Shown here one piece after another: positions 1-64,000 of a stretch of DNA of 64,000 nt. The first letter of the stretch is position 1. The number at the start of each line of letters is the position of its first letter. The position numbers and the translations under genes were made by a program. This DNA comes from Candidatus Omnitrophota bacterium (GTDB lineage: Bacteria > Omnitrophota > Gorgyraeia > Zapsychrales > JANLHA01), in NCBI GenBank assembly GCA_020632535.1, contig JACKFJ010000005.1, positions 200 to 64,199 of the forward strand, written 5' to 3'. Under the pieces are notes generated by a model. That model was not told where the DNA came from. It saw nothing but the letters and a program-made list of their open reading frames with translations, and did not search any database.

Positions 1-261
1 AACCTTTCAATCTCAGGCCTAAATTATAATTGCCTGGAAGCATTTTATCGATCAGAGTAGGAGTATAATACGTATAGTGTCGATTGCCCAAATAGACATC
101 TGCCCCCGAAGGGATAGTCGAAATCGAAATCACACCCGTCGACGTCATCTTTTGATTCAAAGGATTGTAAATGTAGCCCAGTGAATACAAAATCACCCAT
201 GGACATACAACACAATAAACCGCTAAGAACAAAAAGAAAATTATTTTTCGAAATAAACGCA

Positions 262-483
262 TTATAAATTGGGTTTATATCGGTCAGGTGGCCCGTTGAC
301 CACCTGCAAAAAAGCCTGAAACTTTCGCGAAGGGACAACCATCTCCGTTACTTTTTCATGCGTCACATCTTCAAAGATCATGGTCATTCCTTTACGACCA
401 TCATCGTCAATAAAATGCTTAATATAGACGCTATAATGTGAACCCAAATAATCCCATTCAATCAAATTATTAACTTTACTCAC
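262..483 (-). CDS. hypothetical small protein (73 aa)
   Basis: GTG-initiated ORF 16 nt downstream of the BI-1 family gene on the same strand. No recognisable motif. It overlaps a 97-aa ORF (45..338) in another frame, so coding status is uncertain. Confidence 0.3.
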   Translation of the reverse strand: MSKVNNLIEWDYLGSHYSVYIKHFIDDDGRKGMTMIFEDVTHEKVTEMVVPSRKFQAFLQVVNGPPDRYKPNL

Positions 484-498
484 GTTTTATTCCCAACT

Positions 499-1233
499 TT
501 AATTGCGGCTACGAAGTTTAGAAAGTAACCGTAAAATTTCGATATATAACCAAATCAATGTGACCATAAGCCCGAAAGCGCCATACCATTCCATGTATTT
601 CGGCGCGCCGCCTTGCGCTCCCTTTTCAATAAAATCAAAATCAAGTACAAGGTTTAACGCCGCAATAACAACGACGAAGAGACTAAACGCAATACCCCAC
701 GGGCCACTGCTATTAATAAGCGGAATATTGACATTAAAAAAACCAAGTATAAAACTGACGAGATAAAAAATCGCAATCCCACCTGTCGCCGCAAAAATTC
801 CCAAACGGAAATTATCGGTGACAGTGATAAAGCCAGTTTTGTAAGCCAATAAAAGCGCGAACATTGTTCCAAATGTCAAACCAACCGCTTGCATCACAAT
901 TCCGGGATACGAACGTTCAAACATCGCGGATATGCCACCCAAAATAACGCCTTGCACCAAAGCATAAATCGGAGATGTAAACATAGCCCATTTTTTATTA
1001 AAAACCGTCACTAAAGCGATAATAAACCCAACAATCACGGCGGGGATAAGAAATGGCATTAAACGGACCGGATCGCTCCAAACCCATGACGCGCTTAAAA
1101 GGATCAGCGCCAATAGCAAAAATGCTTTATTGGTCGTTCCCTGTACCGTCATTGCATTGCCAACATCATACGTTGCAACATTTTTAAATGCATTATCGTT
1201 TAAAACCGGATTCCCTGAGCGCATCATAATCAT
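499..1233 (-). CDS. Bax inhibitor-1/YccA family inner-membrane protein
   Basis: 244 aa with about 7 hydrophobic helices. N-terminal MRSGNPVL motif and charged C-terminal tail (LRLLSKLRSRN) are typical of the BI-1-like family. Confidence 0.85.
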   Translation of the reverse strand: MIMMRSGNPVLNDNAFKNVATYDVGNAMTVQGTTNKAFLLLALILLSASWVWSDPVRLMPFLIPAVIVGFIIALVTVFNKKWAMFTSPIYALVQGVILGGISAMFERSYPGIVMQAVGLTFGTMFALLLAYKTGFITVTDNFRLGIFAATGGIAIFYLVSFILGFFNVNIPLINSSGPWGIAFSLFVVVIAALNLVLDFDFIEKGAQGGAPKYMEWYGAFGLMVTLIWLYIEILRLLSKLRSRN

Positions 1234-1265
1234 TCTCCTTTTTATTTTTACTTGTTGTTAAATTT

Positions 1266-1640
1266 TTAGCTAATTAACCATTCAACAGGCAAAGGTTTCC
1301 GGCTAGCATATCCATCCTCTGCGCCGTGAAACCAACTGATGTCTCCTTCATCACTACGCCAACACAGCAAAACCTCTTTCCCATCAACGATAGCTGGGAA
1401 ATCCACCAGCCCATGTTCAAAATTCCAATCCTTATAATAACAACCCATGCGCTCTAATTCCGCCATGAGGGTTTCAATTTCTTCAATGATACGACGAGCC
1501 GCAATTGGCAAATCCTTTCCACCATGTGACGCGATAACATGCTTCATCATTTGACCACGCGTCAAAATATCAGCAACAATACTTTTGACTAAAGGCAATT
1601 GTTGCCGAGCTTCCACAAGAGTAAAATGTTTTTTAAACAT
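1266..1640 (-). CDS. DUF2203 family protein
   Basis: 124 aa. Has FTLVEARQQLP at the N-terminus and GLVDFPAIVDGKEVLLCWRSDEGDISWFH at the C-terminus, matching my memory of the DUF2203 pattern. Confidence 0.6.
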   Translation of the reverse strand: MFKKHFTLVEARQQLPLVKSIVADILTRGQMMKHVIASHGGKDLPIAARRIIEEIETLMAELERMGCYYKDWNFEHGLVDFPAIVDGKEVLLCWRSDEGDISWFHGAEDGYASRKPLPVEWLIS

Positions 1641-1655
1641 ATAAACCTTTACATT

Positions 1656-2336
1656 TCAAAACACGTACAATCTTGGTTGAATATCCTGATCTTTAATCCC
1701 CACACTCTGACTTTGCTTGTACAACAGGGTGGCCATTTGCTCATCACCAAGTTTCTGAGCACACAGCGCGGCAAAATAAGCACTTACTCCATAACCTCTT
1801 TTTAGCCGTTCACCAAAACTCAATTTTAAAGGCTGTGCTTTATAGATAATATAAACGAAAATTTTAAAATTACGTAAAAAAAGAGCATTGTCTGAAGGGT
1901 TTGTCATTAATGCCCTTTGAAACCCCGCAAGCGCTTCTCGATATTGGCCCTGTTCAAAATAGATCACAGCCAGGTTATAGTGAAACCATAAAAACTTTGG
2001 ATTCAAACTCACCGCGCGTTCATACGATGCCAACGCCTTATCTTTTTGACCTAAATGATAATAACAAAAACCCGCCATCGCGTGCGCATCTGCCTGTGAA
2101 TTATCGGTATTGATCACCGATTGAAAATATTGCAAATATGCTTCAATTTTATCACTAGGTATTTGGCCCTTTTCATTTTCTAAAGTCAATAAATCAGCAA
2201 AGTTCAATTGTGACACAAGGCGCCGTGCTTGCGTTTGTTGATGTTGTCGATAATCCAAAAAAATACTGCCCGCCAAAGACAAAACAATAAAACCTAAAAG
2301 CACATTGCTTAGAATTGTTGATTTATTTTTTTTCAT
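1656..2336 (-). CDS. membrane-anchored TPR repeat protein
   Basis: N-terminal TM helix (ILSNVLLGFIVLSLAGSIF) followed by TPR-like repeats (AMAGFCYYHLGQKDKALASYERAVSLNP, YNLAVIYFEQGQYREALAGFQRAL). Its ATG overlaps the upstream stop as ATGA (2333..2336). Confidence 0.75.
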   Translation of the reverse strand: MKKNKSTILSNVLLGFIVLSLAGSIFLDYRQHQQTQARRLVSQLNFADLLTLENEKGQIPSDKIEAYLQYFQSVINTDNSQADAHAMAGFCYYHLGQKDKALASYERAVSLNPKFLWFHYNLAVIYFEQGQYREALAGFQRALMTNPSDNALFLRNFKIFVYIIYKAQPLKLSFGERLKRGYGVSAYFAALCAQKLGDEQMATLLYKQSQSVGIKDQDIQPRLYVF

Positions 2337-4690
2337 AACCTTCTCGCTCGTCGATAACGAATAAGAATTCCTAAAAATACTGCTGTACCAATAAAGCTAA
2401 CAACCAAACCCAGATGCCACAAAACCGGTCGATACTCTAGTTCAATCGTATGTTCACCTTTATCCAATGCAAAACCCATAAAGATGTTATTTGCAGGGAA
2501 CAATGGCTGAGCGCGATCATCGACGCGCAACTGCCAACCTGCCTGGTACATTTCCGGAACGAAAACATAAACATCACTCGCAGCGCTAACATCAAACGTC
2601 AAATAATCTTTACGCTTTTCCAGAAAATTACTATATTTCGTCTTATTCAAATTCGCAACATTTTCTAAAGCGCGCGGCGAAAATCGATTCCAATCTTCAG
2701 CAGTCATATAAATTGTGCCGTGATATGGACGATCAAATGAATCAATTAATTCACGGAATGAAACAACTTGAATTTGATCACTAAACTTAACACGTTCAAC
2801 AGGCAAATCTCGCCTCCAAACATCAAGATTAGTCCCGTCGACAACCCTTGAGAATCCCGGCCAAGGTAAATTCATACCTTTGGCCACCGTCGTAAACTCA
2901 ACAGGGAAATACGTTGTTAAGCTCGCGGGAGTCGCGCCAAAATCGTATTTGTAATCAATCGTGCTTTTGGACCAATTTGTTTTTTTATGAAAAGCATTCA
3001 TGAAATTATTAAACCTCTTCGGTGGAATATTCAAAAATCCATTCACGCCATCCACATCAAACAGCAAATCATAATTATGCATCATTGTTTCGTATTGAAA
3101 CGCCTGACCTTGCGGCTCAACGTAAGCCATATAATAATGACGTTTCATACTCTGATAATACGCATGCTCCGGAGTGTCAAAATAAAATTGGGCGCGCGCG
3201 GTACGCTGACCTTTTTCACCCCAAACATAGCTTGTATGCAACAATTGACCACCCAGAAAAATCAAACACGCTAATAAAAGAGAATTTTGTAATGTTTTAT
3301 TCTTATGCCACGGAATCACGAAAAGCATCAAAGCCATCATCGCGACATACCTTTGGTCAAAGGCAATTTGGACACTGCCAAAATCATGATGAGGAAAAAA
3401 TTGATTAAGCCAAAGAGGTGAAAATAAATAAATTTCCGCTAAAATCAATAAAATAAATAAATAGTTTTTTCTATTTTTGCTCTCCGCAGGTTTCAACCCC
3501 AGAACCACAACGAGAAAAACAACAAACAACATGTCAATCATAAATCCGCAATAACCAAACGTAATCATCCGCAGAGGATTAAATAGTTTTGCGCAAAACG
3601 GAAAAACATTACTTAACAATTCCGCAATCGGCGGAACACAAAAGAAAAACAAAGTAGACATAGCCACATTAACAAATGGCCGATGTTGAGCGCCCCATTG
3701 CCGCATTGCCTTCCAATCGACAATAAGTTTTCCAACAGCAAAAAACATTAAAGCCCAAAATGCCCGCACGCCCTGATCGCCATTAGTAAATATAGAAAGA
3801 TGCAACAATTTCGCAATCGACATTTGCCCTTTGTAATCATTACGAAAAAACGGAAAATTATTAATCGGATATTCGCCGAGCGTGCGAATGGATTCCAAGA
3901 AGGTAAATGACAAAGTCGGCAAAAGTTGTACGCCAGCAATCGTGACGGCAAAAAAGAGAAACACAAAACAGCTCGTAACGCAAAGCACTATCTTGCGAAT
4001 CCATGATTTTTCCTCGACAAATAAAATCGCGTCCATCCCAATGAGAATCATGCTCCAAATGATCATTTGTGCATACTGCCCCGCGCCGCCACCAATAAAA
4101 ATCAGCGACATAAGAGCACCCATCACCGCACTACGCAAATAGAGATGCCGTTTAAATAATTTGGCATAACAATACAACATTAATGGAAAGACTGCGCATG
4201 CCCAAAGAAAGAATGGATGATGTAATATCCCTACATCGCGAGTAAAAACAAACCCCATATATGCCAATGCGCCATAACACGTCAGCGCAAAACTTAATCG
4301 CAAACTTCGCCGCAAGAGCAAACCCATCGCAAACAAACCAATAAAATACGGTTCAATCAGTTTAAAAACATAGAAATGGTCATAACTAATCCATTTGGCA
4401 ATAATATTACCCGGTGACCACAACGGATAAAACCCAGAAGAATACAAGCAAAACCCCCCACCAATTGAACGAGTCCAAAACGCAAATTCTCCAGTTTTCC
4501 ACTGGCGGGCAATATCAATCAAAATACCCCAATAATGATCACTCAATTCATTCAATGAAGTACCAAAAGGCGGCGATGCGGAAATATGCCATAAATAGCA
4601 ACAGCCCACCAATGCGAGAACAAACAAAATGCCAAAGTCTAAATATTTATGGAAAATTTTTCTCATATTGAAACGCATTTTAACATACAA
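2333..4690 (-). CDS. YfhO-like polytopic membrane protein (candidate GT-C glycosyltransferase)
   Basis: 785 aa with many TM helices in the first ~500 aa, a large soluble domain and a single C-terminal TM. This overall architecture matches YfhO-family proteins. The start among several N-terminal Met codons is uncertain. Confidence 0.6.
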   Translation of the reverse strand: MYVKMRFNMRKIFHKYLDFGILFVLALVGCCYLWHISASPPFGTSLNELSDHYWGILIDIARQWKTGEFAFWTRSIGGGFCLYSSGFYPLWSPGNIIAKWISYDHFYVFKLIEPYFIGLFAMGLLLRRSLRLSFALTCYGALAYMGFVFTRDVGILHHPFFLWACAVFPLMLYCYAKLFKRHLYLRSAVMGALMSLIFIGGGAGQYAQMIIWSMILIGMDAILFVEEKSWIRKIVLCVTSCFVFLFFAVTIAGVQLLPTLSFTFLESIRTLGEYPINNFPFFRNDYKGQMSIAKLLHLSIFTNGDQGVRAFWALMFFAVGKLIVDWKAMRQWGAQHRPFVNVAMSTLFFFCVPPIAELLSNVFPFCAKLFNPLRMITFGYCGFMIDMLFVVFLVVVLGLKPAESKNRKNYLFILLILAEIYLFSPLWLNQFFPHHDFGSVQIAFDQRYVAMMALMLFVIPWHKNKTLQNSLLLACLIFLGGQLLHTSYVWGEKGQRTARAQFYFDTPEHAYYQSMKRHYYMAYVEPQGQAFQYETMMHNYDLLFDVDGVNGFLNIPPKRFNNFMNAFHKKTNWSKSTIDYKYDFGATPASLTTYFPVEFTTVAKGMNLPWPGFSRVVDGTNLDVWRRDLPVERVKFSDQIQVVSFRELIDSFDRPYHGTIYMTAEDWNRFSPRALENVANLNKTKYSNFLEKRKDYLTFDVSAASDVYVFVPEMYQAGWQLRVDDRAQPLFPANNIFMGFALDKGEHTIELEYRPVLWHLGLVVSFIGTAVFLGILIRYRRARRL

Positions 4691-4889
4691 AAGGATATAT
4701 TACCTTGTGAATTGCAGAAATTTCTATCTACCTCTCGAGCTTAAGTCATTGTCTCCCTAACATATACGCATCAAGAAAGCCCTTTCTTTTCATCATTTTA
4801 TCACGCCCTATGGAGACGCAATGTATGGCATACTTAAACCAGTCCGTAATCAGGTTTAAAAGGAGTAGCCTATAGGGCTATAAAACGAT

Positions 4890-5933
4890 ATGACAAACGT
4901 TATAGGAAGAAAATACTTAGTACTCCTCTTTTCCTTGCTTTCTGCCAATCCCAGAGCTTCGGCAGATACCATTGAATTAGCCAACGGCCTGACCCTTAAA
5001 ACAGAGCAAGTCAAAGCTGAAGAAAACCTCAATAGCTTTCAATATGGCCTCGTAAAAGTCAACACCACTTACTCACCAATAAAAAATTTAAAACTCGATA
5101 GTGAAGAAAAATACAAACTTTTGCCTGAATCATTGTTTGTCAGTGATGCTCACGCGTCTCTTACTTCCATTGACGAAAACATTTTCACAGTCGGCCGTCG
5201 CGCCCACGAAGCTTTACGCTCAGCCATTCGCTTTGAGGACGTACGACCTTTCATTTCTAATGATGCCTATCAAAATCTCATTGCCAAACGTAATGAAGGG
5301 TCTAAGGAAATGTTGGTTTTACAATTATTAAGGACATCTATTCCCGAAGAAATTGAAATCATTCAGACAAAAATACAAGGTGATCTTGCGTGGGTCGTGG
5401 CCCGAGGGAAAATGCATGGACAACTCTTCTGGGGAATCTTATCTTTAACGCGCGAAAACGGGGACTGGAAATTAGCAGAAGAAACTTGGTACGGCAACAA
5501 TCAATACCAACCTATCATGGTCAAGAATATGACTAAGGCCAGCGATTTTCTAAAACAAATCAATGACAAACCAGCAAGTGACTTTATCAGTTGGGTTGAT
5601 CAAGCGGGCCAACCGCGAAGCACGCTACCTCTTGAACATGGGCGAATCAAAACTCCCAAAAGATCATTTTGTTTCTTTTTCTTTTATGATCCCGAAAAAA
5701 CAAAAAAAGTTTCTGGTGAAACACCCGTCGCAATCACCCCATCACCCGACATGCACATTGTCTGGCCGACGGGCTTGCGTCATGATCCCAAAGTTTATCA
5801 AGGCGATAACGCAGACGGATTTGATGTTTCAATTGCGGCAGATAAAGATGGCTACTACCCTAATAAAATGAATTTACGCATGCCTCGCGGGAAACCAAAA
5901 GAAGTTTATGTCGGAGTTCTTGTCGCGTTCTAA
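4890..5933 (+). CDS. secreted hypothetical protein
   Basis: 347 aa with an N-terminal signal-like segment (YLVLLFSLLSANPRASA). No recognisable catalytic motif. Followed by a stem-loop at 5965..6009. Confidence 0.6.
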   Translation: MTNVIGRKYLVLLFSLLSANPRASADTIELANGLTLKTEQVKAEENLNSFQYGLVKVNTTYSPIKNLKLDSEEKYKLLPESLFVSDAHASLTSIDENIFTVGRRAHEALRSAIRFEDVRPFISNDAYQNLIAKRNEGSKEMLVLQLLRTSIPEEIEIIQTKIQGDLAWVVARGKMHGQLFWGILSLTRENGDWKLAEETWYGNNQYQPIMVKNMTKASDFLKQINDKPASDFISWVDQAGQPRSTLPLEHGRIKTPKRSFCFFFFYDPEKTKKVSGETPVAITPSPDMHIVWPTGLRHDPKVYQGDNADGFDVSIAADKDGYYPNKMNLRMPRGKPKEVYVGVLVAF

Positions 5934-5964
5934 TATCTTCCATACTCTCCTTATCAACACAATA

Positions 5965-6009
5965 CAAAGAGGACAGCTCCATATGAACACAATGAAACTG
6001 TCCTCTTTG
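5965..6009. terminator. stem-loop between convergent genes (possible bidirectional terminator)
   Basis: Perfect 12-bp inverted repeat CAAAGAGGACAG (5965..5976) / CTGTCCTCTTTG (5998..6009) with a 21-nt loop. It lies between the stops of 4890..5933(+) and 6044..6307(-). The flanking U-runs are weak. Confidence 0.45.
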
Positions 6010-6043
6010 ATCAGACGCATGAGGCATACTTTAACTTCCTCCT

Positions 6044-6307
6044 TTAAAACCGCGAACGGCCTTCGTTAATTTGTTTTGCCTCACTGTCCGCGTCTGTTTT
6101 TCGCCCACGAAAGACTTCGACAAGCAAAGCGCTGATTTCCACCTGCTCGGCGCCAAAACCTTTCGCGTCACGAATAAGTTCCGCACAATCCTCGTAGCGT
6201 TGTGCCAAAAGTGCCTCCTTTAAATAAATCAAAGAAGTCAATTTTAGAACTTCGTTCGAATTTAACTGGCCGTTTTCACGACCTTTGATCGTTAAGTTGT
6301 TTTCCAT
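6044..6307 (-). CDS. hypothetical small protein (87 aa)
   Basis: ATG preceded by AAAGGAGGAG (strong SD). The helix LKEALLAQRYEDCAELIRDA only weakly resembles a UVR motif. No confident family. Confidence 0.5.
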   Translation of the reverse strand: MENNLTIKGRENGQLNSNEVLKLTSLIYLKEALLAQRYEDCAELIRDAKGFGAEQVEISALLVEVFRGRKTDADSEAKQINEGRSRF

Positions 6308-6395
6308 TTTCTCCTCCTTTCTTTTTCATTTTGTCTTCGCGAGAAATATACCTCGCTTAGCATTATTGCGAAGCGGCAAATCATATTCGCGCCGC

Positions 6396-6434
6396 AATAA
6401 AAAAGCCACCGCTCAACTAAAAGAGTGGTGGCTT
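6396..6434 (-). terminator. Rho-independent terminator (minus strand)
   Basis: GC-rich 12-bp stem (6403..6414 / 6423..6434) with one A.C mismatch in the minus-strand RNA and an 8-nt loop. It is followed on the minus strand by TTTTTTATT (6402..6396). Confidence 0.6.
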
Positions 6435-6559
6435 GATATTGCTCTGGAATTTATTTAATTAGTTAATCAAGACACACCGCCTCCGGCACGCTTTCTCCAT
6501 ACTGGAAAAAGGGCGATACAAGAGACATGCATAGTTTGATTAACTGATATCATCATAAT
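6396..6559 (-). ncRNA. candidate small RNA or cis-regulatory leader (~165 nt)
   Basis: Bounded by a predicted sigma70-type promoter (6566..6593) and the terminator at 6396..6434. Only 21- and 13-codon ATG ORFs without SD lie inside. No riboswitch class recognised by eye. Confidence 0.3.
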
Positions 6560-6565
6560 GTTTGA

Positions 6566-6593
6566 AGTTTACCACAAATCTCATGAAAGTCAA
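6566..6593 (-). promoter_or_regulatory. predicted sigma70-type promoter
   Basis: Minus strand reads TTGACT (6593..6588), a 16-nt spacer, then TGG-TAAACT (extended -10, hexamer 6571..6566). Confidence 0.35.
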
Positions 6594-6617
6594 ATTCAGC
6601 AATCGACACAAAATATT

Positions 6618-6637
6618 TACAATTTCACTACAATTTC
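6618..6637 (+). promoter_or_regulatory. tandem direct repeat TACAATTTC x2 upstream of the DUF1302 gene
   Basis: Identical 9-mers at 6618..6626 and 6629..6637 (11-bp phasing), 28 bp upstream of the ATG at 6665. The function is inferred only. Confidence 0.25.
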
Positions 6638-6664
6638 GCGATTATTATTCTAGAATACTTTTAC

Positions 6665-8350
6665 ATGAATTTAACTTTTTCATCCAAACAAAAATTTCTC
6701 CATACCTGCATCATGGTTGCTGTCGGTTTTTTCTTACTCACCACGGATGCCCACGCTTTTCGATTCCAACATAACGAAGTTTCCGGATTTATTGACACAA
6801 CAATATCGTCAGGTGCATCGCTGCGTCTTCAAGAACGCGATCCCGCGTTAATCGGTCGCGCTAACGGCGGAACCGCCTACACTGTTGATGGTGATAATGG
6901 TAATCGTAATTTTTCAAAAGGGACTCTTATCTCAAACACAAATAAAGCGATCAACGACATGGGTCTTTCTTACCAGAACTACAGTGCTTTCGTTCGTCTG
7001 TCTTATTTTTTTGATCCCGTTAATCGCTATAAAAAAGAACTCACTCCGTATCAACGCGAAAACGCTGGCCAAGGATTCGATCTTCTCGACGCATATGTAG
7101 AAGGCAAATTTGAACCTTGGGGTAAAAAACTCAATGTTCGAGTAGGAAAGCAAGTCCTCAATTGGGGCGAAAGTATATTTATCCCCGGCGGTTTAAATTC
7201 TTTAAACTCACTCGATGTTGGGAAATTACAAGTTCCCGGCGCAGAATTTCGCGAAGCCATTGTTCCTAGCCCAATGATATCGGATTCTTTTCAATTGACT
7301 CCACGTCTTAGCCTTTCAAATTATTATATTTTTAAATACGATCGTACAAAGCTCGAAGAATGCGGTACATTTTTTTCGACCACAGATATTGGGTGTGAAG
7401 GCGGAACTGGCAATTCAACCGGTGGCTATGGTCAAGTTGCCGAAGGGACTTCTAGCCAACTGACCCGTCGACTTAAAGATGATCGGCCATCAAATCATGG
7501 ACAATACGGCGCGGCTTTACGCTATTTATCACCTGAATTGAATGATTCAGAATTTGGTATTTATTTTGAAAACTTTCACAATCATGTTCCCGTAGTTTCG
7601 GGCGTTTCGTCCACACCGGGCGCGCAGCCATTTCTTTTCTTCCAATATTTAGAAAACTTGCAAGTCTATGGTTTTACAGCCAGCACAAATGTGGGAAGCG
7701 TCGCCATCCAGGGAGAATATTCTTACCGGCCTGACTATCCATTGCAAATTGAAACAGGTGAAGTTTTTGCCGCGGCACAATACTTTCCTTCAGCTCAAGT
7801 TGCGGCTGCTAAAGCTCCTGGGAATATCATTCGCGGATATCGTAAACTACCCGTCAATCAACTGCAGGCTAGCATGATCAAAGCATTTGGTCATAACAAT
7901 CCATTTAAAGCTCAAGAGTGGGTAGTCGCCGGTGAAGCTGCGGTAATCTACGTCTCACATTTTCCAGATAAACGAGACCTTCGTTTTGACGGGCCAGCAA
8001 CAAATTTAGCGGCCTACAGCGGCGTGGGTTCTCCGGCATTACAAACATCCGGCTGGGCAGATCGCCTGTCTTGGGGATATGTTCTTTCATCCTCTACAAC
8101 GTATCAAAAAGTCATTAAAAATATTGATTTGACACCCCGCGTAGCGTTCAGTCATAATGTCGAAGGAACCACTCCTTCACCATTAAGTCAATTTGTTGCT
8201 GACCGCATGAGCGCAACAATAGGGATTAATGTGCTTTACCTCAATCAATGGTCTGCTGAAATCAGTTATACAAACTACTTCGGTGCTTCGTTTCGAAACG
8301 CTCTTAATGACAGAGATTTCGCCAGCCTTATTGTCAAACATTGGTTTTAA
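6665..8350 (+). CDS. DUF1302 family outer-membrane protein
   Basis: 561 aa with a signal peptide (FFLLTTDAHA). Beta-barrel-like alternating sequence ends in an aromatic residue (VKHWF). Contains VDGDNGNRNFSKGTLISN and GFIDTT motifs that I associate with DUF1302. Confidence 0.75.
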   Translation: MNLTFSSKQKFLHTCIMVAVGFFLLTTDAHAFRFQHNEVSGFIDTTISSGASLRLQERDPALIGRANGGTAYTVDGDNGNRNFSKGTLISNTNKAINDMGLSYQNYSAFVRLSYFFDPVNRYKKELTPYQRENAGQGFDLLDAYVEGKFEPWGKKLNVRVGKQVLNWGESIFIPGGLNSLNSLDVGKLQVPGAEFREAIVPSPMISDSFQLTPRLSLSNYYIFKYDRTKLEECGTFFSTTDIGCEGGTGNSTGGYGQVAEGTSSQLTRRLKDDRPSNHGQYGAALRYLSPELNDSEFGIYFENFHNHVPVVSGVSSTPGAQPFLFFQYLENLQVYGFTASTNVGSVAIQGEYSYRPDYPLQIETGEVFAAAQYFPSAQVAAAKAPGNIIRGYRKLPVNQLQASMIKAFGHNNPFKAQEWVVAGEAAVIYVSHFPDKRDLRFDGPATNLAAYSGVGSPALQTSGWADRLSWGYVLSSSTTYQKVIKNIDLTPRVAFSHNVEGTTPSPLSQFVADRMSATIGINVLYLNQWSAEISYTNYFGASFRNALNDRDFASLIVKHWF

Positions 8351-8366
8351 AATAAAGGAAATGTAA

Positions 8367-9368
8367 ATGGAAACGGTTTTTTTGATCGGCGGACGTTCAT
8401 TTATAGGCGGCCATGTCTGCCGAGTACTTATTCAGCGCGGATACAATGTTTTGCTACACTCGACGAGTACCCCAAAATTTGAAAATCTAAAAGATATTCT
8501 TCCTCACCCACAAGTAACCACCGTCGTATGCCCATATGAAAATACTCAACTGCTCTCGGAACTAATGGCGAAAGCGAAATTCTTGATTTTCTCTGCTGTC
8601 CCTCCGGGGAAACAAACATTAGGACAAAAGCAAGCCAAAGGCCGCGACTTTAGTAATCTTAACAATATCCTAGAAGTTCTCTCGGCACACCCAATTGAAA
8701 AATCTGTTTTTATTTCCACATGTGGAACCATCGGATCCATCGACATCGGATCAGCTGATGAAAACTGCATTGCTAAAAAAGGACAAGGCTGGGCCGGGCT
8801 GGCTTTTAAATTTGAAATCGAAAAGCTGGTCATGGATTACTATAAAAAAGGTCTTAAAATTGTTATTGTCAATCCGACGATGTTTATCGGTGAGCACGAT
8901 ACAAAACCTTCAACAGGCGAATTCTTTCGCTTTCTGGACAAGTTTCCATTCATAATTCTTAAGGGCGAGAAAATAAATATTATTGATGTTGCGGATGCGG
9001 CTCTCGGGACAGTCTTAGCTTTAGAAAAAGGCCGAGTTGGAGAACGCTATATTTTAGGTGGGAGAAATATTTTACATGAGGAACTCATCGCTCGTATTAA
9101 AAAATGCGGCGGGAAAAAAATGCCGAAATTTGCTATCCCCCTGAGCTTATCTATTCTCACGGCAGTTACTTCCGAGCTCATCAATTTAATTCTGAAACAA
9201 GACAAGCCCATGGTGCCTCTGATTGGTATTGAATTACAAACTCACGGTTCCCAACATTATTCAACCGCAAAAGCTGAGCGTGAACTTGGATATGTTCCGG
9301 GAGATGCGTGGGCTGCGGTCGATCGTGCATATGCATGGTATAAAGATCACGGAATGTTATCAAAATAA
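8367..9368 (+). CDS. NAD-dependent epimerase/dehydratase family SDR (HpnA / dihydroflavonol-reductase-like)
   Basis: Rossmann motif IGGRSFIGGHV at the N-terminus. The C-terminal YSTAKAERELGYVP resembles hopanoid-associated sugar epimerase-type SDRs (from memory). Confidence 0.8.
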   Translation: METVFLIGGRSFIGGHVCRVLIQRGYNVLLHSTSTPKFENLKDILPHPQVTTVVCPYENTQLLSELMAKAKFLIFSAVPPGKQTLGQKQAKGRDFSNLNNILEVLSAHPIEKSVFISTCGTIGSIDIGSADENCIAKKGQGWAGLAFKFEIEKLVMDYYKKGLKIVIVNPTMFIGEHDTKPSTGEFFRFLDKFPFIILKGEKINIIDVADAALGTVLALEKGRVGERYILGGRNILHEELIARIKKCGGKKMPKFAIPLSLSILTAVTSELINLILKQDKPMVPLIGIELQTHGSQHYSTAKAERELGYVPGDAWAAVDRAYAWYKDHGMLSK

Positions 9369-9395
9369 AACAGATGTTTTAACGGAGGAACTTCA

Positions 9396-10721
9396 GTGAA
9401 AAAATGTACCCTTATGTTAATGGCCGCCGTGCTTGTATTTTCTCTTCCCGTTTTTGCTAGTGAAAAATTAACTCCAGCTATGACAAACTTTGGGGCTGAA
9501 AAAGCCGGTAACAGTGACGGCACAATCCCGGAGTGGAATGGCGGAATCACAACCCCACCACAGTCCTACAAAGCAAATGGCTTTCACCCCGATCCTTTTG
9601 CCAACGATAAACCGCTATTTACTATTACCGCATCCAATTGGACACAATACAAAGACAAACTATCGGCCGCGCATCAAATGATGTTTGAAACATATCCGGA
9701 TTATCAAATCCCAGTTTACCCCACCCGTCGCAGCGCTTCTACTCCTGATTTTGTTTATGAAGCGCTCAAGTTTAATGCCGAAAATGCGCAATTGACATCT
9801 GATGGCAATGATATCAGCGGTGGCAGAATCACAAGCCCTTTTCCCGTCCCAACAAATGGCCTTGAAGCAATTTGGAATCATTTGCTTCGATACCGCGGCC
9901 AGTCACTTGTACGTAAAGAAGAAGCTGTTGCAGTCGCATCAAAAAATCATTTTATTGTCGCGTCTGGATACAGTTCGATTTTGTTTCCATATAGTTTGCC
10001 GGGAAGTTCATTCGACTCACCGGAGGACACACTCGCATACTATAAACAGAAATTATTTTCTCCGCCGCGTTTAGCTGGAACCTTACTTTTAGTTCATGAA
10101 ATGCTCGATAAAGTAAAAGAAAAAAGACGTTCTTGGCTATATAACCCCGGACAACGCCGAGTCAGCCGCGCGCCATTTATCAATTATGATACTTACGCAC
10201 AGTCAAGCGAAGGCTTGCGCACTTACGATCAATTTGACATGTTTAACGGAGCCACCGACCGCTATAATTGGACACTCGAAGGCAAACAAGAAATATTTGT
10301 TCCCTACAATGCTTACCGCCTTGCGAATAAAAAACTAAACAGAAAAGATATTTTGGACGCTCATTTTCTTAACTCAAATTTTACTCGTTATGAATTGCAT
10401 CGTGTTTGGAAAGTTAGCGCTGTTCTCAAAGAGAACACAAATCATATTTATGCTCGACGAGTATTTTATCTCGATGAGGACAGCTGGCAAATTCTTATCT
10501 GTGAACAATACGATGGCCGTGGAGACCTGTGGCGTTTTTCAGAAGCTCATGTCATTAATTATTATGAAATTCCTGTCCTGCTCTCAACAGCCGATATGCA
10601 TTACGATTTGAAATCCGGTCAATACCTCATGGAGTGGCAAATCGAACCTATAAAGTTTAATACAAACTTAAAAGTTGATGACTTTACTCCCGAAACACTC
10701 AGACAGGAAGGTATTCGCTAG
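9396..10721 (+). CDS. DUF1329 family periplasmic protein (LolA-like, lipoprotein-sorting-like)
   Basis: GTG start preceded by GGAGG. Signal peptide LVFSLPVFAS. Its size (441 aa) and its partnership with DUF1302, BNR and RND genes are typical of DUF1329. Confidence 0.75.
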   Translation: MKKCTLMLMAAVLVFSLPVFASEKLTPAMTNFGAEKAGNSDGTIPEWNGGITTPPQSYKANGFHPDPFANDKPLFTITASNWTQYKDKLSAAHQMMFETYPDYQIPVYPTRRSASTPDFVYEALKFNAENAQLTSDGNDISGGRITSPFPVPTNGLEAIWNHLLRYRGQSLVRKEEAVAVASKNHFIVASGYSSILFPYSLPGSSFDSPEDTLAYYKQKLFSPPRLAGTLLLVHEMLDKVKEKRRSWLYNPGQRRVSRAPFINYDTYAQSSEGLRTYDQFDMFNGATDRYNWTLEGKQEIFVPYNAYRLANKKLNRKDILDAHFLNSNFTRYELHRVWKVSAVLKENTNHIYARRVFYLDEDSWQILICEQYDGRGDLWRFSEAHVINYYEIPVLLSTADMHYDLKSGQYLMEWQIEPIKFNTNLKVDDFTPETLRQEGIR

Positions 10722-10958
10722 GAATATCGAAACATCCTATTTATGAGCCTTGCCCAAACCCATAAAAAGATTTTCTTTGCATTAAACCAAAGATTTCTCC
10801 GCCAAACTCTCCCCCGGAAACGGGAAATGGATCTTGTCATGATGGATCGCGAATAGGTCGATCAATATAAGAAAATGGTGACAACGGCGGATTAGCTGTG
10901 TTGTAGATATTATTATCAATAAAAAGGATAACTCTCTAAGCGGCAAGTAAATATCTTA

Positions 10959-11903
10959 ATGCGGCAACTATCTACATACATCTCTTCCCTCGGGGTCGTC
11001 ATATTCTTGGCGGCAACATTTCTTTTCTGGGAACCTTCTTTCAAGCATCCTCCTAAAATTGATGAGTCAAATCGCGGCGCTTTCTTTGATATTACAAAAT
11101 ATAAAGAAATTGTCATCGCCGTCGGTGAACATGGACGAATCTTATACTCTTGCGATGAAGGTAAAAGTTGGATATCGGCAATTAGCCCGACCAATTTATC
11201 TCTGACAAGTATTTTTCTTCTCAATGACAATCTCGGCTGGATCACAGGATATGACGGCATAATACTCAAAACGGAAAATGGCGGTTTGACATGGACATCT
11301 GTCAAGAATCCCTCAACCACAGAACAACCGCTTTTTGCAATATGGTTTAAAAATGAAAATGTCGGCTTAGCTGTTGGAGCTGACAGCATGGTTTATCGTA
11401 CGAATGATGGTGGGGCACATTGGCAATCGCAAAAACTTAACATGCAAGCACATTTATATTCAATATCGGAAACGGCTGATGGAACAGTTTGGATCAGCGG
11501 CGAAAATCAAGCGCTTTATTTCAGCAAAGATTTAGGAAAAACATGGAAAAAGTTAAAACCTCCCTTTCTAACTTCATTTTTTGGTTCAATTACACTGTCT
11601 GATCAACTACTGACTTTCGGATTACGCGGCCGCGTTTGCACATGGAAAACTTCAGGTTTGGTTGAAAGCAAAACAGAAAGCGACGAAAGCCTTTCGGCTG
11701 GCACGCATCTTGAAGATGGGCGAATTGTCCTAGCTGGTCAACGAGGCAAAATCTTAGTCGGTCAAAAAGATGGTAAATTATTTCATTCTTTAAAAACGCC
11801 TATTAAGGAAGATATTGCTTCTCTCATTGAAACATCGAATTCTCTAATTATAGTCGGAAATTCTGGTATTTACCGTATACTTAAGTCAGAGTTGGGGTTA
11901 TAA
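10959..11903 (+). CDS. BNR/Asp-box beta-propeller protein (Ycf48-like)
   Basis: Four Asp-box motifs (SCDEGKSW, TENGGLTW, TNDGGAHW, SKDLGKTW) after an N-terminal hydrophobic segment. Confidence 0.75.
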   Translation: MRQLSTYISSLGVVIFLAATFLFWEPSFKHPPKIDESNRGAFFDITKYKEIVIAVGEHGRILYSCDEGKSWISAISPTNLSLTSIFLLNDNLGWITGYDGIILKTENGGLTWTSVKNPSTTEQPLFAIWFKNENVGLAVGADSMVYRTNDGGAHWQSQKLNMQAHLYSISETADGTVWISGENQALYFSKDLGKTWKKLKPPFLTSFFGSITLSDQLLTFGLRGRVCTWKTSGLVESKTESDESLSAGTHLEDGRIVLAGQRGKILVGQKDGKLFHSLKTPIKEDIASLIETSNSLIIVGNSGIYRILKSELGL

Positions 11904-11904
11904 A

Positions 11905-13968
11905 ATGTTTAAGCAATACATTCTTCCGCCATTATTACTCGTCGCAGGTCTTACGCTTCTAAGCTTTAAGCCAATCAATATTATTCCAGAATCTGCCCCA
12001 TTGATATCATCACGAGAAATTCAAAATAATTTCATACAATACAAGGAATTTGATCAACGCAATCAAATTTCAGTTATCTTAACGAATACACAGGGTGATA
12101 TTTTTAATCCTACTTTTTTTAAAACGCTGAAAGATTTGGCAGAAGAAATCTTTTATCTACCGGGTGTTGATCGCACCAACATACTTTCATTATTTACAAA
12201 TAATTTGAGCTTCAGAGAAGTCATTGAAGACGGTTTTGCCGGCAAAATGATAATTCCCGAGAATTTTTCAAATTCACAAGCGGAATTTGACGCGGTTAAA
12301 AACAATCTATCCAAATCTCTTTACGTCGGAAAACTTGTCTCTTATGACTATCGCAGCGCTCTGATTTCTGTCCCCTTCTATCGTGCCGAACAAGGCCTGG
12401 AATTGACCCGTCGAATTGAACAACTTTTGCCAAGCAGCGGGAATATTCAATCTTCGCTTCTGGGCATGACACCTTTTATGATCGAAATTAAGAAACAACT
12501 CTCACATTCCATGTTTGCCCTTATCTTCTCATGGTTCATCAGCGTTATTCTTTTTAGTCTAATAACACGCAAAGCTTCCAGTATCTTTTGCCTAATAATT
12601 GCGCCATTGTTGACCATTACACTACAATGCGTCCCCTTTGGCATTTTTAATTTCCCCATCCACCCTTATGTTTTTCCGGTAATCATAACAACTTTTATTT
12701 TATCCTTTACAGATATCGCATGGATCACCTTAAACACGACGAAAATTGATACCCGCGTACCCATATGGTTAACATTACTACCGACCATGAGTCTTTGTTT
12801 TCTGGGTTCGGATTGGGCTTATCAAATTCTCTATCTTGCCATCAGCGGCACTGTTTCCTTATTTATTGTACGGTATTTCTTTTTAAATTCGATTCCCACA
12901 ACTCTAAAAGGATTCAAAATTTCAATAATTTCTTCTGGATTTAAACTATCCCGTGTAATCCGAAAAATAATAATGTTATCCCTATTAATTGCGGGACTGA
13001 CACTTGCGTCCAAAATTGTCATTGGTAATCTCGGAGCTGGATCTTCCATGCTAAGAAATGATAGCCCTTATCTTGAAAAACAACTGTCAATGACCAAAAA
13101 CTTCGCGTTTGCACTCGACTCAATATTAGTTCTAGCAATTTCTCCCGAGAAAGGTTGTACCGATCCAGCCACCGTTAGTGTCGCGGAAGAATTTCACTGG
13201 TCTTTGTCAAATATTCCCGGCGTCCGTACAATATGGAGCCTTGGGAATACTGTAAAGAAAATAAATGCCTTCTATCATGAAAATTATCTCAAGTGGATCA
13301 CTGTCCCACGAGAAAAAGCAACATTGATCGCAAGTACAAGCGTCCTTGATTCACGCAGTGGCTTACTCGATCAATCGGGATTAATTTTCCCAATAACCAT
13401 ATTTCTCGAGAATCATAATCCACAAGTTCTTACGCAAATTTATGAGGGAATTAAAAGTTTTGAATCACCAGACAATCTATTATCCTTTAAAATTGTGGGA
13501 GGAACTGCAGGTACCGAGGCAATTATCAATGAAATGATAAAAGCGTCTTGGAAAATCATTTTACTGATACTTCTCCTTACTTTTTTAGTGATCACACGTT
13601 TTTTCTTTCACGCGCATACCACAATCAATTTATGTTTTCTGTATATAACAATCTTATCGTTGACGCTGGGACTCAGTGTCGTACTTGGCATCAATTTATA
13701 TATTGATACAATCGCAGCGCTCGTTTTATCGTCATGCGTATGCTTTTATTTCTTATGGACTTTGCAAAACATGATCGCGTCACGAAAAAAACTGTCGCAC
13801 ATTCTACTTCTTTTATGCGTGTTAATTTCAGGAGGGCTTTTTTCACAAGTAAATTTTATTTTTCGAACTGCAGGGATCGCTGAATGTATGCTGATTATAA
13901 CTTGGTTGGTAGGATTTAACTTGTTTCCGGTAAAAGAAGATCTTCGGGCGAGACACGCAAAGACTTAA
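11905..13968 (+). CDS. RND superfamily (MMPL-type) transporter
   Basis: 687 aa with two blocks of multiple TM helices, each preceded by a soluble loop. The ATG lies 1 nt after the BNR gene stop. Confidence 0.7.
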   Translation: MFKQYILPPLLLVAGLTLLSFKPINIIPESAPLISSREIQNNFIQYKEFDQRNQISVILTNTQGDIFNPTFFKTLKDLAEEIFYLPGVDRTNILSLFTNNLSFREVIEDGFAGKMIIPENFSNSQAEFDAVKNNLSKSLYVGKLVSYDYRSALISVPFYRAEQGLELTRRIEQLLPSSGNIQSSLLGMTPFMIEIKKQLSHSMFALIFSWFISVILFSLITRKASSIFCLIIAPLLTITLQCVPFGIFNFPIHPYVFPVIITTFILSFTDIAWITLNTTKIDTRVPIWLTLLPTMSLCFLGSDWAYQILYLAISGTVSLFIVRYFFLNSIPTTLKGFKISIISSGFKLSRVIRKIIMLSLLIAGLTLASKIVIGNLGAGSSMLRNDSPYLEKQLSMTKNFAFALDSILVLAISPEKGCTDPATVSVAEEFHWSLSNIPGVRTIWSLGNTVKKINAFYHENYLKWITVPREKATLIASTSVLDSRSGLLDQSGLIFPITIFLENHNPQVLTQIYEGIKSFESPDNLLSFKIVGGTAGTEAIINEMIKASWKIILLILLLTFLVITRFFFHAHTTINLCFLYITILSLTLGLSVVLGINLYIDTIAALVLSSCVCFYFLWTLQNMIASRKKLSHILLLLCVLISGGLFSQVNFIFRTAGIAECMLIITWLVGFNLFPVKEDLRARHAKT

Positions 13969-14971
13969 CCGCGCACTCATCGGCATAACCGACTCGCAAC
14001 AATGTTAAAATTTCCTGAGGCTTAATCCCCAGATGATATTCAACATTTCTTTCCACTTGATCAATTGTATCCCTTTCTTTCTTCGAAAAGAAATCGCGGC
14101 TGATTTTGGTAATATCGACGCTTGACGCGACGATATGAGAACTTAATCCATCCTTATTTAAAAGATTGATAATTTTCTGAATATCCATCCAATCCCGAAC
14201 AAGAACTTCCGCAGAAGTATCTGATTCCTTAAACGCAATAAGCAGTGCTGTTTCGCGCAGTAATTTTCTATGCGATTTTTCAGCCACCTTCTGAGCCAGA
14301 ATACTTTGACCGACCGTCCTCCTAAAAATCTCATTTCGACTAAATCGTAAAAATTGCTGCGAAAAAGATGGGATTTCTAGAACCCGTAAATCTAATCCAC
14401 GACGGCTTTTCTCTGCTTCTTCTGGGGTATAACATAACTGATGAATAATTTCCTTGTTCAGCCCTGAATTTCCCATACGAATTCTCTCTAGCGCGGCACA
14501 ATTATTGATAATAGCCTCACTACTGGTAACATTCAAAACCGCACGGGTTTCACCACCAAAGAGATTCCGAATCTTTTCGAAAACACTAGGTGACAAATAA
14601 TCATCCCGATGTTTTTTACGGTTCGTGTAACGAGACATCACATGCGCAATGTCATACTGAGGAAGAGTTGAAGACTTTTGAAATCTTACTTCACACAAAG
14701 CTTGGTATAAATCAGTTTCACGTGTTTTCAAACGATATGTCATTTCATATTGAAAGTGCTTCGCTCCCTCAGAGAGATTTTGTAATAAAGGCCCTAGCGA
14801 ATAAAAAGGGACTTCTTTAAAATTTTCAAGAAAACCACCCCTGCTATATATTTCGAAAATATAAAGAACATCATTTTTAAATTGAAATTGCCATGGTTGC
14901 CCATTGTAAGGCGATGCCGCCTTAAGGCCAACTCTTAGAATTTCTATTATGTCTTTACGATCCATATGCAA
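13916..14971 (-). CDS. nitroreductase-family protein (two-lobed, Acg-like)
   Basis: The N-terminal LKAASPYNGQPWQF motif is typical of nitroreductase-fold proteins, and the ~350 aa length suggests the duplicated-domain type. The likely real start is ATG at 14965. The 3' end overlaps the RND gene by 53 bp. Confidence 0.55.
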   Translation of the reverse strand: MHMDRKDIIEILRVGLKAASPYNGQPWQFQFKNDVLYIFEIYSRGGFLENFKEVPFYSLGPLLQNLSEGAKHFQYEMTYRLKTRETDLYQALCEVRFQKSSTLPQYDIAHVMSRYTNRKKHRDDYLSPSVFEKIRNLFGGETRAVLNVTSSEAIINNCAALERIRMGNSGLNKEIIHQLCYTPEEAEKSRRGLDLRVLEIPSFSQQFLRFSRNEIFRRTVGQSILAQKVAEKSHRKLLRETALLIAFKESDTSAEVLVRDWMDIQKIINLLNKDGLSSHIVASSVDITKISRDFFSKKERDTIDQVERNVEYHLGIKPQEILTLLRVGYADECAVKSLRVSPEDLLLPETS

Positions 14972-17929
14972 TCATTTAAAAACTTTATCGAGAATGCCCC
15001 CGATGATTTGTGAACCAGAAGATTCCTGCCCTTGTGATGGTGTCTCCTGACCTTCCTCCTGAGCTTTTGAATCAACTTTAATTCCTAAAGCCTTATCTAA
15101 AATATTACCAAGCTCCTTCTTTGCTCCGTGACGAACTGCATTCTTGCCAAGATCTAAAGCAGATTGTGTCACAGAAATTACAGGCATCTGATTTCCCTGT
15201 CCGCTGACATGAACCGGCAAACTAACATTATTATCTTTATCATACAAATACTGCCACTCTTGCGAACTCTGCCCCATAATTTCTGAAAGTTCCGATGTGA
15301 TTATAAATGCGCCGTCCAAATCATACTTTTGATCTAAAGTTGCATCACATTTTCCATTAAAAACAAATTCATCTGCCTCCACAGCGATCGGATTCAATTC
15401 AATATTACTATTTGTAAGCACATAAGTCCCTGAAATAGAATTGATTTGCGTATCAGCATCCGCTAATTTCAATTTATATTTTTCCGGAAGCTTAGCTTCG
15501 ACACGCGCCGCGAAATCCGGGAAAAACGTAATTTTGTCAAAAACCGTTTTAAGCACATTGAGATCCTTTAACCTTGCTTTCGTAACTTCAAACTTCCCAT
15601 CACTGTTAATCGCATTTAAATCCGTGCCCTGTCCTTTTGCGCGAATCGTGGCGGAAACTACCCCAGCAATTTTTACAGGGGCATCGTTCTGGTTGAGAAT
15701 CTCATCCAAATCTAAGCCCGTGATTTCTGTTGTAAAATCAAAAGCTTGGCTCGTGAGATAATCACTGACTCCCACTTTGGCTAAAACTTGTCCTTGACCA
15801 ATCTTTAGTTTTAAATCATCCGCGATCAACTGATTTTCGGTTACCCTAAAATTTGTGGTCATTCCGCTGACTGGAACAGCTAATTCTTTAAGTTTAACTT
15901 CCCAATCTTTTAAAGTAATTTCACTGTCCAAACTCGTCAATCCCTGTACTCCCGCAAAAAGCTCCTTAATATCAATGTCAAGTTGACCCTTAAGAGTTTC
16001 AGGCAAACTAACATCTTTTAGACTAACAATTTTTGTTTTAATCTGTGGCAAAGCAATTTTCGCTAATTCAACTTTAATGGCTGTATCGTTCACCACGACT
16101 TTCTGCGACGGAAGATCCAACTGTACTTTACCGTCAACTTTAATATTTGGTTGATCACTTTCATAACCAAGTAACGCGGAAATAGCAAAAGATTCGGTCA
16201 ATGAGAATTTCTTAAGATCAATCTTGATCGCATTCGCTTCAAAAGAGACTCCAGGAACAACATCCACCATAACGATTTTTCCATTTTGCCATTGTAAATC
16301 AACGTCCATAATCCCCAATCCGTTGGGGGAAACATTTAACTCACGAATTTGTACTTGGAATTTTCCACCAAGAGATTGAGGAAATGGCGTGCCATCTGGA
16401 ACCAAACCTGATACTTTAAAAGGATCAAGGGCAAAGCTGTTCAAATTAATCCCTGTCATCCCATTCTTAACTGTCACTGTCTGTGTTTTTTCATCAAACG
16501 AAACCGCGCCATCAAAAGTAATATTCTGAATTTCACTCAAATAAGATGTTTTTAAGGAAACAGCAAATTGCTTGCCTAAAGAAAAATTGTTAATTTCCAA
16601 ATCTGTCTTATTAATAGCAAACTCGATCCCAGGCATTATATTGTTGAACAAAAACGATCCGCCCTTGACTTTGGCATCTAATAAAATAGACTGCAATCCA
16701 CTTGTAGAGATAACAGTATCTTTAATGGTCGCTTGAACTTTGCCTGACAATTTATCAGGCAAAAGAACATCCTTCAAAAGGGCAACTTGTGATTTTATAT
16801 ATTGAATCGGCCACATTGACAGATCTGTCACAAATTGACCTTCGGTCAAATGGGCAGAAAGAACCTTGTGGTCAACGGCAACGTTAGCTTTAAAATCAAT
16901 ATTCGTTTCGTCTTGATAAAGCGCGGCTTTAACACTCATCTGCGCAACTGCTGAACTATCCGAAGAAAGATTTTCTAAATCCACATCAAGTTTTCGAACG
17001 TCTAAAGAAATACCAGAAACAATATTCGGTGCGATAATCTTGACATTATTAAGATAAAACGCCCCTCCCAATTTAGTAATACCTTTATCAGAAAGCGTTG
17101 CCTCTTTAATCTTTAACTCAACTTCCCCATCCAAAACCTGAGGCAATGGAATACCGGCAAGCATCGACCAATTTTTCATTCGCTCCAAAGGCAAGTGCCC
17201 CAAATCTAAAACCACATTCATATCTGAAAGTTTTAACTCAGTAATGTTTTGCCGCAATTGTGTTTTTCCCTGCAAATGAAAATTCTGTTCTGCCGTCAAT
17301 ATGGCCGCATCAAGCACAATATCAAAAGAATTAACAAAAGAAAAATGCTGAATATCCACCGTTATCTTGCTTATATCCAACTGCAATTGAGGAGACACCG
17401 ATTGATCAATCAAACTCACATCTGCATTCTCAATCTTAAAAGAATTGATCAGAATCGCGGGCAATACCATCGCGGCCGGTGGTTTGCCTGTTGCAGCAGA
17501 CTTATTCACAACCGGTCCTAATGTTTGAATATTTAAAATTCCAGACGCATTGCGAATAATAGCAATGCGAGGAGCAACAATTTGCACGCTTGGAACTGTG
17601 ATTTGGCGGGAAAGGATAAACGCGAGAATATCGACCCCAGCGTTAACTTCTTTAATATGAACAAACGAATTTGTCCCAAAATCAGGATTTTCAGCGATGA
17701 CAAAATCTTCAATATGAAGTCGAATACCTTTTTCTAATGAAACAGTCAAATCAATGGCATTCAAATCAACATTACGACCTAGCGCGTTGCTAGCAGCCGC
17801 GACTATTTGGGGTCGATACTTCTGAATATCAATATTCTTTAAGAAAATAATCCCACCGATAAAAGCTAGGATCATTAAAATCAGAATAACCGATATAACA
17901 ATACCAATAATTTGGAAAAACTTTTTCAT
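14972..17929 (-). CDS. AsmA family protein
   Basis: 985 aa with a single N-terminal TM (IIGIVISVILILMILAFIGGIIF), then a long beta-rich repetitive periplasmic region as in AsmA/TamB-like proteins. Confidence 0.7.
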   Translation of the reverse strand: MKKFFQIIGIVISVILILMILAFIGGIIFLKNIDIQKYRPQIVAAASNALGRNVDLNAIDLTVSLEKGIRLHIEDFVIAENPDFGTNSFVHIKEVNAGVDILAFILSRQITVPSVQIVAPRIAIIRNASGILNIQTLGPVVNKSAATGKPPAAMVLPAILINSFKIENADVSLIDQSVSPQLQLDISKITVDIQHFSFVNSFDIVLDAAILTAEQNFHLQGKTQLRQNITELKLSDMNVVLDLGHLPLERMKNWSMLAGIPLPQVLDGEVELKIKEATLSDKGITKLGGAFYLNNVKIIAPNIVSGISLDVRKLDVDLENLSSDSSAVAQMSVKAALYQDETNIDFKANVAVDHKVLSAHLTEGQFVTDLSMWPIQYIKSQVALLKDVLLPDKLSGKVQATIKDTVISTSGLQSILLDAKVKGGSFLFNNIMPGIEFAINKTDLEINNFSLGKQFAVSLKTSYLSEIQNITFDGAVSFDEKTQTVTVKNGMTGINLNSFALDPFKVSGLVPDGTPFPQSLGGKFQVQIRELNVSPNGLGIMDVDLQWQNGKIVMVDVVPGVSFEANAIKIDLKKFSLTESFAISALLGYESDQPNIKVDGKVQLDLPSQKVVVNDTAIKVELAKIALPQIKTKIVSLKDVSLPETLKGQLDIDIKELFAGVQGLTSLDSEITLKDWEVKLKELAVPVSGMTTNFRVTENQLIADDLKLKIGQGQVLAKVGVSDYLTSQAFDFTTEITGLDLDEILNQNDAPVKIAGVVSATIRAKGQGTDLNAINSDGKFEVTKARLKDLNVLKTVFDKITFFPDFAARVEAKLPEKYKLKLADADTQINSISGTYVLTNSNIELNPIAVEADEFVFNGKCDATLDQKYDLDGAFIITSELSEIMGQSSQEWQYLYDKDNNVSLPVHVSGQGNQMPVISVTQSALDLGKNAVRHGAKKELGNILDKALGIKVDSKAQEEGQETPSQGQESSGSQIIGGILDKVFK

Positions 17930-17992
17930 ACGTAAGGGCTATCTTACCTTTTTTTTATCGTTTTTACAGCGTTTTTTCAACATCCACGACGA

Positions 17993-19267
17993 TTAAACTA
18001 AAACACCAGTTTTGCAGACTTCGCTAAACTTGATGGCACTCTTACGAATCGCACGGGCGTAAGTTTTATAGTCCACGTCAATCAATCCAAACCGTGGGGC
18101 AAATCCTTGATGCCACTCAAAATTATCCAACAAAGACCAATACAAGTATCCACGCACATCTACACCCTGCGCAAGCGCGTGATGCACGCTCTTTAAATGC
18201 TGATCAATAAAATCCCAACGCTGTTCATCGTTTAATGTGCAAATGCCGTTCTCGGCAATAATAACCGGCAAATTATATTTCTTAACTTTCAACAGCAATT
18301 GACTAAGCCCCTTAGGATAAATGTCCCAACCCAATGAATTTTTTTGAATCTCCGGACTATTGTCCTTACCCATCTTTAAGAGCAAATCAAACAGCCCAAT
18401 CTTTTTAACATCTACCATCTGACGGGAATAATAGTTAATACCAATAAAATCCATAGCCTTATGCTTATTAAGACGATCCAATAAGTTGAAATTACAAATT
18501 TTATGTCGTAAATAAATCGCAAATTGGTTCAATAAACTATTCGTAGAAGGTGTCATGGCCTGAACATGCTGCGCAATACCAATCGAAGGCCTTAGCAAAT
18601 TCAATTCTTTATAAATGTCATGCATGCGGCGATATACCTCAAGATGACTCGTCGCAAGATTATCATAGACAATCTTGGCGATCCACCGTGATGTGGATTG
18701 TGGTGGCCATGTTCCGGAAAGATACGAGTGAAATAAATAAATCGTCGGCTCATTGATGGTGATCCAATAATGAACATCTTTTGCGAGCGCTCTCGTCACC
18801 ACATCACAAAAACGGACAAAACAGGAAAGATTTTCCTTTTTTGCCCAACCACCTTTTTTACTAAACCAAATCGGATTGGTAAAATGATGCAGTGTGACTA
18901 AAGGCTCAATTTTACGACGACGCAAAGATTGTATAACGTCACAATAATGTTGCAATTCCTTCTGGGAAAACTTTCCTTCCTCAGGTTCAACACGACTCCA
19001 CTCTACAGACAAACGATGAGCATTGTGGTGTAATCCTTTGGCTAAATCAAAATCCTGTTCATAGAATTCATAATGACGGCAGGCGTCCCCAGAATTTTCT
19101 TTGCCGACCGCTTTTTCCCACACCCACCAATCCGCGTTGGAATTATTTCCTTCAACTTGATACGCAGATGTCGCGGCGCCCCAGAGAAAATCATTTGGAA
19201 ACTTGATCATGGCCTCAATTATACCATCACCCATCACAAATAATCCTCTAAAAATATGTTTGTTCAA
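17993..19267 (-). CDS. glycoside hydrolase family 1 beta-glucosidase
   Basis: FPNDFLWGAATSAYQVEGN, ITINEPTIY (acid/base Glu) and IIAENGIC (nucleophile Glu). Alternative starts at 19234 and 19210. Confidence 0.9.
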   Translation of the reverse strand: MNKHIFRGLFVMGDGIIEAMIKFPNDFLWGAATSAYQVEGNNSNADWWVWEKAVGKENSGDACRHYEFYEQDFDLAKGLHHNAHRLSVEWSRVEPEEGKFSQKELQHYCDVIQSLRRRKIEPLVTLHHFTNPIWFSKKGGWAKKENLSCFVRFCDVVTRALAKDVHYWITINEPTIYLFHSYLSGTWPPQSTSRWIAKIVYDNLATSHLEVYRRMHDIYKELNLLRPSIGIAQHVQAMTPSTNSLLNQFAIYLRHKICNFNLLDRLNKHKAMDFIGINYYSRQMVDVKKIGLFDLLLKMGKDNSPEIQKNSLGWDIYPKGLSQLLLKVKKYNLPVIIAENGICTLNDEQRWDFIDQHLKSVHHALAQGVDVRGYLYWSLLDNFEWHQGFAPRFGLIDVDYKTYARAIRKSAIKFSEVCKTGVLV

Positions 19268-19293
19268 GTCATACTCCCGTGTAAATTAGAAGC

Positions 19294-20589
19294 ATGAAAC
19301 GCGTCATAAACCTAATCAAAAAGACTTACCAAATGGCTGGACCAAAGGAAAGCCAAGTAGTCTTGGACAATGTGGTTTCACTTTCGTGGCTGCAATTCAT
19401 CACATATATCTTGCCATTAGTGATCCTTCCATATCTTTTTCGGATTTTAGGACCGGAAAAATTTGGACTCATCGCCTTCGCGCTCGCATTCACACAGTAT
19501 TTTGTAATCATTACTGATTATGGATTCAACATTTCGGCGACAAAAGAAATCTCCCTGTTTAGAACAGATACAGCTAAAATCCGTAAAATCTTTTCGGCGG
19601 TCATGACGATTAAAATCGTCTTGGCTTTTCTTAACAATCTTCTCCTTTGCCTCATTATCTCGTCTGTTGCGAAATTTAAAACAGATTGGTTAATATACAT
19701 TTTTAGTTTTGGCGCCGTGGCCGGTATCACATTATTCCCAAGCTGGTTTTTCCAAGGCATGGAAAAAATGAAATATATCGCCAATCTCAATATTGTTGGA
19801 GAAGTAGTTTATGCCCTAACCATCTTTTATTTTATTCGTGAACAGGAAGATTATTTAATGGTACCGGTCATCACATCTTGTGTTTTTTTAACAACAGGGT
19901 TGTTGGGGCAGTATATCGTCTTTCGAAAATTCGAGATAAGATACGAATTCCCTTCTTTTCATGAAATCATCAAACAACTGCAGGCGGGATGGAACATTTT
20001 TATTTCTGTAGTCGCGATCAATGCTTACACCAACACGCGTATATTTGCCGTCGGGCTTATGACCAACAATACCTTAACGGGCTATTACTCCATTGCAGAA
20101 AAAATCGCGAATGTCGTACAAACCTTTCCACTTTCATCATTTTCACAAGCTATCTTTCCTCGCCTGAGTAAAATATTCCAAAAAAGTAAAGATCGTGCTT
20201 TTGCCATCATGGAACAAATCCAACATATTACTGTTATTGTCGCCTTAATTTGCCTACCTTTAACTTTTATTTTTGTACCGAAAATCGTCGAAATAGTCTG
20301 CGGAGGGATTTATCCTGAAACCGTATTGTCCCTGCGATTGCTTTTAGTCTCAGTGTTCTTTATCAGCGCCAATGCTTTTCGTGTGCAATTTCTTTTGGTT
20401 TCAAATAAAACACATATTTACTCTCAAATCCACATCACAATGGCATTGATCGGCTTGCCGCTTATTTTACTGCTCATTGCATATCTCAATTATGTCGGCG
20501 CCGCTTTAGCGACGGTATTTATCGAAGCAGGGATTTTTACAATGACGTACTTAACCGTCAGTAAACTTCGTCGTTTAAAAGAATTCTAA
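19294..20589 (+). CDS. oligosaccharide/polysaccharide flippase (MOP/Wzx-like)
   Basis: 431 aa with about 12-14 TM helices. The N-terminal pattern is typical of polysaccharide biosynthesis (Wzx) proteins. Confidence 0.75.
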   Translation: MKRVINLIKKTYQMAGPKESQVVLDNVVSLSWLQFITYILPLVILPYLFRILGPEKFGLIAFALAFTQYFVIITDYGFNISATKEISLFRTDTAKIRKIFSAVMTIKIVLAFLNNLLLCLIISSVAKFKTDWLIYIFSFGAVAGITLFPSWFFQGMEKMKYIANLNIVGEVVYALTIFYFIREQEDYLMVPVITSCVFLTTGLLGQYIVFRKFEIRYEFPSFHEIIKQLQAGWNIFISVVAINAYTNTRIFAVGLMTNNTLTGYYSIAEKIANVVQTFPLSSFSQAIFPRLSKIFQKSKDRAFAIMEQIQHITVIVALICLPLTFIFVPKIVEIVCGGIYPETVLSLRLLLVSVFFISANAFRVQFLLVSNKTHIYSQIHITMALIGLPLILLLIAYLNYVGAALATVFIEAGIFTMTYLTVSKLRRLKEF

Positions 20590-20593
20590 ATTA

Positions 20594-22933
20594 TTATATT
20601 CTCAAATTTCTTAACCTTAATGAATTGCCAATCACAGAAACCGAGCTAAACGCCATAGCCGACCCAGCAATAATTGGGCTTAAGAGAATTCCGAAAAACG
20701 GATATAGAATTCCAGCCGCAATTGGCACACCCAAAGCATTATAAATAAACGCGAAGAAAAGATTCTGACGAATATTTAACATGACAGAATGGCTCAAAGT
20801 CAACGTTTTGACGATTCCACTTAGATCTCCTTTAACCAAAGTCATTCCCGCGCTTTCGATGGCGACATCCGTCCCTGTTCCCATGGCAATACCCACTTGA
20901 GCTTCTGCCAGCGCTGGAGCATCATTGATCCCATCTCCCGCCATCATGACTAAAGCACCTTGCTGCTTAAACTCTTTAACAATTTTCTGCTTATCCTGCG
21001 GGTCCAATTCTGCTCTAACATCATCAATATTCAACTCTTTGGCGATGGCCTGTGCGGTTTTCTTATTGTCACCAGTAAGCATAATGACCTTGCATCCTTT
21101 CTTATGCAAAGCCTCGATCGCTTGAGCAGTTGTTTTTTTAATAGGATCTGAAATCCCTAAAATTCCGATAACACTTTTCTCTACCGCTACCCAAACGACT
21201 GTTTGAGCTTTCCGCTGTAATTCAATAGATTTGTTTTGTAAATTCTCTGGTAAACTGCCGCTGATCTCCTCAATGAACTTGCCTTTACCCAAACTGATCA
21301 TCTTTCCATTGAGCTTGCCCTTAACACCACCTCCAGTTACAGATTCAAAATCCACAACATTGATCAGCGCGATGCTCTGCTCTTTTGCATAATCAATAAC
21401 CGCCCGAGCTAGTGGATGTTCGCTGAATTGTTCTAATGATCCAGCCGTCATCAATAACTCTTTTTCATTAATCCCTTGAGCTGGAATAACAGTAGTAACC
21501 CGTGGCTTTCCTTCAGTGAGCGTTCCGGTTTTATCAATAAACACATGCGTAATTTTCTCTGCCCTTTCAATAGCTTCCGCGTTCTTAATCAATATTCCAG
21601 ATTGAGCCCCCCGTCCAACACCTACCATAATCGACATTGGCGTAGCCAGCCCTAATGCACAAGGGCAGGCGATAATCAAAACAGCAATGGCATTGACAAT
21701 GGCATAGGCAATTGATGGTTGCGGTCCCCAAAAAAACCAAACTATGAAAGTCACAATCGAAATCAAAATAACTGCTGGCACAAAGTATCCAGCGACCTTG
21801 TCGGCTAATCCTTGTATCGGCGCTCGACTGCGCTGAGCCTCAGAGACCATATGAACGATTTGGGACAACAATGTTTCAGAGCCAATCTTCTCTGTTCTCA
21901 TTACAAAAGTTCCTGTCTGATTAACAGTAGCTCCAATAACTTTATCACCAACTCGCTTTTCGACTGGAACAGGCTCTCCTGAAATCATTGATTCGTCAAT
22001 CGTGCTTTTCCCTTCTGTAATTATTCCATCAAGAGGGACTTTCTCTCCCGGACGCACTCGCAGCAAATCGCCTTTTTGAATTTGATTAACTGGGACATTT
22101 TCTTCCTTGCCATTTTTAATGTGATGCGCGCTCTTTGCCGCCAGTCCCAATAAAGCTTTAATAGCCTGCCCAGTTTGCGCCCGCGCTTTGGCTTCAAGAT
22201 ATTGTCCAAGAATAACTAAAACAGTGATACCGACAGCCGCTTCAAAATACAGACTTGGCATTCCGTTCATTGTAAATGAAGAAGGAAACAGGTGGGGGAA
22301 CAAAACAGCTACCAAACTATAAAAGTAAGCCGATCCAACACCCATTGCAATCAGTGTAAACATATTAAGACTGCGATGAACAATCGACTTCCACGCTTTT
22401 GTAAAAAAGAACCCGCCCGCCCAGAAAATAACAGGTGTAGCTAATATTAACTGCGCCCAGACGGAAAAATCGTGAGTTATAAACTCAAATTTTAACCCCG
22501 GAATCATTTCTTCCAACGCTAAAAAAACAACCGGTAAACCGAAGGACAAACTTCCCCAAAATTTTCGCCCTAATGCCTTGATCTCATTTCCTTCAGTATT
22601 ATCCTCCAAGCTGACATTCTTAGGCTCTAAAGCCATCCCACATTTTGGGCAATCCCCGGGCTGATCCTGCTCAATTTCAGGATGCATTGGGCAAGTATAA
22701 CCACTCTTTGACGAAACGACTTTCTTCTCTTCCTGTTTTTTTGCTCCTGTTGAACAACAATGATGCAAACCACTTCCAGAATTTTTCTGATCTGACTTTA
22801 AAATTGATTCCTTTTGATTTAAGAATTTATCTTGGCAGCGTTGACTACAAAAATAAACATCTTTGCCTTCATGATACACATGCAAAGCACTTTTTTCGTC
22901 CACATTCATTCCACAAATTGGATCTTTAACCAT
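20594..22933 (-). CDS. copA: copper-translocating P1B-type ATPase
   Basis: CPC motif ([13 protein letters not shown]), DKTGTLT, SEHPLA, TGDN and [10 protein letters not shown]. The N-terminus has a TRASH/YHS-like [20 protein letters not shown] and [14 protein letters not shown]. Strong SD AAGGAGAAGGG. Confidence 0.95.
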
Positions 22934-22997
22934 CCCTTCTCCTTTGCTTTTTATATTATACGATTTTTTATACTTAACCCAATCAACCGAATAATAT

Positions 22998-23013
22998 GTA
23001 TATACACATATTA
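22998..23013. promoter_or_regulatory. candidate MarR operator box 1 (GTATATACACATATTA)
   Basis: 16-bp sequence identical to 23518..23533, containing the palindrome GTATATAC. It lies 12 bp after the marR stop and about 40 bp upstream of a TATAAT (22960..22955) that precedes copA. Confidence 0.4.
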
Positions 23014-23024
23014 GTTAAAAAAAT

Positions 23025-23483
23025 TTACCTCTTTTGCATCACATTTAGAATCCCATTCAAATCTGTAATAAAATCAGCCATACGCTTTACTCCCACTGCT
23101 TTAAGGACTTCTTGATGTTTCTCTTGCCAAATGCGCGATGCTTTTTGTAAAATCTTCCCACCCTTTTCAGTTAACATGATGGCTTTTTCCCTGCGATCCG
23201 CACAATCACAAGGTTTGATTAAACCATCTTTCTTTAAGGGAAGCAAATTTCGACTGACCGTTGTACGATCCGTAGACACCGCCTCTGCTAACTCATTAAT
23301 ATTAGCAGAATGCAATTCTTGAATATTTGACAAAATCATGATTTGGCTTGGTGTATATCCAAGACTTCGAAGAGCCTCATCGTAGATCTGTGTTATCATT
23401 CGTGAAGCTTTTCGAATATTAAAACACAAACACTGATTGTCCTCGACCAACCTTTTTATTTTATCCTTTTTGTCATACAACAT
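23025..23483 (-). CDS. MarR family transcriptional regulator
   Basis: Winged-HTH region (ILSNIQELHSANINELAEAVSTDRTTVSRNLLPLKKDGLI). ATG at 23483 is preferred because of the AAGGTGG SD. The longest ORF starts at GTG 23510. Confidence 0.85.
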   Translation of the reverse strand: MLYDKKDKIKRLVEDNQCLCFNIRKASRMITQIYDEALRSLGYTPSQIMILSNIQELHSANINELAEAVSTDRTTVSRNLLPLKKDGLIKPCDCADRREKAIMLTEKGGKILQKASRIWQEKHQEVLKAVGVKRMADFITDLNGILNVMQKR

Positions 23484-23516
23484 ATTTACCACCTTTCTTA
23501 ACATCAACACAATAAG

Positions 23517-23545
23517 AGTATATACACATATTATGCCGATGTCAA
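23517..23545 (-). promoter_or_regulatory. marR promoter overlapped by operator box 2
   Basis: Minus strand reads TTGACA (23545..23540), a 17-nt spacer, then TATACT (23522..23517). The 16-bp box (23518..23533) covers the spacer and the -10. Confidence 0.55.
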
Positions 23546-23570
23546 GAATTTCTTGTTACGATTCTTAAAT

Positions 23571-24824
23571 CTAATTTGTTGCCTTTTTAACGACGACATC
23601 GGCAACCGTTCCTTTTGGATGTGGGTAGTCGCCGGGTTGATCGTAATCTTTCAAATGATCTCGAACCATAAGTACCGTAAACATCCCTCCCATACCCACT
23701 GGGCCAAACTGTCCTTCTCCACCCATCATAGCAAGCGTATTTTCCGGCCCCTTCATTTTCATATAATTCATTTCATCCATACCATGTTCGCCCATTGCCA
23801 TGTATCCGGGAACCAGATCACGGACTTTGTCTTTGACATCATCCTGATTAACACCCAAAACATTGGCGGCATCATGACCCATCGCATTCATAGGATGATG
23901 ACGGCGATGACAATGCAGCGCCCAGTCACCTGCGACATCAGCAACAAATTCAATATCACGCGTCTGTCCCGGAGCAACTAGTACAGTTGTTTCGGGCCAT
24001 TGAGCAGAAGCAGGAATCTGCCCTCCATCAGTCGCAACAACTTTAAAACTATATCCATGCAAATGAATCGGATGTGACTCCTGAGCCACATTACCAATTC
24101 TAATCCGCACGCGTTCTCCAGACTTGACAACCAAAGGAGCGGTTCCAGGAAAAGCTCTACTATTAAACGTAAAAATATTAAAATCCGTCATAATGCTTGG
24201 ATTAGGGGTTTTTGTTCCCGGCTCAACAAACCATTCATTTAAAAATAGAGCAAAATCACGATCAATTTTGGGATCTACCGGATTTTTAGGATGAGAAATT
24301 AGAAATCCCATTGTTCCCAAACCCATTTGCACCATTTCATCACCATGTGAATGATACATAAACGTTCCGTGCTGTTTCATACGAAATTCATACTTAAACG
24401 TTTGACCCGGCTCAATAGATTTTTGCGTTAAGCCCGAAACCCCATCCATTCCACTTGGGAGAAATACTCCATGCCAATGAACTGCAGTCCCTTCCGGTAA
24501 TTCATTCTTCACATAAATTCGTAATAAATCTCCCTCGACAACTTCAATCGTCGGACCCGGAGTCTGCCCGTTATAGCACCAAGCATTAATAATCATCCCC
24601 GACGCAACTTCATGTTGACACGCTCCCACTGTTATTTGAAAGACTTTGGCTCCATCTTTATCCCGTGTCCACGGCATCGTGGAACCATTAGGCGTAATAA
24701 CCGGAGTATACGGCAATTTTTCAGTATATTTTTTCTGAACCTTGTCTTGTGCGTATACCGCAACACTAAAAACAAGACCTACTAAAATTAATATCATTAC
24801 AAAAATATTTTTCTTACTAAACAT
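23571..24824 (-). CDS. multicopper oxidase (CopA/PcoA/CueO-like)
   Basis: Copper-ligand motifs HWHG, HSHG, HPIHLHG and HCHRRHH, plus a Met-rich segment (GYMAMGEHGMDEMNYMKMKG..MMGG..GMGGM). Has a signal peptide. The SD GGAGGA lies inside the end of the TolC gene. Confidence 0.9.
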   Translation of the reverse strand: MFSKKNIFVMILILVGLVFSVAVYAQDKVQKKYTEKLPYTPVITPNGSTMPWTRDKDGAKVFQITVGACQHEVASGMIINAWCYNGQTPGPTIEVVEGDLLRIYVKNELPEGTAVHWHGVFLPSGMDGVSGLTQKSIEPGQTFKYEFRMKQHGTFMYHSHGDEMVQMGLGTMGFLISHPKNPVDPKIDRDFALFLNEWFVEPGTKTPNPSIMTDFNIFTFNSRAFPGTAPLVVKSGERVRIRIGNVAQESHPIHLHGYSFKVVATDGGQIPASAQWPETTVLVAPGQTRDIEFVADVAGDWALHCHRRHHPMNAMGHDAANVLGVNQDDVKDKVRDLVPGYMAMGEHGMDEMNYMKMKGPENTLAMMGGEGQFGPVGMGGMFTVLMVRDHLKDYDQPGDYPHPKGTVADVVVKKATN

Positions 24825-24826
24825 AT

Positions 24827-26230
24827 TTATCCTCCATGATGTTTGTGATTCATATCAATAGGTTGATGATCCTTTTTATTCAATGGCGTTATGACTAATT
24901 CATAATCCAGCTTAGTGCCCACTGCATTCTCAAGCTCAATACGTGAAATCCAATAATTCTTTAATGCGTCCACATACTCTTTCTTGGTTTCTAACTCAGC
25001 TTGCTTAGATTCAAGCAAATGGAAGACATCCGTCAGCATAAAATTATAATGATATAACGTTTCTTTGATCATTTGCTGATACAATGGCATTGCCTCCTGA
25101 TAAGCTTCCACTATTTGACGATTTGTCATCAAATTTAGATATCCTAGATGCACTGCAAGCAATACTTCCTGTTCCATAACATCTAATTGATGTTTCGCTG
25201 TTTCAATCGATGCTTTAATTCCCGCGCGCTGGGCTTGATTGCGATTAAACAAAGGTACTTGACCCTCAACGACAGCCCCTTTTAACGTATGGCCACTAGT
25301 TTCCTTTTCTTGGTTATAGCCTACTTCCAGATCCGGTAAAAAACCTGCAGCTGCCAAATTCTGCGACTGCTCTAAATGCTTGATTTCCTGCCGTTTCATC
25401 AATAAATCCAAACGGCGATCAAGAGCCTTTTTTTCGAGCTCCTCGACGACCAGATCTTCTTTAGGCAAATCCGGTATTTGTAACATTTCTTCCATAAAAA
25501 ACTGATTTACCGTTAACCCTAACATCGTCCTTAACCGCTCGGTAAACATTCGGGTTTCCTGCTTAGTTTTTAACTGTTCGATTTTTGCTTTCTGAAAAAT
25601 GGCTTGAGCCTCAGCCATGTTGAGGGTATTAATGTTCCCTGCCTCCTTCTGTCGGCGGGCAATTTCTAGGGAAGCTTCTTGAGCCTTAAAATGATCTGCT
25701 GCCAATGCCTGTTTATGCATAGCTGTCAGCCACTCTAAATATGATAATCGAACCTCTTTAATAAAATCAGTCATCTGATGTGCCGTTTCATACTGTGAGA
25801 CTTTAAATTGTGTCCCTGCTATCTTTTTACGCAACGGCCAAAACAAAATATCAAAAACATCCTGTTTAATTTCAAACTCCTTATTACGCTTAACCCCTCC
25901 TTCATTAGAGGTACGTGTTTTAAATGACAATGTGGGATTACGTAAAATACCAGCTTCACGCATATCTGCTTCAGAAACACCCAATGACGATAATTGCGCT
26001 TTAATTACAGAACTATTTAAAAACGCAATTGCCACTGCCGCATCTTCACTTAACGATTGCGATAATAAACTCTCAACATCTTGTTGATCGCCGGCAGCCT
26101 TTGCCTCATATCCAGTTTGTTCTTGTACCAAATTCTTAACTTTTGCTTGATTCTTCTGATCAGACGCCTGCGTAAGATCTGTCATTATTAAACCAGCCAA
26201 TAATATCAAAATTGTTATTTTCATTTTCAT
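24827..26230 (-). CDS. TolC-family outer-membrane efflux protein
   Basis: 467 aa with a signal peptide and two long coiled-coil/OEP-like repeats. It stops 2 nt before the MCO start codon. Confidence 0.8.
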   Translation of the reverse strand: MKMKITILILLAGLIMTDLTQASDQKNQAKVKNLVQEQTGYEAKAAGDQQDVESLLSQSLSEDAAVAIAFLNSSVIKAQLSSLGVSEADMREAGILRNPTLSFKTRTSNEGGVKRNKEFEIKQDVFDILFWPLRKKIAGTQFKVSQYETAHQMTDFIKEVRLSYLEWLTAMHKQALAADHFKAQEASLEIARRQKEAGNINTLNMAEAQAIFQKAKIEQLKTKQETRMFTERLRTMLGLTVNQFFMEEMLQIPDLPKEDLVVEELEKKALDRRLDLLMKRQEIKHLEQSQNLAAAGFLPDLEVGYNQEKETSGHTLKGAVVEGQVPLFNRNQAQRAGIKASIETAKHQLDVMEQEVLLAVHLGYLNLMTNRQIVEAYQEAMPLYQQMIKETLYHYNFMLTDVFHLLESKQAELETKKEYVDALKNYWISRIELENAVGTKLDYELVITPLNKKDHQPIDMNHKHHGG

Positions 26231-26354
26231 ATCCTTTGCTTTTCCTCTGCAACTTTGTCCTATTAAAGTTGAACAAAAAAACCTAGAAATTCTAATCAGC
26301 CAAAATCAAACACCTCTGGCCTTTCAGATCTAAGGTCAATTGATCAAATTTGAT

Positions 26355-26777
26355 CTAAAGTCTGAGATTTGAAAATTTTAAATAGATAGGAATTGCTGCA
26401 TGCTGTAAGTAGTCTCGCAAAGGAGGCCCCTGCGATTGATTTACTAATGAAGCGATAAGAAGCGTATTATTGGAACGCAAGTCAGCAAGGAAATCCTTGG
26501 CTAACATTTGCCGAAAAGTCGAGACAAAAATTATGTCGGTAGATTGTGCGGATAGAAAACTAAAATGTTTTGCGCAAGAACAGTCTTTATCACCGTTAGA
26601 GTGTTGATGTGTAGAATGTTGGGTTTCACCTACGTCCTGATGATGATGTTCTATTACGACACCTTCATCCGCGAAAGAACCTCTCTCCAAACAACAACAA
26701 AAAGTGATTACAAAGAAAAGCGGAATAAGCAAAGATGAACTGATAATTCTTTTATATATTCGTCGCATTAACAGCAA
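26355..26777 (-). CDS. His/Cys-rich membrane-anchored small protein (putative metal binding)
   Basis: N-terminal TM with CCC, then EHHHQDVGETQHSTHQHSNGDKDCSC. Family not recognised. The start (TTG 26777 or ATG 26768) is uncertain and has no SD. Confidence 0.45.
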   Translation of the reverse strand: MLLMRRIYKRIISSSLLIPLFFVITFCCCLERGSFADEGVVIEHHHQDVGETQHSTHQHSNGDKDCSCAKHFSFLSAQSTDIIFVSTFRQMLAKDFLADLRSNNTLLIASLVNQSQGPPLRDYLQHAAIPIYLKFSNLRL

Positions 26778-26909
26778 TTTTGCATAACTAAATTAATTAG
26801 TCAAGTGAAAATTCAAAACGAGCTCTTCAAGTTTCTTTAAAGGAGGACTTGAAAAACAAATAGATGCACCATATTCCTACTTATCGACACTGTTGCTCGC
26901 ACCTCATTT

Positions 26910-27593
26910 TTATACCATTTCTTTCCTTTTATCCTTTAGAAATTTTTGTAGCCAATAAACAAAAGCAAACAATAAGACTGCTAAGCCGACCTTCCAGATA
27001 TTCTTGGGATTTGTCAACACACTCATAAAGGACGATCCAAAATATACCAAAACAAATGAGCCCGGGACAATACCGATAAATGTCGCCCAGAAATAATCAC
27101 GAAACTTTACTTTTGTTAAACCAAGACCAAGATTTTGGATATCCCAAGGAAGATTTGGAATCAGACGGATCAGAAGCACTGTTACAAACCCACGCCTTTC
27201 AATAGCTTCATCAATATTGCCCATTTTTCCTTTAATTAATTTTTCAACAGCTCCGCGTGCCAAATACCGCGAAATCAAAAACTCTCCAACCGCTGACAAA
27301 TTGGCTGCGATCAATAAATAAATTAAACCTTTAACGCCCCAAATCACACCGGCGGATGCTGAAAGCAAAGCAGCTGGAAAAAAAATCAGCGGACGAAGAA
27401 TATAAAACACAATATAAATGACCGGACCCCAAATACCGAATCCTTCAATCGTTTCTTTAAACTTCTCCGGCGTGATGTTGGAAAAATCAATATGCAACGA
27501 TCGCACCAACATAAATATTGCGACGAGAACAACAATCCCTATTAACAATTTTAACAATGGATTTCTTTTCAAGGAAACACCTTTAAGATACAA
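26910..27593 (-). CDS. TVP38/TMEM64 (SNARE-associated, DedA-superfamily) membrane protein
   Basis: Polytopic protein. The RLIPNLPWDIQNLGLGLTKVKFRDYFWATFIGIVPGSF motif is typical of this family. Possible TTG start at 27572 with an AAAGGTG SD. Confidence 0.85.
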   Translation of the reverse strand: MYLKGVSLKRNPLLKLLIGIVVLVAIFMLVRSLHIDFSNITPEKFKETIEGFGIWGPVIYIVFYILRPLIFFPAALLSASAGVIWGVKGLIYLLIAANLSAVGEFLISRYLARGAVEKLIKGKMGNIDEAIERRGFVTVLLIRLIPNLPWDIQNLGLGLTKVKFRDYFWATFIGIVPGSFVLVYFGSSFMSVLTNPKNIWKVGLAVLLFAFVYWLQKFLKDKRKEMV

Positions 27594-27596
27594 AAT

Positions 27597-29018
27597 TTAT
27601 TTTATTAAATAGGTGGCAATCTTAACCAAAGGATTTTGTGCCGCCAGATAAATGCCACTGACTTTCTTGTTGATTTGTGCCAATGTGGGATAAACATGCA
27701 TTGCTTTTTCGATTTTTCCAATATCAATCTTCGCGTTAATCACCGCGACCCATTCATGAATCAATTCACCGGCGTGAAGACCAACAATTTGCGCTCCAAT
27801 AAGTCGCCTTTTTGCGTCTGTTAATATTTTAACAAATCCATTTGTTGCACTCTCGGCCAATGCTCTATCCAGATAAGCAAAATCATATTTATAGACTTTA
27901 TATTCTATCCCAGCTTTCTTGGCCATCATTTCATTGAGCCCAACGGAGGCGACTTCCGGATCCGTAAATGTACACCATGGAACATTGGAGTAATCGGTTT
28001 TTAAAATTGGGAATGGCAGTTTGGCATTTAATGCCGCAATTCGCGCATCATATTCAGCGACATGCGTAAATAAAAATCCGCCCTTACAATCTCCACACGC
28101 ATAGATATTCTTAGCTGTTGTCTGCAAGTACCGATTAACTTGAATTCCCTGCGGCGCATACTCCACACCCGCTTTTTCTAAATCCAAGCCACCGACACCC
28201 GGCTGTCGACCCGTAGCTACCAAAAGGGTTTCAGCTTCTATGCTTTTTGCTGTGCCATCATAATCAACGGTAAGTTTGATCGAATCGCCAACCTTTTCCA
28301 CTTTTTGAGCTTTAGCCTTGGTCAAGAATTCAATTCCTTCTTTTGCAAGAAGATCATGAATATAACGTGAAACATCCAAATCTTCTTTTGGCATAATACA
28401 ATCCGCGGACTCAACAACAGTAACTTTTGACCCCAAACGCGAGAAAGATTGTGCCATTTCGATACCAATTGGACCGCCACCCAAGACAATTAAAGACGCA
28501 GGCAATTTATTAAGTGAGAATATTTCAACATTGGTAACATAAGAAACATCTTTTAATCCTTCAATCGGTAGGATACGAGCAGAAGACCCTGTCGCTAAAA
28601 TAAACGTTTTACTGGTGATCTTTATTCCGCTTAACACAATCGTGTGATGATCTAAAAACTTTGGTGATCCAAATTTTGTGTCGATATTGTATTGCTTTTT
28701 AAAAGTCTCGGGAGAATCATGCTTTTGTATTCCTCCGATAATACTTTGAATACGATCCCTCACTTTAGAAAAATCAACCGGCGCAATATTTACTTTAGGC
28801 AGACCATATTGTTCTGCCTGCTTTATTAAATGATAAACGTGCGCACTTTTAATCAGTGATTTTGAGGGCACGCAACCAAAGTGGAGACAATCACCTCCTA
28901 ATTTTTCTTCCTTCTCGACAATCAAAGTTTTGGAACCAAGTTGTGCTGACCATATGGAAGATGTCAAACCGGCCGCTCCTGCACCGATCACAATGACATC
29001 GTATTGAAAATCCGCCAT
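27597..29018 (-). CDS. FAD-dependent pyridine nucleotide-disulfide oxidoreductase (dihydrolipoyl dehydrogenase / MerA-like)
   Basis: YDVIVIGAGAAG, redox CxxxxC (GGDCLHFGCVPSK), second Rossmann LIVLGGGPIGIEMAQ and C-terminal HVYPTLAQ. No C-terminal Cys pair. The longest ORF begins at GTG 29033. Confidence 0.9.
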   Translation of the reverse strand: MADFQYDVIVIGAGAAGLTSSIWSAQLGSKTLIVEKEEKLGGDCLHFGCVPSKSLIKSAHVYHLIKQAEQYGLPKVNIAPVDFSKVRDRIQSIIGGIQKHDSPETFKKQYNIDTKFGSPKFLDHHTIVLSGIKITSKTFILATGSSARILPIEGLKDVSYVTNVEIFSLNKLPASLIVLGGGPIGIEMAQSFSRLGSKVTVVESADCIMPKEDLDVSRYIHDLLAKEGIEFLTKAKAQKVEKVGDSIKLTVDYDGTAKSIEAETLLVATGRQPGVGGLDLEKAGVEYAPQGIQVNRYLQTTAKNIYACGDCKGGFLFTHVAEYDARIAALNAKLPFPILKTDYSNVPWCTFTDPEVASVGLNEMMAKKAGIEYKVYKYDFAYLDRALAESATNGFVKILTDAKRRLIGAQIVGLHAGELIHEWVAVINAKIDIGKIEKAMHVYPTLAQINKKVSGIYLAAQNPLVKIATYLIK

Positions 29019-29033
29019 AATCCAACCTTTCAC

Positions 29034-29705
29034 TTAACGAATATTACGGTATAACTGCCCAAGATATTTTGGTGAAATACCGACAAAGAAACAAAAAGTT
29101 AGAAACCAATTTAACAACATTGTTTTTAACACCCCACCATGTTCCCATCGCCGCGGCAAAACAATTGCAGAATTTTGAAGAACTATCGTTCTTCCTAATC
29201 GTCGTAATTTTTTAGAAAAAATCACATCTTCAAATAAAGAAACCGCTTGAAAACCGCCAATCTGTTCAAAAATATCCCGCCGAACAAAAATAGCCTGATC
29301 GCCATAAAAAATCTTGAATAATTTTGCCCGTAAAGTTCCGGACATTTCAATACAACGATACAACCATTTGTTCGAATCAATTTTATGAGTAAAGCACCCC
29401 CCAACATGATTCAGTGAAACCTGCTTCTCTACGGCTTGCAGTCCTTTGGTATCAATCACGCAATCCGCATGCAAAAAAAGGAAGATATTCCCTTTCGCGG
29501 CAGCAGCCCCGGCATTCATTTGCAATGCTCTTCCCCGCGGGGAAATCATCGTTTTAACAGGAAATTTATGAACAATCTCCAATGTTCTATCATGACTCTG
29601 ACTATCAATAACAATGACTTCAATTGCATCCCCATACGGCAATGAAACCAGCGTTCTCTCGATCGCCCTTTCTTCATTTAAAACAGGAATAATAACAGAA
29701 ATCAC
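29034..29705 (-). CDS. family 2 glycosyltransferase (rSAM/selenodomain-associated transferase 2 type)
   Basis: ISVIIPVLNEE near the N-terminus, VIVIDSQSHDRT and FLHAD. The preferred GTG start at 29705 overlaps the radical-SAM stop as GTGA. The ORF track extends it to 29756. Confidence 0.8.
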   Translation of the reverse strand: MISVIIPVLNEERAIERTLVSLPYGDAIEVIVIDSQSHDRTLEIVHKFPVKTMISPRGRALQMNAGAAAAKGNIFLFLHADCVIDTKGLQAVEKQVSLNHVGGCFTHKIDSNKWLYRCIEMSGTLRAKLFKIFYGDQAIFVRRDIFEQIGGFQAVSLFEDVIFSKKLRRLGRTIVLQNSAIVLPRRWEHGGVLKTMLLNWFLTFCFFVGISPKYLGQLYRNIR

Positions 29706-30658
29706 CGCAAGGCTCCTTGACAGCTTGATCCCGCTCCGGCGGTGCAACCAAAACAATGATTGGCTGTTCTAACTTGCCAATTCTCCAAGTCTTTCTTTGT
29801 AACATCAAAAACCGTAAACGGTTTACGATTGCCCATTCCCATTCCCAACATTTGATTAAAATCACAGTCAAATAATTTCCCGTCCCAGCTAACGTTCAAA
29901 GTATTGCGACACATCAAGCCGTCTAACGTGTGAGGATTAAAATTATTAATCAATAATTCCATGTAACTCTCAAGCTGATTAAAAGCCTTGAGATATTTGG
30001 CATAACGAGTGATAGGCATATTGGTAATGGTGTAAAGTTTATGGAAGGCAATACCAAAATCATTTTTTAACCGTTGTTTATAATCATTTTCCAATTGTTC
30101 CTGTGCTGGCGGCAAATGTGCTCCGACGGGATTATAAACGAGATTTAAATTCAACTCTTCATCCGGCAGCCCATAACCTAAGTTGTTTAACTTTTGTAAT
30201 GCTTTTACAGATTTACTAAACGTCCCATTGCCTCGCTGTTGATCGACATTATTCTCGGAATAACAGGGTAATGATGCAATAATCTCAACGTGATGTTGTG
30301 CAAGAAAATCCCCTAAGCCTTCCATGCCTTTTTCAAAAAGTATCGTCAAATTGCAGCGATCAATAATGTGAATGTCTCTCGTAAAAGCTTCAGCAACCAA
30401 GTACCGAAAATGAGGATTCATCTCGGGCGCGCCACCTGTTAAATCTAAAGTCTGGGGTTTCAAATCATCCATCAAAGCGACAATCGCTTCCGCTGTTTTC
30501 CAATTCATGTTTTCTTTTGTTTTGGTCGGCCCAGCCTCCACATGACAATGCGAGCATGTCAAATTACACAATTTGCCGACATTAACCTGAAGAATCTCGA
30601 TCGATGATTTTCTCAAATCATAAAAATGCTCAACCAATTTTGCTTGAAAACGATTCAT
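29702..30658 (-). CDS. arsS: radical SAM/Cys-rich domain protein (ArsS-type)
   Basis: CNLTCSHCH (Cx3Cx2C) near the N-terminus and the C-terminal Cys-rich tail HCFGCTAGAGSSCQGAL, which is characteristic of the radical SAM/Cys-rich (seleno)protein family. Here it is the Cys (TGT) version. Confidence 0.8.
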   Translation of the reverse strand: MNRFQAKLVEHFYDLRKSSIEILQVNVGKLCNLTCSHCHVEAGPTKTKENMNWKTAEAIVALMDDLKPQTLDLTGGAPEMNPHFRYLVAEAFTRDIHIIDRCNLTILFEKGMEGLGDFLAQHHVEIIASLPCYSENNVDQQRGNGTFSKSVKALQKLNNLGYGLPDEELNLNLVYNPVGAHLPPAQEQLENDYKQRLKNDFGIAFHKLYTITNMPITRYAKYLKAFNQLESYMELLINNFNPHTLDGLMCRNTLNVSWDGKLFDCDFNQMLGMGMGNRKPFTVFDVTKKDLENWQVRTANHCFGCTAGAGSSCQGALR

Positions 30659-31257
30659 GATGCTCCCGTAAGTTTGATTTCATCTAAATCTTCTAATATC
30701 GACAATGCTTTACATTTTAATCGCAAATTCTTTATGGCTTGATACGTCTGTGACAAAACTTCACTCGTGCTCCAATTGATCCCGACAAATAATTGAGACT
30801 GCTTTGAAGTCAATCCAATTAAATAATATCCTCCATCTTTAGCCGGCCCGACAACCACATCTGCGTCTTTGAGTACTATAAGACTTTGTTTAACAATTGC
30901 TGTCGTCAAATTCAAAGTATCACTCCCGCACACAACAACTCGCTTATAATCCCGCTCAAATGCCCAATCAAAAGCATTTATCAAGCGATCACCCAACCCC
31001 AAACCACTCTGAGGGATATATTGATCGGCATCTGGAAACCATTGCCGCACCTTATCATGAACCTCCGGTGGATCAAAAACAACAATCAAATTAGCCTCTC
31101 GACATTCTCGAAGAACAGAATAATTCTGCTCAGCCAATTGTTGATATAAACGTGCTGCTTTTTGATCGCCAATTGTTTTTGCTAAACGCGTCTTGACCTT
31201 ACCGGGAACTGGGTATTTAACAAAAAGCAACATCGCTTGCCTCATGTTATCTTTCAT
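30655..31257 (-). CDS. DUF2064 nucleotidyltransferase-like protein (rSAM/selenodomain-associated transferase 1 type)
   Basis: LLFVKYPVPGKVKTRLA motif. ATG at 31257 has a GGAG SD. Its stop overlaps the radical-SAM ATG as ATGA (30655..30658). Confidence 0.75.
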   Translation of the reverse strand: MKDNMRQAMLLFVKYPVPGKVKTRLAKTIGDQKAARLYQQLAEQNYSVLRECREANLIVVFDPPEVHDKVRQWFPDADQYIPQSGLGLGDRLINAFDWAFERDYKRVVVCGSDTLNLTTAIVKQSLIVLKDADVVVGPAKDGGYYLIGLTSKQSQLFVGINWSTSEVLSQTYQAIKNLRLKCKALSILEDLDEIKLTGAS

Positions 31258-31380
31258 GAAAACTCCAATCAGATCAAACCTATTAATCAATATGTCAGAT
31301 AGGTATTAGTCTTTGTAAAATCCAAATCCTTACAAAGTTCTTAGTTATATAAATGGACCAACATCAACCGAGGAGTATTT

Positions 31381-33195
31381 TTAATTGGAAGAATTTTGTG
31401 GGTCATCCCCGGAATTGCCATCCGAGAGCGCGAAAACCGTATCGCCTTTTTTAACTTGGAATTTTTCGTCAACTGTAAAAATCTTTAGAACCTTTTTTTC
31501 ATTAACAGAAAAAAGGACATTGATTCCCTTGCCATAGCGCCGTGAAAAACTTTCTTCATTTAAGTCTTCAGTTACGACAATAGTCTTGAAAGCATCTTTA
31601 CGTCTAAATTGCTCTACCAAAACATCATGGCCGGAAGCCCGATTAAAAATATACCTGCCACGCAACGAAGGCGGGATGACCATATCCTGACTTTGTATCT
31701 TCCGTCCGGGGAAAAGCTGATAAACTTCAGAGCGACCAAAAATATCACGAAAATGCAAAACTGCCAACGAATTCGCTTCATCATTTGCCGTGAGCGTCAT
31801 CAAACGTCCGATTCCGCTAAAATCAATATTTTCTTCAATATCCTGATTAAAAATATTTTCCTCATACGCTTCCAAATTATCTTCACGCGCTAACGCAATA
31901 TTGATCGCGTTGGAATCAATTAAAATGACTTTAATTCCCACATCTCGCAAACACTTTGCAAACTTTCGCGCCCAACTATGCGCCCCAAGAATTAAAACAC
32001 CCTGTGGATGACTTTGCGCGAGACCAAGCTTCGTGGCAACCCACAAAGATGTTGTTCCATAAATCAAAACTGTTCCAATAATAACTAAAAAGGTCACCGG
32101 AACTAAATATTCTGCCTGCGGAATTCCTTTCTCAGCTAAGCGAAACGCAAAAATCGAAACAATCGCCGCAGCAACAATCCCTCGAGGCGCCATCCACGAA
32201 ATAAACAACTTTTCCCGAGTGCTAAGACCACTTTTTATTGTGGATATAAAAACAGATAATGGCCGCGCAATCAAAACCAGAACCGCAAGAAACGCGATAA
32301 AACGCCAATCCAAGATTGCTAAATCCTTAAGATTCAATCTCGCTGCCAATATAATAAATAGTGTTGAAATAATCAAGATTCCCAAATTTTCTTTAAAACT
32401 CACAATCTGTTGTACTTCAACTTTTCGCTGATTGCCCATAGCAATTCCCATCGCTATAACAGCGAATAAACCGCTTTCATGATGAATAATGTTCGAAAGT
32501 GTAAAAATAGCCACAACCAAAATCAGTGTCACCGTACCGTGCAGAAAATCAGGAATCCAATATTTTCGAAGAGCCAATATGAGCATCCACGCTCCGGCAA
32601 ACCCTAATGCGGATCCAATTAAAATACTTTTAATAAAGAATATAAGCGCGCCTACAGAAAAGATCTCACCAACAACAATATACTCATAAACAAATACCGC
32701 CAAAGCCGCGCCCACCGGATCAATAACAATCCCTTCCCATTTGATAACACTGCCAACTTTTCCCGTCGGACGAACATGACGCAATAACGGAATAATTACA
32801 GTAGGGCCGGTCACAACCAAAATCGACCCTAAAAGCATAGCAATTGTAAGGTTCAAACCGAGTATGTAATGCGCCGCCAGCGTAATTAAAACTCCATTAA
32901 TCAAAACACCAACACTAACCAAATTAAAGACAGCTTTACCTATTTTGGATAATTCGTGCAACCTTAATCCCAATCCACCTTCAAAAAGAATAATCGCAAC
33001 CGAAATTGAAACCAATGGCATTAATAATGGCCCCAAAACTTCATCAGGGCGAATTAAGAGCATAACCGGTCCCGCAATAAATCCTATCGCCAGCAATAAG
33101 ACGATCGAAGGCAATTTAAACCGCCACGCCAGCCACTGCGCGCCAACCCCAGCTACGAGAATACTCGCTATTCCTATAAATAAATCTTGTGACAT
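31381..33195 (-). CDS. cation:proton antiporter (CPA family) with C-terminal RCK (TrkA-N/TrkA-C-like) domains
   Basis: About 400 aa of TM helices, then a Rossmann-like VLILGAHSWARKFAKCLRDVGIKVILID and a C-terminal beta-rich TrkA-C-like segment (FKTIVVTEDLNE..KKGDTVFAL). Confidence 0.85.
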   Translation of the reverse strand: MSQDLFIGIASILVAGVGAQWLAWRFKLPSIVLLLAIGFIAGPVMLLIRPDEVLGPLLMPLVSISVAIILFEGGLGLRLHELSKIGKAVFNLVSVGVLINGVLITLAAHYILGLNLTIAMLLGSILVVTGPTVIIPLLRHVRPTGKVGSVIKWEGIVIDPVGAALAVFVYEYIVVGEIFSVGALIFFIKSILIGSALGFAGAWMLILALRKYWIPDFLHGTVTLILVVAIFTLSNIIHHESGLFAVIAMGIAMGNQRKVEVQQIVSFKENLGILIISTLFIILAARLNLKDLAILDWRFIAFLAVLVLIARPLSVFISTIKSGLSTREKLFISWMAPRGIVAAAIVSIFAFRLAEKGIPQAEYLVPVTFLVIIGTVLIYGTTSLWVATKLGLAQSHPQGVLILGAHSWARKFAKCLRDVGIKVILIDSNAINIALAREDNLEAYEENIFNQDIEENIDFSGIGRLMTLTANDEANSLAVLHFRDIFGRSEVYQLFPGRKIQSQDMVIPPSLRGRYIFNRASGHDVLVEQFRRKDAFKTIVVTEDLNEESFSRRYGKGINVLFSVNEKKVLKIFTVDEKFQVKKGDTVFALSDGNSGDDPQNSSN

Positions 33196-33256
33196 ATGAT
33201 CCTTTGTTTTTAAAAATTAATGTTTTTCCAAAATTAAAATTGGCTCTGCCCTGCTA

Positions 33257-35509
33257 CTAATTTTCTCTTAACTGAAAGATTGCATCAAAATCAATCTTCT
33301 CCGAAGTTAAAACAATTCCTAAAGCAGGAAATCCCGATGTATTTTCCATTAATGTTTTATAATATTTACTATATTCCTCCGTCGTCTCTTCAAATTCTGG
33401 TGGTTTCATCCCAACAAAAACAAATCTCGCATCATGCGAAGATTCACGCATTAACGCGAAAGAATTCGGATACTTTGGATCCTTAATAACAATCTCAATC
33501 TCGGCATCAATATTTTCCTTATTAACAAAATCTTCAAAATGTTTAACCTGCTCTGCTTCCTCTTCCTGATTATTAACAATTGTTTTGATAACCAACTTTG
33601 AACCAGCCCATTCTGGGCTTGTTTTTAAAAGATACGCCAATGCTAACATCAATCCCGCGTTCTCACCAACCCGGCGAAACCACAAATCAATTTGCTGAGT
33701 ATTTTGCCAATCAAACTTGTCTCCCGGACGTGATCCCTCCCGAACAATAATCAAGTTACGACGACTTTTATACATTGTCATGATTAAATGAACATAATGT
33801 TGAATATTTTCCTGTTCTTCCTCATCACCGAGCAAAACGGTATTGGGAACCAAAGCACCAAATCCATATGATTGAACTAATTCTTTTGCGCCGTCAAAAA
33901 CATCATCCGCCTCAATAATCTTTACAATAGACGGAACCGAACGATCCGTCAAATATTGCCGAACTGATTTTTGTAAATTTGCAATCCGATCAGGATCAGC
34001 TGTTTCTTTCGCAAGAACCACCGCGACAGTCAAAAAACCTTTCCCATGTGAAATCGCATCTGCTAAAGCAATTAAATACCATCGTTTTTCTGGTGCTCCG
34101 CTTAATACCAAAATATTGGGTCGCCATGTTTTAGCATGAGGCGGCCGACTTTCCAATTTGTAAAGGGCATGTCGAATTAACATCATCCAAATTCCATGGC
34201 GCATATCGCCCCAATAGGCATTCAAACGACGACGTTTCACTAAAGTATAAACCCCTACGGAAATAATCGTCGCAATAAATGTCGCGCCCGAATTAATCAT
34301 CAACATCACAATAATACATCCAACAAATCCTATGAAAGGCAATACCCAATGAACTCTAAACTTTGGTCGCCACGAAGGATTATTGATGAGTCCTTCTAAA
34401 GCCGCGGATAAATTTAACAACCCATATGAAGTTAAAAAGAACATCGTTAAAAGCGTTGCAATCGCGTTAAAATTTCCAAAAACAATTCCCGCCAAAGCAA
34501 TACAAAACGAAAATGCGGTCGCAATCAAAGGATCATTCTTACGACCAAAGCCCTTGCCAATCCAATTGGGAATAACCCTATCTTTTGCCAAAGCTTGCAA
34601 AGTCCGTGGAGCTCCCAGCAATGCTCCCAAAGCACTTGATAAAGCCGCCCCCCACAAACCATATAAAACGACATTTCCCCATCGCGCGACATCTTTCATG
34701 ATAAAAGAATTCGTCAATAACATTTCTTCGGGTATTTTCTGAACAACGAGAGTAATGGGAATTCCCAAATAAACGACATAACTAAAAAGAATCGCAATGA
34801 GCGTCCCCGCGGGAAGCGATTTTTCCGGATTTTTTAAATCTCCGGACATCGATAGCCCCGCCTCAATTCCCGTCACCGCTGGAAAGAAAACCGCGAAAAC
34901 AACCCAAAAAGATTGTTTTGCCGGAATCGCTGTTTGAATAATATCCGGCAATCCTGTCGGTGTCGGAGCACTCCCCAAAAAGAATGAAAATAAAGATGTA
35001 AAAATTAAAGCAAAAATTAAAAATTGAAATTTTAGAGCCAAATCTGCGGATAAAGACGCCAATAAGGTCATTCCAACTAACGTTGCTGTACCAATAATAA
35101 CCGGAGAATATTGTGGCAAAAGAGGAGCTAAAGATTCCGTAAACCCAGCGATATAAAACGAAATTCCTAATGTTTGCGCAAAAAATAAAGGGACACCAAT
35201 AGCCGCGCCGGCCTCGAGTCCCAAAGATCTTGAAATAATATAATACGCGCCACCGCCGCCAATTCTCATATTCGTTGCTAATTCTGAAACTGAAAGCGCG
35301 GTAATAAAAGTAATGGCCGTCGCGATGGTGATCGTCAAAATCGTTTCAAATAATCCAACGTTTCCCAGAACCCATCCCAAGCGCAAATACATGACAACAC
35401 CCAGAATTGTCAAAACGCTGGGCATAAAAACACCTTGGAAAGTCCCAAAGTTATAACCCTTTTTGACTGGAATTTCCGGGGTAGAAGATTGCATGAGCTC
35501 TTTGTTCAT
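33257..35509 (-). CDS. SLC12-type cation-chloride cotransporter / APC-superfamily permease with large cytoplasmic C-terminal domain
   Basis: GTFQGVFMPSVLTILGVVMYLRLGWVLGN signature, about 12 TM helices and a ~290-aa soluble C-terminal domain. Confidence 0.8.
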   Translation of the reverse strand: MNKELMQSSTPEIPVKKGYNFGTFQGVFMPSVLTILGVVMYLRLGWVLGNVGLFETILTITIATAITFITALSVSELATNMRIGGGGAYYIISRSLGLEAGAAIGVPLFFAQTLGISFYIAGFTESLAPLLPQYSPVIIGTATLVGMTLLASLSADLALKFQFLIFALIFTSLFSFFLGSAPTPTGLPDIIQTAIPAKQSFWVVFAVFFPAVTGIEAGLSMSGDLKNPEKSLPAGTLIAILFSYVVYLGIPITLVVQKIPEEMLLTNSFIMKDVARWGNVVLYGLWGAALSSALGALLGAPRTLQALAKDRVIPNWIGKGFGRKNDPLIATAFSFCIALAGIVFGNFNAIATLLTMFFLTSYGLLNLSAALEGLINNPSWRPKFRVHWVLPFIGFVGCIIVMLMINSGATFIATIISVGVYTLVKRRRLNAYWGDMRHGIWMMLIRHALYKLESRPPHAKTWRPNILVLSGAPEKRWYLIALADAISHGKGFLTVAVVLAKETADPDRIANLQKSVRQYLTDRSVPSIVKIIEADDVFDGAKELVQSYGFGALVPNTVLLGDEEEQENIQHYVHLIMTMYKSRRNLIIVREGSRPGDKFDWQNTQQIDLWFRRVGENAGLMLALAYLLKTSPEWAGSKLVIKTIVNNQEEEAEQVKHFEDFVNKENIDAEIEIVIKDPKYPNSFALMRESSHDARFVFVGMKPPEFEETTEEYSKYYKTLMENTSGFPALGIVLTSEKIDFDAIFQLREN

Positions 35510-35572
35510 ACGCTGGTCAATAGTTTAATACAATTTCTCAAAAACCAGCAATCTTTAAAAAGAATTAATCTA

Positions 35573-36757
35573 CTAAGGACTTTCTGGATGGCTTAATGTG
35601 ACATTCAAATTTGTTGGTTCAATACTTTCCAAATCGATATCTTCCGGAATTCGCAAATTATCCGCATGTAATTTAATATTTTGTTCCATATTCGTTAATT
35701 TTAAATCGAGGTTAACTTTAATATTTTGTACTTTCATTAAATACAGCGCCCTTCGCGTACCTCGCAATGTGATCCTTAATTCATTCGGTTCCAATTTTTG
35801 AACAATCCACGCTCCCGGCAAATTTGGATTTTGAACTGGTATCGTAAAGCTCTTATAAGTCGTTTCCGCTCCAAAAACGAGAACAAACCAAAGCCCAATA
35901 GCAATGATCAGCGCATAAAATTTTTCGCGCGATGTTTTCTTGAAAAGATTTTGCCAAAATGCTTCCAAAGGCTTAGGTTGATTCATTTGGTAAAAATCGT
36001 CGACAATGGCCGTCAAATGATCCGGATCTCGAACTTCTCTAAGTGAACCCTCATGCGCAACTGAAATTGTTCCCTTTTCTTCAGATACAATCAAACACAA
36101 AGCATCGCTGAGTTCCGCAAGCCCCAAACCAGCGGCATGACGAGTCCCATGATTTTTCAAAGCTTTCAAATTCTTAGACAAAGGAAGATGACAAGAAAAT
36201 AGAGTAATTTTATTTCCTTCAATAATCATAGCCCCGTCATGACCAGCAGAATGCGGGTCAAAGAGACTCGCAATCAATTGGGAGCTGATCACGCCATTAA
36301 GAACATGTCCTCCATCTAATTGTCGACCAATGACGTCCTTGCCTTTAATCACAACAAGAGCACCGATCCTCTTTCTCGCTAATTCAAATAAAGTCCTAAC
36401 TAAAACATCTGTTTGTGGAAGAATATATTTTTTGTCGAGTTTGATCCCAAACCTACGGTTGATTCCCCATGCCGCAATTCTCTCAAAAAAACGTCGAATT
36501 TCTTCCTGAAAAATAACAACAAAGGCAATAAAGATCACTCCAAAAAATTTCTCAAAAACCATCGAAATCATGACCAAATTAAATATACGCGCGATCAAAT
36601 ATACGAATAAAGTAATAAAAATACCCTTAAGAATAAAAGCGGCTCGTGTTTTATTAAACCAAATCAATAAAAAATAAATAAGAATCGCCATTAAAACGAT
36701 ATCTAATAAACCATTCCATCCAATTTCTAAAATCCAATTAAAAAAAAGACTCTTCAT
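35573..36757 (-). CDS. cdaA: diadenylate cyclase CdaA fused to a TM helix plus a YbbR-like domain
   Basis: Three N-terminal TM helices, then a DAC domain with HDGAMII and GTRHAAG (canonical GTRHRAA) and VSEEKGTISV. This is followed by a TM (FYALIIAIGLWFVLVF) and one YbbR-like repeat (ELRITLRGTRRAL..VNLDL..NLNVTL). Confidence 0.9.
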   Translation of the reverse strand: MKSLFFNWILEIGWNGLLDIVLMAILIYFLLIWFNKTRAAFILKGIFITLFVYLIARIFNLVMISMVFEKFFGVIFIAFVVIFQEEIRRFFERIAAWGINRRFGIKLDKKYILPQTDVLVRTLFELARKRIGALVVIKGKDVIGRQLDGGHVLNGVISSQLIASLFDPHSAGHDGAMIIEGNKITLFSCHLPLSKNLKALKNHGTRHAAGLGLAELSDALCLIVSEEKGTISVAHEGSLREVRDPDHLTAIVDDFYQMNQPKPLEAFWQNLFKKTSREKFYALIIAIGLWFVLVFGAETTYKSFTIPVQNPNLPGAWIVQKLEPNELRITLRGTRRALYLMKVQNIKVNLDLKLTNMEQNIKLHADNLRIPEDIDLESIEPTNLNVTLSHPESP

Positions 36758-36769
36758 AAATAATCACTC

Positions 36770-39562
36770 CTATTGATTCTTGACGATACACACAGATGCT
36801 GGGAAATTTGCGAATAATAAACCAACCGAGATCCGACTTGAAATAGTGACTTCTTGATTTGTAATAACGTCCTGATAATTTCCTTCACACCCTGCGGGGA
36901 GAACAAACACCGTATCACCCCAAATTGTATTGCCCAAAGGACATTGATCCATCGTCACAACTTCGCACAAAAACCGTGGGACAGCGACGACAATACTCTT
37001 ATTCAAATACCTACGCATAAAACCAATCACATGATTATGCAAACAGCCTTCGGCAATTAATGGAACATAATCACCTTTTCGGAAAACTTCTTCATATTCT
37101 TGAATTGCCATCAGCAATCGATTTGTTAGAAACAATTTAATCCCATCATCGGTTCGATTGAAAAGCAACTCAGAAATAATCTCATTTAATCTTTCTTGAC
37201 CCTGTGTCATGAAATTCGTCAATTGACGCTCACGACGACTATAATCAACCGCGCGACGATTATCAGGGTCGACCATTGTCAAATCCCAAAATTCTGTCCC
37301 CTGATAAGTATCCGGAACTCCCGGACTTGTCATTTTTAAAACCGTTTGTGAAAGAGAATTCCATACTCCGTACGCAGCGATTTTTCTTTGAAACGGTGAA
37401 AACGCTTTCAAAAATTCATTATCCAGCTCTGAATTAAGAAGATTATCGATAAATTGCAAACAGGCCTGCTCATATTGTTCCGCTGGCTTAATCCAAGCGG
37501 TATGACGTTTGGCCTCACGAATCGCTTTAATAAAATAACTTTTAATGCGCTCTAAATAATCTGACGACATCCCTTCAAATGGATATGTCCCAAGCAAAGT
37601 CTGATATAAAAAATACTCATCATTCTCATCCGGAGCAAGCACTCTCCCAACTTGCGTCTTTTTCCCTTTATTCACTTGGGCCCAATGCCGCAAATGATCA
37701 TCCCATTCTTGGGGCAATTCCGAAACAACATTAATCCTCGCTCTCACATCTTCACCACGCTTCATATCATGTGTAGCCGTCGCGCACATCGCGTGCGGTG
37801 TCATCGCTAATCGATGAGAATTAAAGGTGTGAAACTCATCCCGAGTAAATCCAAATTTCTCAGGACTTCCACCTACTTCATTAAGTGAAATTAGCACGTT
37901 ATAAACATAGAGCATCGTATCTTCAAACCCTTTAGCCATAACCGGACCGGTATATTGCTGAAAAGTCTGCACAAAGTTAAGCCAAGCCTTTTTATCTTCT
38001 TGCGAAGTTTCTTCACCAAATTGTAAAAGTAAGAACTTTTCAATAAAATTTAATTCATAAACAAATCCCGGAATTTTATTCTTAGCGCTGTGGATCGCGA
38101 TTTTTATATACTCCTCATCACTCAAACACACCGCATCACTATTGATATATGTTCGATAAATAGGAAAATGCGCCATGACTTCAACAAGCGCTCTACGCAA
38201 CCCATAAAGAGTAATATCTCTCCCCATCCGATCATGACTGGAAATCTTTTTAATTTGCTGCGCTAAATTATCAATGTTCCCAGCAAGATGTTTACTAATA
38301 ATCGTTCTTTTATTCTCACACAAAAGATCTTCATATGAAGACTTCCAACGCGCAAATGATAAATATAAATCTTCAAAAAGATTTTTATGGTCCGTACGGC
38401 AAAACACACCATTAACAATATTCATAAAATCATACCCCGTTGTCCCTTGCGTCAACCATTGCTTAGGCATATCTTCGTTAGGGAACAAAATCTTTTCGAC
38501 AACAATATAATGATCCGGAGCAATTCCCGAGAGCTGTTTCAAATAATTTTCAGGATCATACAGGCCGTCAATATGGTCAACTCTCAAACTTTGAACTTTA
38601 TTCTCTGCCACAAGCGACTGAATCAACTGATGAGTTAAATGAAAAATTTTCTCATCCTCAACGCGGACTGAAATCAAATCACTGATTGCAAAAAAGCGTC
38701 GATAGTTGATTTCTTCCGTCGCTACTTTCCAGAATGACAAACGATAATGCTGACTCGAAATCAATTCATCTAATGGGCCGTAATGATTTTGACCACCCTC
38801 CGCGCTGTTAAAGAATCGCAAATTCGCATCAATATATTTGGCAACTTTAACATTGCCTTGATAAAGCTGCCAAAGCATTGCTTTGGCATGCCGCATTTGA
38901 TCACTTTGCGCAAAATCCCCAATCTGATTTGCCAAGGCTTTGAATAAATTGATCACCCCTAATAATTTGATTAAATCTGCGTTATGCGCTAATTCCGCTT
39001 CAAGCTGTTTAATTTTATGCAAAAGGATTTGAACATAGGAACCGACCTTTATGGGAAAATGATACTGATAATAGTTGATTTTAAACCCATGCTCATCGTA
39101 AGAAAGCTGGATTTCACCGTCTTCCAAAGCTTGCGCATAAAACTTCCCCAACACCGGGACTAATAATCGACCACGCATATTCTCATACGGATGATTCCAG
39201 TCAATATCAAAAACATGGAAATATTTTGAATCTTCCCGATTCTCAAAAATATCCATTAACATCATATTGTCTGAATCCAATGCCATATGATTTGGAACAA
39301 TGTCCTGCATCCATGTCATTCCATGCTTTTTTAATTCCGCGATCAATTCTTCAAAATCTGCAAGCGTCCCTAATTCAGGATTAATTTGCGAAGGGTCGAC
39401 AATATCATACCCATGCAAACTTTTTACTCTGGCTTTAAATATGGGGGAAGCATAAACCTCCCCTATCCCAAGCTTAGATAAATAAGGAATTATTTCTTTC
39501 AACTTTCGAAAAGGAAATTGATGATTAAGCTGAACTCTATATGTCGATTGAGGGATTCGCAT
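36770..39562 (-). CDS. treY: malto-oligosyltrehalose synthase
   Basis: STYRVQLNHQFPF, VYASPIFKA..SLHGYD, QDIVPNHMA and LRVDHIDGL. The preferred ATG at 39562 overlaps the GH57 stop (TGATG). The longest ORF starts at 39586. Confidence 0.9.
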   Translation of the reverse strand: MRIPQSTYRVQLNHQFPFRKLKEIIPYLSKLGIGEVYASPIFKARVKSLHGYDIVDPSQINPELGTLADFEELIAELKKHGMTWMQDIVPNHMALDSDNMMLMDIFENREDSKYFHVFDIDWNHPYENMRGRLLVPVLGKFYAQALEDGEIQLSYDEHGFKINYYQYHFPIKVGSYVQILLHKIKQLEAELAHNADLIKLLGVINLFKALANQIGDFAQSDQMRHAKAMLWQLYQGNVKVAKYIDANLRFFNSAEGGQNHYGPLDELISSQHYRLSFWKVATEEINYRRFFAISDLISVRVEDEKIFHLTHQLIQSLVAENKVQSLRVDHIDGLYDPENYLKQLSGIAPDHYIVVEKILFPNEDMPKQWLTQGTTGYDFMNIVNGVFCRTDHKNLFEDLYLSFARWKSSYEDLLCENKRTIISKHLAGNIDNLAQQIKKISSHDRMGRDITLYGLRRALVEVMAHFPIYRTYINSDAVCLSDEEYIKIAIHSAKNKIPGFVYELNFIEKFLLLQFGEETSQEDKKAWLNFVQTFQQYTGPVMAKGFEDTMLYVYNVLISLNEVGGSPEKFGFTRDEFHTFNSHRLAMTPHAMCATATHDMKRGEDVRARINVVSELPQEWDDHLRHWAQVNKGKKTQVGRVLAPDENDEYFLYQTLLGTYPFEGMSSDYLERIKSYFIKAIREAKRHTAWIKPAEQYEQACLQFIDNLLNSELDNEFLKAFSPFQRKIAAYGVWNSLSQTVLKMTSPGVPDTYQGTEFWDLTMVDPDNRRAVDYSRRERQLTNFMTQGQERLNEIISELLFNRTDDGIKLFLTNRLLMAIQEYEEVFRKGDYVPLIAEGCLHNHVIGFMRRYLNKSIVVAVPRFLCEVVTMDQCPLGNTIWGDTVFVLPAGCEGNYQDVITNQEVTISSRISVGLLFANFPASVCIVKNQ

Positions 39563-41991
39563 CAAATTAATTTTATTCTCAAGCATTCACCCAATTGTGT
39601 AAATGCTTCAAAGACCCTTTTATCCTCTGGGCTAGCATTTTGTTTGTTTTGAATTGCTTTCGCATATTCCGGCCCGAGCGAAAAATAAATATTTTCCGCT
39701 TTCCACAAATTTAATATCAAATTTAACTCACCAATCAATTTGATCAATTCATTGATTTCTTCCATAATCTCAACACGCGGCGTTGAATCCCGAAAACACT
39801 CTTCAACAGACGCATTAATCCTGTTGCTACACAAAAGTCCCAACGCATCAATATCCAAGCGAATCGAAAAACGCTTGGTCTCTTGAATAATATGTTTCAG
39901 TTTTTGTTGATCGAGTTTGTCTCCCAATAAACATTCTTTAATTTGTGTGTTTAATAAGAACGGGAGAATCCCTTGAAAAAGTTCCGGCAAAACGACATTG
40001 TAACCTTCAGCCGCATGCAGTATTGAAGAATGATGCTCATAAACATGTCCCAACGACGATACAATTTCTTTACGCGCTTCATCAAAAATCAAATTGACAA
40101 CTTTTCTTTGTTCATCACGAAATAAATACCATAATGAAAAATGATGACTGGGAAAATGGCTATTCATTAAGAGAATCACATCAGGAGTCGCGCCACTTAA
40201 AAACGCTTTGCTGACCTGTTCTGTCATTGTCTTGTACGCCTCTTCTCCCTGAAAACTTCGAGCTCCGCATGTCACATTATGATCACCCATATGCAAGACC
40301 GCGAAACTCACTTCCTCCTCTTCCCACGTCAACCGCGATTTAATATATACCTTGCCTAACGCCAATTTATGCTTTCCAAATTTCAATTGTTCATAAGCAA
40401 GGCGTTCAACTTGATAAACATAAAGCTCCTCTGTCGCAGAAAGATCCGAAAATAGTGATGATACCGCGTAGTGAACACCCACCCGCAATAAATCTAAAAT
40501 TTGCGGCTCAACATACTTTTGATAAATAACCGACCCGTTTTGTAACTCCGGCAGATTGCTGGGTGCTCTTTGCAAAAGCCCTTTAAATGAATCCTGCAGT
40601 GAAATATTACTGACATTTTTAGCAATTTGAATAGCCCGAGCCGCGTAATTCATCACTTGCACCGTCTCAATGCCAGAGATCTCATCAAAAAACCAACCAC
40701 AACTCGTATACATCAATAATTCATGCCGCTGCATTTCCAAAAGCTTGAGAATTTTGACTTTTTCTTCTGGCGTTAATTCTTTTTTAGCATATTTTGATAA
40801 AAGAGAATGAACATGATTTGCGTCATGACTTAAAACAACGTGAATATAATCATTTCGTAAAGCCCAAATATCACTGACCAATTCACCAGCTTGCTGCTCA
40901 TATATTTCTGTCAGATTATCTCTTAACCAATCAAGCGCCCCACGCAATGGCGCGCGCCATTCTTGATTCCAATTGCCACGCATTCCAGAATTACAGCCGC
41001 AGTTTGCTTTCCAGCGCTCAACACCATGAACGCAACTCCATGAAGAATTCTCGTGAATCTGCGCCTCCCAAGTTGGCGGAAACTTCTCCAGATACTCAGC
41101 ATAAATTGTGATATTGGCTAAATCATTCGAAATCAAATGATGCAAACAATACGCCAAAGCCATATCCCCATAACGATGATGATGACCATATGTTTCTCCA
41201 TCCGTCGCAATATGTACTAATTCCGGATCCTTACTCGATTCTGAAAAAACGGAAAGAAGACGTCCCGAAAAACGCTCGCCGCTTTCCAACAATTTTTCAA
41301 AAGCAATTTGTTGTGAAATTGGACCGTCATAAAAAAACAAACTTATTGTCTTACCTGACGGCAGATGGCACAAATATGGACGTTTTGGATCAACTTGCCC
41401 TCCCGAAACATCAATCCATTCTTTCCCCTTTAATTTCTTGATTTTTGCCGCTTGATTAGGTGCTAAAATTGTAAATTTGATATTGTGATCTGCTAATAAT
41501 TCTAATGTTTCGGTATCAACCGCTGTTTCTGCCAACCACATCCCTTCCGGATAGCGCTTGAATCGATGCTCAAAATCACGTATTCCCCAAATAATCTGAG
41601 TTTCTTTATCCCGACGATTAGCCAATGGCATAATGATATGGTTATAAACCTGCGCCAAAGCACTGCCATGTCCGGAATACCGCTCCCGACTTTTTTTATC
41701 AGCGTCTAAAATTCCTTGATACGCAAGTGGATCATGTTTCTCAAGCCACATCAAAAGGGTTGGCCCAAAATTAAAGCTGATTCGAGAATAATTATTCACA
41801 ATACTCTGAATACGACCATCATTCCCAAAAATCCGAGAAGAAGCATTAGGAGCATAACACTCAGCCGTAATGCGGCTATTCCAATCATGATAAGGGTACG
41901 CTGAATCCTGAATTTCAACTTCTTCAAGCCACGGATTTTCACGCGGTGGTTGATAAAAATGTCCATGAATACAAATATAACGATTTGTCAT
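39562..41991 (-). CDS. glycoside hydrolase family 57 protein (long, DUF3536-type)
   Basis: ICIHGHFYQPPRENPW, MWLAETAVD (candidate nucleophile Glu) and IATDGETYGHHH (candidate acid/base Asp). The ATG at 41991 has a GGAG SD and overlaps the treZ stop as ATGA. Confidence 0.85.
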   Translation of the reverse strand: MTNRYICIHGHFYQPPRENPWLEEVEIQDSAYPYHDWNSRITAECYAPNASSRIFGNDGRIQSIVNNYSRISFNFGPTLLMWLEKHDPLAYQGILDADKKSRERYSGHGSALAQVYNHIIMPLANRRDKETQIIWGIRDFEHRFKRYPEGMWLAETAVDTETLELLADHNIKFTILAPNQAAKIKKLKGKEWIDVSGGQVDPKRPYLCHLPSGKTISLFFYDGPISQQIAFEKLLESGERFSGRLLSVFSESSKDPELVHIATDGETYGHHHRYGDMALAYCLHHLISNDLANITIYAEYLEKFPPTWEAQIHENSSWSCVHGVERWKANCGCNSGMRGNWNQEWRAPLRGALDWLRDNLTEIYEQQAGELVSDIWALRNDYIHVVLSHDANHVHSLLSKYAKKELTPEEKVKILKLLEMQRHELLMYTSCGWFFDEISGIETVQVMNYAARAIQIAKNVSNISLQDSFKGLLQRAPSNLPELQNGSVIYQKYVEPQILDLLRVGVHYAVSSLFSDLSATEELYVYQVERLAYEQLKFGKHKLALGKVYIKSRLTWEEEEVSFAVLHMGDHNVTCGARSFQGEEAYKTMTEQVSKAFLSGATPDVILLMNSHFPSHHFSLWYLFRDEQRKVVNLIFDEARKEIVSSLGHVYEHHSSILHAAEGYNVVLPELFQGILPFLLNTQIKECLLGDKLDQQKLKHIIQETKRFSIRLDIDALGLLCSNRINASVEECFRDSTPRVEIMEEINELIKLIGELNLILNLWKAENIYFSLGPEYAKAIQNKQNASPEDKRVFEAFTQLGECLRIKLI

Positions 41992-43865
41992 TTTTTCTCC
42001 AAACGATACGCGACAAATGCCCAAGGAGCAATTGTCACAACTTGATTACGTTTAATCATTGATGATAATTCATCCCCAATACCGGCCCATTGCGCCGCGG
42101 TTGAATCAATCATCTTTTTCCATGTGCCAACGGGGATATTCAAACGGCATGTTTGCGACTTAGCACCAAAATTTAGCAAACATAAAATTTCTTGCCGCTG
42201 ATGCCATCGGCGTAAAAGTAAAATCTTTCCCTCTGCGTCAAAGAAAATATCCATTTTCGACTTATCCAAATTCTTCAAAACCCCAGATGTTTGACGAACT
42301 TTTATCAAAGCCTGATAATATCGCAACATGGCCTGTTGTTTCTCTTGCGATAATTGATGCCACTGCAATTTTGATTCCAAAAAAGTTTGTTCATCTTGTG
42401 GATCCGGTGGTTCCCCTTTCCAAAGAAAGGCTTTAAATTCTTCTTTTCTCCCTTTCCGAACCGCACTGATTAAATTCTTGTCACCATGATCAACAAAATA
42501 GAAAAAAGGACTCTTCTCACCATATTCTTCCCCCATAAATAAAAGTGGAACATACGGCGCGGTCATCAGCAAACCCGCCGCCGCTTTTAACGCTTCAAAC
42601 GGGATTAAACTAGCCAATCTCTCCCCGTTCATACGGTTACCAATCTGATCATGATTTTGTAAACTGATTACAAATTGCTCAGCCTTACAATCTTCTACTG
42701 AGTTTCCATGATGGCGCTTACGAAAATCTGAATATTGTCCGTCATAAACAAAAGTTTTCTTTAAAGCTTTTAGAATATCTTCAAACCGACCAAAATCATG
42801 ATAATACCCAAATTGTTCCTTTGTCAGAACCGAATGCACCGCGTGATGAAAATCATCCGACCATTGCGCATCAATTCCAAGCCCCCCCAGTTGAGCGGGA
42901 CGAACAACTGTCGCGTCATTCAAATCACTTTCGGCAATCAAAAGACGCTTTCGTCGATCTACGAGTGAAAATGCCCGCGTTTTCTGAGCCAACTCTTTTA
43001 AGAAATGCTTAGCACTAAAGTCATAAATCGCGTGAACCGCATCTAGACGAAGAGCATCAACATGAAAATCACGAAACCAATATAAGGCATTCTCAAAAAA
43101 ATAATTTCGAACCTCATCAGAATAACGGTCATCGAAATTCACTGCCCAGCCCCATGGCGTTTTATATTTGTCTGTAAAATAAGGCCCGAATTGATTAAGA
43201 TAATTTCCTTCTGGCCCCAAATGGTTATAAACAACGTCGAGAATTACCGCCAAGCCTCGACAATGACATTCATCGATCAATCGTTTAAAAGAATTTACCC
43301 CACCGTAGGAATTCTGTACTGCGAAAGGATAAACGCCATCATAGCCCCAATTCCGTTGACCGGGAAATTGCGCGACTGGCATAATCTCAACGGCTGTAAT
43401 CCCTAAAGAAGATAAATAATCTAACTTTTCAATCGCGGCGTCAAATGTCCCTTTTGCCGTAAAAGTCCCGACATGCAATTCATAAATGATCATTTGTTCT
43501 AATTTTATTCCTGTCCATTTTCGATCCGCCCAAGAATATTGTTTATGATCAATGATTTGTGAGGGGCCATGAACACCTTGTGGTTGTGATAATGAAGCAG
43601 GGTCGGGCTTATCCCCAAAAGCAGACGAATGGTAAAAATATAAATCGCCCGGATCGACATCTGTCGCAGTTATTTCCCAATATCCATCCCTAACAGATTT
43701 CATCGGTAATTTTAGTTTCGGGCGCTTAACAAGTTTTACGGACACGTCCTCGGCAAAGGGCGCCCAAACTCGAAAACGACATTTCTTTTTCCCTAAGTAA
43801 CACGCACCAATATTTATCGAATCTGACACAGACTTTTCCTCACTGACTTTTTTTAAGAACAACAA
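41988..43865 (-). CDS. treZ: malto-oligosyltrehalose trehalohydrolase
   Basis: FRVWAP, NWGYDGV, VILDVVYNHLGPEGNY and DALRLDAVHAI. The longest ORF starts at TTG 43865. GTG at 43832 with a GAGGA SD is a plausible true start just after the glgB stop. Confidence 0.9.
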   Translation of the reverse strand: MLFLKKVSEEKSVSDSINIGACYLGKKKCRFRVWAPFAEDVSVKLVKRPKLKLPMKSVRDGYWEITATDVDPGDLYFYHSSAFGDKPDPASLSQPQGVHGPSQIIDHKQYSWADRKWTGIKLEQMIIYELHVGTFTAKGTFDAAIEKLDYLSSLGITAVEIMPVAQFPGQRNWGYDGVYPFAVQNSYGGVNSFKRLIDECHCRGLAVILDVVYNHLGPEGNYLNQFGPYFTDKYKTPWGWAVNFDDRYSDEVRNYFFENALYWFRDFHVDALRLDAVHAIYDFSAKHFLKELAQKTRAFSLVDRRKRLLIAESDLNDATVVRPAQLGGLGIDAQWSDDFHHAVHSVLTKEQFGYYHDFGRFEDILKALKKTFVYDGQYSDFRKRHHGNSVEDCKAEQFVISLQNHDQIGNRMNGERLASLIPFEALKAAAGLLMTAPYVPLLFMGEEYGEKSPFFYFVDHGDKNLISAVRKGRKEEFKAFLWKGEPPDPQDEQTFLESKLQWHQLSQEKQQAMLRYYQALIKVRQTSGVLKNLDKSKMDIFFDAEGKILLLRRWHQRQEILCLLNFGAKSQTCRLNIPVGTWKKMIDSTAAQWAGIGDELSSMIKRNQVVTIAPWAFVAYRLEKK

Positions 43866-45780
43866 TACTTAATGGCGGAAGCGTTAATGCTAATGAATGA
43901 TAAAATCCATGAATCGCGACGGGATCACTTTCTTGGCCGCCCATATTCCCATGACCACTACCACCGTATTCATTCGCATCCGTATTGAGAATTTCCCGCC
44001 AATACCCTGATTGCGGGACGCCAACTCGATACGCACAACGCAGCGCCGGCGTAAAATTGCACACAATCAAAAGATCATCTTGGGGATGTTGCGTTTTTCT
44101 TAAGAAACTAATTACGCTTTGTTGTGAATCACTTGAATCAACACAGTGAAAACCTTCCGACAAGAAATCCGTTTGATACAGAGCTGGTTCCGTTTTATAC
44201 AAATTGTTCAAGTCCTTGACACATTGCAAAATTCCCGCGTGCGCAGGATACTGTAACAAATGCCAATCAAGACTTTTTTCATGGTTCCATTCATCCCATT
44301 GCCCGAATTCACAACCCATAAAAAGCAGTTTTTTACCCGGATGTGTAAACATATACCCATACAATAATCGCAAATTGGCGAATTTTTGCCATTGATCACC
44401 GGGCATTTTATTAATCAATGACCCCTTGCCGTGCACCACTTCATCATGTGACAGCGACAGTACAAAATTCTCTGTAAACGCGTACAAATAACTAAACGTC
44501 AATTCACCATGATGATATTTACGAAAAACCGGATCCTCAGCAAAATAACTCAACGTATCATGCATCCATCCCATGTTCCATTTCATGCCAAATCCCAGCC
44601 CTCCTAAGTACAAAGGCCGCGACACTCCGGGCCAAGCTGTTGATTCTTCCGCGGTCACTTGCGTGTCAGGAAAATATTCATAAACAGTTTTGTTCAGTTG
44701 TTTTAAAAACTCAATGGATTCAAGATTTTCACGTCCCCCATATTTATTCGGAATCCATTCTCCCTCTTTGCGAGAATAGTCTCGATAAAGCATTGAAGCT
44801 ACCGCATCAACCCGCAGCCCGTCAACATGATACTTGTCCAACCAAAACACAGCACTGGAAATCAAAAATTCCTTTACTTCTTGACGGCCCAGATTAAAAA
44901 TATAACTTTTCCAATCCGGGTGAAAACCTTCTCTTTTATCTGTATGTTCAAATAGATTCGTGCCATCAAAATAAACTAACCCGTGCTCATCGGATGGGAA
45001 ATGTGATGGAACCCAATCTAAGATGACACCAATATTGTTTTGATGTAACGCATCAATCAAGAACATAAAATCCTGCGGTGTTCCATACCGATTCGTAGGA
45101 GCAAAATAACCAATCGATTGATAACCCCATGACCCGTAGAACGGATGCTCCATAACCGGCAAAAATTCCACATGCGTAAAACCTGTCGCTTTAATGTAAT
45201 CGACTAAATATTTTGCTAATTCCCGGTATGTGCAATAACGGTTATTTTCTTCAATAATCCTGCGCCAAGATCCTAAGTGAATTTCATAAATAGACATCGG
45301 CTTATCAAGCGCGTTAAATTGCTGCCTTTTTTTCATCCATGATTGATCCGTCCATTCGTTTTCTAAATCCCAAACAATTGAAGCTGTTTTAGGAGGAACT
45401 TCATTAAAAAACGCGTACGGATCACGTTTCTCAACGGAATAATTCTGATTCTTGGAAGTAATGGAGTACTTATACAGCGTTCCTTTTTCCAGTCCTTCAA
45501 TAAATCCCTCCCAAATCCCCGACGAGTCCCAGCGCGCGGACAAAGGATGCTTCCCTTTGGCCCAACCGTTAAAATCACCGATAACCGAGACACTTTCGGC
45601 ATTAGGTGCCCAAACCGCGAAATGAACACCCGCTTTTCCGTTGCGCACAATCAAATGCGACCCTAATTTCTCATAAAGTTTATAATGATTCCCCTCGCGA
45701 AATAAATAAATATCATGTTCAGTTATAAAGTTCTGTTCTGTTGTCAAAATCTTACTATCCGCATTTTTAACATCAGCCAT
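43840..45780 (-). CDS. glgB: 1,4-alpha-glucan branching enzyme
   Basis: THVEFLPVMEHPFYGSWGYQ, GVILDWVPSHFP, HVDGLRVDAVASMLY and AEESTAWP. Strong SD AAGGAGG. Confidence 0.95.
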   Translation of the reverse strand: MADVKNADSKILTTEQNFITEHDIYLFREGNHYKLYEKLGSHLIVRNGKAGVHFAVWAPNAESVSVIGDFNGWAKGKHPLSARWDSSGIWEGFIEGLEKGTLYKYSITSKNQNYSVEKRDPYAFFNEVPPKTASIVWDLENEWTDQSWMKKRQQFNALDKPMSIYEIHLGSWRRIIEENNRYCTYRELAKYLVDYIKATGFTHVEFLPVMEHPFYGSWGYQSIGYFAPTNRYGTPQDFMFLIDALHQNNIGVILDWVPSHFPSDEHGLVYFDGTNLFEHTDKREGFHPDWKSYIFNLGRQEVKEFLISSAVFWLDKYHVDGLRVDAVASMLYRDYSRKEGEWIPNKYGGRENLESIEFLKQLNKTVYEYFPDTQVTAEESTAWPGVSRPLYLGGLGFGMKWNMGWMHDTLSYFAEDPVFRKYHHGELTFSYLYAFTENFVLSLSHDEVVHGKGSLINKMPGDQWQKFANLRLLYGYMFTHPGKKLLFMGCEFGQWDEWNHEKSLDWHLLQYPAHAGILQCVKDLNNLYKTEPALYQTDFLSEGFHCVDSSDSQQSVISFLRKTQHPQDDLLIVCNFTPALRCAYRVGVPQSGYWREILNTDANEYGGSGHGNMGGQESDPVAIHGFYHSLALTLPPLSIVVLKKSQ

Positions 45781-45792
45781 TTCAGACCTCCT

Positions 45793-48700
45793 TTATACGC
45801 TCGCATTATTAATTCCTAAAATATATTTAATTCCCGTCAGTGGAATCAAAGTTTTCGCAGGACGATTATTTAATTCATATCCCAGTTCATAAACCGCTTT
45901 ATCTAAAAGAAAAATGTCCAGCAAAAGCTCAATCTCTTCGCTTGATGTTGGAATAAACACCGAGGAAGACGAAGCCCCCAGATATGACTTTAGAAAAAGT
46001 TGACTAGCCCAAAAATACCAAGCATGAGCCCAAGGCTCCAAGAATTTCAATTCATCTTCCGGCAATGTCGACTTTAACAATAAAGAACTAAAAGCCGCGT
46101 AATGAAACGAGCGGATCATTCCGGCAACATCACGGAAAGCGGAACGCTTGAGTTTTCGTTCCGTGACGGAACGACTCGGTTCCCCCTCAAAATCAATAAT
46201 CGTAAAATCCTTACCCGTAAATAAGACCTGACCCAAATGATAATCACCATGGATCCGAATTCTTGCTGCCGAAAGTTTTTTCTCCTTAATCCGCAACAAA
46301 CTTTTAAGAATATTTTTCTCGCTCGCAAAAACAATATCTGCTTGCTTTTGAATATTCTTTGGAAGGTATGAATATTGCGCGTGTAAAGTTTGAAAAACTC
46401 GCTTCAACTGTCCCTGCATGGATTGCAAAACAGAACGTTGATATAAGATTGTAAAATCCTCTGGAACAAAATCCGGGAAGTCCTGCGAAGCTAGAGCCTC
46501 ATGCATTTCTCGTGTTCTCTGCCCTAGCAATTTGATCATTTCTGGAAAGATTGGATCAGAGGCTTCACTCAATATCTTGATATTTTCGGGAAGCTCATCT
46601 TTTAACAAAGACACTGGAACCACCGGAACATTTTGATATTTATCCTTATTCGATAAAATATTCTCAAAATACCGTCCTAATTGGTCTAAAAAATACGCCC
46701 ACGTATCGCCTTGATTCGGAATAAAATAGCTCAACATAGCTAACGTTGTAGGTTCAGATTTTGGAGAGACATATTGAATCGCTCCCGCATACGAAGAAAA
46801 ATGAGAGAATGATGTCTTCTCAGTCAGGAATTTTGTAATTTCCAAATCAGGATTGACACCTTCCTTGATCTGACGAAAAAACTTTAAGAAGAATTCCTGT
46901 CCATAAATTATCGAAGAATTACTTTGTTCGGCTTTTAAAACTTTGGAAGAAAATGGCTCCGTGTGACTTTCATAAACTAAACGCATTGATTTCCCCGGGT
47001 AAAATAGCAATCGGCCATCTCGACCGGAAATTCTCTTTTTATCCGCAATCGAGTCCAAAAAGAATTGCTGCAAGGAAGCATCATAAATGCCGTCATATAA
47101 ATAGCCCTCCCCTTGTCCTAGAACCAAATTCGCGATCAAGCATTGGGGATTTTCATTAATCAAATTGACTAACTTCGTTTTTTCTTCATACGCCAAAATT
47201 AATGAATACATCCGCGCAATTCCATCGTAAAAAACAACATTCACAAAGAGACAAACGGCATTCTTCCCCAAAAGATCAAACATCTCCGTGATCTTAACAC
47301 TCTTAATCGCATTTGCTTTTTGACCAAACCAGCGACACTTAGGCAAATATTGCGGCAAAATCTGATTCTCTAAATTATCCAATAAATCACGCTCAAAAAT
47401 TTCTCTCCAACTTTCACTAAGATTAATGGTTGGAATTTCCTGAAGCTGCTCAACACCCGTCGTAATTGTCGCCTTCTTAAGAACAAACCAAAAATGTGTA
47501 TACGCGCCCAAAGTCACAACATAAGGTGATTGTGTAATTTGAGGAAATTTATTCTGACTAAAGATTTCCTCAGGAATATATCCCGCATATTCCGCGAGAT
47601 TCAATTCAATCGCCTGAGAAAATCGCGACAAATTGATAACACACAAAATAACTTCTTCTTCAAATTTACGGACAAAAACCAAAACCTTCTTATTCTCGGT
47701 ATACAAAAAATCCAGTGTCCCACGGCTAAAAGCTTTGAATTTCTTACGCATAAAAATTACACGGCGCATCCACCACAACAACGATGACAAATTCCCTTCC
47801 TGATTCTCAACATTGACACTGCTATATTGATATTCTGGGTCAATCACAACGGGCAAATACAAGCGTTGAGGATTCGTCTGAGAAAAACCCGCGTTCTTAT
47901 CCGGGCTCCACTGCATCGGAGTCCGAACTCCATTACGATCCCCCAAATAAAAATTATCACCCATCCCGATTTCATCCCCGTAATAAATAATCGGGGTTCC
48001 TGGCAAAGACAAAAGAAGAATATTCATCAATTCCACTTTCTTACGATTATTCCCCAAAAGCGGCATCAATCGTCGTCGTATCCCTAAATTGATCTTTGCT
48101 TTAGAATCTTTAGCAAATGAATGGTACATATAATCCCGCTCTTCGTCGGTAACCATTTCTAATGTCAATTCATCATGATTTCTTAAGAAAATCGCCCATT
48201 GGCATGCATCTGGAATCGCCGGTGTTTGCTCTAGGATATCTTTAATCGGAAAATTATCTTCCATTTGCATCGCCATAAACATCCGCGGCATTAAAGGAAA
48301 ATGAAATGCCATCTGACAAGAATCACCTTCTCCAAAATAAGCGACAGCATCTTCCGGCCATTGATTAGCTTCTGCCAAAAGCATTTTGTTCTTATACTTA
48401 CTATCGACATACGATCTTAACTTCTTGAGAAAAGCATATGTCTCTGGAAGATTTTCACAATTTGTCCCTTCTCGCTCATATAAATACGGAACCGCGTCCA
48501 GACGCATTCCATCAACACCCATCTCCATCCAAAAATCCACAACCTTAAATAATTCCTTATGAACCAACGGATTATCAAAATTTAAATCCGGCTGATGCGA
48601 ATAAAAGCGATGCCAATAATACGATTTAGCGACAGGATCCCATGTCCAATTTGAAGGCTCAAAATCCTTAAAAATAATTCGCGCCTCTTTATATTTCTTA

Positions 48701-49125
48701 GGATCATCGCTCCACACATAATAATTTCTCAGTGCCGAACCCGGCTTCGCCATTCTCGCTTTTTGAAACCAATCGTGTTGATCAGAAGTGTGATTAATCA
48801 CCAATTCCGTAATCACGCGAATCCCGCGCGAATGAGCTTCATTTAAAAATTCTTTAAAATCCTTAATCGTCCCGTATTGCGGATGAACAGCAAAATAATC
48901 AGCGATATCATAGCCATCATCCCGTAAGGGTGACGGATAAAATGGTAAAACCCAAACCGCGGTAACTCCCAACTTCTGCAGATGATCTAACTTTTGCGTC
49001 AATCCGGGAATATCGCCAATACCATCAGCATTGCTATCATAAAAAGATTTGATATGAACTTGATAAATAATCGCGTCTTTGTACCACAAGAGATCGTCTT
49101 TAAATTTCTTGGTCTTTTTTGCCAT
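45793..49125 (-). CDS. treS: trehalose synthase fused to maltokinase (TreS-Pep2/Mak)
   Basis: N-terminal GH13 part: [26 protein letters not shown] and [13 protein letters not shown]. C-terminal kinase part: [27 protein letters not shown]. The ATG at 49125 has a GGGAG SD. The longest ORF starts at 49167. Confidence 0.9.
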   Translation of the reverse strand: [1110 protein letters not shown]

Positions 49126-49167
49126 GTTATCTCCCAAATGATTAAAGTAATGCCGCAACAATAACAA

Positions 49168-51123
49168 TTATTTGATACAAAAGATGTGGGCTGGAATTTT
49201 ATATGGATTTAACTCCACAAAATTCCAATCTCCATTCCAAATATATTCATCACGAGTCAACAAATCCTTAATTTTATATGGCTTGTCATATGGTATTCCC
49301 CATTCATGCAGAGGAACTTTAATCATGCCGCTCTGTGTATTCGAAGAATCCAAATTCACAACAACCAAAATAATATTTTTATAATCCGGTGACGTCTTGA
49401 CATAAGCGATTAACTGATCATTATTGACATCACAAAACTGAACATTCCAAGTTGTTTGCAAAGCAACATTTTCTTTGCGAATTTTATTCACGCGAGTCAT
49501 TAAATCTTTCAGATTCCCTGGCGCATCCCAATCCCACTTCTTAATTTCATATTTCTCTGATTCGAAATACTCTTCCTTTTCAACAACAGCATCTTTAACA
49601 CACAAATCAAATGCCGGTCCATAAATCCCATAATTGGAAGACAACGTTGCCGCGAGAACAAAGCGACTGATAAACGCCGGCCGACCACCACTTTGCAAAT
49701 GATACGGCAGAATATCCGGCGTATTCGGCCAAAAATTTGGACGAAAATATTCCCGCGATTCCGTCCGAGTTAATTCATTGACATATTCAATAAGATCCGA
49801 CTTCATTGGGCGCCATGTAAAATACGTGTACGACTGATGAAAGCCCAACTTGGCTAATTGCTTCATAATGTTAGGTCGAGTAAATGCTTCAGCAAGAAAT
49901 ATGACATCGCGATGCTTTTTACGGATTTCTCGGATCATCCATGCCCAAAACGCGAATGGTTTGGTATGCGGATTATCAACACGAAAAATCTTAACACCTT
50001 TGTCAATCCAAAAATCGACCACACTTTTTAATTCGTCCCATAATTCCGCCGAATTCTCACAATAGAAATTAATGGGGTACACATCTTCATATTTCTTGGG
50101 TGGGTTTTCGGCATATTGGATACTACCATCAGGTCGTTTGAAAAACCATTCTGGATGTTCCTTGACATAAGGATGATCCGGAGAACACTGATAGGCTAAA
50201 TCAAGTGCAATATTAATTCCCAAAGATTCTGCGGTTCGAACCAACTTTTGAAAATCTTCCATCTTCCCAAGCTGAGAATGAATCGCCTTATGACCGCCGT
50301 CTTTATTGCCAATGGCCCACGGACTCCCCGGGTCTCCCGTTTTTCCAGTACGAGCATTATTTCTCCCTTTTCGATTCGTATCGCCAATCGGATGAATCGG
50401 CGGGAAATAAACGACATCAAAGCCCATACGAGCAATGACGGGCAAAATGCTCTCGGCGTCCTTGAATGTTCCATGAGCGCCATTCTTACCAAATGATCGC
50501 GGGAAAAATTCATACCAGCTGCTTACCAACGCCTTTTGCGGCTCAACATGAACCTTTAATGTTTTTTCATAACTGACACATGTTGACGACGCAGGAATCT
50601 CTTGCGTAAGTTTTAAGAGTTCTTCGCTTAAAAGCAATTTTTGCGTTTCAGCAGAACTAGACGATTTTCGAATCTGCCCTCTCAAAACATCAAAACGCTT
50701 TACTGCCTTTTCTTTTCCCGATATTGCCTCTAAATATTGAATTCCCGCGAGAATATCAACAGTAACATCTTGCCCTGCATCTATTTTCTTTCGAAAATCA
50801 ATTTGCCAAGTTTCGAAATCATTAACCCACGCCTGCAACGAATATTCATAATCCACATCATGCGTAATCACCAATTCACCCTGCCAACGATCATTTCCGA
50901 TTGCAATCATTGACACTGTTGTCCACGTTGTATCCCCACATTTGCGGTACAGCAAAAAAGCGTTAACACTATTATGTCCTTCGGTGTAAATATCCGCCTC
51001 AACACAAACAACCTCATGAACAATCCTCTTAATTGGAAACAAACCTCCATCAATTTCCGGAGAAACATGTTCAATAATAACTCTAGGCAACAATTGCTTT
51101 GCTTTGTCTACGGCTGTCGTCAT
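49168..51123 (-). CDS. glgE: alpha-1,4-glucan:maltose-1-phosphate maltosyltransferase
   Basis: VKIFRVDNPHTKPFAFWAWMI signature, N-terminal RVIIEHVSPEIDGGLFPIKR and GH13-like core. Start is ATG 51123 or GTG 51132. Confidence 0.9.
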   Translation of the reverse strand: MTTAVDKAKQLLPRVIIEHVSPEIDGGLFPIKRIVHEVVCVEADIYTEGHNSVNAFLLYRKCGDTTWTTVSMIAIGNDRWQGELVITHDVDYEYSLQAWVNDFETWQIDFRKKIDAGQDVTVDILAGIQYLEAISGKEKAVKRFDVLRGQIRKSSSSAETQKLLLSEELLKLTQEIPASSTCVSYEKTLKVHVEPQKALVSSWYEFFPRSFGKNGAHGTFKDAESILPVIARMGFDVVYFPPIHPIGDTNRKGRNNARTGKTGDPGSPWAIGNKDGGHKAIHSQLGKMEDFQKLVRTAESLGINIALDLAYQCSPDHPYVKEHPEWFFKRPDGSIQYAENPPKKYEDVYPINFYCENSAELWDELKSVVDFWIDKGVKIFRVDNPHTKPFAFWAWMIREIRKKHRDVIFLAEAFTRPNIMKQLAKLGFHQSYTYFTWRPMKSDLIEYVNELTRTESREYFRPNFWPNTPDILPYHLQSGGRPAFISRFVLAATLSSNYGIYGPAFDLCVKDAVVEKEEYFESEKYEIKKWDWDAPGNLKDLMTRVNKIRKENVALQTTWNVQFCDVNNDQLIAYVKTSPDYKNIILVVVNLDSSNTQSGMIKVPLHEWGIPYDKPYKIKDLLTRDEYIWNGDWNFVELNPYKIPAHIFCIK

Positions 51124-51154
51124 TATTAGCACCTGCCTTTTCTAAAAAGTTCCC

Positions 51155-51751
51155 CTACGATTGAATTCCACGAATAAAAATATCCCAAAGCGATTCCATT
51201 TTATTAAGCGGAAAAACGGTATAGTTTGTTAACGCGTAAAGAATAATACATGTTTGAATAAGTCCAAAAAAAGCAAGACTGGCTGCTTCTAGGTCAGTAT
51301 CACCGCGAATATTCTTTTTCGTTTTGGCGACTTCTAAAATCTCCTTAATTTGAGATTGATAATTTTTAACAACTTCAAGAACCCTCTTAGTTAGAACTTT
51401 ATCTTGAAAATGAATCGATTCCGACGTGATTGCAAAGAAAATCCCCTTCTTTCTTTCTGAAAGCAATAGATGAGCGCGCATAATCTCTTTTAATTGGTCT
51501 AATGGCGCGGATTGCAGGGAAATAGAATTTTTTATGCCTTCGATTAATGTTCCTTCAAAATCCTCAATCAAGGCGGTTAAAATGGCACGCTTATTCTTAA
51601 AATGCCGATACAGCGCCGGTTCAGAAAGCTTCATTTTGGTAGAAAGGTTCTTAATCGTCAAAGCCTTGGTGCCCTGATGAACAATCAAGTCGCGCGCGAT
51701 ATCGATGATTTCTTTTTTACGAATGTCTGTGGATTTTTTAGTCATAATCAT
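51155..51751 (-). CDS. TetR family transcriptional regulator
   Basis: N-terminal HTH (TIKNLSTKMKLSEPALYRHFKNKRAIL), 198 aa. First gene of the glucan/trehalose operon, with a 22-31 nt gap to glgE. Confidence 0.9.
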   Translation of the reverse strand: MIMTKKSTDIRKKEIIDIARDLIVHQGTKALTIKNLSTKMKLSEPALYRHFKNKRAILTALIEDFEGTLIEGIKNSISLQSAPLDQLKEIMRAHLLLSERKKGIFFAITSESIHFQDKVLTKRVLEVVKNYQSQIKEILEVAKTKKNIRGDTDLEAASLAFFGLIQTCIILYALTNYTVFPLNKMESLWDIFIRGIQS

Positions 51752-51779
51752 GTTAGTTAGCGTTAACTAACATGATTAT
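51744..51779. promoter_or_regulatory. 36-bp palindromic operator (candidate TetR site)
   Basis: Perfect 16-bp arms ATAATCATGTTAGTTA (51744..51759) / TAACTAACATGATTAT (51764..51779) with a 4-nt spacer. It spans the -10 box, the predicted TSS and the tetR start codon. Confidence 0.65.
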
Positions 51780-51802
51780 ATAGAAGAATGGGGTTTTGTC
51801 AA
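51775..51802 (-). promoter_or_regulatory. consensus sigma70-type promoter of the tetR-glgE operon
   Basis: Minus strand reads TTGACA (51802..51797), a 16-nt spacer, then TATAAT (51780..51775). Both hexamers are perfect consensus. Confidence 0.7.
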
Positions 51803-51873
51803 GCGGAACAAACACCTTCATGGCCTGTCTTTCGTGAACAACTTGTTTATTTCAATCTTGCGGTCAACCACCG

Positions 51874-54800
51874 TCAAAAATGAAGCGTCGCAACATTACC
51901 GGTCAAACTATTATTACCATCATCCGCTTCCCTCTGCGTCTGAGTAAAATCAGCGATAGCACCCCAATAATATGTCCCAACAGGCAATGATGTCGGAATC
52001 GTCACAGTGACGGTGCCAGTAGATGATGCCCCCACCACAAGACTCGAAATATACCGAGCCCCTAAACGAATATCGCTCGTCGTAATTTCGGAATCCGCAG
52101 AAAGATACACACCAACGTAACTCGCGCCAATCGATGCAATCCCTTGATTTTTCACAGTTATGGCAACTGTTACCGATTCGCCATTGATCATTTCATTCGA
52201 TCCATTAACACTTGTCATCACCAAATCACCACCAGCACTGACAAGAATCGTGTTTCCAGCTAACACATTATTATTTTCATCCGATTCTGATTGCGTCTGC
52301 GTAAAATCAGCAATAACACCCCAATAATACGTTCCCGGCATTAAATTCACAGGAATCCCAAAACTCGCGCTACCGCTATTCGATGCTCCAGCGGCCAAGT
52401 TTTGAACAAAACGCGCTCCCAAACGAAAATCATTTGCCGTAATCACTGGATCAACCGAAAGATAATAGCCCACATAATGACCGCCAATAGTACTAGTTCC
52501 TTGATTTTTGATAGTATCGTTAATCGTGACCACCTGACCTGTCGCACCAATTGCCGGTCCACTCATAGCAATCATCGTCAAATCCGCACCTGGAGTTATA
52601 ACAATGGTATTACCGACAATCGTATTATTCCCTTCATCACTCTCTGGTTGTGTTTGAGTAAAATCAGCAATAGCACCCCAATAATATGTTCCCCCCGGTA
52701 AACTCGAAGGAATAGTGACACTAAAACTACCGACAGACGAAGCCCCAACCGCCAAACCCGAAATATAACGCGATCCTAAACGCGTATCCGCAACTGTAAT
52801 CTGCGGATCCGCTGAAAGATAATACCCAACATAATGCGCGCCTATTGCGCTTGTTCCCTGATTTAATACAGTATCGCTAACCGTAACCACCTGATTTGTC
52901 GAACCGCTCGCTGGCCCGCTAACAACAGTCATTTTTAAATCAGCACCGGGAGTAACGACAACCGTACTGCCGAGCATAGAGTTATTGCTTTCATCCGCTT
53001 CGGTTTGCGATTGAGTATGATCCGCAATAGCGCCCCAGTAATATGTTCGTGCTCTTATGTCCGACGGAATTGTCACATTAACATTGCCGTTAGAAGAGGC
53101 ACCTGCCGCGAGACCCGCCACATAGCGATTTCCAACCAAAATATCGCTCGTTGTAATCACATCATCTTCTGAAAAATAATATCCCACATAATGAGCGCCG
53201 ATTGGCATAAGTCCTTGATTTTTCACAGAGTCCGTGAGAGTCACAGTCTGACCGCCAGAAGCATGTGTTGTTCCAACGAATGAGGTCATCGTCAAATCCG
53301 CGCTGGTAGACAATACAACGCTATTTCCACTTGTCGCGTTATTGCTCTCATCTGATTCCGGTTGCGAAAAAGTCGAATCGACGATCGCGCCCCAATAATA
53401 TGTCCCTAACGCTAATGTTGACGGAATCGTCAACGTAATACCACCGGCGATTGATGCTCCAGCCGCAAGACCACCCACGTAACGATTACCGATAAGAATA
53501 TCACTATCGGTAATTTCTGAATCCGTCGAAAGATAATAATTAATATAATTTGCTCCAACCGATGCTGTTCCTTGATTCTTTACAGTATCAGTTAAGGTCA
53601 CACTTTGTCCCGGTAAAACCGCTGCCGGTCCATTAATGTCCAATACAATTAAGTCCGCCCCAGCGCTTACGGTAACACTATTTCCTAAAAAGGAATTGTT
53701 ATTTTCATTTTGTTCAATACGAAAATTGGTGTAATCCGCAATAGCTCCAAGATAATATGACGCTGGCGCGATATTGCTGGGAACGACAAAAGTCGTCGCG
53801 GCACTGCTGCTTGCGCCACCATCAAGAGCGGGAATTACTCGTGTCCCCAAAAGCACATCCGACGTCGTAATATTTTCGTCATACGATAAATAATACGATG
53901 TAAGAAAGATAGCGCCACGCGCAGCACTGCTATTCTTAACCGTACTATTGACAATTAATGGATTGCCGATTTTGACATCATTCAATGAACTTAAAGCCGT
54001 AATCTCAAAATCCGGAGCGGCCAAAGTCGCGCTTAACTCATTAGATTCCTGAGCAAGATCACCACTGTATTTCGCAACAACGATAAAATAATATGTCGCA
54101 CCATTAATCAATCCCGATATCGTCGCAGTATTGACGGCGGGCAAATCTATAAAATTCCAATAAATTCCCGAATCATTTCCATATTTAACGGTATAGCCGG
54201 TCACAGCTACCACATTATTCCAATTTAAAATGACCTGCCCATCTCCTCCAACAACTGATATCAGAGTAGGAGCCGCCGGCAAAGTCGTATTGGCCACTGT
54301 CACCGCTGTGGAAGCTGTTCCCAAATTTCCTTCCTCATCACGGGCAATTGCTGTTAACGTGTGCATGCCATCAGAGACACTTGTTGTATCCCAAACCATC
54401 GAATACGGGGCGGTGATATCTTCGTCGCCTAAATTACTTCCGTCTAATTGAAATTGCACGCCCGCAACTCCAATATTATCCGTAGCATTGACAGAAAAAA
54501 TAACATCAGTTCCACGAACAACCGCATTATTCTCCGGCGCACTAATCGTGACAGTCGGCGGATTCTTATCTTCTAAAAACAATTGTTGAAAAGTCGTGTA
54601 AACCTGCCGCGGCAACATAATATCCGGATAACCCAACCGAGCATCTTTGGCAATTGCCATAATCCCCCACCATTCTTCATTAAAGAAATGATCTGCCGCC
54701 GGAGGATTCCAATCAATCACTCCATCCCGAGGGCAAGAATTGTCTTGCGGCCCAAAACCATAATAATTTTGAACAAGGTTGCATCCCCCGGGACCATTCG

Positions 54801-55986
54801 CGGTTGTCGTCGGGTCATTGTCAATCTCACATAACCACGCGTATGGCTTCCACCATTCATCAGAATAATTCATAACCGTGCCGCCGATACTTTGCTGATT
54901 CAAGTAAGCAGCTTTAATTTCTTGCCACAATGCCCCATCACGAGTCGCCTGAAGCGCCTGATCCTCATATCCATCAGCCGGATTATTGACATCCGTCACA
55001 TGCCACGCATCTTCTCCATATTCTGATAACCAAAAAGCCTTACCTGAACGAACGTTAAAATTCTGGAACAAATCAGTAAAACCAATTCCCCGATAAACAT
55101 TCGCGCCCCAAATATCGATGTCGCTTAAATCCGCGTCGCTTGTCCCAAGCTCAGAATTACCAATATTCTGAATATCGCCATTGACAATAGCTACAGGATG
55201 ATAAAATGCTCCTTCGATCAGACGAGCTTCTTGCGCCATTTCCTGAATCAAAGAATAAAACGCGACACTTTGTGCTTTGCCCTGCGGCGTCTGCTCATCA
55301 AAGCCTAAATTATTTTCGTTACCAATGGCCCAAAAAAGAAGCGCGGGGTGATCTTTAAATTCAAGGACGTACGCTCTAAATCGATTGATGATATCGCTGC
55401 GCAAATAAGGATCATTAAAATCAACGCTGATTTGATATCGCGCGGCAGTCGCGTTTTGATCACATTGCCAAGAGCCCGGCCATGGCATTTCGAAGCCAGC
55501 GATAATCTTTAATCCGTAAGTCTCTGCTAAATCAAATGTTTGAGCTGTGAGATAATTCGGGAAACGAGTAATATCCGCATAATGCAAGTACCACGGAGAG
55601 CGTGGATTTTGGGTATCGGCAAAAGTGACTTGTGTATTATTTCCTTTCCAAAACCGTACAACATTGGCATTCATAGTTTTTAACAAAGCAAAATCCCGAT
55701 TCAAGACTGCGGGATCATCATAAAGATTTTTAGGCCGAGGATCGGCAGGACTAGGATAGCCCCAATCATCGCTATAACGACCAATTGGCGTCGGAGAATA
55801 TGCCACACCTTTAATCAGATAAGGCGTGTAATTTCCATCGCGGTCAAAATCAACCAATAATTGACGATTTTGAACTTTGACGTTTTGATAGGGTGTTGTG
55901 GCGGCTAAAGCAAAATGACTTTCGAAAAAGAAAACCAAAAGAAAGAACAAGCCGCTAATCAACTTATTTCGGGATATTAATGTCAT
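51874..55986 (-). CDS. secreted clan GH-A glycosidase (GH2-type TIM barrel) - Ig-like - FN3 - 6x CARDB repeat protein
   Basis: Signal peptide. KDHPALLFWAIGNENN and AFWLSEYGEDAW are candidate catalytic Glu motifs. An Ig-like domain (PPTVTISAPENNAVV..) and an FN3 (ISVVGGDGQVILNWN..) follow, then six ~119-aa CARDB-like repeats (GADL..VKNQG..YYLS..ITxxD..G.R....LAAGAS...TIP..L..GTYYWGAIAD...Q.E.DE.NN). Confidence 0.85.
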   Translation of the reverse strand: MTLISRNKLISGLFFLLVFFFESHFALAATTPYQNVKVQNRQLLVDFDRDGNYTPYLIKGVAYSPTPIGRYSDDWGYPSPADPRPKNLYDDPAVLNRDFALLKTMNANVVRFWKGNNTQVTFADTQNPRSPWYLHYADITRFPNYLTAQTFDLAETYGLKIIAGFEMPWPGSWQCDQNATAARYQISVDFNDPYLRSDIINRFRAYVLEFKDHPALLFWAIGNENNLGFDEQTPQGKAQSVAFYSLIQEMAQEARLIEGAFYHPVAIVNGDIQNIGNSELGTSDADLSDIDIWGANVYRGIGFTDLFQNFNVRSGKAFWLSEYGEDAWHVTDVNNPADGYEDQALQATRDGALWQEIKAAYLNQQSIGGTVMNYSDEWWKPYAWLCEIDNDPTTTANGPGGCNLVQNYYGFGPQDNSCPRDGVIDWNPPAADHFFNEEWWGIMAIAKDARLGYPDIMLPRQVYTTFQQLFLEDKNPPTVTISAPENNAVVRGTDVIFSVNATDNIGVAGVQFQLDGSNLGDEDITAPYSMVWDTTSVSDGMHTLTAIARDEEGNLGTASTAVTVANTTLPAAPTLISVVGGDGQVILNWNNVVAVTGYTVKYGNDSGIYWNFIDLPAVNTATISGLINGATYYFIVVAKYSGDLAQESNELSATLAAPDFEITALSSLNDVKIGNPLIVNSTVKNSSAARGAIFLTSYYLSYDENITTSDVLLGTRVIPALDGGASSSAATTFVVPSNIAPASYYLGAIADYTNFRIEQNENNNSFLGNSVTVSAGADLIVLDINGPAAVLPGQSVTLTDTVKNQGTASVGANYINYYLSTDSEITDSDILIGNRYVGGLAAGASIAGGITLTIPSTLALGTYYWGAIVDSTFSQPESDESNNATSGNSVVLSTSADLTMTSFVGTTHASGGQTVTLTDSVKNQGLMPIGAHYVGYYFSEDDVITTSDILVGNRYVAGLAAGASSNGNVNVTIPSDIRARTYYWGAIADHTQSQTEADESNNSMLGSTVVVTPGADLKMTVVSGPASGSTNQVVTVSDTVLNQGTSAIGAHYVGYYLSADPQITVADTRLGSRYISGLAVGASSVGSFSVTIPSSLPGGTYYWGAIADFTQTQPESDEGNNTIVGNTIVITPGADLTMIAMSGPAIGATGQVVTINDTIKNQGTSTIGGHYVGYYLSVDPVITANDFRLGARFVQNLAAGASNSGSASFGIPVNLMPGTYYWGVIADFTQTQSESDENNNVLAGNTILVSAGGDLVMTSVNGSNEMINGESVTVAITVKNQGIASIGASYVGVYLSADSEITTSDIRLGARYISSLVVGASSTGTVTVTIPTSLPVGTYYWGAIADFTQTQREADDGNNSLTGNVATLHF
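51877..54018 (-). repeat. six tandem 357-bp coding repeats (CARDB units)
   Basis: The motif CCCCAATAATA (or a near variant) recurs at 51962, 52319, 52676, 53033, 53390 and 53747, an exact 357-bp period. Confidence 0.85.
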
Positions 55987-56156
55987 TAAAAATAACCTCT
56001 GCGAAATAGTAGAGTTTATAGACTACATTGTTGCTTTTATGGGAAAGATTGCATCCGAAGCTGGGAGAATCCCTGATGACGCTTTATGCTAGCATGGTTG
56101 GACATTATTAGTCAAGCACAGTACGCTCTCTACGATGAAGAAACCAGTATCATAAC

Positions 56157-57254
56157 CTACTTTTCGAGGGGCGCCTTCTTCACAATATTAGAAGCGGCAC
56201 TGCGAAACCATTCATTGTCCTGTCCCGCCCCCCAATATAACGTACGATGCGGAAACGGAATTTCAATCCCTAATTCATCAAATCGGTTCTTAATGCGGCG
56301 ACGTAATTCACGAGCCACTTCAAACTGTTTTGACGGTAACGTTTTGATTCGAAATTTTATCGTGACCTGTGACTCAGCAAAATCATCAACACCCTGCATT
56401 TCTAAATCGTCGATAATTAATTTACCAAAATACGCATCCTGACGAATTTCCTTTCCAATCTCTCTAATCACATCCATTACCCGGTCAACATTCTCCTTAT
56501 ACGCAATCCCGATCGAAAGAACTGCGCGCGAAAAATCTTTTGTTAAATTAACAACCGTCTTAATTTCTCCATTAGGAACAATAATCACGCGACCTTCCGC
56601 ATCTCGCAAAACAGTAATACGTAAATTTATACTTTCCACAACACCGGCATACTCACCAATTTTAACAATGTCATTAACACCATAATGCCCTTCTAAAAGA
56701 ATAAAAATCCCATTGATCAGGTCACGAATCAAATATTGCCCACCAAACCCAAAAGCTAAACCAACGATCCCCGCACCTGCCAACAATGGAGCAACATTAA
56801 AACCTATATTTTCTAATGCCATATAGAGGATCGCACAAATAATTGCTAAAGAACCAATCCAATTAAACAGGCGAACAATTGTCTTGATTCGAAGCGTTTG
56901 GTCACTTTCCCGTATCACTCCCTTTTCAGAAATAAAATCTTCGAATTTCTTCAAACTAAACTTTAACAAAATAAAGAATATAATTCCGATAACTATTAAA
57001 ATGCCTGTATTAATTATTTTTGTCATAAGCGAGCGCTCAACAACGACATTCTCGTGCTTCATGTCCTCAATCTTTTGTTCCAATTCATCAATACGCGACT
57101 TATTGACCTCAACAGTAGCACTTTCCGAAATCACAGATGTCAATGCTGACGATTGGGTAGCGTTAATAGGATCTTTCGCAAAAGACAAATCATGAACAAC
57201 CGCAATTGAAAGTACAATCTGAAGCATGACAATAAAATAAAATTTTCTCCTCAC
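56157..57254 (-). CDS. mechanosensitive ion channel (MscS family)
   Basis: Signal/TM at the N-terminus, three TM helices, and an MscS beta-domain motif (GVNDIVKIGEYAGVVESINLRITVLRDAEGRVIIVPNGEI). Confidence 0.9.
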   Translation of the reverse strand: MRRKFYFIVMLQIVLSIAVVHDLSFAKDPINATQSSALTSVISESATVEVNKSRIDELEQKIEDMKHENVVVERSLMTKIINTGILIVIGIIFFILLKFSLKKFEDFISEKGVIRESDQTLRIKTIVRLFNWIGSLAIICAILYMALENIGFNVAPLLAGAGIVGLAFGFGGQYLIRDLINGIFILLEGHYGVNDIVKIGEYAGVVESINLRITVLRDAEGRVIIVPNGEIKTVVNLTKDFSRAVLSIGIAYKENVDRVMDVIREIGKEIRQDAYFGKLIIDDLEMQGVDDFAESQVTIKFRIKTLPSKQFEVARELRRRIKNRFDELGIEIPFPHRTLYWGAGQDNEWFRSAASNIVKKAPLEK

Positions 57255-57287
57255 ACTTTCCTCATTTCAATAATGTTAATAACTGTT

Positions 57288-58088
57288 TTAATTTAAATAC
57301 GAACTTAATCTTTTTTGCCACCCCACCAGCCATCTCTTTTCATTGCGTTGAGGCGGAGAATTTTTAACTCTTTCTTCAAGAATAATCTTAGCGACTCTCA
57401 CAAATTCACGCAAGACCTGTTTTTCATCTTCCATCCTTTCCATAGCTAACAAAACTTGCAGTAATCCCCATCCCTTTCCCTGATATCGTTCGCTTTGCGA
57501 CACACCCAGCCCTTTAAAGTTCACATAATCAATCAGGGCAAAAGTTCCCTCGCGCGTACTGGACATATGATCAAATTGTTGTTGTATACGAAGTCGGTTT
57601 TCTGGCGAGGTGTTTGCTAGTATCAGGGGTAAAGCCTTCTCGAAACGATTGATGATAAATTCACTCTGCTTAGACTTTGTCTTATTTAAAAACTGCTGCA
57701 ATTCTCGAGCTTTTTGATTATGGCGATTACGTAAAAAATCTTCTCGCGTTAGCCACGGGCATCCGGGAAAAGGTTTTGTATTTAACCAAGCGGGTAATTC
57801 TTCGCCACTTGATTTTAAATAATCTAGAAGCTTTATAAAACCCTCATCAAAGGGTCCCTGCCTATCGCTGGGATACCATATGAAATGGCCGATCCCCAGC
57901 GACAAAAATTCTTCCCCGTCATTCCACTCTAGGAGGTGTTCACTTTTACTAGAACACTCATTCTCATAAATTTTGTCGCCGATCCATTGCACCTGACTTG
58001 CCGTCAAAGTTATTTTTTTGGCCAATACACAGGTCGGATGACTTAATAAAAGCAAAATAACAATGCTTATATTAAAAATAAGTATCAA
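57288..58088 (-). CDS. secreted hypothetical protein (266 aa)
   Basis: N-terminal signal-like segment (IVILLLLSHPTCVLA). Distinctive segments LSLGIGHFIWYP and GKGWGLLQV, but no family that I can name. Confidence 0.55.
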   Translation of the reverse strand: MILIFNISIVILLLLSHPTCVLAKKITLTASQVQWIGDKIYENECSSKSEHLLEWNDGEEFLSLGIGHFIWYPSDRQGPFDEGFIKLLDYLKSSGEELPAWLNTKPFPGCPWLTREDFLRNRHNQKARELQQFLNKTKSKQSEFIINRFEKALPLILANTSPENRLRIQQQFDHMSSTREGTFALIDYVNFKGLGVSQSERYQGKGWGLLQVLLAMERMEDEKQVLREFVRVAKIILEERVKNSPPQRNEKRWLVGWQKRLSSYLN

Positions 58089-58131
58089 TTTAAAAACGAT
58101 GGCGTTTTAAATGTTAATGATTACTTAAATT

Positions 58132-58416
58132 TTATTTTTTTCGTGGTGACTTTACTAAAGTAGCCACATTCGTACCAAGTTGATAAATCACAACAACATC
58201 GCCTCCAGTGACCAAATTAGTATCTATTGCCCCCCGAACAGTAAATCTTGTTTCCTTTCCAGCATGATCTTTCACAACAACTTCATTTTTACTTCGGTCG
58301 ACTGATACCAGTTTTCCTCTAAAAACATCTCTGTCCTTACGAAGTGCCGCAAAACTCGGCGATGTTAATCCAACGACAAAAGCTAATGCTAGAATAAAAA
58401 TTGCTGTTTTCTTCAT
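58132..58416 (-). CDS. small secreted protein (94 aa)
   Basis: Clear signal peptide (AIFILALAFVVGLTSPSFA) followed by a short beta-rich domain. Family unknown. Confidence 0.6.
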   Translation of the reverse strand: MKKTAIFILALAFVVGLTSPSFAALRKDRDVFRGKLVSVDRSKNEVVVKDHAGKETRFTVRGAIDTNLVTGGDVVVIYQLGTNVATLVKSPRKK

Positions 58417-58452
58417 TTTGATCCCCCCTGTTTTATTAATGAACTACGTTTA

Positions 58453-58881
58453 TTAATTTGTGTTTGCTTTAAGTTCCGACCAAGTCATTGGACCAACTTT
58501 GCCATCCGCCTTTAACCCATGCTCTTTCTGAAACTTCATAATTGCATCCTGAGTCTTGGCACCCATTTTCCCATCAATATTTCCGTTATAATAACCAGCT
58601 TTTTTCAGAGCTTTTTGAATTTGCGTTACGGATGGCGACGAGTTGAGACTTTCGACACTTTTAATTCTTGTTGAATTTGATTGCGGATATGACGACTTTA
58701 CTTGCCCTTGACTTTTGCGCTCCCTCTGCGCAATCTCATTTTCCTTAGCGCTTAACTCTTCTTCCAAAAATTTTATATGATTTTCACATTGAAGAAGTTT
58801 TGCACTTGAGTCATTAGTGGTTGTAGCACATCCAACAAAAAATAAAACACACAACATTGGCATAAGAAATCTACTCAACAT
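58453..58881 (-). CDS. lipoprotein with coiled coil and C-terminal peptidoglycan-binding (PG_binding_1-like) domain
   Basis: Lipobox LFFVGC. C-terminal VTQIQKALKKAGYYNGNIDGKMGAKTQDAIMKFQKEHGLKADGKVGPMTW. SD GGGAGG. Confidence 0.8.
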   Translation of the reverse strand: MLSRFLMPMLCVLFFVGCATTTNDSSAKLLQCENHIKFLEEELSAKENEIAQRERKSQGQVKSSYPQSNSTRIKSVESLNSSPSVTQIQKALKKAGYYNGNIDGKMGAKTQDAIMKFQKEHGLKADGKVGPMTWSELKANTN

Positions 58882-58883
58882 CC

Positions 58884-59282
58884 CTACCTCCCAGTTTCAA
58901 GTTTACGAAGTTCCTGAGTTGTTTTAACATTTATGACACCACTCTCCTGAAGATTCCGCGACTTTTGAAATTGCTTTATAGCCCTGACAGTCCCTTGCCC
59001 AACCTTTCCATCAACATCCCCTTTGTAAAAGCCTTCCCTTTTCAATAATGACTGCACTTCCTTAATTTGATACGGTGCTTTACTCACGTTGAAGCGTTCA
59101 ATCTTTTGCAGAGGCTTAGGCTGAACTTCTTCTCCTCGAGAATTGACATTGGTAATATTCACAACGGATAAATCTTTTTTTTGAGCAACGTCACGAAAAG
59201 AGTTAACCAAGTATTTCGTCATAGGCTTAAAAAACAATAGTCCCGCGACGCTGAGGACAACCAAGACTACTATCAATCGCAT
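58884..59282 (-). CDS. membrane-anchored peptidoglycan-binding (PG_binding_1-like) protein
   Basis: N-terminal TM (LIVVLVVLSVAGLLFF). C-terminal IKEVQSLLKREGFYKGDVDGKVGQGTVRAIKQFQKSRNLQESGVIN. Confidence 0.8.
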   Translation of the reverse strand: MRLIVVLVVLSVAGLLFFKPMTKYLVNSFRDVAQKKDLSVVNITNVNSRGEEVQPKPLQKIERFNVSKAPYQIKEVQSLLKREGFYKGDVDGKVGQGTVRAIKQFQKSRNLQESGVINVKTTQELRKLETGR

Positions 59283-59365
59283 CCTTTAATCCCCGCATCA
59301 CTGATGATCAAATTTCTCAGCATAGTTTCCCCAGCACTAAAATGTTTCATACGAATTAACTTTAG

Positions 59366-59415
59366 CAAATGAAAATGAGAACAAAATGAAACCAAAATGA
59401 AAATTCTCTCATTTT
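59366..59415 (-). promoter_or_regulatory. 11-bp-phased direct repeats (TCATTTT on the minus strand), candidate response-regulator binding sites
   Basis: AAAATGA at 59372, 59383 and 59394 (exact 11-bp spacing), a CAAATGA at 59366 and an inverted TCATTTT at 59409..59415. They lie between the HK stop (59430) and the ATG at 59282. Confidence 0.45.
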
Positions 59416-59429
59416 AATTATTGGAGATT

Positions 59430-60932
59430 TTAAGCGAGCGGCAAGGTCACAATAAAGATTGAACCTTGATGAATTTGGCTTTGTACTTCAATTTTACCTT
59501 GGTGGGCTTTAGCAACCGACTGAGCGATATTGAGTCCCAAGCCACTTCCTTTAAGAGGATTTTCATCACGCATTGGGACCTGAAAAAATCTATCAAAAAT
59601 ACTTGAGAGGTATTCTTCGGGAATACCGACGCCTTTATCGCTAATACTGATTTTTAAAGCACTTCCTTCTTTAAAAATCTTAATTGATATTTTCTGAGCA
59701 GTCGGCGTAAATTTAATAGCATTGTGAATGATATTAAAAAACAACCTCCTCAAATGCAAAGAATCTCCTTCAATAAAAATCTCATCCTTTGGAAAAGCAC
59801 AAATAACTTCAATATTTCTTTCTTCAGCTAAAAGTTTTGCTTTATCGAGAATCGGATTAAAAAACTCTTTAAAATCAAAGCGTTCAAACCTCAAAAATTC
59901 TGGACGATAATCGAGCTTGGCCAAAAGGAGCAAATCCTCAACAACACGGATTATCTTCTCAATTTCGTCCATATTTTCCTTTAATACTCTTTTATACTCT
60001 GGCGCACTTTGATCCATGCGCAAAGCGACTTCTGTTTCACCACGCAAAATCGCTAAAGGAGTCTTTAATTCGTGCGCAACCTGTGAACTAAACTCTTCAA
60101 TATGTTTGAATGAATTTTCCAAGCGGGCGATCATATCATTGAAAGAATCTGCCAAAACTTTCATTTCTTCGTCGACGTCATCTGCTCTAAGTCTTTTGGA
60201 TAAATCTCGAGAGCCAATTTGCCGAGCCATTAAAACAATATTATTAACTGGCCGCAGAATACGATCCGCCAAAAATCGGCCCAAAAAAGCTGTCACTAAT
60301 AAAATGATGGGAATACTCACCATGAAAAGATGCTGTCTGTGTCGTAATAAATCAATAATAGGTTTTTCAGACGAAGCAATGAGAACCACAATCTGCCGTC
60401 CGTTGGGTAAGGATATTACAGACTGGACTTGTCGATAATACTTTTTGTGGATTGTAACATCTTTGAAACTATCATCTTGTATATACGATTTCAAACTTGG
60501 TATAAATTTCCTTATGACATCTTGAGGTATATTTTGCGATGAGAATATTGGATTTCCGTCCAGCTCAAAAAAAGCCAACATGTCCTGACTCAAATCCAAG
60601 CGATCAAATCTTACAAACCATTTTTCTTCATCCGACAAAGGCTCACCACCTGTTTTTTTCTTTTTGACGGCGATGAGACTGGATTTTGGTGGATACTGAA
60701 ACGAAAAAATCCGTTGAATAACTGTATTTAAATCTTCCCCCGCTGACGCGGCTAATTCATCACTAATAATATTGCCAATTTCATTAACTTTTGCGGAAAT
60801 ATCTTCATCAAGATCATTAATCAAATACTTTGAAAGACTAACTTGAAGAAAAGCACTATAAAGGATCAGAATAATTCCTAAAATAATGGTAAACAGATTT
60901 CCAACTTTAAATTTAATGGAATTAAATTTCAT
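59430..60932 (-). CDS. sensor histidine kinase (two TM helices, HAMP, HisKA, HATPase_c)
   Basis: H-box SSQVAHELKTPLA, N box HNAIKFT, and G boxes DKGVGIP and GSGLGLNIA. Its ATG overlaps the RR stop as ATGA (60929..60932). Confidence 0.9.
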   Translation of the reverse strand: MKFNSIKFKVGNLFTIILGIILILYSAFLQVSLSKYLINDLDEDISAKVNEIGNIISDELAASAGEDLNTVIQRIFSFQYPPKSSLIAVKKKKTGGEPLSDEEKWFVRFDRLDLSQDMLAFFELDGNPIFSSQNIPQDVIRKFIPSLKSYIQDDSFKDVTIHKKYYRQVQSVISLPNGRQIVVLIASSEKPIIDLLRHRQHLFMVSIPIILLVTAFLGRFLADRILRPVNNIVLMARQIGSRDLSKRLRADDVDEEMKVLADSFNDMIARLENSFKHIEEFSSQVAHELKTPLAILRGETEVALRMDQSAPEYKRVLKENMDEIEKIIRVVEDLLLLAKLDYRPEFLRFERFDFKEFFNPILDKAKLLAEERNIEVICAFPKDEIFIEGDSLHLRRLFFNIIHNAIKFTPTAQKISIKIFKEGSALKISISDKGVGIPEEYLSSIFDRFFQVPMRDENPLKGSGLGLNIAQSVAKAHQGKIEVQSQIHQGSIFIVTLPLA

Positions 60933-61609
60933 GACGGGGGTGTCTTGCTCAAGATATATCCCGTGCCTCGCAATGTATGTATCAATTGTCGAGAAAACGT
61001 TCGATCCATTTTGTTTCGCAAATACCGGACATAAACATCAATGACATTAGTAAAACTATCAAAACTCTCATTCCAAACGTGCTCAGAAATCATCGTACGT
61101 GTAATGACCTGCTCCGGACGAAGCATAAAATATTCAAGCAAAGCATATTCTTTAGCTGTGAGATTGATTTCTTGTCCAGCACGCTTGCTTTTATGTGTCA
61201 CCTGATCAAGTTCAAGATCATCATATTTCAAAATTGTTGTCTTGCTGTCATGCTTTCGTCTTAACAGCGCCCTAACTCTTGCTAAAAATTCTTCAAAAAT
61301 AAACGGCTTGGTCAAATAATCATCCGCTCCTAAATCAAGGCCGGTAATTTTATCCTCCAAAGCATCTCTGGCGGTTAACATTAAAATTGGCGTCACATTT
61401 TTCTTTTTTCTTAACTCTCGGCAAACATAAAAACCATCCTTACCCGGCAACATAACGTCAAGAATAATCAAATCATATTCATTAATTTCCGCCGAATACA
61501 ATGCTTTTTCTGCATCATACACGACATCAACAGCATATTTTTCTTCCTTCAACCCACGTTGAATGAAGTTAGCCATTTTTCTTTGATCTTCGACAATGAG
61601 AATTCGCAT
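60929..61609 (-). CDS. OmpR/PhoB-family response regulator
   Basis: Receiver domain (MRILIVEDQ.., DLIILDVMLPGKDG, LMLTARD..KPF) and a winged-helix output domain (LTAKEYALLEYFM.., VYVRYLRNK, LRGTGY). Confidence 0.95.
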   Translation of the reverse strand: MRILIVEDQRKMANFIQRGLKEEKYAVDVVYDAEKALYSAEINEYDLIILDVMLPGKDGFYVCRELRKKKNVTPILMLTARDALEDKITGLDLGADDYLTKPFIFEEFLARVRALLRRKHDSKTTILKYDDLELDQVTHKSKRAGQEINLTAKEYALLEYFMLRPEQVITRTMISEHVWNESFDSFTNVIDVYVRYLRNKMDRTFSRQLIHTLRGTGYILSKTPPS

Positions 61610-61683
61610 AAAGTTCTTTTCTCAGGAGAGGAGACGAAATCGACAAAGTCCAAAAAAGACTTGCTTCGTTTGTAATCTATTCG

Positions 61684-61842
61684 AGATTGCCACGCCCCTA
61701 CGGGGCTCGCCCTAAAAAGGACTCGCGCTCTTCGAGGCTCTCAATGGTAAAAACAGAGACATCATTGGTTTCAATAGATCCCCGATAAAAGATTTCGGGG
61801 ATGACGTGTTTAGAAAAGATTGCCACGCCCTTTGGGGCTCGC
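61684..61842. repeat. short hairpin-forming intergenic repeats (REP-like)
   Basis: AGATTGCCACGCCC-(CTAC/TTT)-GGGGCTCGC at 61684..61710 and 61817..61842, each with a GCCC(C)/(G)GGGC hairpin. A separate hairpin ATCCCCGA-N9-TCGGGGAT lies at 61778..61802. Confidence 0.5.
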
Positions 61843-61880
61843 AATGGGCTAAAAGCGAACAGCATCCCTACCTTCTATTT

Positions 61881-62945
61881 TTACAACCAGCGTTTTCGCC
61901 GAAAATAAATCACCATCGTCCCTGCCACAATTATCATAATCCCCCACACAACAAAGTATCCAATATGTGAATCCAATTCCGGCATATATTTAAAATTCAT
62001 TCCATAAACACCGGCAATAAAAGTCAATGGAATAAAGATCGAAGCAAAAATTGTTAACACTTTCATAACTTCATTCATACGATTGCTCATCGTCGACAAA
62101 TAAATATCGTGCATGCCAGCGAGAATATCGCGAAAACTTTCAATAGTATCCATAATCTGAATAATATGATCATAAACATCGCGCAGATATATATCGACAC
62201 TCCTTGAAATCACCTTAGAATCGCCTCTTTGTAATCCGCTTAACACTTCCCGCATGGGCCAAATCTGCTTTCGCAAGTAAATAATCTCTCGCTTTAATAA
62301 ATGAACCTCCGTCGCGACTTGCGGCTTAACGTCCGTAATAATCTGCTCTTCAAGAATTTCGATACGATCGCCCAATTTTTCCAAAACCACAAAATAATTG
62401 TCAACAATGGCATCCATCAAAATATGAAGCAAGTAATCCGCACCTAAGTTCCGAACCTGCCCCACCCCTTTTCTAATCCGATCCCTGACAGCATCAAAAA
62501 CATCGCCCTCAACCTCCTGAAGAGATAAAACATAATTCGGACCAAGTATTAAACTGATCTGCTCTGACAATATCTCTTTCTTTTTGCCTGAACAATACAA
62601 CATTTTTAAAATAACCAAGACATATTCCCCATGCTGTTCCATTTTTGGACGATGCCCTGTGCTCATGATATCCTCAAGAACCAATGGATGTATTTTATAA
62701 AATTGGGCGATATCCTTGATCACATCAACGTTGCTGACACTATTGATGTTTAACCAAAGCACAGCATTTTCTTTTTTACATGAGAGACTCTCCTCAATCG
62801 TTTGAATCTGCTTTTCTTGAAAATTATCTTTATCGTATTGGATCGCTGTTATTTTAACCTTTTGATGCTTTGGTTCGTCGATAGCGACTAATGCTCCGGG
62901 ATGCAAACCAACTTTCTTTGATACTTTCTTAATAAACTTTGACAT
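61881..62945 (-). CDS. corA: CorA-family magnesium/cobalt transporter
   Basis: YGMNF signature (AGVYGMNFKYMPEL) before the last TM. 354 aa. SD AAGGGGGA. Confidence 0.9.
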   Translation of the reverse strand: MSKFIKKVSKKVGLHPGALVAIDEPKHQKVKITAIQYDKDNFQEKQIQTIEESLSCKKENAVLWLNINSVSNVDVIKDIAQFYKIHPLVLEDIMSTGHRPKMEQHGEYVLVILKMLYCSGKKKEILSEQISLILGPNYVLSLQEVEGDVFDAVRDRIRKGVGQVRNLGADYLLHILMDAIVDNYFVVLEKLGDRIEILEEQIITDVKPQVATEVHLLKREIIYLRKQIWPMREVLSGLQRGDSKVISRSVDIYLRDVYDHIIQIMDTIESFRDILAGMHDIYLSTMSNRMNEVMKVLTIFASIFIPLTFIAGVYGMNFKYMPELDSHIGYFVVWGIMIIVAGTMVIYFRRKRWL

Positions 62946-62956
62946 TGCGGTCCCCC

Positions 62957-64000
62957 TTATACTGCTTTTGTCCCTTTGACTTCAAAGACGACATCCGAAG
63001 TTTTAAGATGAATATCACGTTGAGGATAGGCGATCACAATATTGCGCTCATTAAATAATTTATTAACCGCAAAATGTAATTCGCTCAAAATCGAAAATCT
63101 CTTGTCAGGTTGATCTGTCCAGCCATACAAAATAAATCCCAAAGAATTATCACCAAAATCATAAAAAAGAACAGTTGGTTCAGGATGCTTCAATGTGTTA
63201 GGATTGGCGGCTGCCACTTCCAATAAACTTTTTTTAACTAACAAAACATCCGATCCATAGGCCACACCAACGGTCAGCTTGAAACGGATAATTTTATCAC
63301 TATAACTCCAGTTGACCACCTGCTTGGTAATAAACTCAGAGTTCGGGACGACCACCGAGATATTGTCAAATGTCTGAATCACTGTCCCGCGAGCCTTGAT
63401 CGCCTGTACTCGTCCGGGCAAATCCCCAATCTCAACCCAATCGCCGACTTTCACTGGACGTTCAATAAGCATAATGATTCCGCTAATAAAATTCTTGGCA
63501 ATTTCTTGAAGACCCAGCCCTATACCGATTCCAACTGTACCGGCAAAAACGGCAAGCGCGGCAAGATCAAATCCCAAAACCCTTAACCCCAACATGACAG
63601 CAACAAGAATCAATAAATATTTGATCGCAACAGAAATAGAATATTGAGCACTTTCATCTAATTGTGTCCGCGGATAAATATTTTTGTCTAAAAATTTATT
63701 AACCACATGTGAAAAAACATTAAAAATCCAAATCAAGAATAAAAACTGAACGAGGACCTTCATGGAAAGATGCACATTCCCAAACGAAAAAAATGCTTTT
63801 TGAAATATCTCTTTAAGAGTACTGTAATGCCCTTGATCAAATCCCCACAAACTCAATGTCGCAAAAGCAGCTAAACAAATGAATAAAAACCAAATACATC
63901 CTTTTAACGTAGCAAATAAAGGAACATCCTTTTGTGACTCACCATCAAGACCGTGAAAAAGAATGATAGCGACCCCCGTCATTAAAAGTCGATACCCTAG
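62957..64000 (-). CDS. mechanosensitive ion channel (MscS family), probably 5'-truncated by the window edge
   Basis: MscS core (GIGLGLQEIAKNFISGIIMLIERPVKVGDWVEIGDLPGRVQAIKARGTVIQTFDN). The reading frame stays open from the first ATG (63982) to position 64000, so the gene may start outside the window. Confidence 0.85.
   Translation of the reverse strand, partial: LGYRLLMTGVAIILFHGLDGESQKDVPLFATLKGCIWFLFICLAAFATLSLWGFDQGHYSTLKEIFQKAFFSFGNVHLSMKVLVQFLFLIWIFNVFSHVVNKFLDKNIYPRTQLDESAQYSISVAIKYLLILVAVMLGLRVLGFDLAALAVFAGTVGIGIGLGLQEIAKNFISGIIMLIERPVKVGDWVEIGDLPGRVQAIKARGTVIQTFDNISVVVPNSEFITKQVVNWSYSDKIIRFKLTVGVAYGSDVLLVKKSLLEVAAANPNTLKHPEPTVLFYDFGDNSLGFILYGWTDQPDKRFSILSELHFAVNKLFNERNIVIAYPQRDIHLKTSDVVFEVKGTKAV

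Follow-up and report, generated by a model that had tools for sequence, protein, structure and literature searches.

Organization of the locus

Within a window of 64,000 nucleotides (the whole stretch of DNA analysed), which derives from a Candidatus Omnitrophica MAG, five plus-strand ORFs (6665-8350, 8367-9368, 9396-10721, 10959-11903 and 11905-13968) form a cluster whose successive genes are separated, in order, by 16, 27, 237 and 1 nt. An earlier, sequence-only reading of this DNA had listed the same five genes, coordinates and gaps, all of which were exactly reproduced. Proteins 100% identical to those of the window carry the name Candidatus Omnitrophica at NCBI. The features of the locus, including flanking genes, are as follows.

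4890-5933, plus strand: 347-aa secreted protein (signal peptide)
6665-8350, plus strand: DUF1302 outer-membrane beta-barrel, AmeA-like (Pfam PF06980, 491 bits, residues 17-559)
8367-9368, plus strand: atypical extended SDR, cytoplasmic (Epimerase PF01370, 48 bits; cut-off 20.9)
9396-10721, plus strand: DUF1329 periplasmic LolA-like carrier, AmeB-like (Pfam PF07044, 437 bits; LolA_like, 38.8 bits)
10722-10958, plus strand: deletion scar (blastn/tblastn against the related locus L009)
10959-11903, plus strand: BNR/Asp-box beta-propeller, Ycf48-related, AmeC-like (PSII_BNR, 66 bits; Sortilin-Vps10, 48 bits)
11905-13968, plus strand: divergent, shortened MMPL/HAE3-type RND-fold inner-membrane protein, AmeD-like, 687 aa (phmmer, AlphaFold, Foldseek)
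13916-14971, minus strand: cytoplasmic Acg/Rv1355c-like FDO homologue of the nitroreductase superfamily (NCBIfam Acg family)
14972-17929, minus strand: AsmA-like large envelope protein (T2SSN, 40 bits; AsmA NF008091, 24.6 bits)

The four envelope proteins belong to the same families, in the same order (DUF1302, DUF1329, BNR/COG4447, MMPL/HAE3 RND) and with matching predicted localisations, as those of a four-component system that is already known, both from AmeABCD of Castellaniella defragrans, a tetrapartite HAE3 RND system whose deletion lowers monoterpene tolerance (PMC6394551), and from co-fitness work in Shewanella and Pseudomonas. Quartet genes are co-fit in several bacteria (10.1101/072470), among them Sama_1588-1591, Psest_1122/1123 with Psest_1923/1924, and PP_0765/0766 with PP_2018/2019 (10.1101/072470; 10.1101/2020.07.04.188060); P. 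putida needs the quartet to grow on Tween 20 and butyl stearate (10.1101/2020.07.04.188060), and AlphaFold-Multimer complexes of canonical systems have DUF1329 bound to the barrel, or to BNR plus RND (PMC10866462, PMC13499233). With deletion, co-fitness, growth and complex-model data published, the earlier remark that the quartet lacks resolved biochemistry is outdated. The same remark had placed this neighbourhood mostly in proteobacteria; the host here is no proteobacterium, and quartets occur also in Verrucomicrobiota, Nitrospirota, Acidobacteriota, Krumholzibacteriota and others. The window cluster, which belongs to an uncultured bacterium, is a rare form, an Omnitrophota variant of a widespread four-protein envelope system for greasy molecules.

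Envelope components and a divergent RND-fold protein

The DUF1302, DUF1329 and BNR propeller proteins scored well above cut-offs, and the domain assignments made from sequence held for all three and for the Epimerase domain; that of the RND protein stood as to fold but was missed by the Pfam MMPL model. The DUF1302 protein, whose family forms 18-stranded barrels (PMC13499233), bears an N-terminal signal peptide (ending ...TDAHA, followed by FRF) and is 94% identical to its counterpart in L009. The DUF1329 protein has a signal peptide (...PVFA, followed by SEK) and no lipobox, and shares 46-52% identity with homologues across many phyla. The BNR protein carries a hydrophobic anchor or signal at its N-terminus and matched NCBIfam Ycf48 at 69.8 bits, under the cut-off.

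The RND protein had no Pfam match at E<=0.01 and scored just 28.6 bits with NCBIfam HAE3 (cut-off 352). It is nevertheless a true MMPL/HAE3 homologue: phmmer aligned it with true MMPL proteins over 83-88% of its length (E ~1e-52, 25-28% identity), its AlphaFold model (pLDDT 85.9, pTM 0.84) displays 12 TM helices and two periplasmic domains, and Foldseek matched that model to MmpL3/4/5, HpnN and NPC1 at TM 0.6-0.69 with probability 1.0, and also to NPC1L1 and Patched. MmpL3, MmpL4, MmpL5 and NPC1-type RND-fold transporters carry lipid cargoes, and as the best structural matches share the 12 TM helices and two periplasmic (luminal) domains; sequence identity to them is, however, 10-14%, and their partners are MmpS/AcpM or NPC2 rather than DUF1329, BNR and DUF1302. 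By sequence the RND protein is closest to the AmeD-like MMPL proteins encoded in DUF1302/DUF1329 clusters rather than to HpnN. Unlike the RND proteins of AmeABCD and the co-fit quartets, to which it is 19-25% identical, the window protein is about 100 aa shorter (687 aa versus ~780-810 aa in canonical relatives) and lacks the family-invariant polar residues of TM4, TM6, TM10 and TM12. The loss of these intramembrane residues extends to 8/8 members of its clade (alignments A2, rnd.aln), in which the TM10 'GVDY' is deleted and the TM4 'SH', the TM6 E/D and the TM12 'QAD' are not retained; the Asp-Tyr pairs in TM4/TM10 of MmpL3 are likewise not conserved in the window protein. Acidic residues that are left are partly conserved (D270 in 5/7, E660 in 5/8). 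With no invariant intramembrane acidic residue, active export is not assured, and energy coupling has probably been lost or rewired.

An atypical SDR between the barrel and carrier genes

The cytoplasmic SDR departs from its superfamily at both diagnostic motifs: GGRSFIGGH replaces TGxxGxxG, and G-L-A-F-K replaces YxxxK, eliminating the catalytic Tyr, which is present in 0/25 members of the SDR clade while the Lys is retained in 24/25 (alignments A1, A6). Without that Tyr, sugar epimerase or dehydratase chemistry cannot be assumed for this protein. The fold itself is confidently modelled (pLDDT 90.6; top PDB matches 3wj7 and 2x4g). Identification of the SDR as HpnA was rejected: although TIGR03466 is its best NCBIfam model, the 167-bit score falls far short of the cut-off (368), and annotated HpnA proteins share ~30% identity with it.

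The sequence-only reading had drawn an analogy to HpnA and HpnN, under which an HpnA-type headgroup epimerase would act with an HpnN-type exporter on a hopanoid-like lipid bearing a modified headgroup. The extended-SDR fold, the rank of the HpnA model, a weak match to the sterol demethylase SdmB (66 bits), and the HAE3/MMPL lipid-transporter fold with HpnN among its structural matches all speak for this proposal. Yet both proteins fall well under the family cut-offs, similarity searches with the SDR drop sharply from 327 bits for full-length clade members to 142 bits below the clade, and neither the missing YxxxK nor the affinity of the RND protein for AmeD-like relatives accords with it; HpnN, moreover, functions without a DUF1302/DUF1329/BNR set (PMC6394551). 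A scan of 35 window ORFs revealed no hpn gene and no squalene-hopene cyclase. We regard this analogy as largely refuted and its probability as slight in the extreme.

Origin of the 237-bp spacer by deletion

The gap between the DUF1329 and BNR genes had been flagged as a possible boundary at which a terminator and promoter might split the cluster. A scan of the spacer yielded neither a terminator-like site nor a plus-strand promoter match, and its fold z-score is -1.25. Comparison with L009 shows it to be the scar of a 1.7-kb gene loss rather than a regulatory boundary: window positions 10601-10921 match L009 6976-7298 (blastn, 89.8%) and positions 10921-11099 match L009 9018-9195 (88%), so that L009 7299-9017 (1,719 bp) is missing from the window. 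In L009, a close relative, this position holds genes for a methyltransferase (281 aa) and an Acg-like protein (359 aa), and remnants of both persist in the window. The 5' remnant is of a UbiE-type methyltransferase, with its ATG at 10743, an in-frame TAG at 10854-10856 and similarity continuing to 10874 (tblastn, residues 1-44 at 10743-10874, 91% identity); the 3' remnant, at 10900-10950, comprises the final ~17 codons of an Acg/FDO-like gene. The junction lies within an imperfect direct repeat (10906-10921), a case of microhomology.

Such a deletion, with its prematurely terminated remnant, could be taken together with the lost RND transmembrane residues and the lost SDR tyrosine to depict a cluster heading to pseudogenisation. 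Against this, the remaining ORFs are all intact and every cluster gene is under purifying selection in comparison with L009 (dN/dS 0.02-0.17): 0.019 for the SDR, the minimum of the cluster and a sign of strong constraint, 0.050 for DUF1302, 0.146 for RND and 0.173 for BNR. The seemingly degenerate features are also common to all clade members at 33-85% identity, and therefore old and stable, and the SDR and RND models are both confident. Decay is accordingly very improbable.

Recurrence in related loci and linkage with lipid-tailoring genes

The DUF1302, DUF1329, BNR and divergent RND genes recur with a convergent Acg-like gene in L001, L005, L008 and L009, and L010, whose contig starts inside DUF1329, has the same architecture from that gene onward; the overall pattern rests on about eight distinct loci, three of them labelled Omnitrophota. 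Four loci (the window, L001, L005 and L009) have the SDR gene sandwiched by DUF1302 and DUF1329, and in L116 the contig breaks off at an SDR gene located after DUF1302; the SDR is therefore no sporadic insertion. Its position is kept although RND identity drops to 33%, so that the interleaving spans deep divergence. The neighbourhood comparison proposed earlier found an embedded SDR among these relatives. Of 78 sampled clusters from other phyla, by contrast, none has a gene inserted between DUF1302 and DUF1329 (0/78), and no homologue of the SDR, the methyltransferase or the FDO turned up within 10 kb of any of them (0/78).

The Acg-like protein of the window matches the NCBIfam Acg family over its full length (5.6e-18, 65.5 bits; cut-off 199). 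Its gene and the RND gene converge, with a 53-nt overlap at the RND 3' end, an arrangement found likewise in L001, L005, L008, L009 and L010 (44-53 nt), and hence in 6/6 of the related clusters in which this end can be seen. Further enzymes vary among loci: L009 and L005 have a methyltransferase plus an Acg-like gene within the cluster, L008 and L114 have a fusion of these two, L001 has a GT2, and L005 and L116 carry a GT4(PIGA-like)/methyltransferase, PIG-L, EamA and a second epimerase. In L114 a PilZ-FeeM N-acyl-amino-acid synthase and an FDO gene stand beside DUF1302/DUF1329.

Outside the Omnitrophota-type clusters, the same SDR clade occurs within acyltransferase, SDR, ThiF/FDO clusters of the N-acyl-amino-acid/oxazolone lipid type (L003, L004, L007, L115) and, in L006, on its own; its more widely common partner is the Acg/FDO-type flavin oxidase rather than the quartet. 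Comparable enzyme sets produce N-acyl oxazolone lipids (PMC10404671, PMC12856293): OxzAB of Pseudoalteromonas rubra and TyzABC/TrzAS of M. tuberculosis combine an N-acyltransferase, an FDO desaturase, whose biochemistry has been described (PMC10404671, PMC12856293), and a ThiF cyclase (10.1101/2020.06.11.147165; PMC10404671; PMC12856293). The window Acg/Rv1355c-like genes fall in the same FDO subgroup, and the M. tuberculosis tyz cluster, too, adjoins an MmpL transporter gene, mmpL9 (PMC10404671). Unlike those pathways, the window cluster contains no acyltransferase, ThiF or glycosyltransferase gene, so that its own biosynthetic set is incomplete, and was reduced further by the deletion; its FDO homologues also score under curated cut-offs, and the oxazolone papers searched make no mention of an SDR or methyltransferase (10.1101/2020.06.11.147165; PMC10404671; PMC12856293).

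These associations might instead reflect two unrelated modules, an SDR and Acg/FDO pathway (with or without the methyltransferase) interleaved with the transporter by rearrangement and sharing no function. The SDR does pair with FDO genes at transporter-free loci and is missing from the L008 cluster; L114 has the SDR gene, immediately followed by the Acg-like orthologue, on the strand opposite DUF1302/DUF1329, with no BNR or RND gene seen, and the window tolerated losing its methyltransferase and second FDO. The long-maintained SDR position, the consistent Acg-like/RND overlap, the 16-27-nt gaps, which imply co-transcription, and the presence of enzyme genes in every Omnitrophota-type cluster but in none of the 78 canonical ones argue against fortuitous assembly, which we judge rather unlikely. 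The enzymes are probably coupled functionally to the transporter, and this merger of a transport system with lipid-modifying genes hints at the cargo of a poorly understood system.

A proposed outward lipid shuttle

The explanation we favour, at roughly even confidence, is that the locus encodes an Omnitrophota derivative of an AmeABCD-type envelope system, interleaved with cytoplasmic lipid-tailoring genes and shuttling a self-made lipid outward. An amphiphilic lipid, most plausibly N-acyl amino acid-derived and/or glycosylated, would be made or tailored at the cytoplasmic face by Acg/FDO-type flavin oxidases, the UbiE-type methyltransferase (lost from the window genome) and the Tyr-less SDR. 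The RND-fold protein would take up the tailored lipid and pass it to the DUF1329 carrier, with the BNR propeller as a docking or assembly partner, for final delivery to, or through, the DUF1302 barrel. The trans-envelope unit of barrel, LolA-like carrier, propeller and RND protein conceived in the sequence-only reading is supported, and its idea of a chemically modified lipid cargo gains from the co-clustered enzymes, which suggest a tailored lipid. Both the cargo class and the outward direction are inferred.

Transport could run in reverse: the barrel would admit hydrophobic or amphiphilic compounds of environmental or host origin, the carrier would hand them to the RND protein in the manner of NPC2/NPC1, and the oxidase, methyltransferase and SDR would process them in the cytoplasm. 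The P. putida growth requirements, for which substrate transport has been proposed (PMC10866462), would fit uptake as well as export; an RND protein stripped of its canonical proton-relay residues would suit an unpowered receiver, and NPC1, NPC1L1 and Patched are among its fold matches. The co-clustered enzymes, however, are anabolic in type (FeeM acyltransferase, GT2, GT4 plus PIG-L, methyltransferases), being neither hydrolases nor beta-oxidation enzymes, and data for AmeABCD indicate action in export or tolerance (PMC6394551). Import is consequently unlikely, and outward shuttling remains our preferred reading.

Two flanking genes may contribute. On the minus strand, the AsmA-like gene immediately precedes the Acg-like gene; it occupies the same position in L008 and L009 (annotated PF05170 AsmA) and is absent from L001 and L005. 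Its product is a possible associate rather than a core part. The 347-aa secreted protein has no family match and does not resemble the L114 acyltransferase of FeeM type; its upstream position is kept in L009 (96% identity) and L008 (58%), and it is possibly an accessory periplasmic component.

Organization and distribution of the envelope gene cluster

Five plus-strand ORFs lie where a sequence-only reading of the window had placed them, separated as it described by gaps of 16, 27, 237 and 1 nt. Its domain assignments were confirmed by Pfam and NCBIfam models for four of the five genes; the RND gene is not recognized by these models and was assigned by other means. The ORFs, together with a sixth gene that converges on them, are as follows:

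6665-8350, plus strand: DUF1302 (491 bits, Pfam cut-off 23.2)
8367-9368, plus strand: NAD-dependent epimerase/dehydratase-family short-chain dehydrogenase, SDR (PF01370, 48 bits, cut-off 20.9)
9396-10721, plus strand: DUF1329 (437 bits; LolA_like 38.8 bits; signal peptide visible in the sequence)
10959-11903, plus strand: Ycf48-related/COG4447 BNR propeller (PSII_BNR, 66 bits; 1-nt gap to the RND gene)
11905-13968, plus strand: RND-fold gene (no Pfam match at E<=0.01; supported by phmmer, AlphaFold and Foldseek)
13916-14971, minus strand: putative homologue of the Acg/Rv1355c-like flavin-dependent oxidases, FDO (E = 5.6e-18, 65.5 bits, cut-off 199)

Proteins identical to these are labelled in the database as belonging to a Candidatus Omnitrophica MAG, which places the host outside the Proteobacteria, to which the sequence-only reading had mostly ascribed the neighborhood. 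The quartet of DUF1302 barrel, DUF1329 carrier, BNR propeller and RND protein, described in that reading as having no resolved biochemistry, has already been studied (10.1101/072470; PMC6394551). The four proteins are co-fit in Shewanella, Kangiella and Pseudomonas, and the authors of that study, posted in 2016, proposed that they export a cell-wall component (Price et al., 10.1101/072470). AmeABCD of Castellaniella comprises the same four genes; their deletion lowers monoterpene tolerance and increases Nile Red accumulation, and AmeD has been placed in a distinct HAE3 lineage (PMC6394551). In AlphaFold-Multimer models, published for Pseudomonas proteins only, DUF1329 docks with the barrel or, alternatively, with the pair formed by BNR and RND proteins (PMC10866462, PMC13499233).

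A DUF1329 profile search (one genome per species) retrieved 588 relatives, the best 80 of which include members of Verrucomicrobiota, Krumholzibacteriota, Entotheonella, Binatia, Nitrospirota, Holophagae, Desulfuromonadales and many Proteobacteria. Among 78 clusters from other phyla, the gap between DUF1302 and DUF1329 could be 79 nt at the largest, and no SDR-clade, methyltransferase or Acg-like match occurred within 10 kb. Enzymes embedded in the transporter operon were confined, among the approximately 85 clusters examined, to those of Omnitrophota type, a pattern drawn from about eight distinct loci, all of them metagenomic.

An apparent gene-loss scar within the cluster

The 237-bp spacer between the DUF1329 and BNR genes had been singled out as a place where a terminator and an independent promoter might divide the cluster. 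A consensus scan revealed no terminator and no plus-strand promoter there, and the predicted RNA fold of the spacer is unremarkable (z = -1.25). Its origin is indicated by L009, a close relative whose synteny with the window runs from the YfhO-like gene to past the AsmA-like gene at 87-89% DNA identity. Between DUF1329 and BNR, L009 has two additional genes, one for a methyltransferase of UbiE type and one for an Acg/Rv1355c-like protein of 359 aa. Alignment by blastn placed window positions 10601-10921 on L009 6976-7298 and positions 10921-11099 on L009 9018-9195, so that the window lacks 1,719 bp. Left in the spacer are codons 1-44 of the methyltransferase gene, which are 91% identical and contain an in-frame stop, and ~17 codons from the very end of the oxidase gene; the deletion junction falls inside an imperfect 16-nt direct repeat. 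Since the methyltransferase and Acg-like pair is also present in a second relative (L005), and is fused in two others (L008 and L114), the state of the window represents loss. We accordingly rejected the spacer as a regulatory boundary, given its gene remnants, plain fold and absence of such signals: in the assembled sequence, it appears as a scar of gene loss and not a junction between units.

An atypical SDR under strong constraint

The SDR had been described as HpnA-like; it scores 167.4 bits against TIGR03466, for which the curated cut-off is 367.65. Database searches assigned it to a small, sharply bounded clade of approximately 30 clusters sharing 44-70% identity, beyond which scores of proteins aligned over their full length drop from 327 bits to 142 bits, the level of ordinary HpnA-like proteins (~30% identity). 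A metagenome scan with the clade profile added three further full-length loci, two of which duplicate known ones. In alignments the clade carries the glycine motif GGRSFxGGH (GGRSFIGG in the window protein) in place of the TGxxGxxG of extended SDRs. The catalytic Tyr occurs in none of the clade members aligned, while the Lys is kept in 24 of 25; the window protein reads G-L-A-F-K at the YxxxK site. At this Tyr position, the subclade associated with envelope clusters has G, A or N and the other subclade has H; the aligned HpnA-like outgroup has YKRTK and TGATGFLG. The predicted fold is nevertheless that of a normal extended SDR with a Rossmann fold (AlphaFold pLDDT 90.6; TM 0.81 to 3wj7). Its best matches are the structures of Gox2253 and PA4631; sugar epimerases and cinnamoyl-CoA reductases come next.

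The SDR is not decaying: compared with L009 it is 98% identical, and its dN/dS of 0.019 is the lowest in the cluster. It is an atypical member of its family under strong constraint. Some SDRs that lack the catalytic Tyr are active reductases, so the window protein may be enzymatically active; epimerase or dehydratase chemistry cannot be assumed for it. The concern that the gene might be a sporadic insertion is not borne out within the lineage: it occupies the same place between DUF1302 and DUF1329 in L009, L001 and L005, whose RND proteins are respectively 85%, 33% and 40% identical to that of the window. In the relative L116 it directly follows DUF1302, and the contig stops at the SDR. It is absent from L008, which is labelled an Omnitrophota MAG and has the same cluster.

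Members of the clade also occur outside envelope clusters, at four loci encoding acyltransferase, SDR, ThiF and FDO functions:

L004 9272-13144, L007 10001-13840 and L115 764-5049 (a Rhodopila MAG): SDR next to, or flanked by, genes for a FeeM/TIGR03694-type N-acyltransferase and a ThiF-nitroreductase fusion
L003 10001-13037: SDR followed by separate nitroreductase-like and ThiF genes (ThiF and FDO only)

Systems of this acyltransferase plus ThiF/nitroreductase type (OxzAB, TyzABC, TrzAS) make N-acyl oxazolone lipids, and in them the nitroreductase-like part is the FDO responsible for desaturating N-acyl amino acids (PMC10404671, PMC12856293). The Tyr-less SDR clade with HxxxK is a regular member of such acyltransferase, SDR and ThiF/FDO clusters resembling OxzAB/TrzAS, and no SDR partner is mentioned in the three oxazolone papers searched (10.1101/2020.06.11.147165, PMC10404671, PMC12856293). 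Lipid clusters of the oxazolone type would thereby have this clade as their third component. Unlike those clusters, with their acyltransferase, FDO and ThiF, the window has neither acyltransferase nor ThiF: tblastn with the proteins of L003, L004, L007 and L114 detected no N-acyltransferase or ThiF cyclase in its 64 kb. A conserved upstream ORF of 347 aa was considered as the missing acyltransferase and rejected: its product carries a signal peptide and does not resemble FeeM.

Variable enzymes around the transporter genes

Residues 11-345 of the Acg-like gene product align with positions 2-318 of the Acg family model, essentially the whole of its 319 positions, at a score under the cut-off, and the protein had no match in a PDB sequence search of solved structures. 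The gene converges on the RND gene with a 3' overlap of 53 nt (window 13916-13968). Convergent overlaps of 44-53 nt were present in all six loci compared (the window, L001, L005, L008, L009 and L010), at RND identities down to 33%. Retention of such an overlap to this depth is unusual and may reflect coupled expression of the two genes.

Other enzymes differ from relative to relative. L005 and L116 carry GT4 (PIGA-like) and methyltransferase functions. L005 also encodes PIG-L, EamA and, in addition to the SDR, an ordinary epimerase, while the GT2 found in L001 is of the polyprenyl-phosphate-sugar type. In L114 an Acg-like orthologue directly follows the SDR, accompanied by a PilZ-FeeM acyltransferase (FeeM 123 bits), a methyltransferase-FDO fusion, DUF1329 and DUF1302; its second FDO is 39% identical to the FDO domain of the L004 fusion. 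These varying sets indicate that the lineage-specific cluster behaves like a variable biosynthetic gene cluster around a transporter.

Two fusions among these loci deserve separate mention. At positions 13-1170 of L114, PilZ, a c-di-GMP receptor type, is joined to a FeeM N-acyl-amino-acid synthase beside the FDO and methyltransferase-FDO genes and DUF1329/DUF1302, which suggests second-messenger control of lipid synthesis. In L001 (7648-9987; also L002 and L091), the GT2 (residues 1-210) continues in frame, with no stop, into the signal peptide and barrel of DUF1302. This single 779-aa ORF may be a true fusion, contain an internal start or result from a sequencing error; fusion of an outer membrane barrel to an enzyme of the cytoplasm would be topologically odd. 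Two further L114 proteins, of 724 and 824 aa, were considered as a divergent RND protein or AsmA, and no similarity was found.

An RND-fold protein with an altered membrane domain

The description of the last plus-strand gene as an MMPL-type RND transporter is upheld by fold and homology but not by the curated cut-offs of Pfam MMPL and TIGR00921. The HAE3 model (TIGR00921) gave 28.6 bits against a cut-off of 351.9, over residues 355-608 only, whereas in phmmer searches the protein aligned over 83-88% of the length, at 25-28% identity and E ~1e-52, with genuine members of the MMPL family that are 770-830 aa long. A sequence search of solved structures gave no match, and a fold search was required: the AlphaFold model (63 sequences; pLDDT 85.9, pTM 0.84) has 12 TM helices and two periplasmic domains, and Foldseek matched it to MmpL4/5, MmpL3, HpnN and NPC1 (TM 0.6-0.69).

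In 57 canonical relatives, 'SH' in TM4, an acidic residue in TM6, 'GVDY' in TM10 and 'QAD' in TM12 are nearly invariant. All eight Omnitrophota-type sequences have the GVDY segment deleted and do not keep the family's other polar residues, and their membrane domain shows further deletions of 8, 12, 15 and 20 residues; periplasmic motifs such as PGVDR are kept. The acidic residues that remain are partly conserved (D270 in 5 of 7 sequences, E660 in 5 of 8). From these alignments we infer that proton coupling may have been lost or rewired. The RND protein is the fastest-evolving of the cluster, being 33% identical to its L001 counterpart versus 57-67% for its neighbors, yet its dN/dS of 0.146 indicates purifying selection; decay of the cluster was rejected on such selection data. 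It thus offers a natural case of an RND-fold protein that has kept its periplasmic domains and shed a conserved intramembrane polar network.

Possible functions of the cluster

The trans-envelope shuttle proposed from sequence is retained as the best-supported reading, and the hopanoid analogy (HpnA/HpnN) attached to it is not: every membership test applied to the latter failed, with no hopanoid genes among the 35 window ORFs scanned. In the form we favor, to which we give roughly an even chance, a lineage-specific AmeABCD-type shuttle would carry outward an amphiphilic lipid that the cell itself makes, and would be coupled to the tailoring of that lipid. The main rival is uptake by the same parts. 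This direction is favored by the phenotypes of P. putida, which requires the homologues in order to grow on Tween 20 and butyl stearate (10.1101/2020.07.04.188060), and by the RND protein, which looks unpowered. The second rival regards transporter and enzymes as two independent modules that are merely adjacent.

A further reading, which we consider improbable, is that the cluster is a self-contained island both synthesizing and delivering a new envelope lipid, with a passive RND protein and a non-redox SDR. The product would be a desaturated, methylated N-acyl-amino-acid lipid or a glycolipid; the relay-less RND-fold protein would serve as a passive extraction platform for the LolA-like carrier, and the Tyr-less SDR would work with the flavin oxidase as a lipid-handling partner without redox activity. 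If true, this would identify what kind of cargo the widespread DUF1302/DUF1329 system carries.

The quartet occurs in many phyla and has phenotypes in several model bacteria, and the Omnitrophota-type clusters provide a testable lead to its class of cargo through their embedded enzymes. These are putative FDOs of the N-acyl-amino-acid-desaturase family, methyltransferases and glycosyltransferases, along with a FeeM acyltransferase and a dedicated clade of SDRs.

Leader RNA and flanking genes

Several features border the cluster:

2333-4690, minus strand: YfhO-like GT-C membrane protein, flanking the cluster on its other side in the window and L009
6392-6555, minus strand: conserved structured 5' leader, upstream of an 87-aa ORF (6044-6307, minus strand)
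14972-17929, minus strand: AsmA-like protein of 985 aa, directly upstream of the Acg-like gene and in the same place in L008 and L009

The leader comprises an imperfect hairpin of ~85 nt and, after ~30 nt, a clear intrinsic terminator (GCCACCACUC...GAGCGGUGGC, then UUUUUUAUU), which lies ~90 nt ahead of the small ORF's start codon; the predicted fold of the leader has z = -4.83. In the distant locus L006 the hairpin is ~80% identical, the ORF just 48% identical, and the flanks diverge. No Rfam match to the leader was obtained at E<=1, a scan of window positions 5900-11000 gave only a chance miRNA-like match (E = 0.18), and a covariance-model search of 21 source sequences recovered only the three copies from which the model was built. 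With three copies and minimal covariation support, the leader may be a riboswitch or an attenuator; it is oriented divergently from the promoter region of DUF1302.

The AsmA-like and YfhO-like proteins belong to families of envelope lipid/glycan handling. Elsewhere in the window lie genes for copper resistance, alpha-glucan metabolism and transport. The copper resistance genes are at 20594-26230 (P-type ATPase, multicopper oxidase, TolC-like OEP) and a large alpha-glucan/GlgE-pathway block is at 36770-51132 (GlgE, TreS-Mak-like, branching enzyme, GH57); both are ordinary neighbors.

Follow-up and report, generated by a model that had tools for sequence, protein, structure and literature searches.

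A five-gene ArsS operon of an Omnitrophota bacterium as a probable reduced derivative of a larger arsenosugar-type operon

In the 64-kb stretch of Omnitrophota DNA analysed here (the window), five ORFs are tightly packed on the minus strand between positions 26910 and 31257, two of their junctions being 4-nt overlaps and the other two short spacers. The operon opens with the gene for a 200-aa TIGR04282/DUF2064 protein (30655..31257), read from ATG 31257 behind a GGAG Shine-Dalgarno sequence; a TTG at 31290 is an alternative start. It continues with ArsS, a radical SAM protein with a DUF3641 Cys-rich C-terminal domain (29702..30658; TIGR04167), a 223-aa GT2 glycosyltransferase of the TIGR04283 family with a GTG start (29034..29705), a 473-aa class I FAD/NAD(P)H disulfide oxidoreductase (27597..29018; PF07992 and PF02852, NF004991-like) and a 220-aa TVP38/TMEM64 membrane protein of the DedA superfamily with a VTT domain and a TTG start (26910..27572; PF09335). 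A preliminary description had read the genes as coupled through ATGA and GTGA, and both overlaps stand, at 30655-30658 between DUF2064 and ArsS and at 29702-29705 between ArsS and GT2. Its tight reductase junctions hold only in part: GTG 29033 does directly follow the GT2 stop TAA (29034-29036) and TTG 27593 lies 3 nt past the reductase stop (27597-27599), but with the likelier starts the spacers come to about 15 and 24 nt. The reductase more likely starts at ATG 29018, behind an AAAGG Shine-Dalgarno-like sequence; this yields the 473-aa form that gene callers also picked in the Logan copy of the contig and in relatives; the 220-aa TVP38 protein at NCBI starts at TTG 27572, behind the 24-nt spacer with its own AAAGG. 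The motifs CNLTCSHC, HCFGCTAGAGSSCQGAL, KYPVPGKVKTRLA, ISVIIPVLNEE and GGDCLHFGCVPSK were confirmed in the five ORFs. Since 4-nt overlaps are common in operons, the close packing by itself is unremarkable; what is above chance is that the block is kept as a unit across differing genomic contexts. The five-gene order is identical in two relatives with differing flanks, L081 (ArsS 91% identical) and L083 (77%). The five-gene operon in this Omnitrophota genome is real.

The family assignments proposed earlier are borne out by the NCBIfam curated cutoffs against which we judged membership, all three of which are passed: the DUF2064 protein reaches 191.7 bits with TIGR04282 (cutoff 134), ArsS 447.8 bits with TIGR04167 (cutoff 300) and the GT2 225.1 bits with TIGR04283 (cutoff 182). 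The DUF2064 protein also matches PF09837 and PDB 3cgx, a 'putative nucleotide-diphospho-sugar transferase' (E=3e-32), and is predicted to have a CofC/MobA-like nucleotidyltransferase fold. ArsS matches PF04055 and PF12345, is the Cys form and not the Sec form, and carries the consensus residue at 76 of 76 columns with at least 95% conservation, 8 Cys among them. A single C-terminal hydrophobic segment (residues 192-210) is present in the GT2, whereas the TVP38 protein (92 bits with PF09335) has multiple such segments and is polytopic. Three of the five genes had already been named by NCBI, with proteins identical to ours: MCB9772195 ('ArsS'), MCB9772194 (GT2) and MCB9772192 (TVP38).

The best NCBIfam match of the reductase is NF004991 with 464 bits, below the cutoff of 620. 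It is not assignable as Lpd (401.3 bits, cutoff 408.8) and is not MerA (375 bits, cutoff 454). The protein has a CLHFGC redox disulfide and the motif HVYPTLAQ, lacks a Cys pair at the C-terminus and is 36-42% identical to ArsS-adjacent reductases of other phyla. Omnitrophota reductases carry Gln where the other ArsS-linked reductases carry Glu or Asp; by analogy with Lpd and GR this is where the dyad Glu, partner of the His, would sit, and the chemistry of the Omnitrophota enzymes may accordingly differ from that of classical disulfide reductases.

Upstream of the operon lies a predicted ECF-type promoter on the minus strand, TGTAAGG-N16-GAC (31309..31334), with its 3' end 50 nt upstream of ATG 31257. 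Its extended form is TTGTAAGG-N15-AGACTAAT, also given as TTGTAAGG-N15-GACTAAT, and the 64 kb contain no second exact match. We count nine instances, the window copy included: the same bipartite motif precedes DUF2064 in L081, both MTAP and DUF547 in the relative L092, VTT in three reductase/TVP38 pairs that stand alone (L088-L090), the ECF sigma gene in L073 and the anti-sigma gene in L089. L083 and L085 showed no such motif upstream. A degenerate version showed no overall enrichment in the loci; the support is positional. Judged from the position of this motif, transcription of all five genes appears to start at the same putative ECF-type promoter that precedes the standalone pairs.

Conservation of the reductase/TVP38 adjacency in relatives had been put forward as a test, and it was found. 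Besides L081 and L083, the GT2-reductase-VTT order recurs in L092. Of 80 species-representative ArsS loci, 15-16 have a pair no more than 10 kb from ArsS, and these represent five phyla or more; among the 44 loci flanked in full, the count is 10. Fewer than 800 bp separate the pair from ArsS in 11 of 15 cases, and about nine of the ArsS-linked pairs are TVP38::reductase fusions, to whose TVP38 part the window protein is homologous. In L085 a reductase-then-VTT pair stands after ArsS and before GT2, with DUF2064 absent; the pair adjoins ArsS even in loci that have neither transferase (L009, L035, L041). In Gammaproteobacteria (L066, L072, L073), ArsS, GT2, DUF2064 and TVP38::reductase repeatedly cluster without ArsM. 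ArsM is also present in four loci of the ArsS-linked set, and the pair belongs to one gene string with ArsM-PiT-ArsS in L085, L092, L004 and L040. Of 78 scored ArsS loci, 63 had no pair inside the fetched flanks. The pair is a conserved ArsS partner, a partnership of which we found no description in the searchable literature. It is equally an autonomous two-gene module that occurs apart from ArsS. All three contexts sampled at 52-59% identity hold a VTT-then-reductase pair and, in divergent orientation to it, a sigma gene of ECF type (sigma70_r2/r4), together with a small HxxxCxxC anti-sigma and no ArsS; these sigmas are 52-54% identical to that of L092, which scores above the TIGR02943 cutoff. 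Fusion of DedA to a pyridine nucleotide-disulfide oxidoreductase has been described as the commonest fusion in the COG0398 DedA group (PMC10127716).

As stated earlier, arsM is absent: tblastn (E<=1e-3) over the whole 64 kb window found no homologue of ArsM, PiT, MTAP, the AhpD-like protein (TIGR04169-type, CMD in L092), YHS or ECF sigma. This absence looks secondary: sister operons hold arsM-pit precisely where the window has its ATGA junction, and in the ArsS tree the window falls among those operons. In L092 (reductase 82% identical) the gene string reads MTAP-DUF547-u449-GT2-DUF2064-ArsM-PHO4-ArsS-CMD-YHS-GT2-FADred-VTT-Redoxin, with ArsM-PHO4 at the site of the window's ATGA overlap and CMD-YHS at that of the GTGA overlap. 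ArsM-PHO4-ArsS is also present in L093 and L085; the relatives' ArsM-like proteins score 181-229 bits versus 263, below every NCBIfam ArsM cutoff. In an NJ tree of ArsS (12 taxa; one internal node with only 47.5% support), the ArsM-positive L093 is sister to the window and L081 (90% bootstrap), within a clade of 94.5% support to which L092 also belongs. The sister-operon genes missing in the window are MTAP, ArsM, PiT, DUF547, a 449-aa unknown protein, AhpD-like, YHS and redoxin. MTAP (TIGR01694, 317 bits, cutoff 275) adjoins ArsS or GT2 in L010, L040, L066 and L092. The redoxin after VTT in L081 and L092 bears a weak likeness to SelL-related proteins (56-59 bits, cutoff 120). A neighbouring copper island, to which the preliminary description had given meaning, proves to be an indel of 6.3 kb when compared with L081 (87.5% identical) and took the place of the redoxin gene. 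Values of dN/dS between the window and L081 are 0.05-0.27 across the five genes, the two transferases evolving faster (0.23-0.27) than the other three, and 0.07-0.12 against L083; they indicate purifying selection on all five genes. Comparing 27 ArsM-adjacent with 26 ArsM-less loci, no conserved column separates the two groups of ArsS, which points to an enzyme without substrate-related divergence.

We favour, with a probability of about 60%, the reading that this is a functional operon, composed of two units and cut down from a larger organoarsenical (arsenosugar-type) one. The preliminary description, whose observation is confirmed and whose interpretation is only partly supported, had instead proposed a self-contained pathway of five steps, namely activation, transfer, radical chemistry, reduction and translocation, for the making or export of a glycoconjugate with a heteroatom other than arsenic, such as selenium or another chalcogen. 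This is unlikely. It agrees with a window devoid of arsM, pit or any ars gene, with the ArsM-less gammaproteobacterial clusters, with the lack of ArsM within 10 kb in 26 of 44 full-flank loci, with the selenoprotein forms in the ArsS family and with the SelL-like tint of the redoxin. However, the window ArsS has Cys rather than Sec, is nested among operons with ArsM-PiT directly upstream and differs from ArsM-linked forms at no conserved position, and the pair shares gene strings with ArsM-PiT-ArsS. Nor is the pathway self-contained, given MTAP and other genes in relatives and pairs that do without ArsS.

Somewhat less doubtful, but still improbable, is the co-transcription of two unrelated modules, in which the pair would be a general thiol-stress/membrane-homeostasis module of an ECF/ZAS regulon and share regulation only. 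The standalone pairs beside ECF/ZAS genes, the promoter motif common to them and the operon, the widespread COG0398 DedA::oxidoreductase fusions (PMC10127716) and the many ArsS loci lacking a pair would all fit. Against this, recruitment was independent, with varying architectures (fused or unfused, both gene orders), and the pair directly adjoins ArsS in at least five phyla, transferase-less loci included; we estimate that chance would place a pair no more than 10 kb from a given gene in about 1% of loci, compared to the observed 20% or so. Decay into a non-functional remnant after loss of arsM-pit and the redoxin gene would account for the missing L092 genes and the faster evolution of the transferases, but it is very hard to reconcile with five intact ORFs, with the low dN/dS between the two arsM-less operons and against L083, and with overlap junctions and a promoter motif kept in L081.

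In a reduced arsenosugar-type operon, the first unit would be the known ArsS core, TIGR04282-ArsS-TIGR04283. ArsS would transfer the 5'-deoxyadenosyl group of SAM to dimethylarsenite, yielding 5'-deoxy-5'-dimethylarsinoyl-adenosine (DDMAA), as shown for homologues (PMC13598754; also bioRxiv 10.1101/2022.09.23.509062, citing Xue 2019). The MTA phosphorylase of relatives suggests a route from ArsS through MTAP and TIGR04282 to TIGR04283: such an enzyme would remove adenine to give arsenoribose-1-phosphate, the TIGR04282 protein would activate this compound and the membrane-anchored GT2 would pass it to glycerol or a lipid acceptor. The second unit would be an autonomous membrane redox pair of class I FAD disulfide reductase and TVP38/DedA protein, fused in many bacteria, probably driven by an ECF sigma and a ZAS (thiol-sensing type, zinc-type) anti-sigma factor where it stands alone, and apparently recruited by ArsS clusters repeatedly. 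Here it most likely holds the arsenical and its thiol carriers in reduced form. It could turn DMAs(V) back into DMAs(III) or reduce dithiols anew, and it may transport substrate or lipid-linked product across the membrane. For TIGR04282, TIGR04283, the reductase and TVP38, these proposed roles draw on fold, context and analogy. The window lineage would have lost arsM-pit, and the terminal redoxin gene to the copper-island indel, so dimethylarsenic would be supplied by an unlinked arsM or the environment. This trimmed operon with its recurring membrane reductase pair suggests which enzymes may carry out the later steps of arsenosugar synthesis.

The reductase resembles MerA and dihydrolipoamide dehydrogenase in fold, FAD/NAD(P)H domains and CxxxxC redox disulfide. 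Unlike these, it scores below both curated cutoffs, lacks an NmerA domain, the C-terminal Cys pair and an E3-complex gene context, and has Gln at the dyad Glu position placed by analogy. With the COG0398 DedA (TVP38)::oxidoreductase fusions (PMC10127716) the window shares both domains, its proteins being homologous to both halves, but it has two genes in reversed order (reductase then TVP38) inside an ArsS operon. Standalone pairs recall SigR-RsrA-type thiol-stress regulons in adjoining an ECF-type sigma and a small HxxxCxxC anti-sigma, thiol-sensing by type, and in having a disulfide reductase as target gene, whereas the window has the promoter motif without a sigma or anti-sigma gene. With the arsM-arsS pathway of Synechocystis sp. 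PCC 6803 (Xue et al. 2019, cited by bioRxiv 10.1101/2022.09.23.509062) the locus shares an ArsS orthologue with all conserved Cys and the expected adenosylation of DMAs(III) to DDMAA; in contrast to that pathway, the host is a non-photosynthetic Omnitrophota bacterium, arsM is missing from the operon and the 64 kb, and TIGR04282, TIGR04283, the disulfide reductase and TVP38 are added. Finally, the 'rSAM/selenodomain-associated' set TIGR04167/TIGR04282/TIGR04283, now named arsenosugar biosynthesis proteins by NCBIfam, is present in full, adjacent and above cutoff, but with a Cys instead of a Sec form of ArsS and with the reductase/TVP38 pair as an addition.

The operon, from a Candidatus Omnitrophota MAG, consists of five consecutive minus-strand genes that were placed by listing ORFs and inspecting the sequence itself: DUF2064 (30655-31257, with an alternative TTG start at 31290), ArsS (29702-30658; GenBank MCB9772195), a TIGR04283-type GT2 (29034-29705; MCB9772194), an FAD disulfide reductase (27597-29018) and TVP38 (26910-27572; MCB9772192). 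Both overlaps claimed in the preliminary description are real: the DUF2064 stop and the ArsS start share ATGA (30655-30658), and the ArsS stop and the GTG start of the GT2 share GTGA (29702-29705). The remaining two junctions, which had also been regarded as tight, are better called short spacers. ATG 29018 of the reductase lies 15 nt past the GT2 stop and the NCBI start of TVP38, TTG 27572, lies 24 nt past the reductase stop, with AAAGG preceding either start codon. All quoted motifs were found in the sequence. Scans for sigma-70 promoters and intrinsic terminators between 26200 and 31500 yielded nothing exceeding shuffled expectation, and an Rfam scan of the whole 64 kb window at gathering thresholds detected no RNA family, tRNA families included, and no riboswitch or leader. 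ArsS, the GT2 and TVP38 carry these names in GenBank already.

As had been proposed, the three core proteins belong to TIGR04282, TIGR04167 and TIGR04283, all scoring above the curated NCBIfam cutoffs. ArsS matches TIGR04167 over its full length (2-303 of 303; 447.8 bits, cutoff 300), contains the radical SAM motif Cx3Cx2C (C31, C35, C38) and a C-terminal DUF3641 domain (PF12345, 187.9 bits), and shares C250, C265, C302, C305 and C313, which are conserved across 53 homologues. Both DUF2064 (TIGR04282, 191.7 bits, cutoff 134) and the GT2 (TIGR04283, 225.1 bits, cutoff 182) adjoin ArsS. DUF2064 resembles CofC and has a fold relative in PDB 3cgx, a 'nucleotide-diphospho-sugar transferase'; its K-x-K-T-R-L motif is reminiscent of nucleotidyltransferases. 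The GT2 ends in a hydrophobic segment at its C-terminus. TVP38 possesses hydrophobic segments and a VTT domain (PF09335, 92.2 bits versus 33.9), and is named TVP38/TMEM64 by NCBI; its homology to the TVP38 part of fusions with oxidoreductases would place it in the COG0398 DedA subgroup. Proteins P0315, P0316, P0333 and P0337 (431-509 aa) from the protein searches combine methyltransferase domains of the arsenic methylase (ArsM) type with PF12345. Such an ArsM::DUF3641 fusion would point to DUF3641 as a domain that can be separated from ArsS and that binds arsenicals or hands them off.

The reductase contains the Pfam domains Pyr_redox_2 and Pyr_redox_dim and passes none of the specific NCBIfam cutoffs. 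Its best match is NF004991 (PRK06370.1-3; 464 bits, cutoff 620), in which about 35 N-terminal profile positions are missing. Since this score remains below the cutoff and an ArsS-linked homologue (L041) exceeds it with 719 bits, we regard the window protein as a divergent NF004991 relative rather than a certified member. MerA was rejected on the basis of TIGR02053 (375.1 bits, cutoff 454.45), a C-terminus (...PLVKIATYLIK) that has no Cys and so lacks the Cys pair of MerA, and the absence of an HMA domain. Dihydrolipoyl dehydrogenase (E3) was rejected as well, given a TIGR01350 score of 401.3 bits (cutoff 408.8) and the motif HVYPTLAQ; no E1/E2 genes were seen adjoining the operon. The CxxxxC disulfide is present. 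Two features are specific to the Omnitrophota clade: a Gln (HVYPTLAQ) where other aligned ArsS-linked reductases have Glu/Asp (HPYPTQAE), and a C-G-D-C motif (YACGDCKGG) at the FAD-binding GD site. By analogy, we take the Gln position to correspond to the dyad Glu of Lpd and GR, and the Glu at the end of beta-strand 2 in the dinucleotide fold (VTVVE) suggests use of NADH.

The adjacency of reductase and TVP38 to ArsS proved to be a conserved partnership, both in close Omnitrophota relatives and in distant phyla. To map the genes of 80 ArsS loci taken from GTDB species representatives, we ran family HMMs against their six-frame translations. In the relatives L081 and L083, whose ArsS are 91% and 77% identical to that of the window, the five-gene order is identical in different surroundings; L092 (ArsS 77%) retains GT2-reductase-VTT and L085 (69%) retains ArsS-reductase-VTT-GT2. 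Of the 80 loci, 15-16 encode an NF004991-type reductase no more than 10 kb from ArsS (10 of 44 when at least 5 kb are available on both sides), and in 11 of 15 the distance to ArsS is below 800 bp. Among the hosts, as labelled, are MAGs of Planctomycetota, Verrucomicrobiota, Binatia, Acidobacteriota-like bacteria and 'Deltaproteobacteria' as well as Alpha-, Beta- and Gammaproteobacteria, and in about nine loci TVP38 and reductase form a single fused protein (reductase match spanning ~2 kb). The reductase appears to track ArsS itself, because it adjoins ArsS in three loci where both transferases are absent (L009, L035, L041) and because Fisher tests of reductase against ArsM or against the transferases were not significant across loci (p=0.16-0.72). 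A cultured gammaproteobacterium, Microbulbifer rhizosphaerae CECT 8799 (L066; NZ_JACHWZ010000001.1, 9066-14444), encodes MTA phosphorylase (MTAP)-ArsS-TVP38::reductase-GT2-DUF2064 and has no ArsM within 10 kb. This carrier makes the module experimentally accessible in a tractable organism.

In Synechocystis, arsM is linked to or co-transcribed with arsS, whereas the window ArsS lacks such a linkage and stands without ArsM in 64 kb. The earlier observation that no arsM is in view thus holds for the window, but the absence looks secondary. Homologues of ArsM, the PiT/PHO4 transporter, MTAP, DUF547, redoxin and ECF sigma factors were not found in the 64 kb, nor were homologues of the AhpD-like proteins (the TIGR04169-type neighbor cluster and the CMD of L092) and YHS proteins encoded in the relatives' clusters. 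Protein searches likewise revealed no arsM on the 141-kb window contig or on the contigs of L081 and L083; arsM is present on many relatives' contigs. Overall, 27 of 78 loci have an ArsM-like gene flanking ArsS. Among the Omnitrophota, the order is sigma-antisigma-ArsM-PHO4-ArsS-reductase-VTT-GT2-thioredoxin in L085, DUF547-u449::GT2-DUF2064-ArsM-PHO4-ArsS in L093 (4228-10957) and MTAP-DUF547-u449-GT2-DUF2064-ArsM-PHO4-ArsS-CMD-YHS-GT2-reductase-VTT-redoxin in L092 (3407-15578). The sister lineages L092 and L093 contain an arsenosugar-type string of about 14 genes that includes a second TIGR04283-like GT2, an AhpD-like and a YHS protein. The 449-aa protein u449 has no family match and is fused in L093 to a GT2, with a faint MptA_B signal; DUF547 recurs in 10 ArsS loci. 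The relatives' ArsM-like proteins score below the NCBIfam ArsM cutoffs, yet every top match is to an ArsM family. One protein that ranks close to the ArsM-like methyltransferase of Omnitrophota, the homologue P0299 (587 aa), is attributed to the eukaryote Plasmodiophora brassicae, which could be a case of contamination or horizontal transfer.

Nucleotide alignment places ArsM-PHO4 and CMD-YHS of L092 exactly at the two 4-nt overlaps of the window operon. In a neighbor-joining tree of ArsS, the clade of L092, L093, L083, the window and L081 receives 94.5% bootstrap support, and the ArsM-positive L093 is sister to the window plus L081 (90%). Given the gene order of the ArsM-bearing relatives and this nesting, the simplest reading is that arsM-pit was lost in the window lineage. 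Between the window and L081, dN/dS amounts to 0.05 for ArsS, 0.07 for VTT, 0.085 for the reductase, 0.23 for DUF2064 and 0.27 for the GT2, and purifying selection on the operon genes has evidently persisted after the putative loss. The preliminary description had instead considered a self-contained pathway whose substrate might not be arsenic. This is not favored for the window in view of the ArsM-bearing sister operons and of ArsS itself: no conserved column discriminates the proteins of 27 ArsM-adjacent from those of 26 ArsM-less loci, and the window ArsS agrees with the consensus at 76 of 76 columns with a conservation of 95% or more, eight Cys among them. Nothing in the alignment suggests a changed ArsS substrate. 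The neighboring copper-resistance island, which had been read as a clue to the substrate, is incidental. It is a 6.3 kb indel relative to L081 (20601-26903; P-type ATPase with YHS and HMBD, MarR, multicopper oxidase, OEP/TolC-like protein and a His-rich ORF) between two blocks, 36000-26904 and 20600-14112, that are collinear with L081 at ~87.5% identity. The corresponding interval in L081 spans just 715 bp and contains an AhpC/TSA-type redoxin gene that overlaps the VTT stop. As the same redoxin follows VTT in L092, the ancestral operon probably ended with it. The His-rich ORF at the island edge (26355-26777, minus strand, 140 aa) contains the stretch HHHQDVGETQHSTHQHSNGDKDCSC and has no match in Pfam or NCBIfam; it may encode a metal-binding protein.

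The reductase/TVP38 pair is also autonomous. In all three sampled reductase homologues (52-59% identity), a VTT-then-reductase pair diverges from genes for a sigma70_r2/r4 (ECF-type) sigma factor and a protein of 84-100 aa, with no ArsS within 8 kb. HxxxCxxC, the motif of zinc-type anti-sigma (ZAS) factors, is present in the small proteins, and the sigma factors share 52-54% identity with the one adjoining the L092 operon, a TIGR02943 member (174.9 bits, cutoff 162.2). Intergenic regions of the ECF-linked pairs have TTGTAAGG in common, which extends to the bipartite motif TTGTAAGG-N15-(C)GACTAAT. The bipartite motif, for which TTGTAAGG-N15-CGACTAAT is the predicted promoter, precedes VTT in the three standalone pairs (L088, L089, L090) and also lies upstream of the anti-sigma gene in L089, of MTAP and DUF547 in L092, of the sigma gene in the Oleiphilus ArsS locus L073, and of DUF2064 in L081 and the window. 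It is absent at L083 and L085. The window contains a single exact copy of the predicted core TGTAAGG-N16-GAC in 64 kb (31309-31334, minus strand), 50 nt before ATG 31257. The degenerate motif shows no overall enrichment in the loci and a genome-wide count close to a rough chance estimate, so the promoter evidence is positional. We infer that the window operon belongs to the regulon of such an ECF/ZAS pair, which would be encoded elsewhere in the genome as no homologue occurs within the 64 kb.

ArsS homologues adenosylate dimethylarsenite, DMAs(III), to 5'-deoxy-5'-dimethylarsinoyl-adenosine (DDMAA) by radical chemistry that is redox-neutral overall (PMC13598754), an activity that a citing paper credits to Xue 2019 and that is predicted for the window protein. 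For the conversion of DDMAA to arsenosugars and arsenolipids, the reviews consulted propose only a 'nucleosidase' and a transferase, both unnamed, and removal of adenine has long been postulated. In L010, L040, L066 and L092, ArsS or the GT2 has as its neighbor an MTAP paralogue that exceeds the TIGR01694 cutoff. Like MTA, DDMAA is an adenosine substituted at the 5' position, and MTAP would remove adenine to give arsenoribose-1-phosphate; this likeness and the adjacency of MTAP to ArsS or the GT2 make the step fit the postulated adenine removal. Considering its motif and its resemblance to CofC and 3cgx, the TIGR04282 protein could form NDP-arsenoribose, from which the TIGR04283 GT2 could, at the membrane, pass the arsenosugar to an acceptor such as glycerol or a lipid. 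Reductase, TVP38 and the often adjacent redoxin or thioredoxin would act together as a thiol-redox relay with three candidate roles: to regenerate DMAs(III) from DMAs(V), to re-reduce dithiols carrying, or oxidized by, arsenicals, or to transport either the substrate or a lipid-linked product through the membrane. For the arsM-less operon, a tentative reading, to which we assign a probability of only about one in five, is stand-alone salvage or detoxification of dimethylated arsenic from other microbes. Here, a thiol-stress ECF/ZAS switch would sense the arsenical, TVP38 and the reductase would import DMAs(V) and/or reduce it to DMAs(III), and ArsS and the two transferases would lock DMAs(III) into a harmless arsenosugar or arsenolipid. 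If true, this would provide a first function for the widespread COG0398 DedA::disulfide-reductase fusions and would name the missing post-ArsS enzymes as MTAP, the TIGR04282 nucleotidyltransferase and the TIGR04283 transferase.

For the window alone the result is more modest, as its genes were annotated already and the operon is a trimmed version of a known system; the three-gene core of TIGR04282, ArsS and TIGR04283 is itself known and annotated. The comparison across loci nominates candidates for the route from DDMAA to arsenosugar or arsenolipid, namely an operon-encoded MTAP, a TIGR04282 protein with nucleotidyltransferase fold and a membrane-anchored TIGR04283 GT2, and ties the widespread DedA/TVP38-disulfide reductase pair to organoarsenic metabolism and an ECF/ZAS stress switch. 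In the literature searched, the MTAP association with ArsS clusters, the ECF/ZAS promoter link of the reductase/TVP38 pair and the operon as an arsM-less derivative appear to be undescribed, as does the recurrent partnership of the pair with ArsS. The architecture of DedA::oxidoreductase fusions, in contrast, is known: among COG0398 DedA proteins, fusion to PF07992/PF02852 has been reported to be more frequent than any other, with no function assigned to it (PMC10127716).

Follow-up and report, generated by a model that had tools for sequence, protein, structure and literature searches.

A CdaA-type diadenylate cyclase joined to a CdaR-derived YbbR domain and lacking the second arginine of the RHR motif is conserved across many diderm phyla

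The Arg-His-Arg (RHR) motif is regarded in the c-di-AMP literature as a defining catalytic signature, and in Firmicutes CdaR is the extracytoplasmic partner that modulates CdaA. One gene in the 64 kb window (the whole stretch of DNA that was analyzed, 64,000 nucleotides from an Omnitrophota bacterium) encodes a CdaA-type protein in which the second Arg of this motif is replaced by Ala and a YbbR domain is joined to the C-terminus, which raises the question of whether such a protein can still be an active cyclase and what the attached domain would do. The first-pass annotation described a single open reading frame with three transmembrane (TM) helices, a DAC domain, a further TM helix, and one YbbR-like repeat, and Pfam searches and hydropathy analysis confirmed this layout:

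35573..36757, minus strand: whole open reading frame; its 394 aa product is a diadenylate cyclase of the CdaA type that ends in a TM helix and a YbbR module
36767..36771, minus strand: Shine-Dalgarno-like AGGAG read from the sequence, 9 nt 5' of the ATG start and overlapping the treY stop codon (36770-36772)
36497..36733, minus strand: CdaA_N region, aa 9-87, with three TM helices (Pfam PF19293, E 4.5e-8; hydropathy, Lys/Arg counts, and AlphaFold helices)
36044..36394, minus strand: DAC (DisA_N) catalytic domain, aa 122-238, predicted cytoplasmic (Pfam PF02457, E 1.8e-33; PDB CdaA chains)
35864..35920, minus strand: fourth TM helix, aa 280-298, with the invariant W290 and a Lys/Arg-rich stretch before it (five Lys/Arg in aa 262-280)
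35594..35863, minus strand: one YbbR-like beta domain (aa 299-388), which is predicted to be periplasmic and shares homology with the first CdaR domain

The three-TM N-terminal region is established by the CdaA_N match (33.6 bits against a cut-off of 23.8) together with the hydropathy profile, in which four TM segments were found (aa 16-34, 46-64, 64-82, and 280-298). Hydropathy and Lys/Arg counts predict that the N-terminus lies outside, with eight Lys/Arg after TM3 and five before TM4 flanking the DAC domain and only one after TM4. The DAC domain matches its superfamily with 115 bits (cut-off 27) and the CdaA chains in the PDB with E values of 1e-25 to 7e-34, and its model superimposes on the CdaA/DacA structures with a target TM score of 0.9 and an rmsd of 1.4-1.7 Å, so the CdaA fold is kept. 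The score against TIGR00159, the CdaA equivalog, is 185.0 bits, just under the curated cut-off of 188.8, and the YbbR match (Pfam PF07949; aa 306-388, E 2.7e-4, 21.6 bits) also falls just under its gathering score of 22.3. The Firmicute CdaA/DacA proteins of Listeria monocytogenes, Bacillus subtilis, and Staphylococcus aureus (PDB 4rv7, 6huw, 6gyw, and 9g69) likewise place a cytoplasmic DAC domain after three TM helices, and they share with the present protein the HDGA, LPL, GTRH, and SEE motifs at a DAC identity of 34-36%. Unlike them, it carries Ala where they have the second Arg and His where they have the adenine-stacking Tyr, with Lys after LPLS, Lys/Arg in place of Thr after SEE, and approximately 130 extra C-terminal residues (TM4 and the YbbR domain), and its gene has no cdaR or glmM neighbor.

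The sequence derives from a metagenome-assembled genome (MAG), and this origin, and nothing else, would favor a sequencing or assembly error that fused two genes or altered the motif. Such an error is so improbable as to be negligible, given that identical architecture and motif recur in hundreds of independent assemblies and that the reading frame is unbroken and shows the pattern that purifying selection would leave. A 94%-identical gene with the equivalent reading frame is present in two other assemblies, and conversion of the Ala208 codon GCC to any Arg codon would require at least two base changes. A sequencing-induced gene fusion is ruled out by the more than 200 independent full-length homologues that share the architecture.

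The active-site motifs are located as follows:

36230..36241, minus strand: HDGA motif (H173-D174-G175-A176), invariant in 117 of 117 family members
36173..36175, minus strand: K195, directly after LPLS; Lys or Arg in all 117 aligned family members, and Lys in 86% of 197 clade sequences
36131..36148, minus strand: G204-T205-R206-H207-A208-A209, a GTRHRA variant with Ala for the second Arg (alignment and codons)
36077..36085, minus strand: SEE motif (S225-E226-E227), invariant, followed by K228, which is Arg or Lys in 92% of the family

The DGA motif is intact, as first described, within HDGAMII at aa 173-179, and the codons cgt, cat, and gcc at 36142..36134 specify R206, H207, and A208 at the RHR position, in agreement with the initial reading. 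With respect to the DAC superfamily, then, the fold and the DGA motif are present and the RHR motif is altered to R206-H207-A208. The alignment check that had been proposed shows that the Arg-to-Ala replacement is no alignment shift, as GTRHAAGLGL aligns without gaps to GTRHRAAIGL of the solved CdaA chains, and in the same alignment no compensating Arg lies within three residues on either side of position 208. Arg/Lys at position 228 was considered as a replacement for the lost side chain and rejected because it is also present in fused proteins that retain RHR and hence predates the Arg loss; the residue after SEE is Thr in both of the Firmicute CdaA structure chains that were aligned. Residues invariant in the 117 sequences comprise H173, D174, G175, A176, L191-P-L193, G204, T205, R206, H207, S225, E226, and E227. 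In CdaA, the His before DGA and the Glu of SEE bind the metal (Mn/Co) (PMC12974146), and both corresponding putative metal residues, H173 and E227, are thus invariant in the family. Approximately eleven positions are clade-specific relative to the RHR enzymes, including G172 (before His173), F187, K195, and A208, and several of these adjoin catalytic residues. At the K195 position the RHR-type enzymes have Asp, Glu, Gln, or Thr, which marks K195 as specific to the clade, and the position of the adenine-stacking Tyr of CdaA/DacM is occupied by His in 72% and by Gln in 18% of the family.

The fusion and the RHA motif were originally treated as peculiar to this one gene; they are instead traits of a large, old, and conserved clade, which we call RHx, where x is Ala, Ser, or Thr at the position of the second Arg. 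The second Arg is absent from all 120 of the nearest database homologues (Ala, Ser, or Thr instead), from 33 of 33 further homologues, from 80 of 80 GTDB loci, and from 65 of the 68 fused proteins that were retrieved with the C-terminal module alone. In a neighbor-joining tree of the DAC domain, with midpoint rooting only, all 197 non-Arg sequences form one clade without any RHR member, and the mean DAC identity is 61% within this clade vs 36-43% to the RHR enzymes. The clade spans hundreds of sequence clusters and at least ten phylum-level groups, and the C-terminal module is present in every member seen, with a YbbR domain identity across the family of about 35%. Comparison of cdaA with its 94% relative gave a dN/dS of 0.07 overall, 0.04 for the DAC domain, and 0.115 for TM4 plus the YbbR domain. 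Purifying selection has kept the fusion and the Arg-less motif in many diderm phyla, and neither is an error or a one-off, since both are common to a large and strongly conserved family found in many uncultured Gram-negative-type phyla. The named homologues all come from MAGs, with no cultured member among the named hits of two database searches. Public records call the family members just "diadenylate cyclase," and the variant motif does not appear in their names.

The loss of a signature residue from a clade that keeps the rest of the signature implies either that this residue is not catalytic or that the clade works differently. Mutants in which RHR is changed to AAA are inactive (PMC3328451, PMC13022847), and the first Arg of the motif is essential (PMC12974146; DacM preprint); in the literature found, there is no study in which the second Arg was mutated alone. 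We infer from sequence conservation that the second Arg is dispensable in the RHx active-site background. The gene probably encodes an active inner-membrane diadenylate cyclase, the activity and the product both being predicted, that belongs to a distinct CdaA subfamily (the RHx clade) and senses the envelope through its periplasmic YbbR domain. Two DAC domains would meet head to head to form c-di-AMP from ATP, with catalysis by the conserved His-Asp-Gly-Ala, Thr-Arg-His, and Ser-Glu-Glu residues, and the approximately eleven clade-specific positions, K195 included, would provide the background that makes the second Arg dispensable.

A protein that has instead lost activity and, alongside a canonical DAC, serves as a membrane-bound receptor or scaffold that binds a nucleotide such as ATP or c-di-AMP, would be consistent with the view of RHR as essential and the inactivity of the AAA mutants, with the score below the TIGR00159 cut-off, and with eleven clade-specific substitutions of which several (G172, F187, K195, A208) lie by catalytic residues. 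We nevertheless consider this unlikely, as none of the other residues to which a role in catalysis or metal binding is ascribed varies among 117 sequences drawn from many phyla, which would be unusual for a dead enzyme, and by dN/dS no part of the protein is more constrained than the DAC domain; both the invariance of the catalytic residues and the strong purifying selection speak against a loss of function. A canonical DAC may be encoded elsewhere in the same genomes, in which case a specialized or non-catalytic role would become likelier, but neither the 64 kb window nor the flanking regions of 80 loci contain a second DAC. Marginally less probable again is a change of chemistry, whereby the clade would be a functionally new class of DAC with another substrate or product, for example one that uses ADP, prefers another metal, or yields linear pApA or a different cyclic dinucleotide. 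The substitutions round the nucleotide site (His/Gln for Tyr, K195, A208, and G172) are coordinated and highly conserved, the clade is well separated from the RHR enzymes, and the DacM preprint suggests that variation of this Tyr in CdaS and DisA may mean different substrate binding. Set against this, LPL, HDGA, the first Arg and the His of RHR, and SEE are unchanged, and the model keeps the CdaA fold.

The origin of the C-terminal module is clearer from the family as a whole than from the single protein. The Pfam YbbR model matches 20 of 117 family members at E<=0.01, and the long members of the clade exceed the Pfam threshold (37 and 51 bits). A precomputed YbbR hit is recorded for only two of the 120 nearest homologues. 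The family profile of the module matches Listeria CdaR (5hqh, E 7e-4), which is its best match among solved structures, and the YbbR protein 2l3u. A Foldseek search of the PDB with the AlphaFold model of the module returned annotated YbbR proteins as four of the five best matches, ranks 1-3 among them (3lyw, 2kq1, 5hqh, and 4qdy; probability 1.0 and target TM 0.36-0.78, with E values of only 0.02-0.13). The support for a YbbR assignment, which had been suggested as a check, therefore extends to family-profile and fold matches beyond the lone Pfam hit. The module profile (A2) also matches directly the TM helix and first domain of separate YbbR genes that lie immediately downstream of canonical RHR cdaA genes, at 39 metagenome loci (i-E<1e-3, down to 2e-18); the two of these 39 downstream genes that were tested with Pfam scored 67-73 bits for YbbR. 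TM4 and the YbbR domain are homologous to the membrane anchor and first domain of CdaR, and since the profile matches both these CdaR genes and Listeria CdaR, the gene is a cdaA-cdaR fusion. The proposal that a regulator domain has been built into the cyclase is thereby borne out, with the refinement that the part acquired is one TM helix and one YbbR domain and not the whole multidomain CdaR; rather than tandem YbbR repeats in a separate polypeptide, we found one repeat joined to the cyclase. CdaR/YbbR proteins (5hqh, the YbbR domain of Listeria Lmo2119; 3lyw; 2kq1; 4qdy) likewise have a single TM anchor followed by a YbbR fold outside the membrane, whereas CdaR is usually a separate protein with several domains and here one domain is covalently attached to the C-terminus of the cyclase. 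No description of a natural CdaA-CdaR fusion was found in the literature, though earlier surveys of DAC proteins may already list the architecture.

Strict coupling of the fusion to the RHA motif is ruled out by fused proteins with an intact RHR, those of metagenome loci L089, L090, L130, and L193 among them, of which five were found in a motif-targeted but otherwise unselected sample and three more among the module matches. The existence of these proteins makes the fusion and the Arg loss separable traits. They show the same order of three TM helices, DAC, TM helix, and YbbR (L130 and L193 approximately 391 aa; L089 and L090 approximately 472 aa) and have SEERG after the DAC core, as in the clade, but their motif is still GTRHRAA, and neither K195 nor any other clade signature is present. 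By DAC identity to the clade they rank 33-87 of 98, no closer than unfused CdaAs, so their placement as sisters of the clade is unsupported. Their fusion therefore probably arose independently of the RHx clade, and, given that they are not its nearest relatives, the cdaA-cdaR fusion appears to have arisen more than once. Long forms in the same superclade (GLRHTAA, 460-535 aa; Syntrophales and Desulfomonilia MAGs L063, L077, and others) share the architecture and the absence of the second Arg, and their homologous YbbR position is above the Pfam threshold; in these, Leu also takes the place of the Thr in GTRH, and K195 is not conserved. The Pfam YbbR hit of L063 lies approximately 85 residues further toward the C-terminus than that of L077, consistent with a second repeat.

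The predicted extracytoplasmic topology of the module makes coupling of an external signal in cis, as originally suggested, a reasonable inference. The periplasmic YbbR domain may sense some feature of the envelope, be it turgor, peptidoglycan, or the state of the periplasm, and the signal would pass through TM4 to the TM1-3 bundle and so set the output of the cyclase within one chain. It is about as improbable as an altered chemistry that the C-terminal domain does no sensing and is a passive anchor, spacer, or oligomerization aid, with control coming from cytoplasmic partners or from membrane tension on TM1-3. Only one YbbR repeat is kept of the several typical of CdaR, and TM4 with the YbbR domain shows the weakest constraint in the protein, by dN/dS and by family identity alike; the role of CdaR is itself unsettled even in Firmicutes, both in the direction of its effect on CdaA and in what it senses (PMC10117814). 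A merely passive role accords poorly with the retention of the module in every clade member seen, still under purifying selection, with the apparently repeated origin of the fusion, and with the observation that the TM helix and first domain are the best conserved part of separate CdaR proteins. A single chain of CdaA, one TM helix, and one YbbR domain is a minimal natural system for structural and mutational study of how CdaR exerts control, and the fusion offers independent "Rosetta-stone" support for the first domain and TM helix of CdaR as the functional interface.

The genes next to cdaA, for which operon structure was judged by spacing and strand only, are as follows:

36770..39586, minus strand: upstream neighbor, TreY-like protein (alpha-amylase family, 938 aa), 12 nt from cdaA
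33257..35509, minus strand: downstream neighbor, SLC12/K-Cl-cotransporter-type permease (750 aa), after a gap of 63 nt
31381..33195, minus strand: K+/H+-antiporter-like CPA protein with a TrkA_N domain (604 aa), context

The treY gene is the last of a GlgE-TreS/Mak-GlgB-TreZ-GH57-TreY array that reaches 51132. No glmM is adjacent, as had been noted, the neighbors being TreY and SLC12, and no [ST]ASHNP (GlmM-type) motif occurs in the 64 kb window; the cdaA-cdaR-glmM gene module is not found at the locus, and the window has neither a separate YbbR gene nor a second YbbR module. In Chlamydia, also a diderm, dacA is reportedly paired with a separate ybbR gene, with glmM absent from the locus. In the diderm Leptospira cdaA is paired with cdaR and glmM is likewise absent from the locus, but the two genes are separate, unlike here, and CdaA has the canonical GXRHRXA motif (PMC12974146). 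The window contains no DHH gene and no Rfam match to a c-di-AMP riboswitch or other RNA, and its promoter and terminator counts are at shuffle background. The CPA antiporter gave neither a Pfam TrkA_C nor a PDB match to a c-di-AMP-binding RCK_C domain, and with no recognizable domain of this kind we make no claim that it is a c-di-AMP receptor.

Across the clade, 23 of the 74 analyzed loci have a DHH-family gene immediately beside cdaA, in most cases upstream and in the same orientation, at distances of -4 to +39 nt. The profile of this gene (approximately 355 aa) aligns over its full length to the catalytic domain of GdpP (5xsi, E 3e-12) and to the c-di-AMP phosphodiesterase 9n0l; its Pfam DHH score is marginal (27.2 vs 28.1), and over the N-terminal half comparable scores are reached by family II pyrophosphatases. 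Relative to GdpP/DhhP-type DHH-DHHA1 proteins, the adjacent protein is stand-alone and is without the TM/PAS/GGDEF part of GdpP. The frequent operon-like association with a GdpP-like DHH/DHHA1 protein suggests partners that make and degrade the nucleotide and so speaks against a non-catalytic DAC domain, and the resemblance of this phosphodiesterase to the c-di-AMP-specific GdpP speaks against a different product, as do the genomic themes of K+, osmolytes, and MscS, which are classical c-di-AMP themes. For an active cyclase of the RHx clade, the product would be expected to control osmolyte and K+ balance, a role that fits both the frequent pairing with this phosphodiesterase and the position of cdaA between trehalose/alpha-glucan genes and two K+ transporter genes.

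The RHx CdaA-YbbR clade could go further and constitute a functionally separate class of DAC with a DHH partner, forming a self-contained signaling module that links the envelope to trehalose/alpha-glucan and K+ homeostasis in many uncultured diderm phyla, a proposal that we hold to be doubtful, if slightly less so than loss of activity. If it is true, the frozen remodeling of the active site (no second Arg, His/Gln for the adenine-stacking Tyr, Lys after LPLS, and Gly before the metal-binding His) would mean another substrate, product, or metal, or an activity strictly dependent on the periplasmic domain. Of the 80 loci, 12 have trehalose/alpha-glucan genes within 6 kb of cdaA, five have MscS, and five have CorA, and these recurrent neighbors, with the GdpP-like DHH proteins and K+ transporters, carry the c-di-AMP osmolyte theme into poorly studied diderm lineages. 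The cdaA-SLC12-CPA synteny of the present locus is preserved in its relative L201.

The cdaA-type ORF (35573..36757, minus strand) encodes 394 aa from an ATG preceded by an AGGAG that shares bases with the upstream gene's stop codon, and it is a real gene, as the first-pass annotation had held. Domain homology places the protein in the DAC superfamily, and its features are as follows:

aa 9-87, CdaA_N (Pfam)
aa 16-34, 46-64, 64-82 and 280-298, four TM helices (hydropathy and AlphaFold model)
aa 122-238, DAC domain (Pfam, E 1.8e-33)
aa 173-176, HDGA motif
aa ~299 to 388, beta domain (hydropathy and AlphaFold model)
aa 306-388, YbbR domain (weak Pfam match, E 2.7e-4, 21.6 bits vs a gathering score of 22.3)

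The mean pLDDT of the model is 84. Lys and Arg residues number two in loop 1, eight after TM3, five before TM4 and one after TM4, and since the DAC domain is necessarily cytoplasmic, this distribution is predicted to put both the N-terminus and the YbbR domain on the outer side of the inner membrane, the same arrangement as that of CdaA and CdaR in Firmicutes. The DGA motif is intact, as first described, and the reading at 36142..36134, cgt cat gcc, gives R206, H207 and A208, confirming RHA in place of the canonical RHR. When the protein is aligned with solved CdaA chains, GTRHAAGLGL pairs ungapped with GTRHRAAIGL, which rules out an alignment shift as the source of the Arg-to-Ala change; an Arg codon at A208 is restorable only by two base changes.

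The module formed by TM4 and the YbbR domain was compared, as a family profile (A2), with RHR-type cyclases. A metagenome scan for DNA encoding GTRHRAA.G gave 120 stretches containing 105 RHR-type DAC ORFs, mostly of 250-330 aa. In 39 of these loci the A2 HMM matches a separate gene directly downstream of the cyclase, each time over its N-terminal TM helix and first domain (i-E <1e-3, down to 2e-18), and the two downstream genes checked in Pfam are genuine YbbR proteins (67-73 bits). The best solved-structure match of the profile is 5hqh, the YbbR domain of Listeria Lmo2119 (CdaR; E 7e-4), a Foldseek search of the PDB with the module modelled on its own in AlphaFold gave annotated YbbR proteins as four of the five best matches (ranks 1-3 included), and longer clade members exceed Pfam's YbbR threshold. 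The 130 residues at the C-terminus thus amount to a minimal CdaR, membrane anchor plus first domain, fused to CdaA, which bears out the CdaR-type assignment made earlier. The module is also fused to the cyclase in five RHR loci (L089, L090, L130, L193 and L170, the last split), and fusion and Arg loss are thus separable.

Fusion and RHA motif are both real but not peculiar to this gene; the first-pass annotation was correct as an observation, and the pattern is more general than its author thought. The best 120 matches in a 5.8-billion-protein collection (374-510 aa; query coverage 85-100%, and >=93% with a single exception) all read GTRH[A/T/S], with RHR in none, and 33 additional relatives show the same pattern, also without RHR. 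A sequencing or assembly artefact, which would have to recur in these relatives, is extremely improbable. Searching 1.84 billion 50%-identity clusters with the C-terminal module alone, and hence blind to the catalytic motif, gave 4406 representatives at E<=1e-3, of which 734 reach E<=1e-10; the second Arg is missing from 65 of the 68 top matches that span the DAC motif, the other three being RHR. One genome per GTDB species was also scanned, giving at least 514 relatives, a figure that sets a ceiling on the size of the clade since the scan pattern was partly motif-based. The best 80 GTDB loci read RHA (47), RHS (19), RHT (three), RHG (one), AAS after RH (one) or, in longer proteins, GLRHTAA (nine), and come from MAGs labelled Omnitrophota, Verrucomicrobiota/Opitutales, Planctomycetales, Thermodesulfobacteriota/Deltaproteobacteria, Binatia, Dadabacteria, Elusimicrobia, Bacteroidota/Ignavibacteriales, Spirochaetia and KSB1. 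Only two of the best 120 matches carry a precomputed YbbR annotation, and public records are named just "diadenylate cyclase". The GLRHTAA relatives (L063, L077, L048, L057, L064, L069, L072, L075 and L076; 460-535 aa), from Syntrophales, Desulfomonilia and delta-proteobacterial MAGs, have lost the Thr of GTRH too. The Pfam YbbR match of L063 lies ~85 residues further C-terminal than that of L077, which points to a putative second repeat.

In a neighbour-joining tree of 295 sequences (136-column DAC alignment), the 197 non-Arg sequences group together in a single clade that excludes every RHR protein. Clade members share a mean DAC identity of 61%; the RHR sample averages 47%, and comparisons across the two groups 36-43%. 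By closeness to the clade, the fused RHR proteins come only 33rd to 87th out of 98, which suggests, as far as a neighbour-joining tree can show, that CdaA and CdaR may have fused independently in the two groups. Invariant in 117 family sequences are H173, D174, G175, A176, L191-P192-L193, G204, T205, R206, H207, S225, E226 and E227, and about eleven positions distinguish the clade from RHR proteins (RHR residue in parentheses): G139 (R), R145 (E/D/N), H146 (Y/F), G149, D167, H169, G172 (L), F187 (A), K195 (D/E/Q/T), A208 (R) and C221. Where CdaA has its adenine-stacking Tyr, the family carries His in 72% of cases, Gln in 18% and Tyr in 8%. Comparison with a 94%-identical Omnitrophota relative yields a dN/dS of 0.07 for the whole gene, with 0.04 for the DAC domain and 0.115 for TM4 plus YbbR. 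This is the signature of what is probably a working protein, its active site apparently remodelled once and then fixed, and does not resemble that of a decaying enzyme. A pseudo-cyclase or sensor, a reading on which the Arg loss bears, is unlikely beside the invariant HDGA and RH residues and the low dN/dS of the DAC domain; a changed substrate or product, on which the altered adenine-stacking position bears, is marginally less probable still.

The genes around the family loci bear on the product. The commonest neighbour across the 80 loci is a DHH-family gene of ~355 aa. It sits immediately next to the cyclase gene in 23 of the 74 loci analysed, in most cases on the upstream side and in the same orientation, with -4 to +39 nt between the two. 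The full length of its profile aligns to the catalytic domain of GdpP and to a c-di-AMP phosphodiesterase; family II pyrophosphatases reach similar scores across the N-terminal half. Trehalose/alpha-glucan genes lie near 12 of the 80 loci, from several phyla (GlgE, GlgB, OtsAB and a ~1120 aa protein that is like the window's TreS/maltokinase fusion by size alone), and MscS and CorA each occur in five. Turgor, K+ and compatible solutes are classical c-di-AMP themes. These neighbours and the phosphodiesterase pairing form the main indirect argument for c-di-AMP as the product. The DHH/DHHA1 gene lies directly upstream, often with a 4-nt overlap, in L001, L005, L006, L008, L009, L012 and L020 among others, and likewise in L027 (4924-5988), L029, L041, L059, L061 and L071. 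At L193 (869-3584, minus strand), the RHR-keeping fused protein is directly downstream of an ORF resembling, by eye, GH77 4-alpha-glucanotransferase, a further tie of fused CdaA to alpha-glucan metabolism. Six loci in Dadabacteria- and Spirochaetia-labelled MAGs (L017, L018, L021, L023, L025 and L026) share an identical neighbourhood (MOFRL/DUF4147 gene, cdaA, small ORFs, MshEN response regulator, glutamine synthetase), which suggests lateral transfer or mislabelled bins.

The protein is not filed as a canonical CdaA, since it fails both the RHR motif and the CdaA equivalog (NCBIfam TIGR00159; 185 bits, slightly under the 188.8 cut-off) and its locus lacks the cdaR-glmM module. We found no paper describing a CdaA-CdaR fusion or the motif variant, and the architecture is possibly already listed in a systematic survey of DAC architectures, of which Galperin 2023 is reportedly the only one. 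The fused protein would be expected to dimerise head to head and make c-di-AMP, with the second Arg dispensable in the non-Arg background, and the periplasmic domain may modulate cyclase output through TM4 packing on TM1-3. By comparison, it would work like the CdaA-CdaR pair, of which it offers a minimal natural system. Reports on CdaR conflict: it is described as an activator in B. subtilis and as an inhibitor in both Listeria and S. aureus (PMC10117814). A passive C-terminal domain, the part with the higher dN/dS, is improbable in a clade whose sampled members all retain it. Mutants in the accessible literature are RHR-to-AAA triples or change the first Arg only (PMC3328451, PMC13022847, PMC12974146, DacM preprint 10.1101/2022.03.11.483894), and the non-Arg clade provides a direct test of the role of the second.

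In the window, cdaA follows immediately on six consecutive trehalose/alpha-glucan genes of the same strand (36770-51132), with flanking gaps of 12 and 63 nt:

49168-51132, minus, GlgE
45793-49167, minus, TreS/maltokinase fusion
43840-45780, minus, GlgB
41988-43865, minus, TreZ-like
39562-42024, minus, GH57+DUF3536
36770-39586, minus, TreY-like
35573-36757, minus, cdaA
31381-35509, minus, SLC12 (K-Cl cotransporter-type) permease with C-terminal SLC12 domain, then K+/H+-antiporter-like CPA protein with TrkA_N

The 64-kb window has no DHH gene, second DAC, Rfam match or GlmM-type motif, in agreement with the earlier remark that glmM is not adjacent, and no recognisable c-di-AMP-binding RCK_C domain, including at the C-terminus of the CPA antiporter. 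The cdaA-SLC12-CPA order is retained in L201, the locus of the 94%-identical relative. Upstream of cdaA there (8260-9988), a TetR gene is followed by no more than a GlgE N-domain fragment of 168 aa and an ORF of 389 aa without Pfam match; the absence of the full GlgE-to-TreY array suggests recent rearrangement or gene decay. Also conserved in L201 is a tight cluster with overlapping stops and starts (27597-31290, minus strand) encoding a DUF2064 protein, a radical-SAM/DUF3641 protein, a GT2 glycosyltransferase and a pyridine-nucleotide-disulphide oxidoreductase. A 1370 aa protein at 51874-55986 (minus strand), with six CARDB repeats, a Big_7 domain and a weak GH2 TIM-barrel match, has a 1369 aa counterpart in L201.
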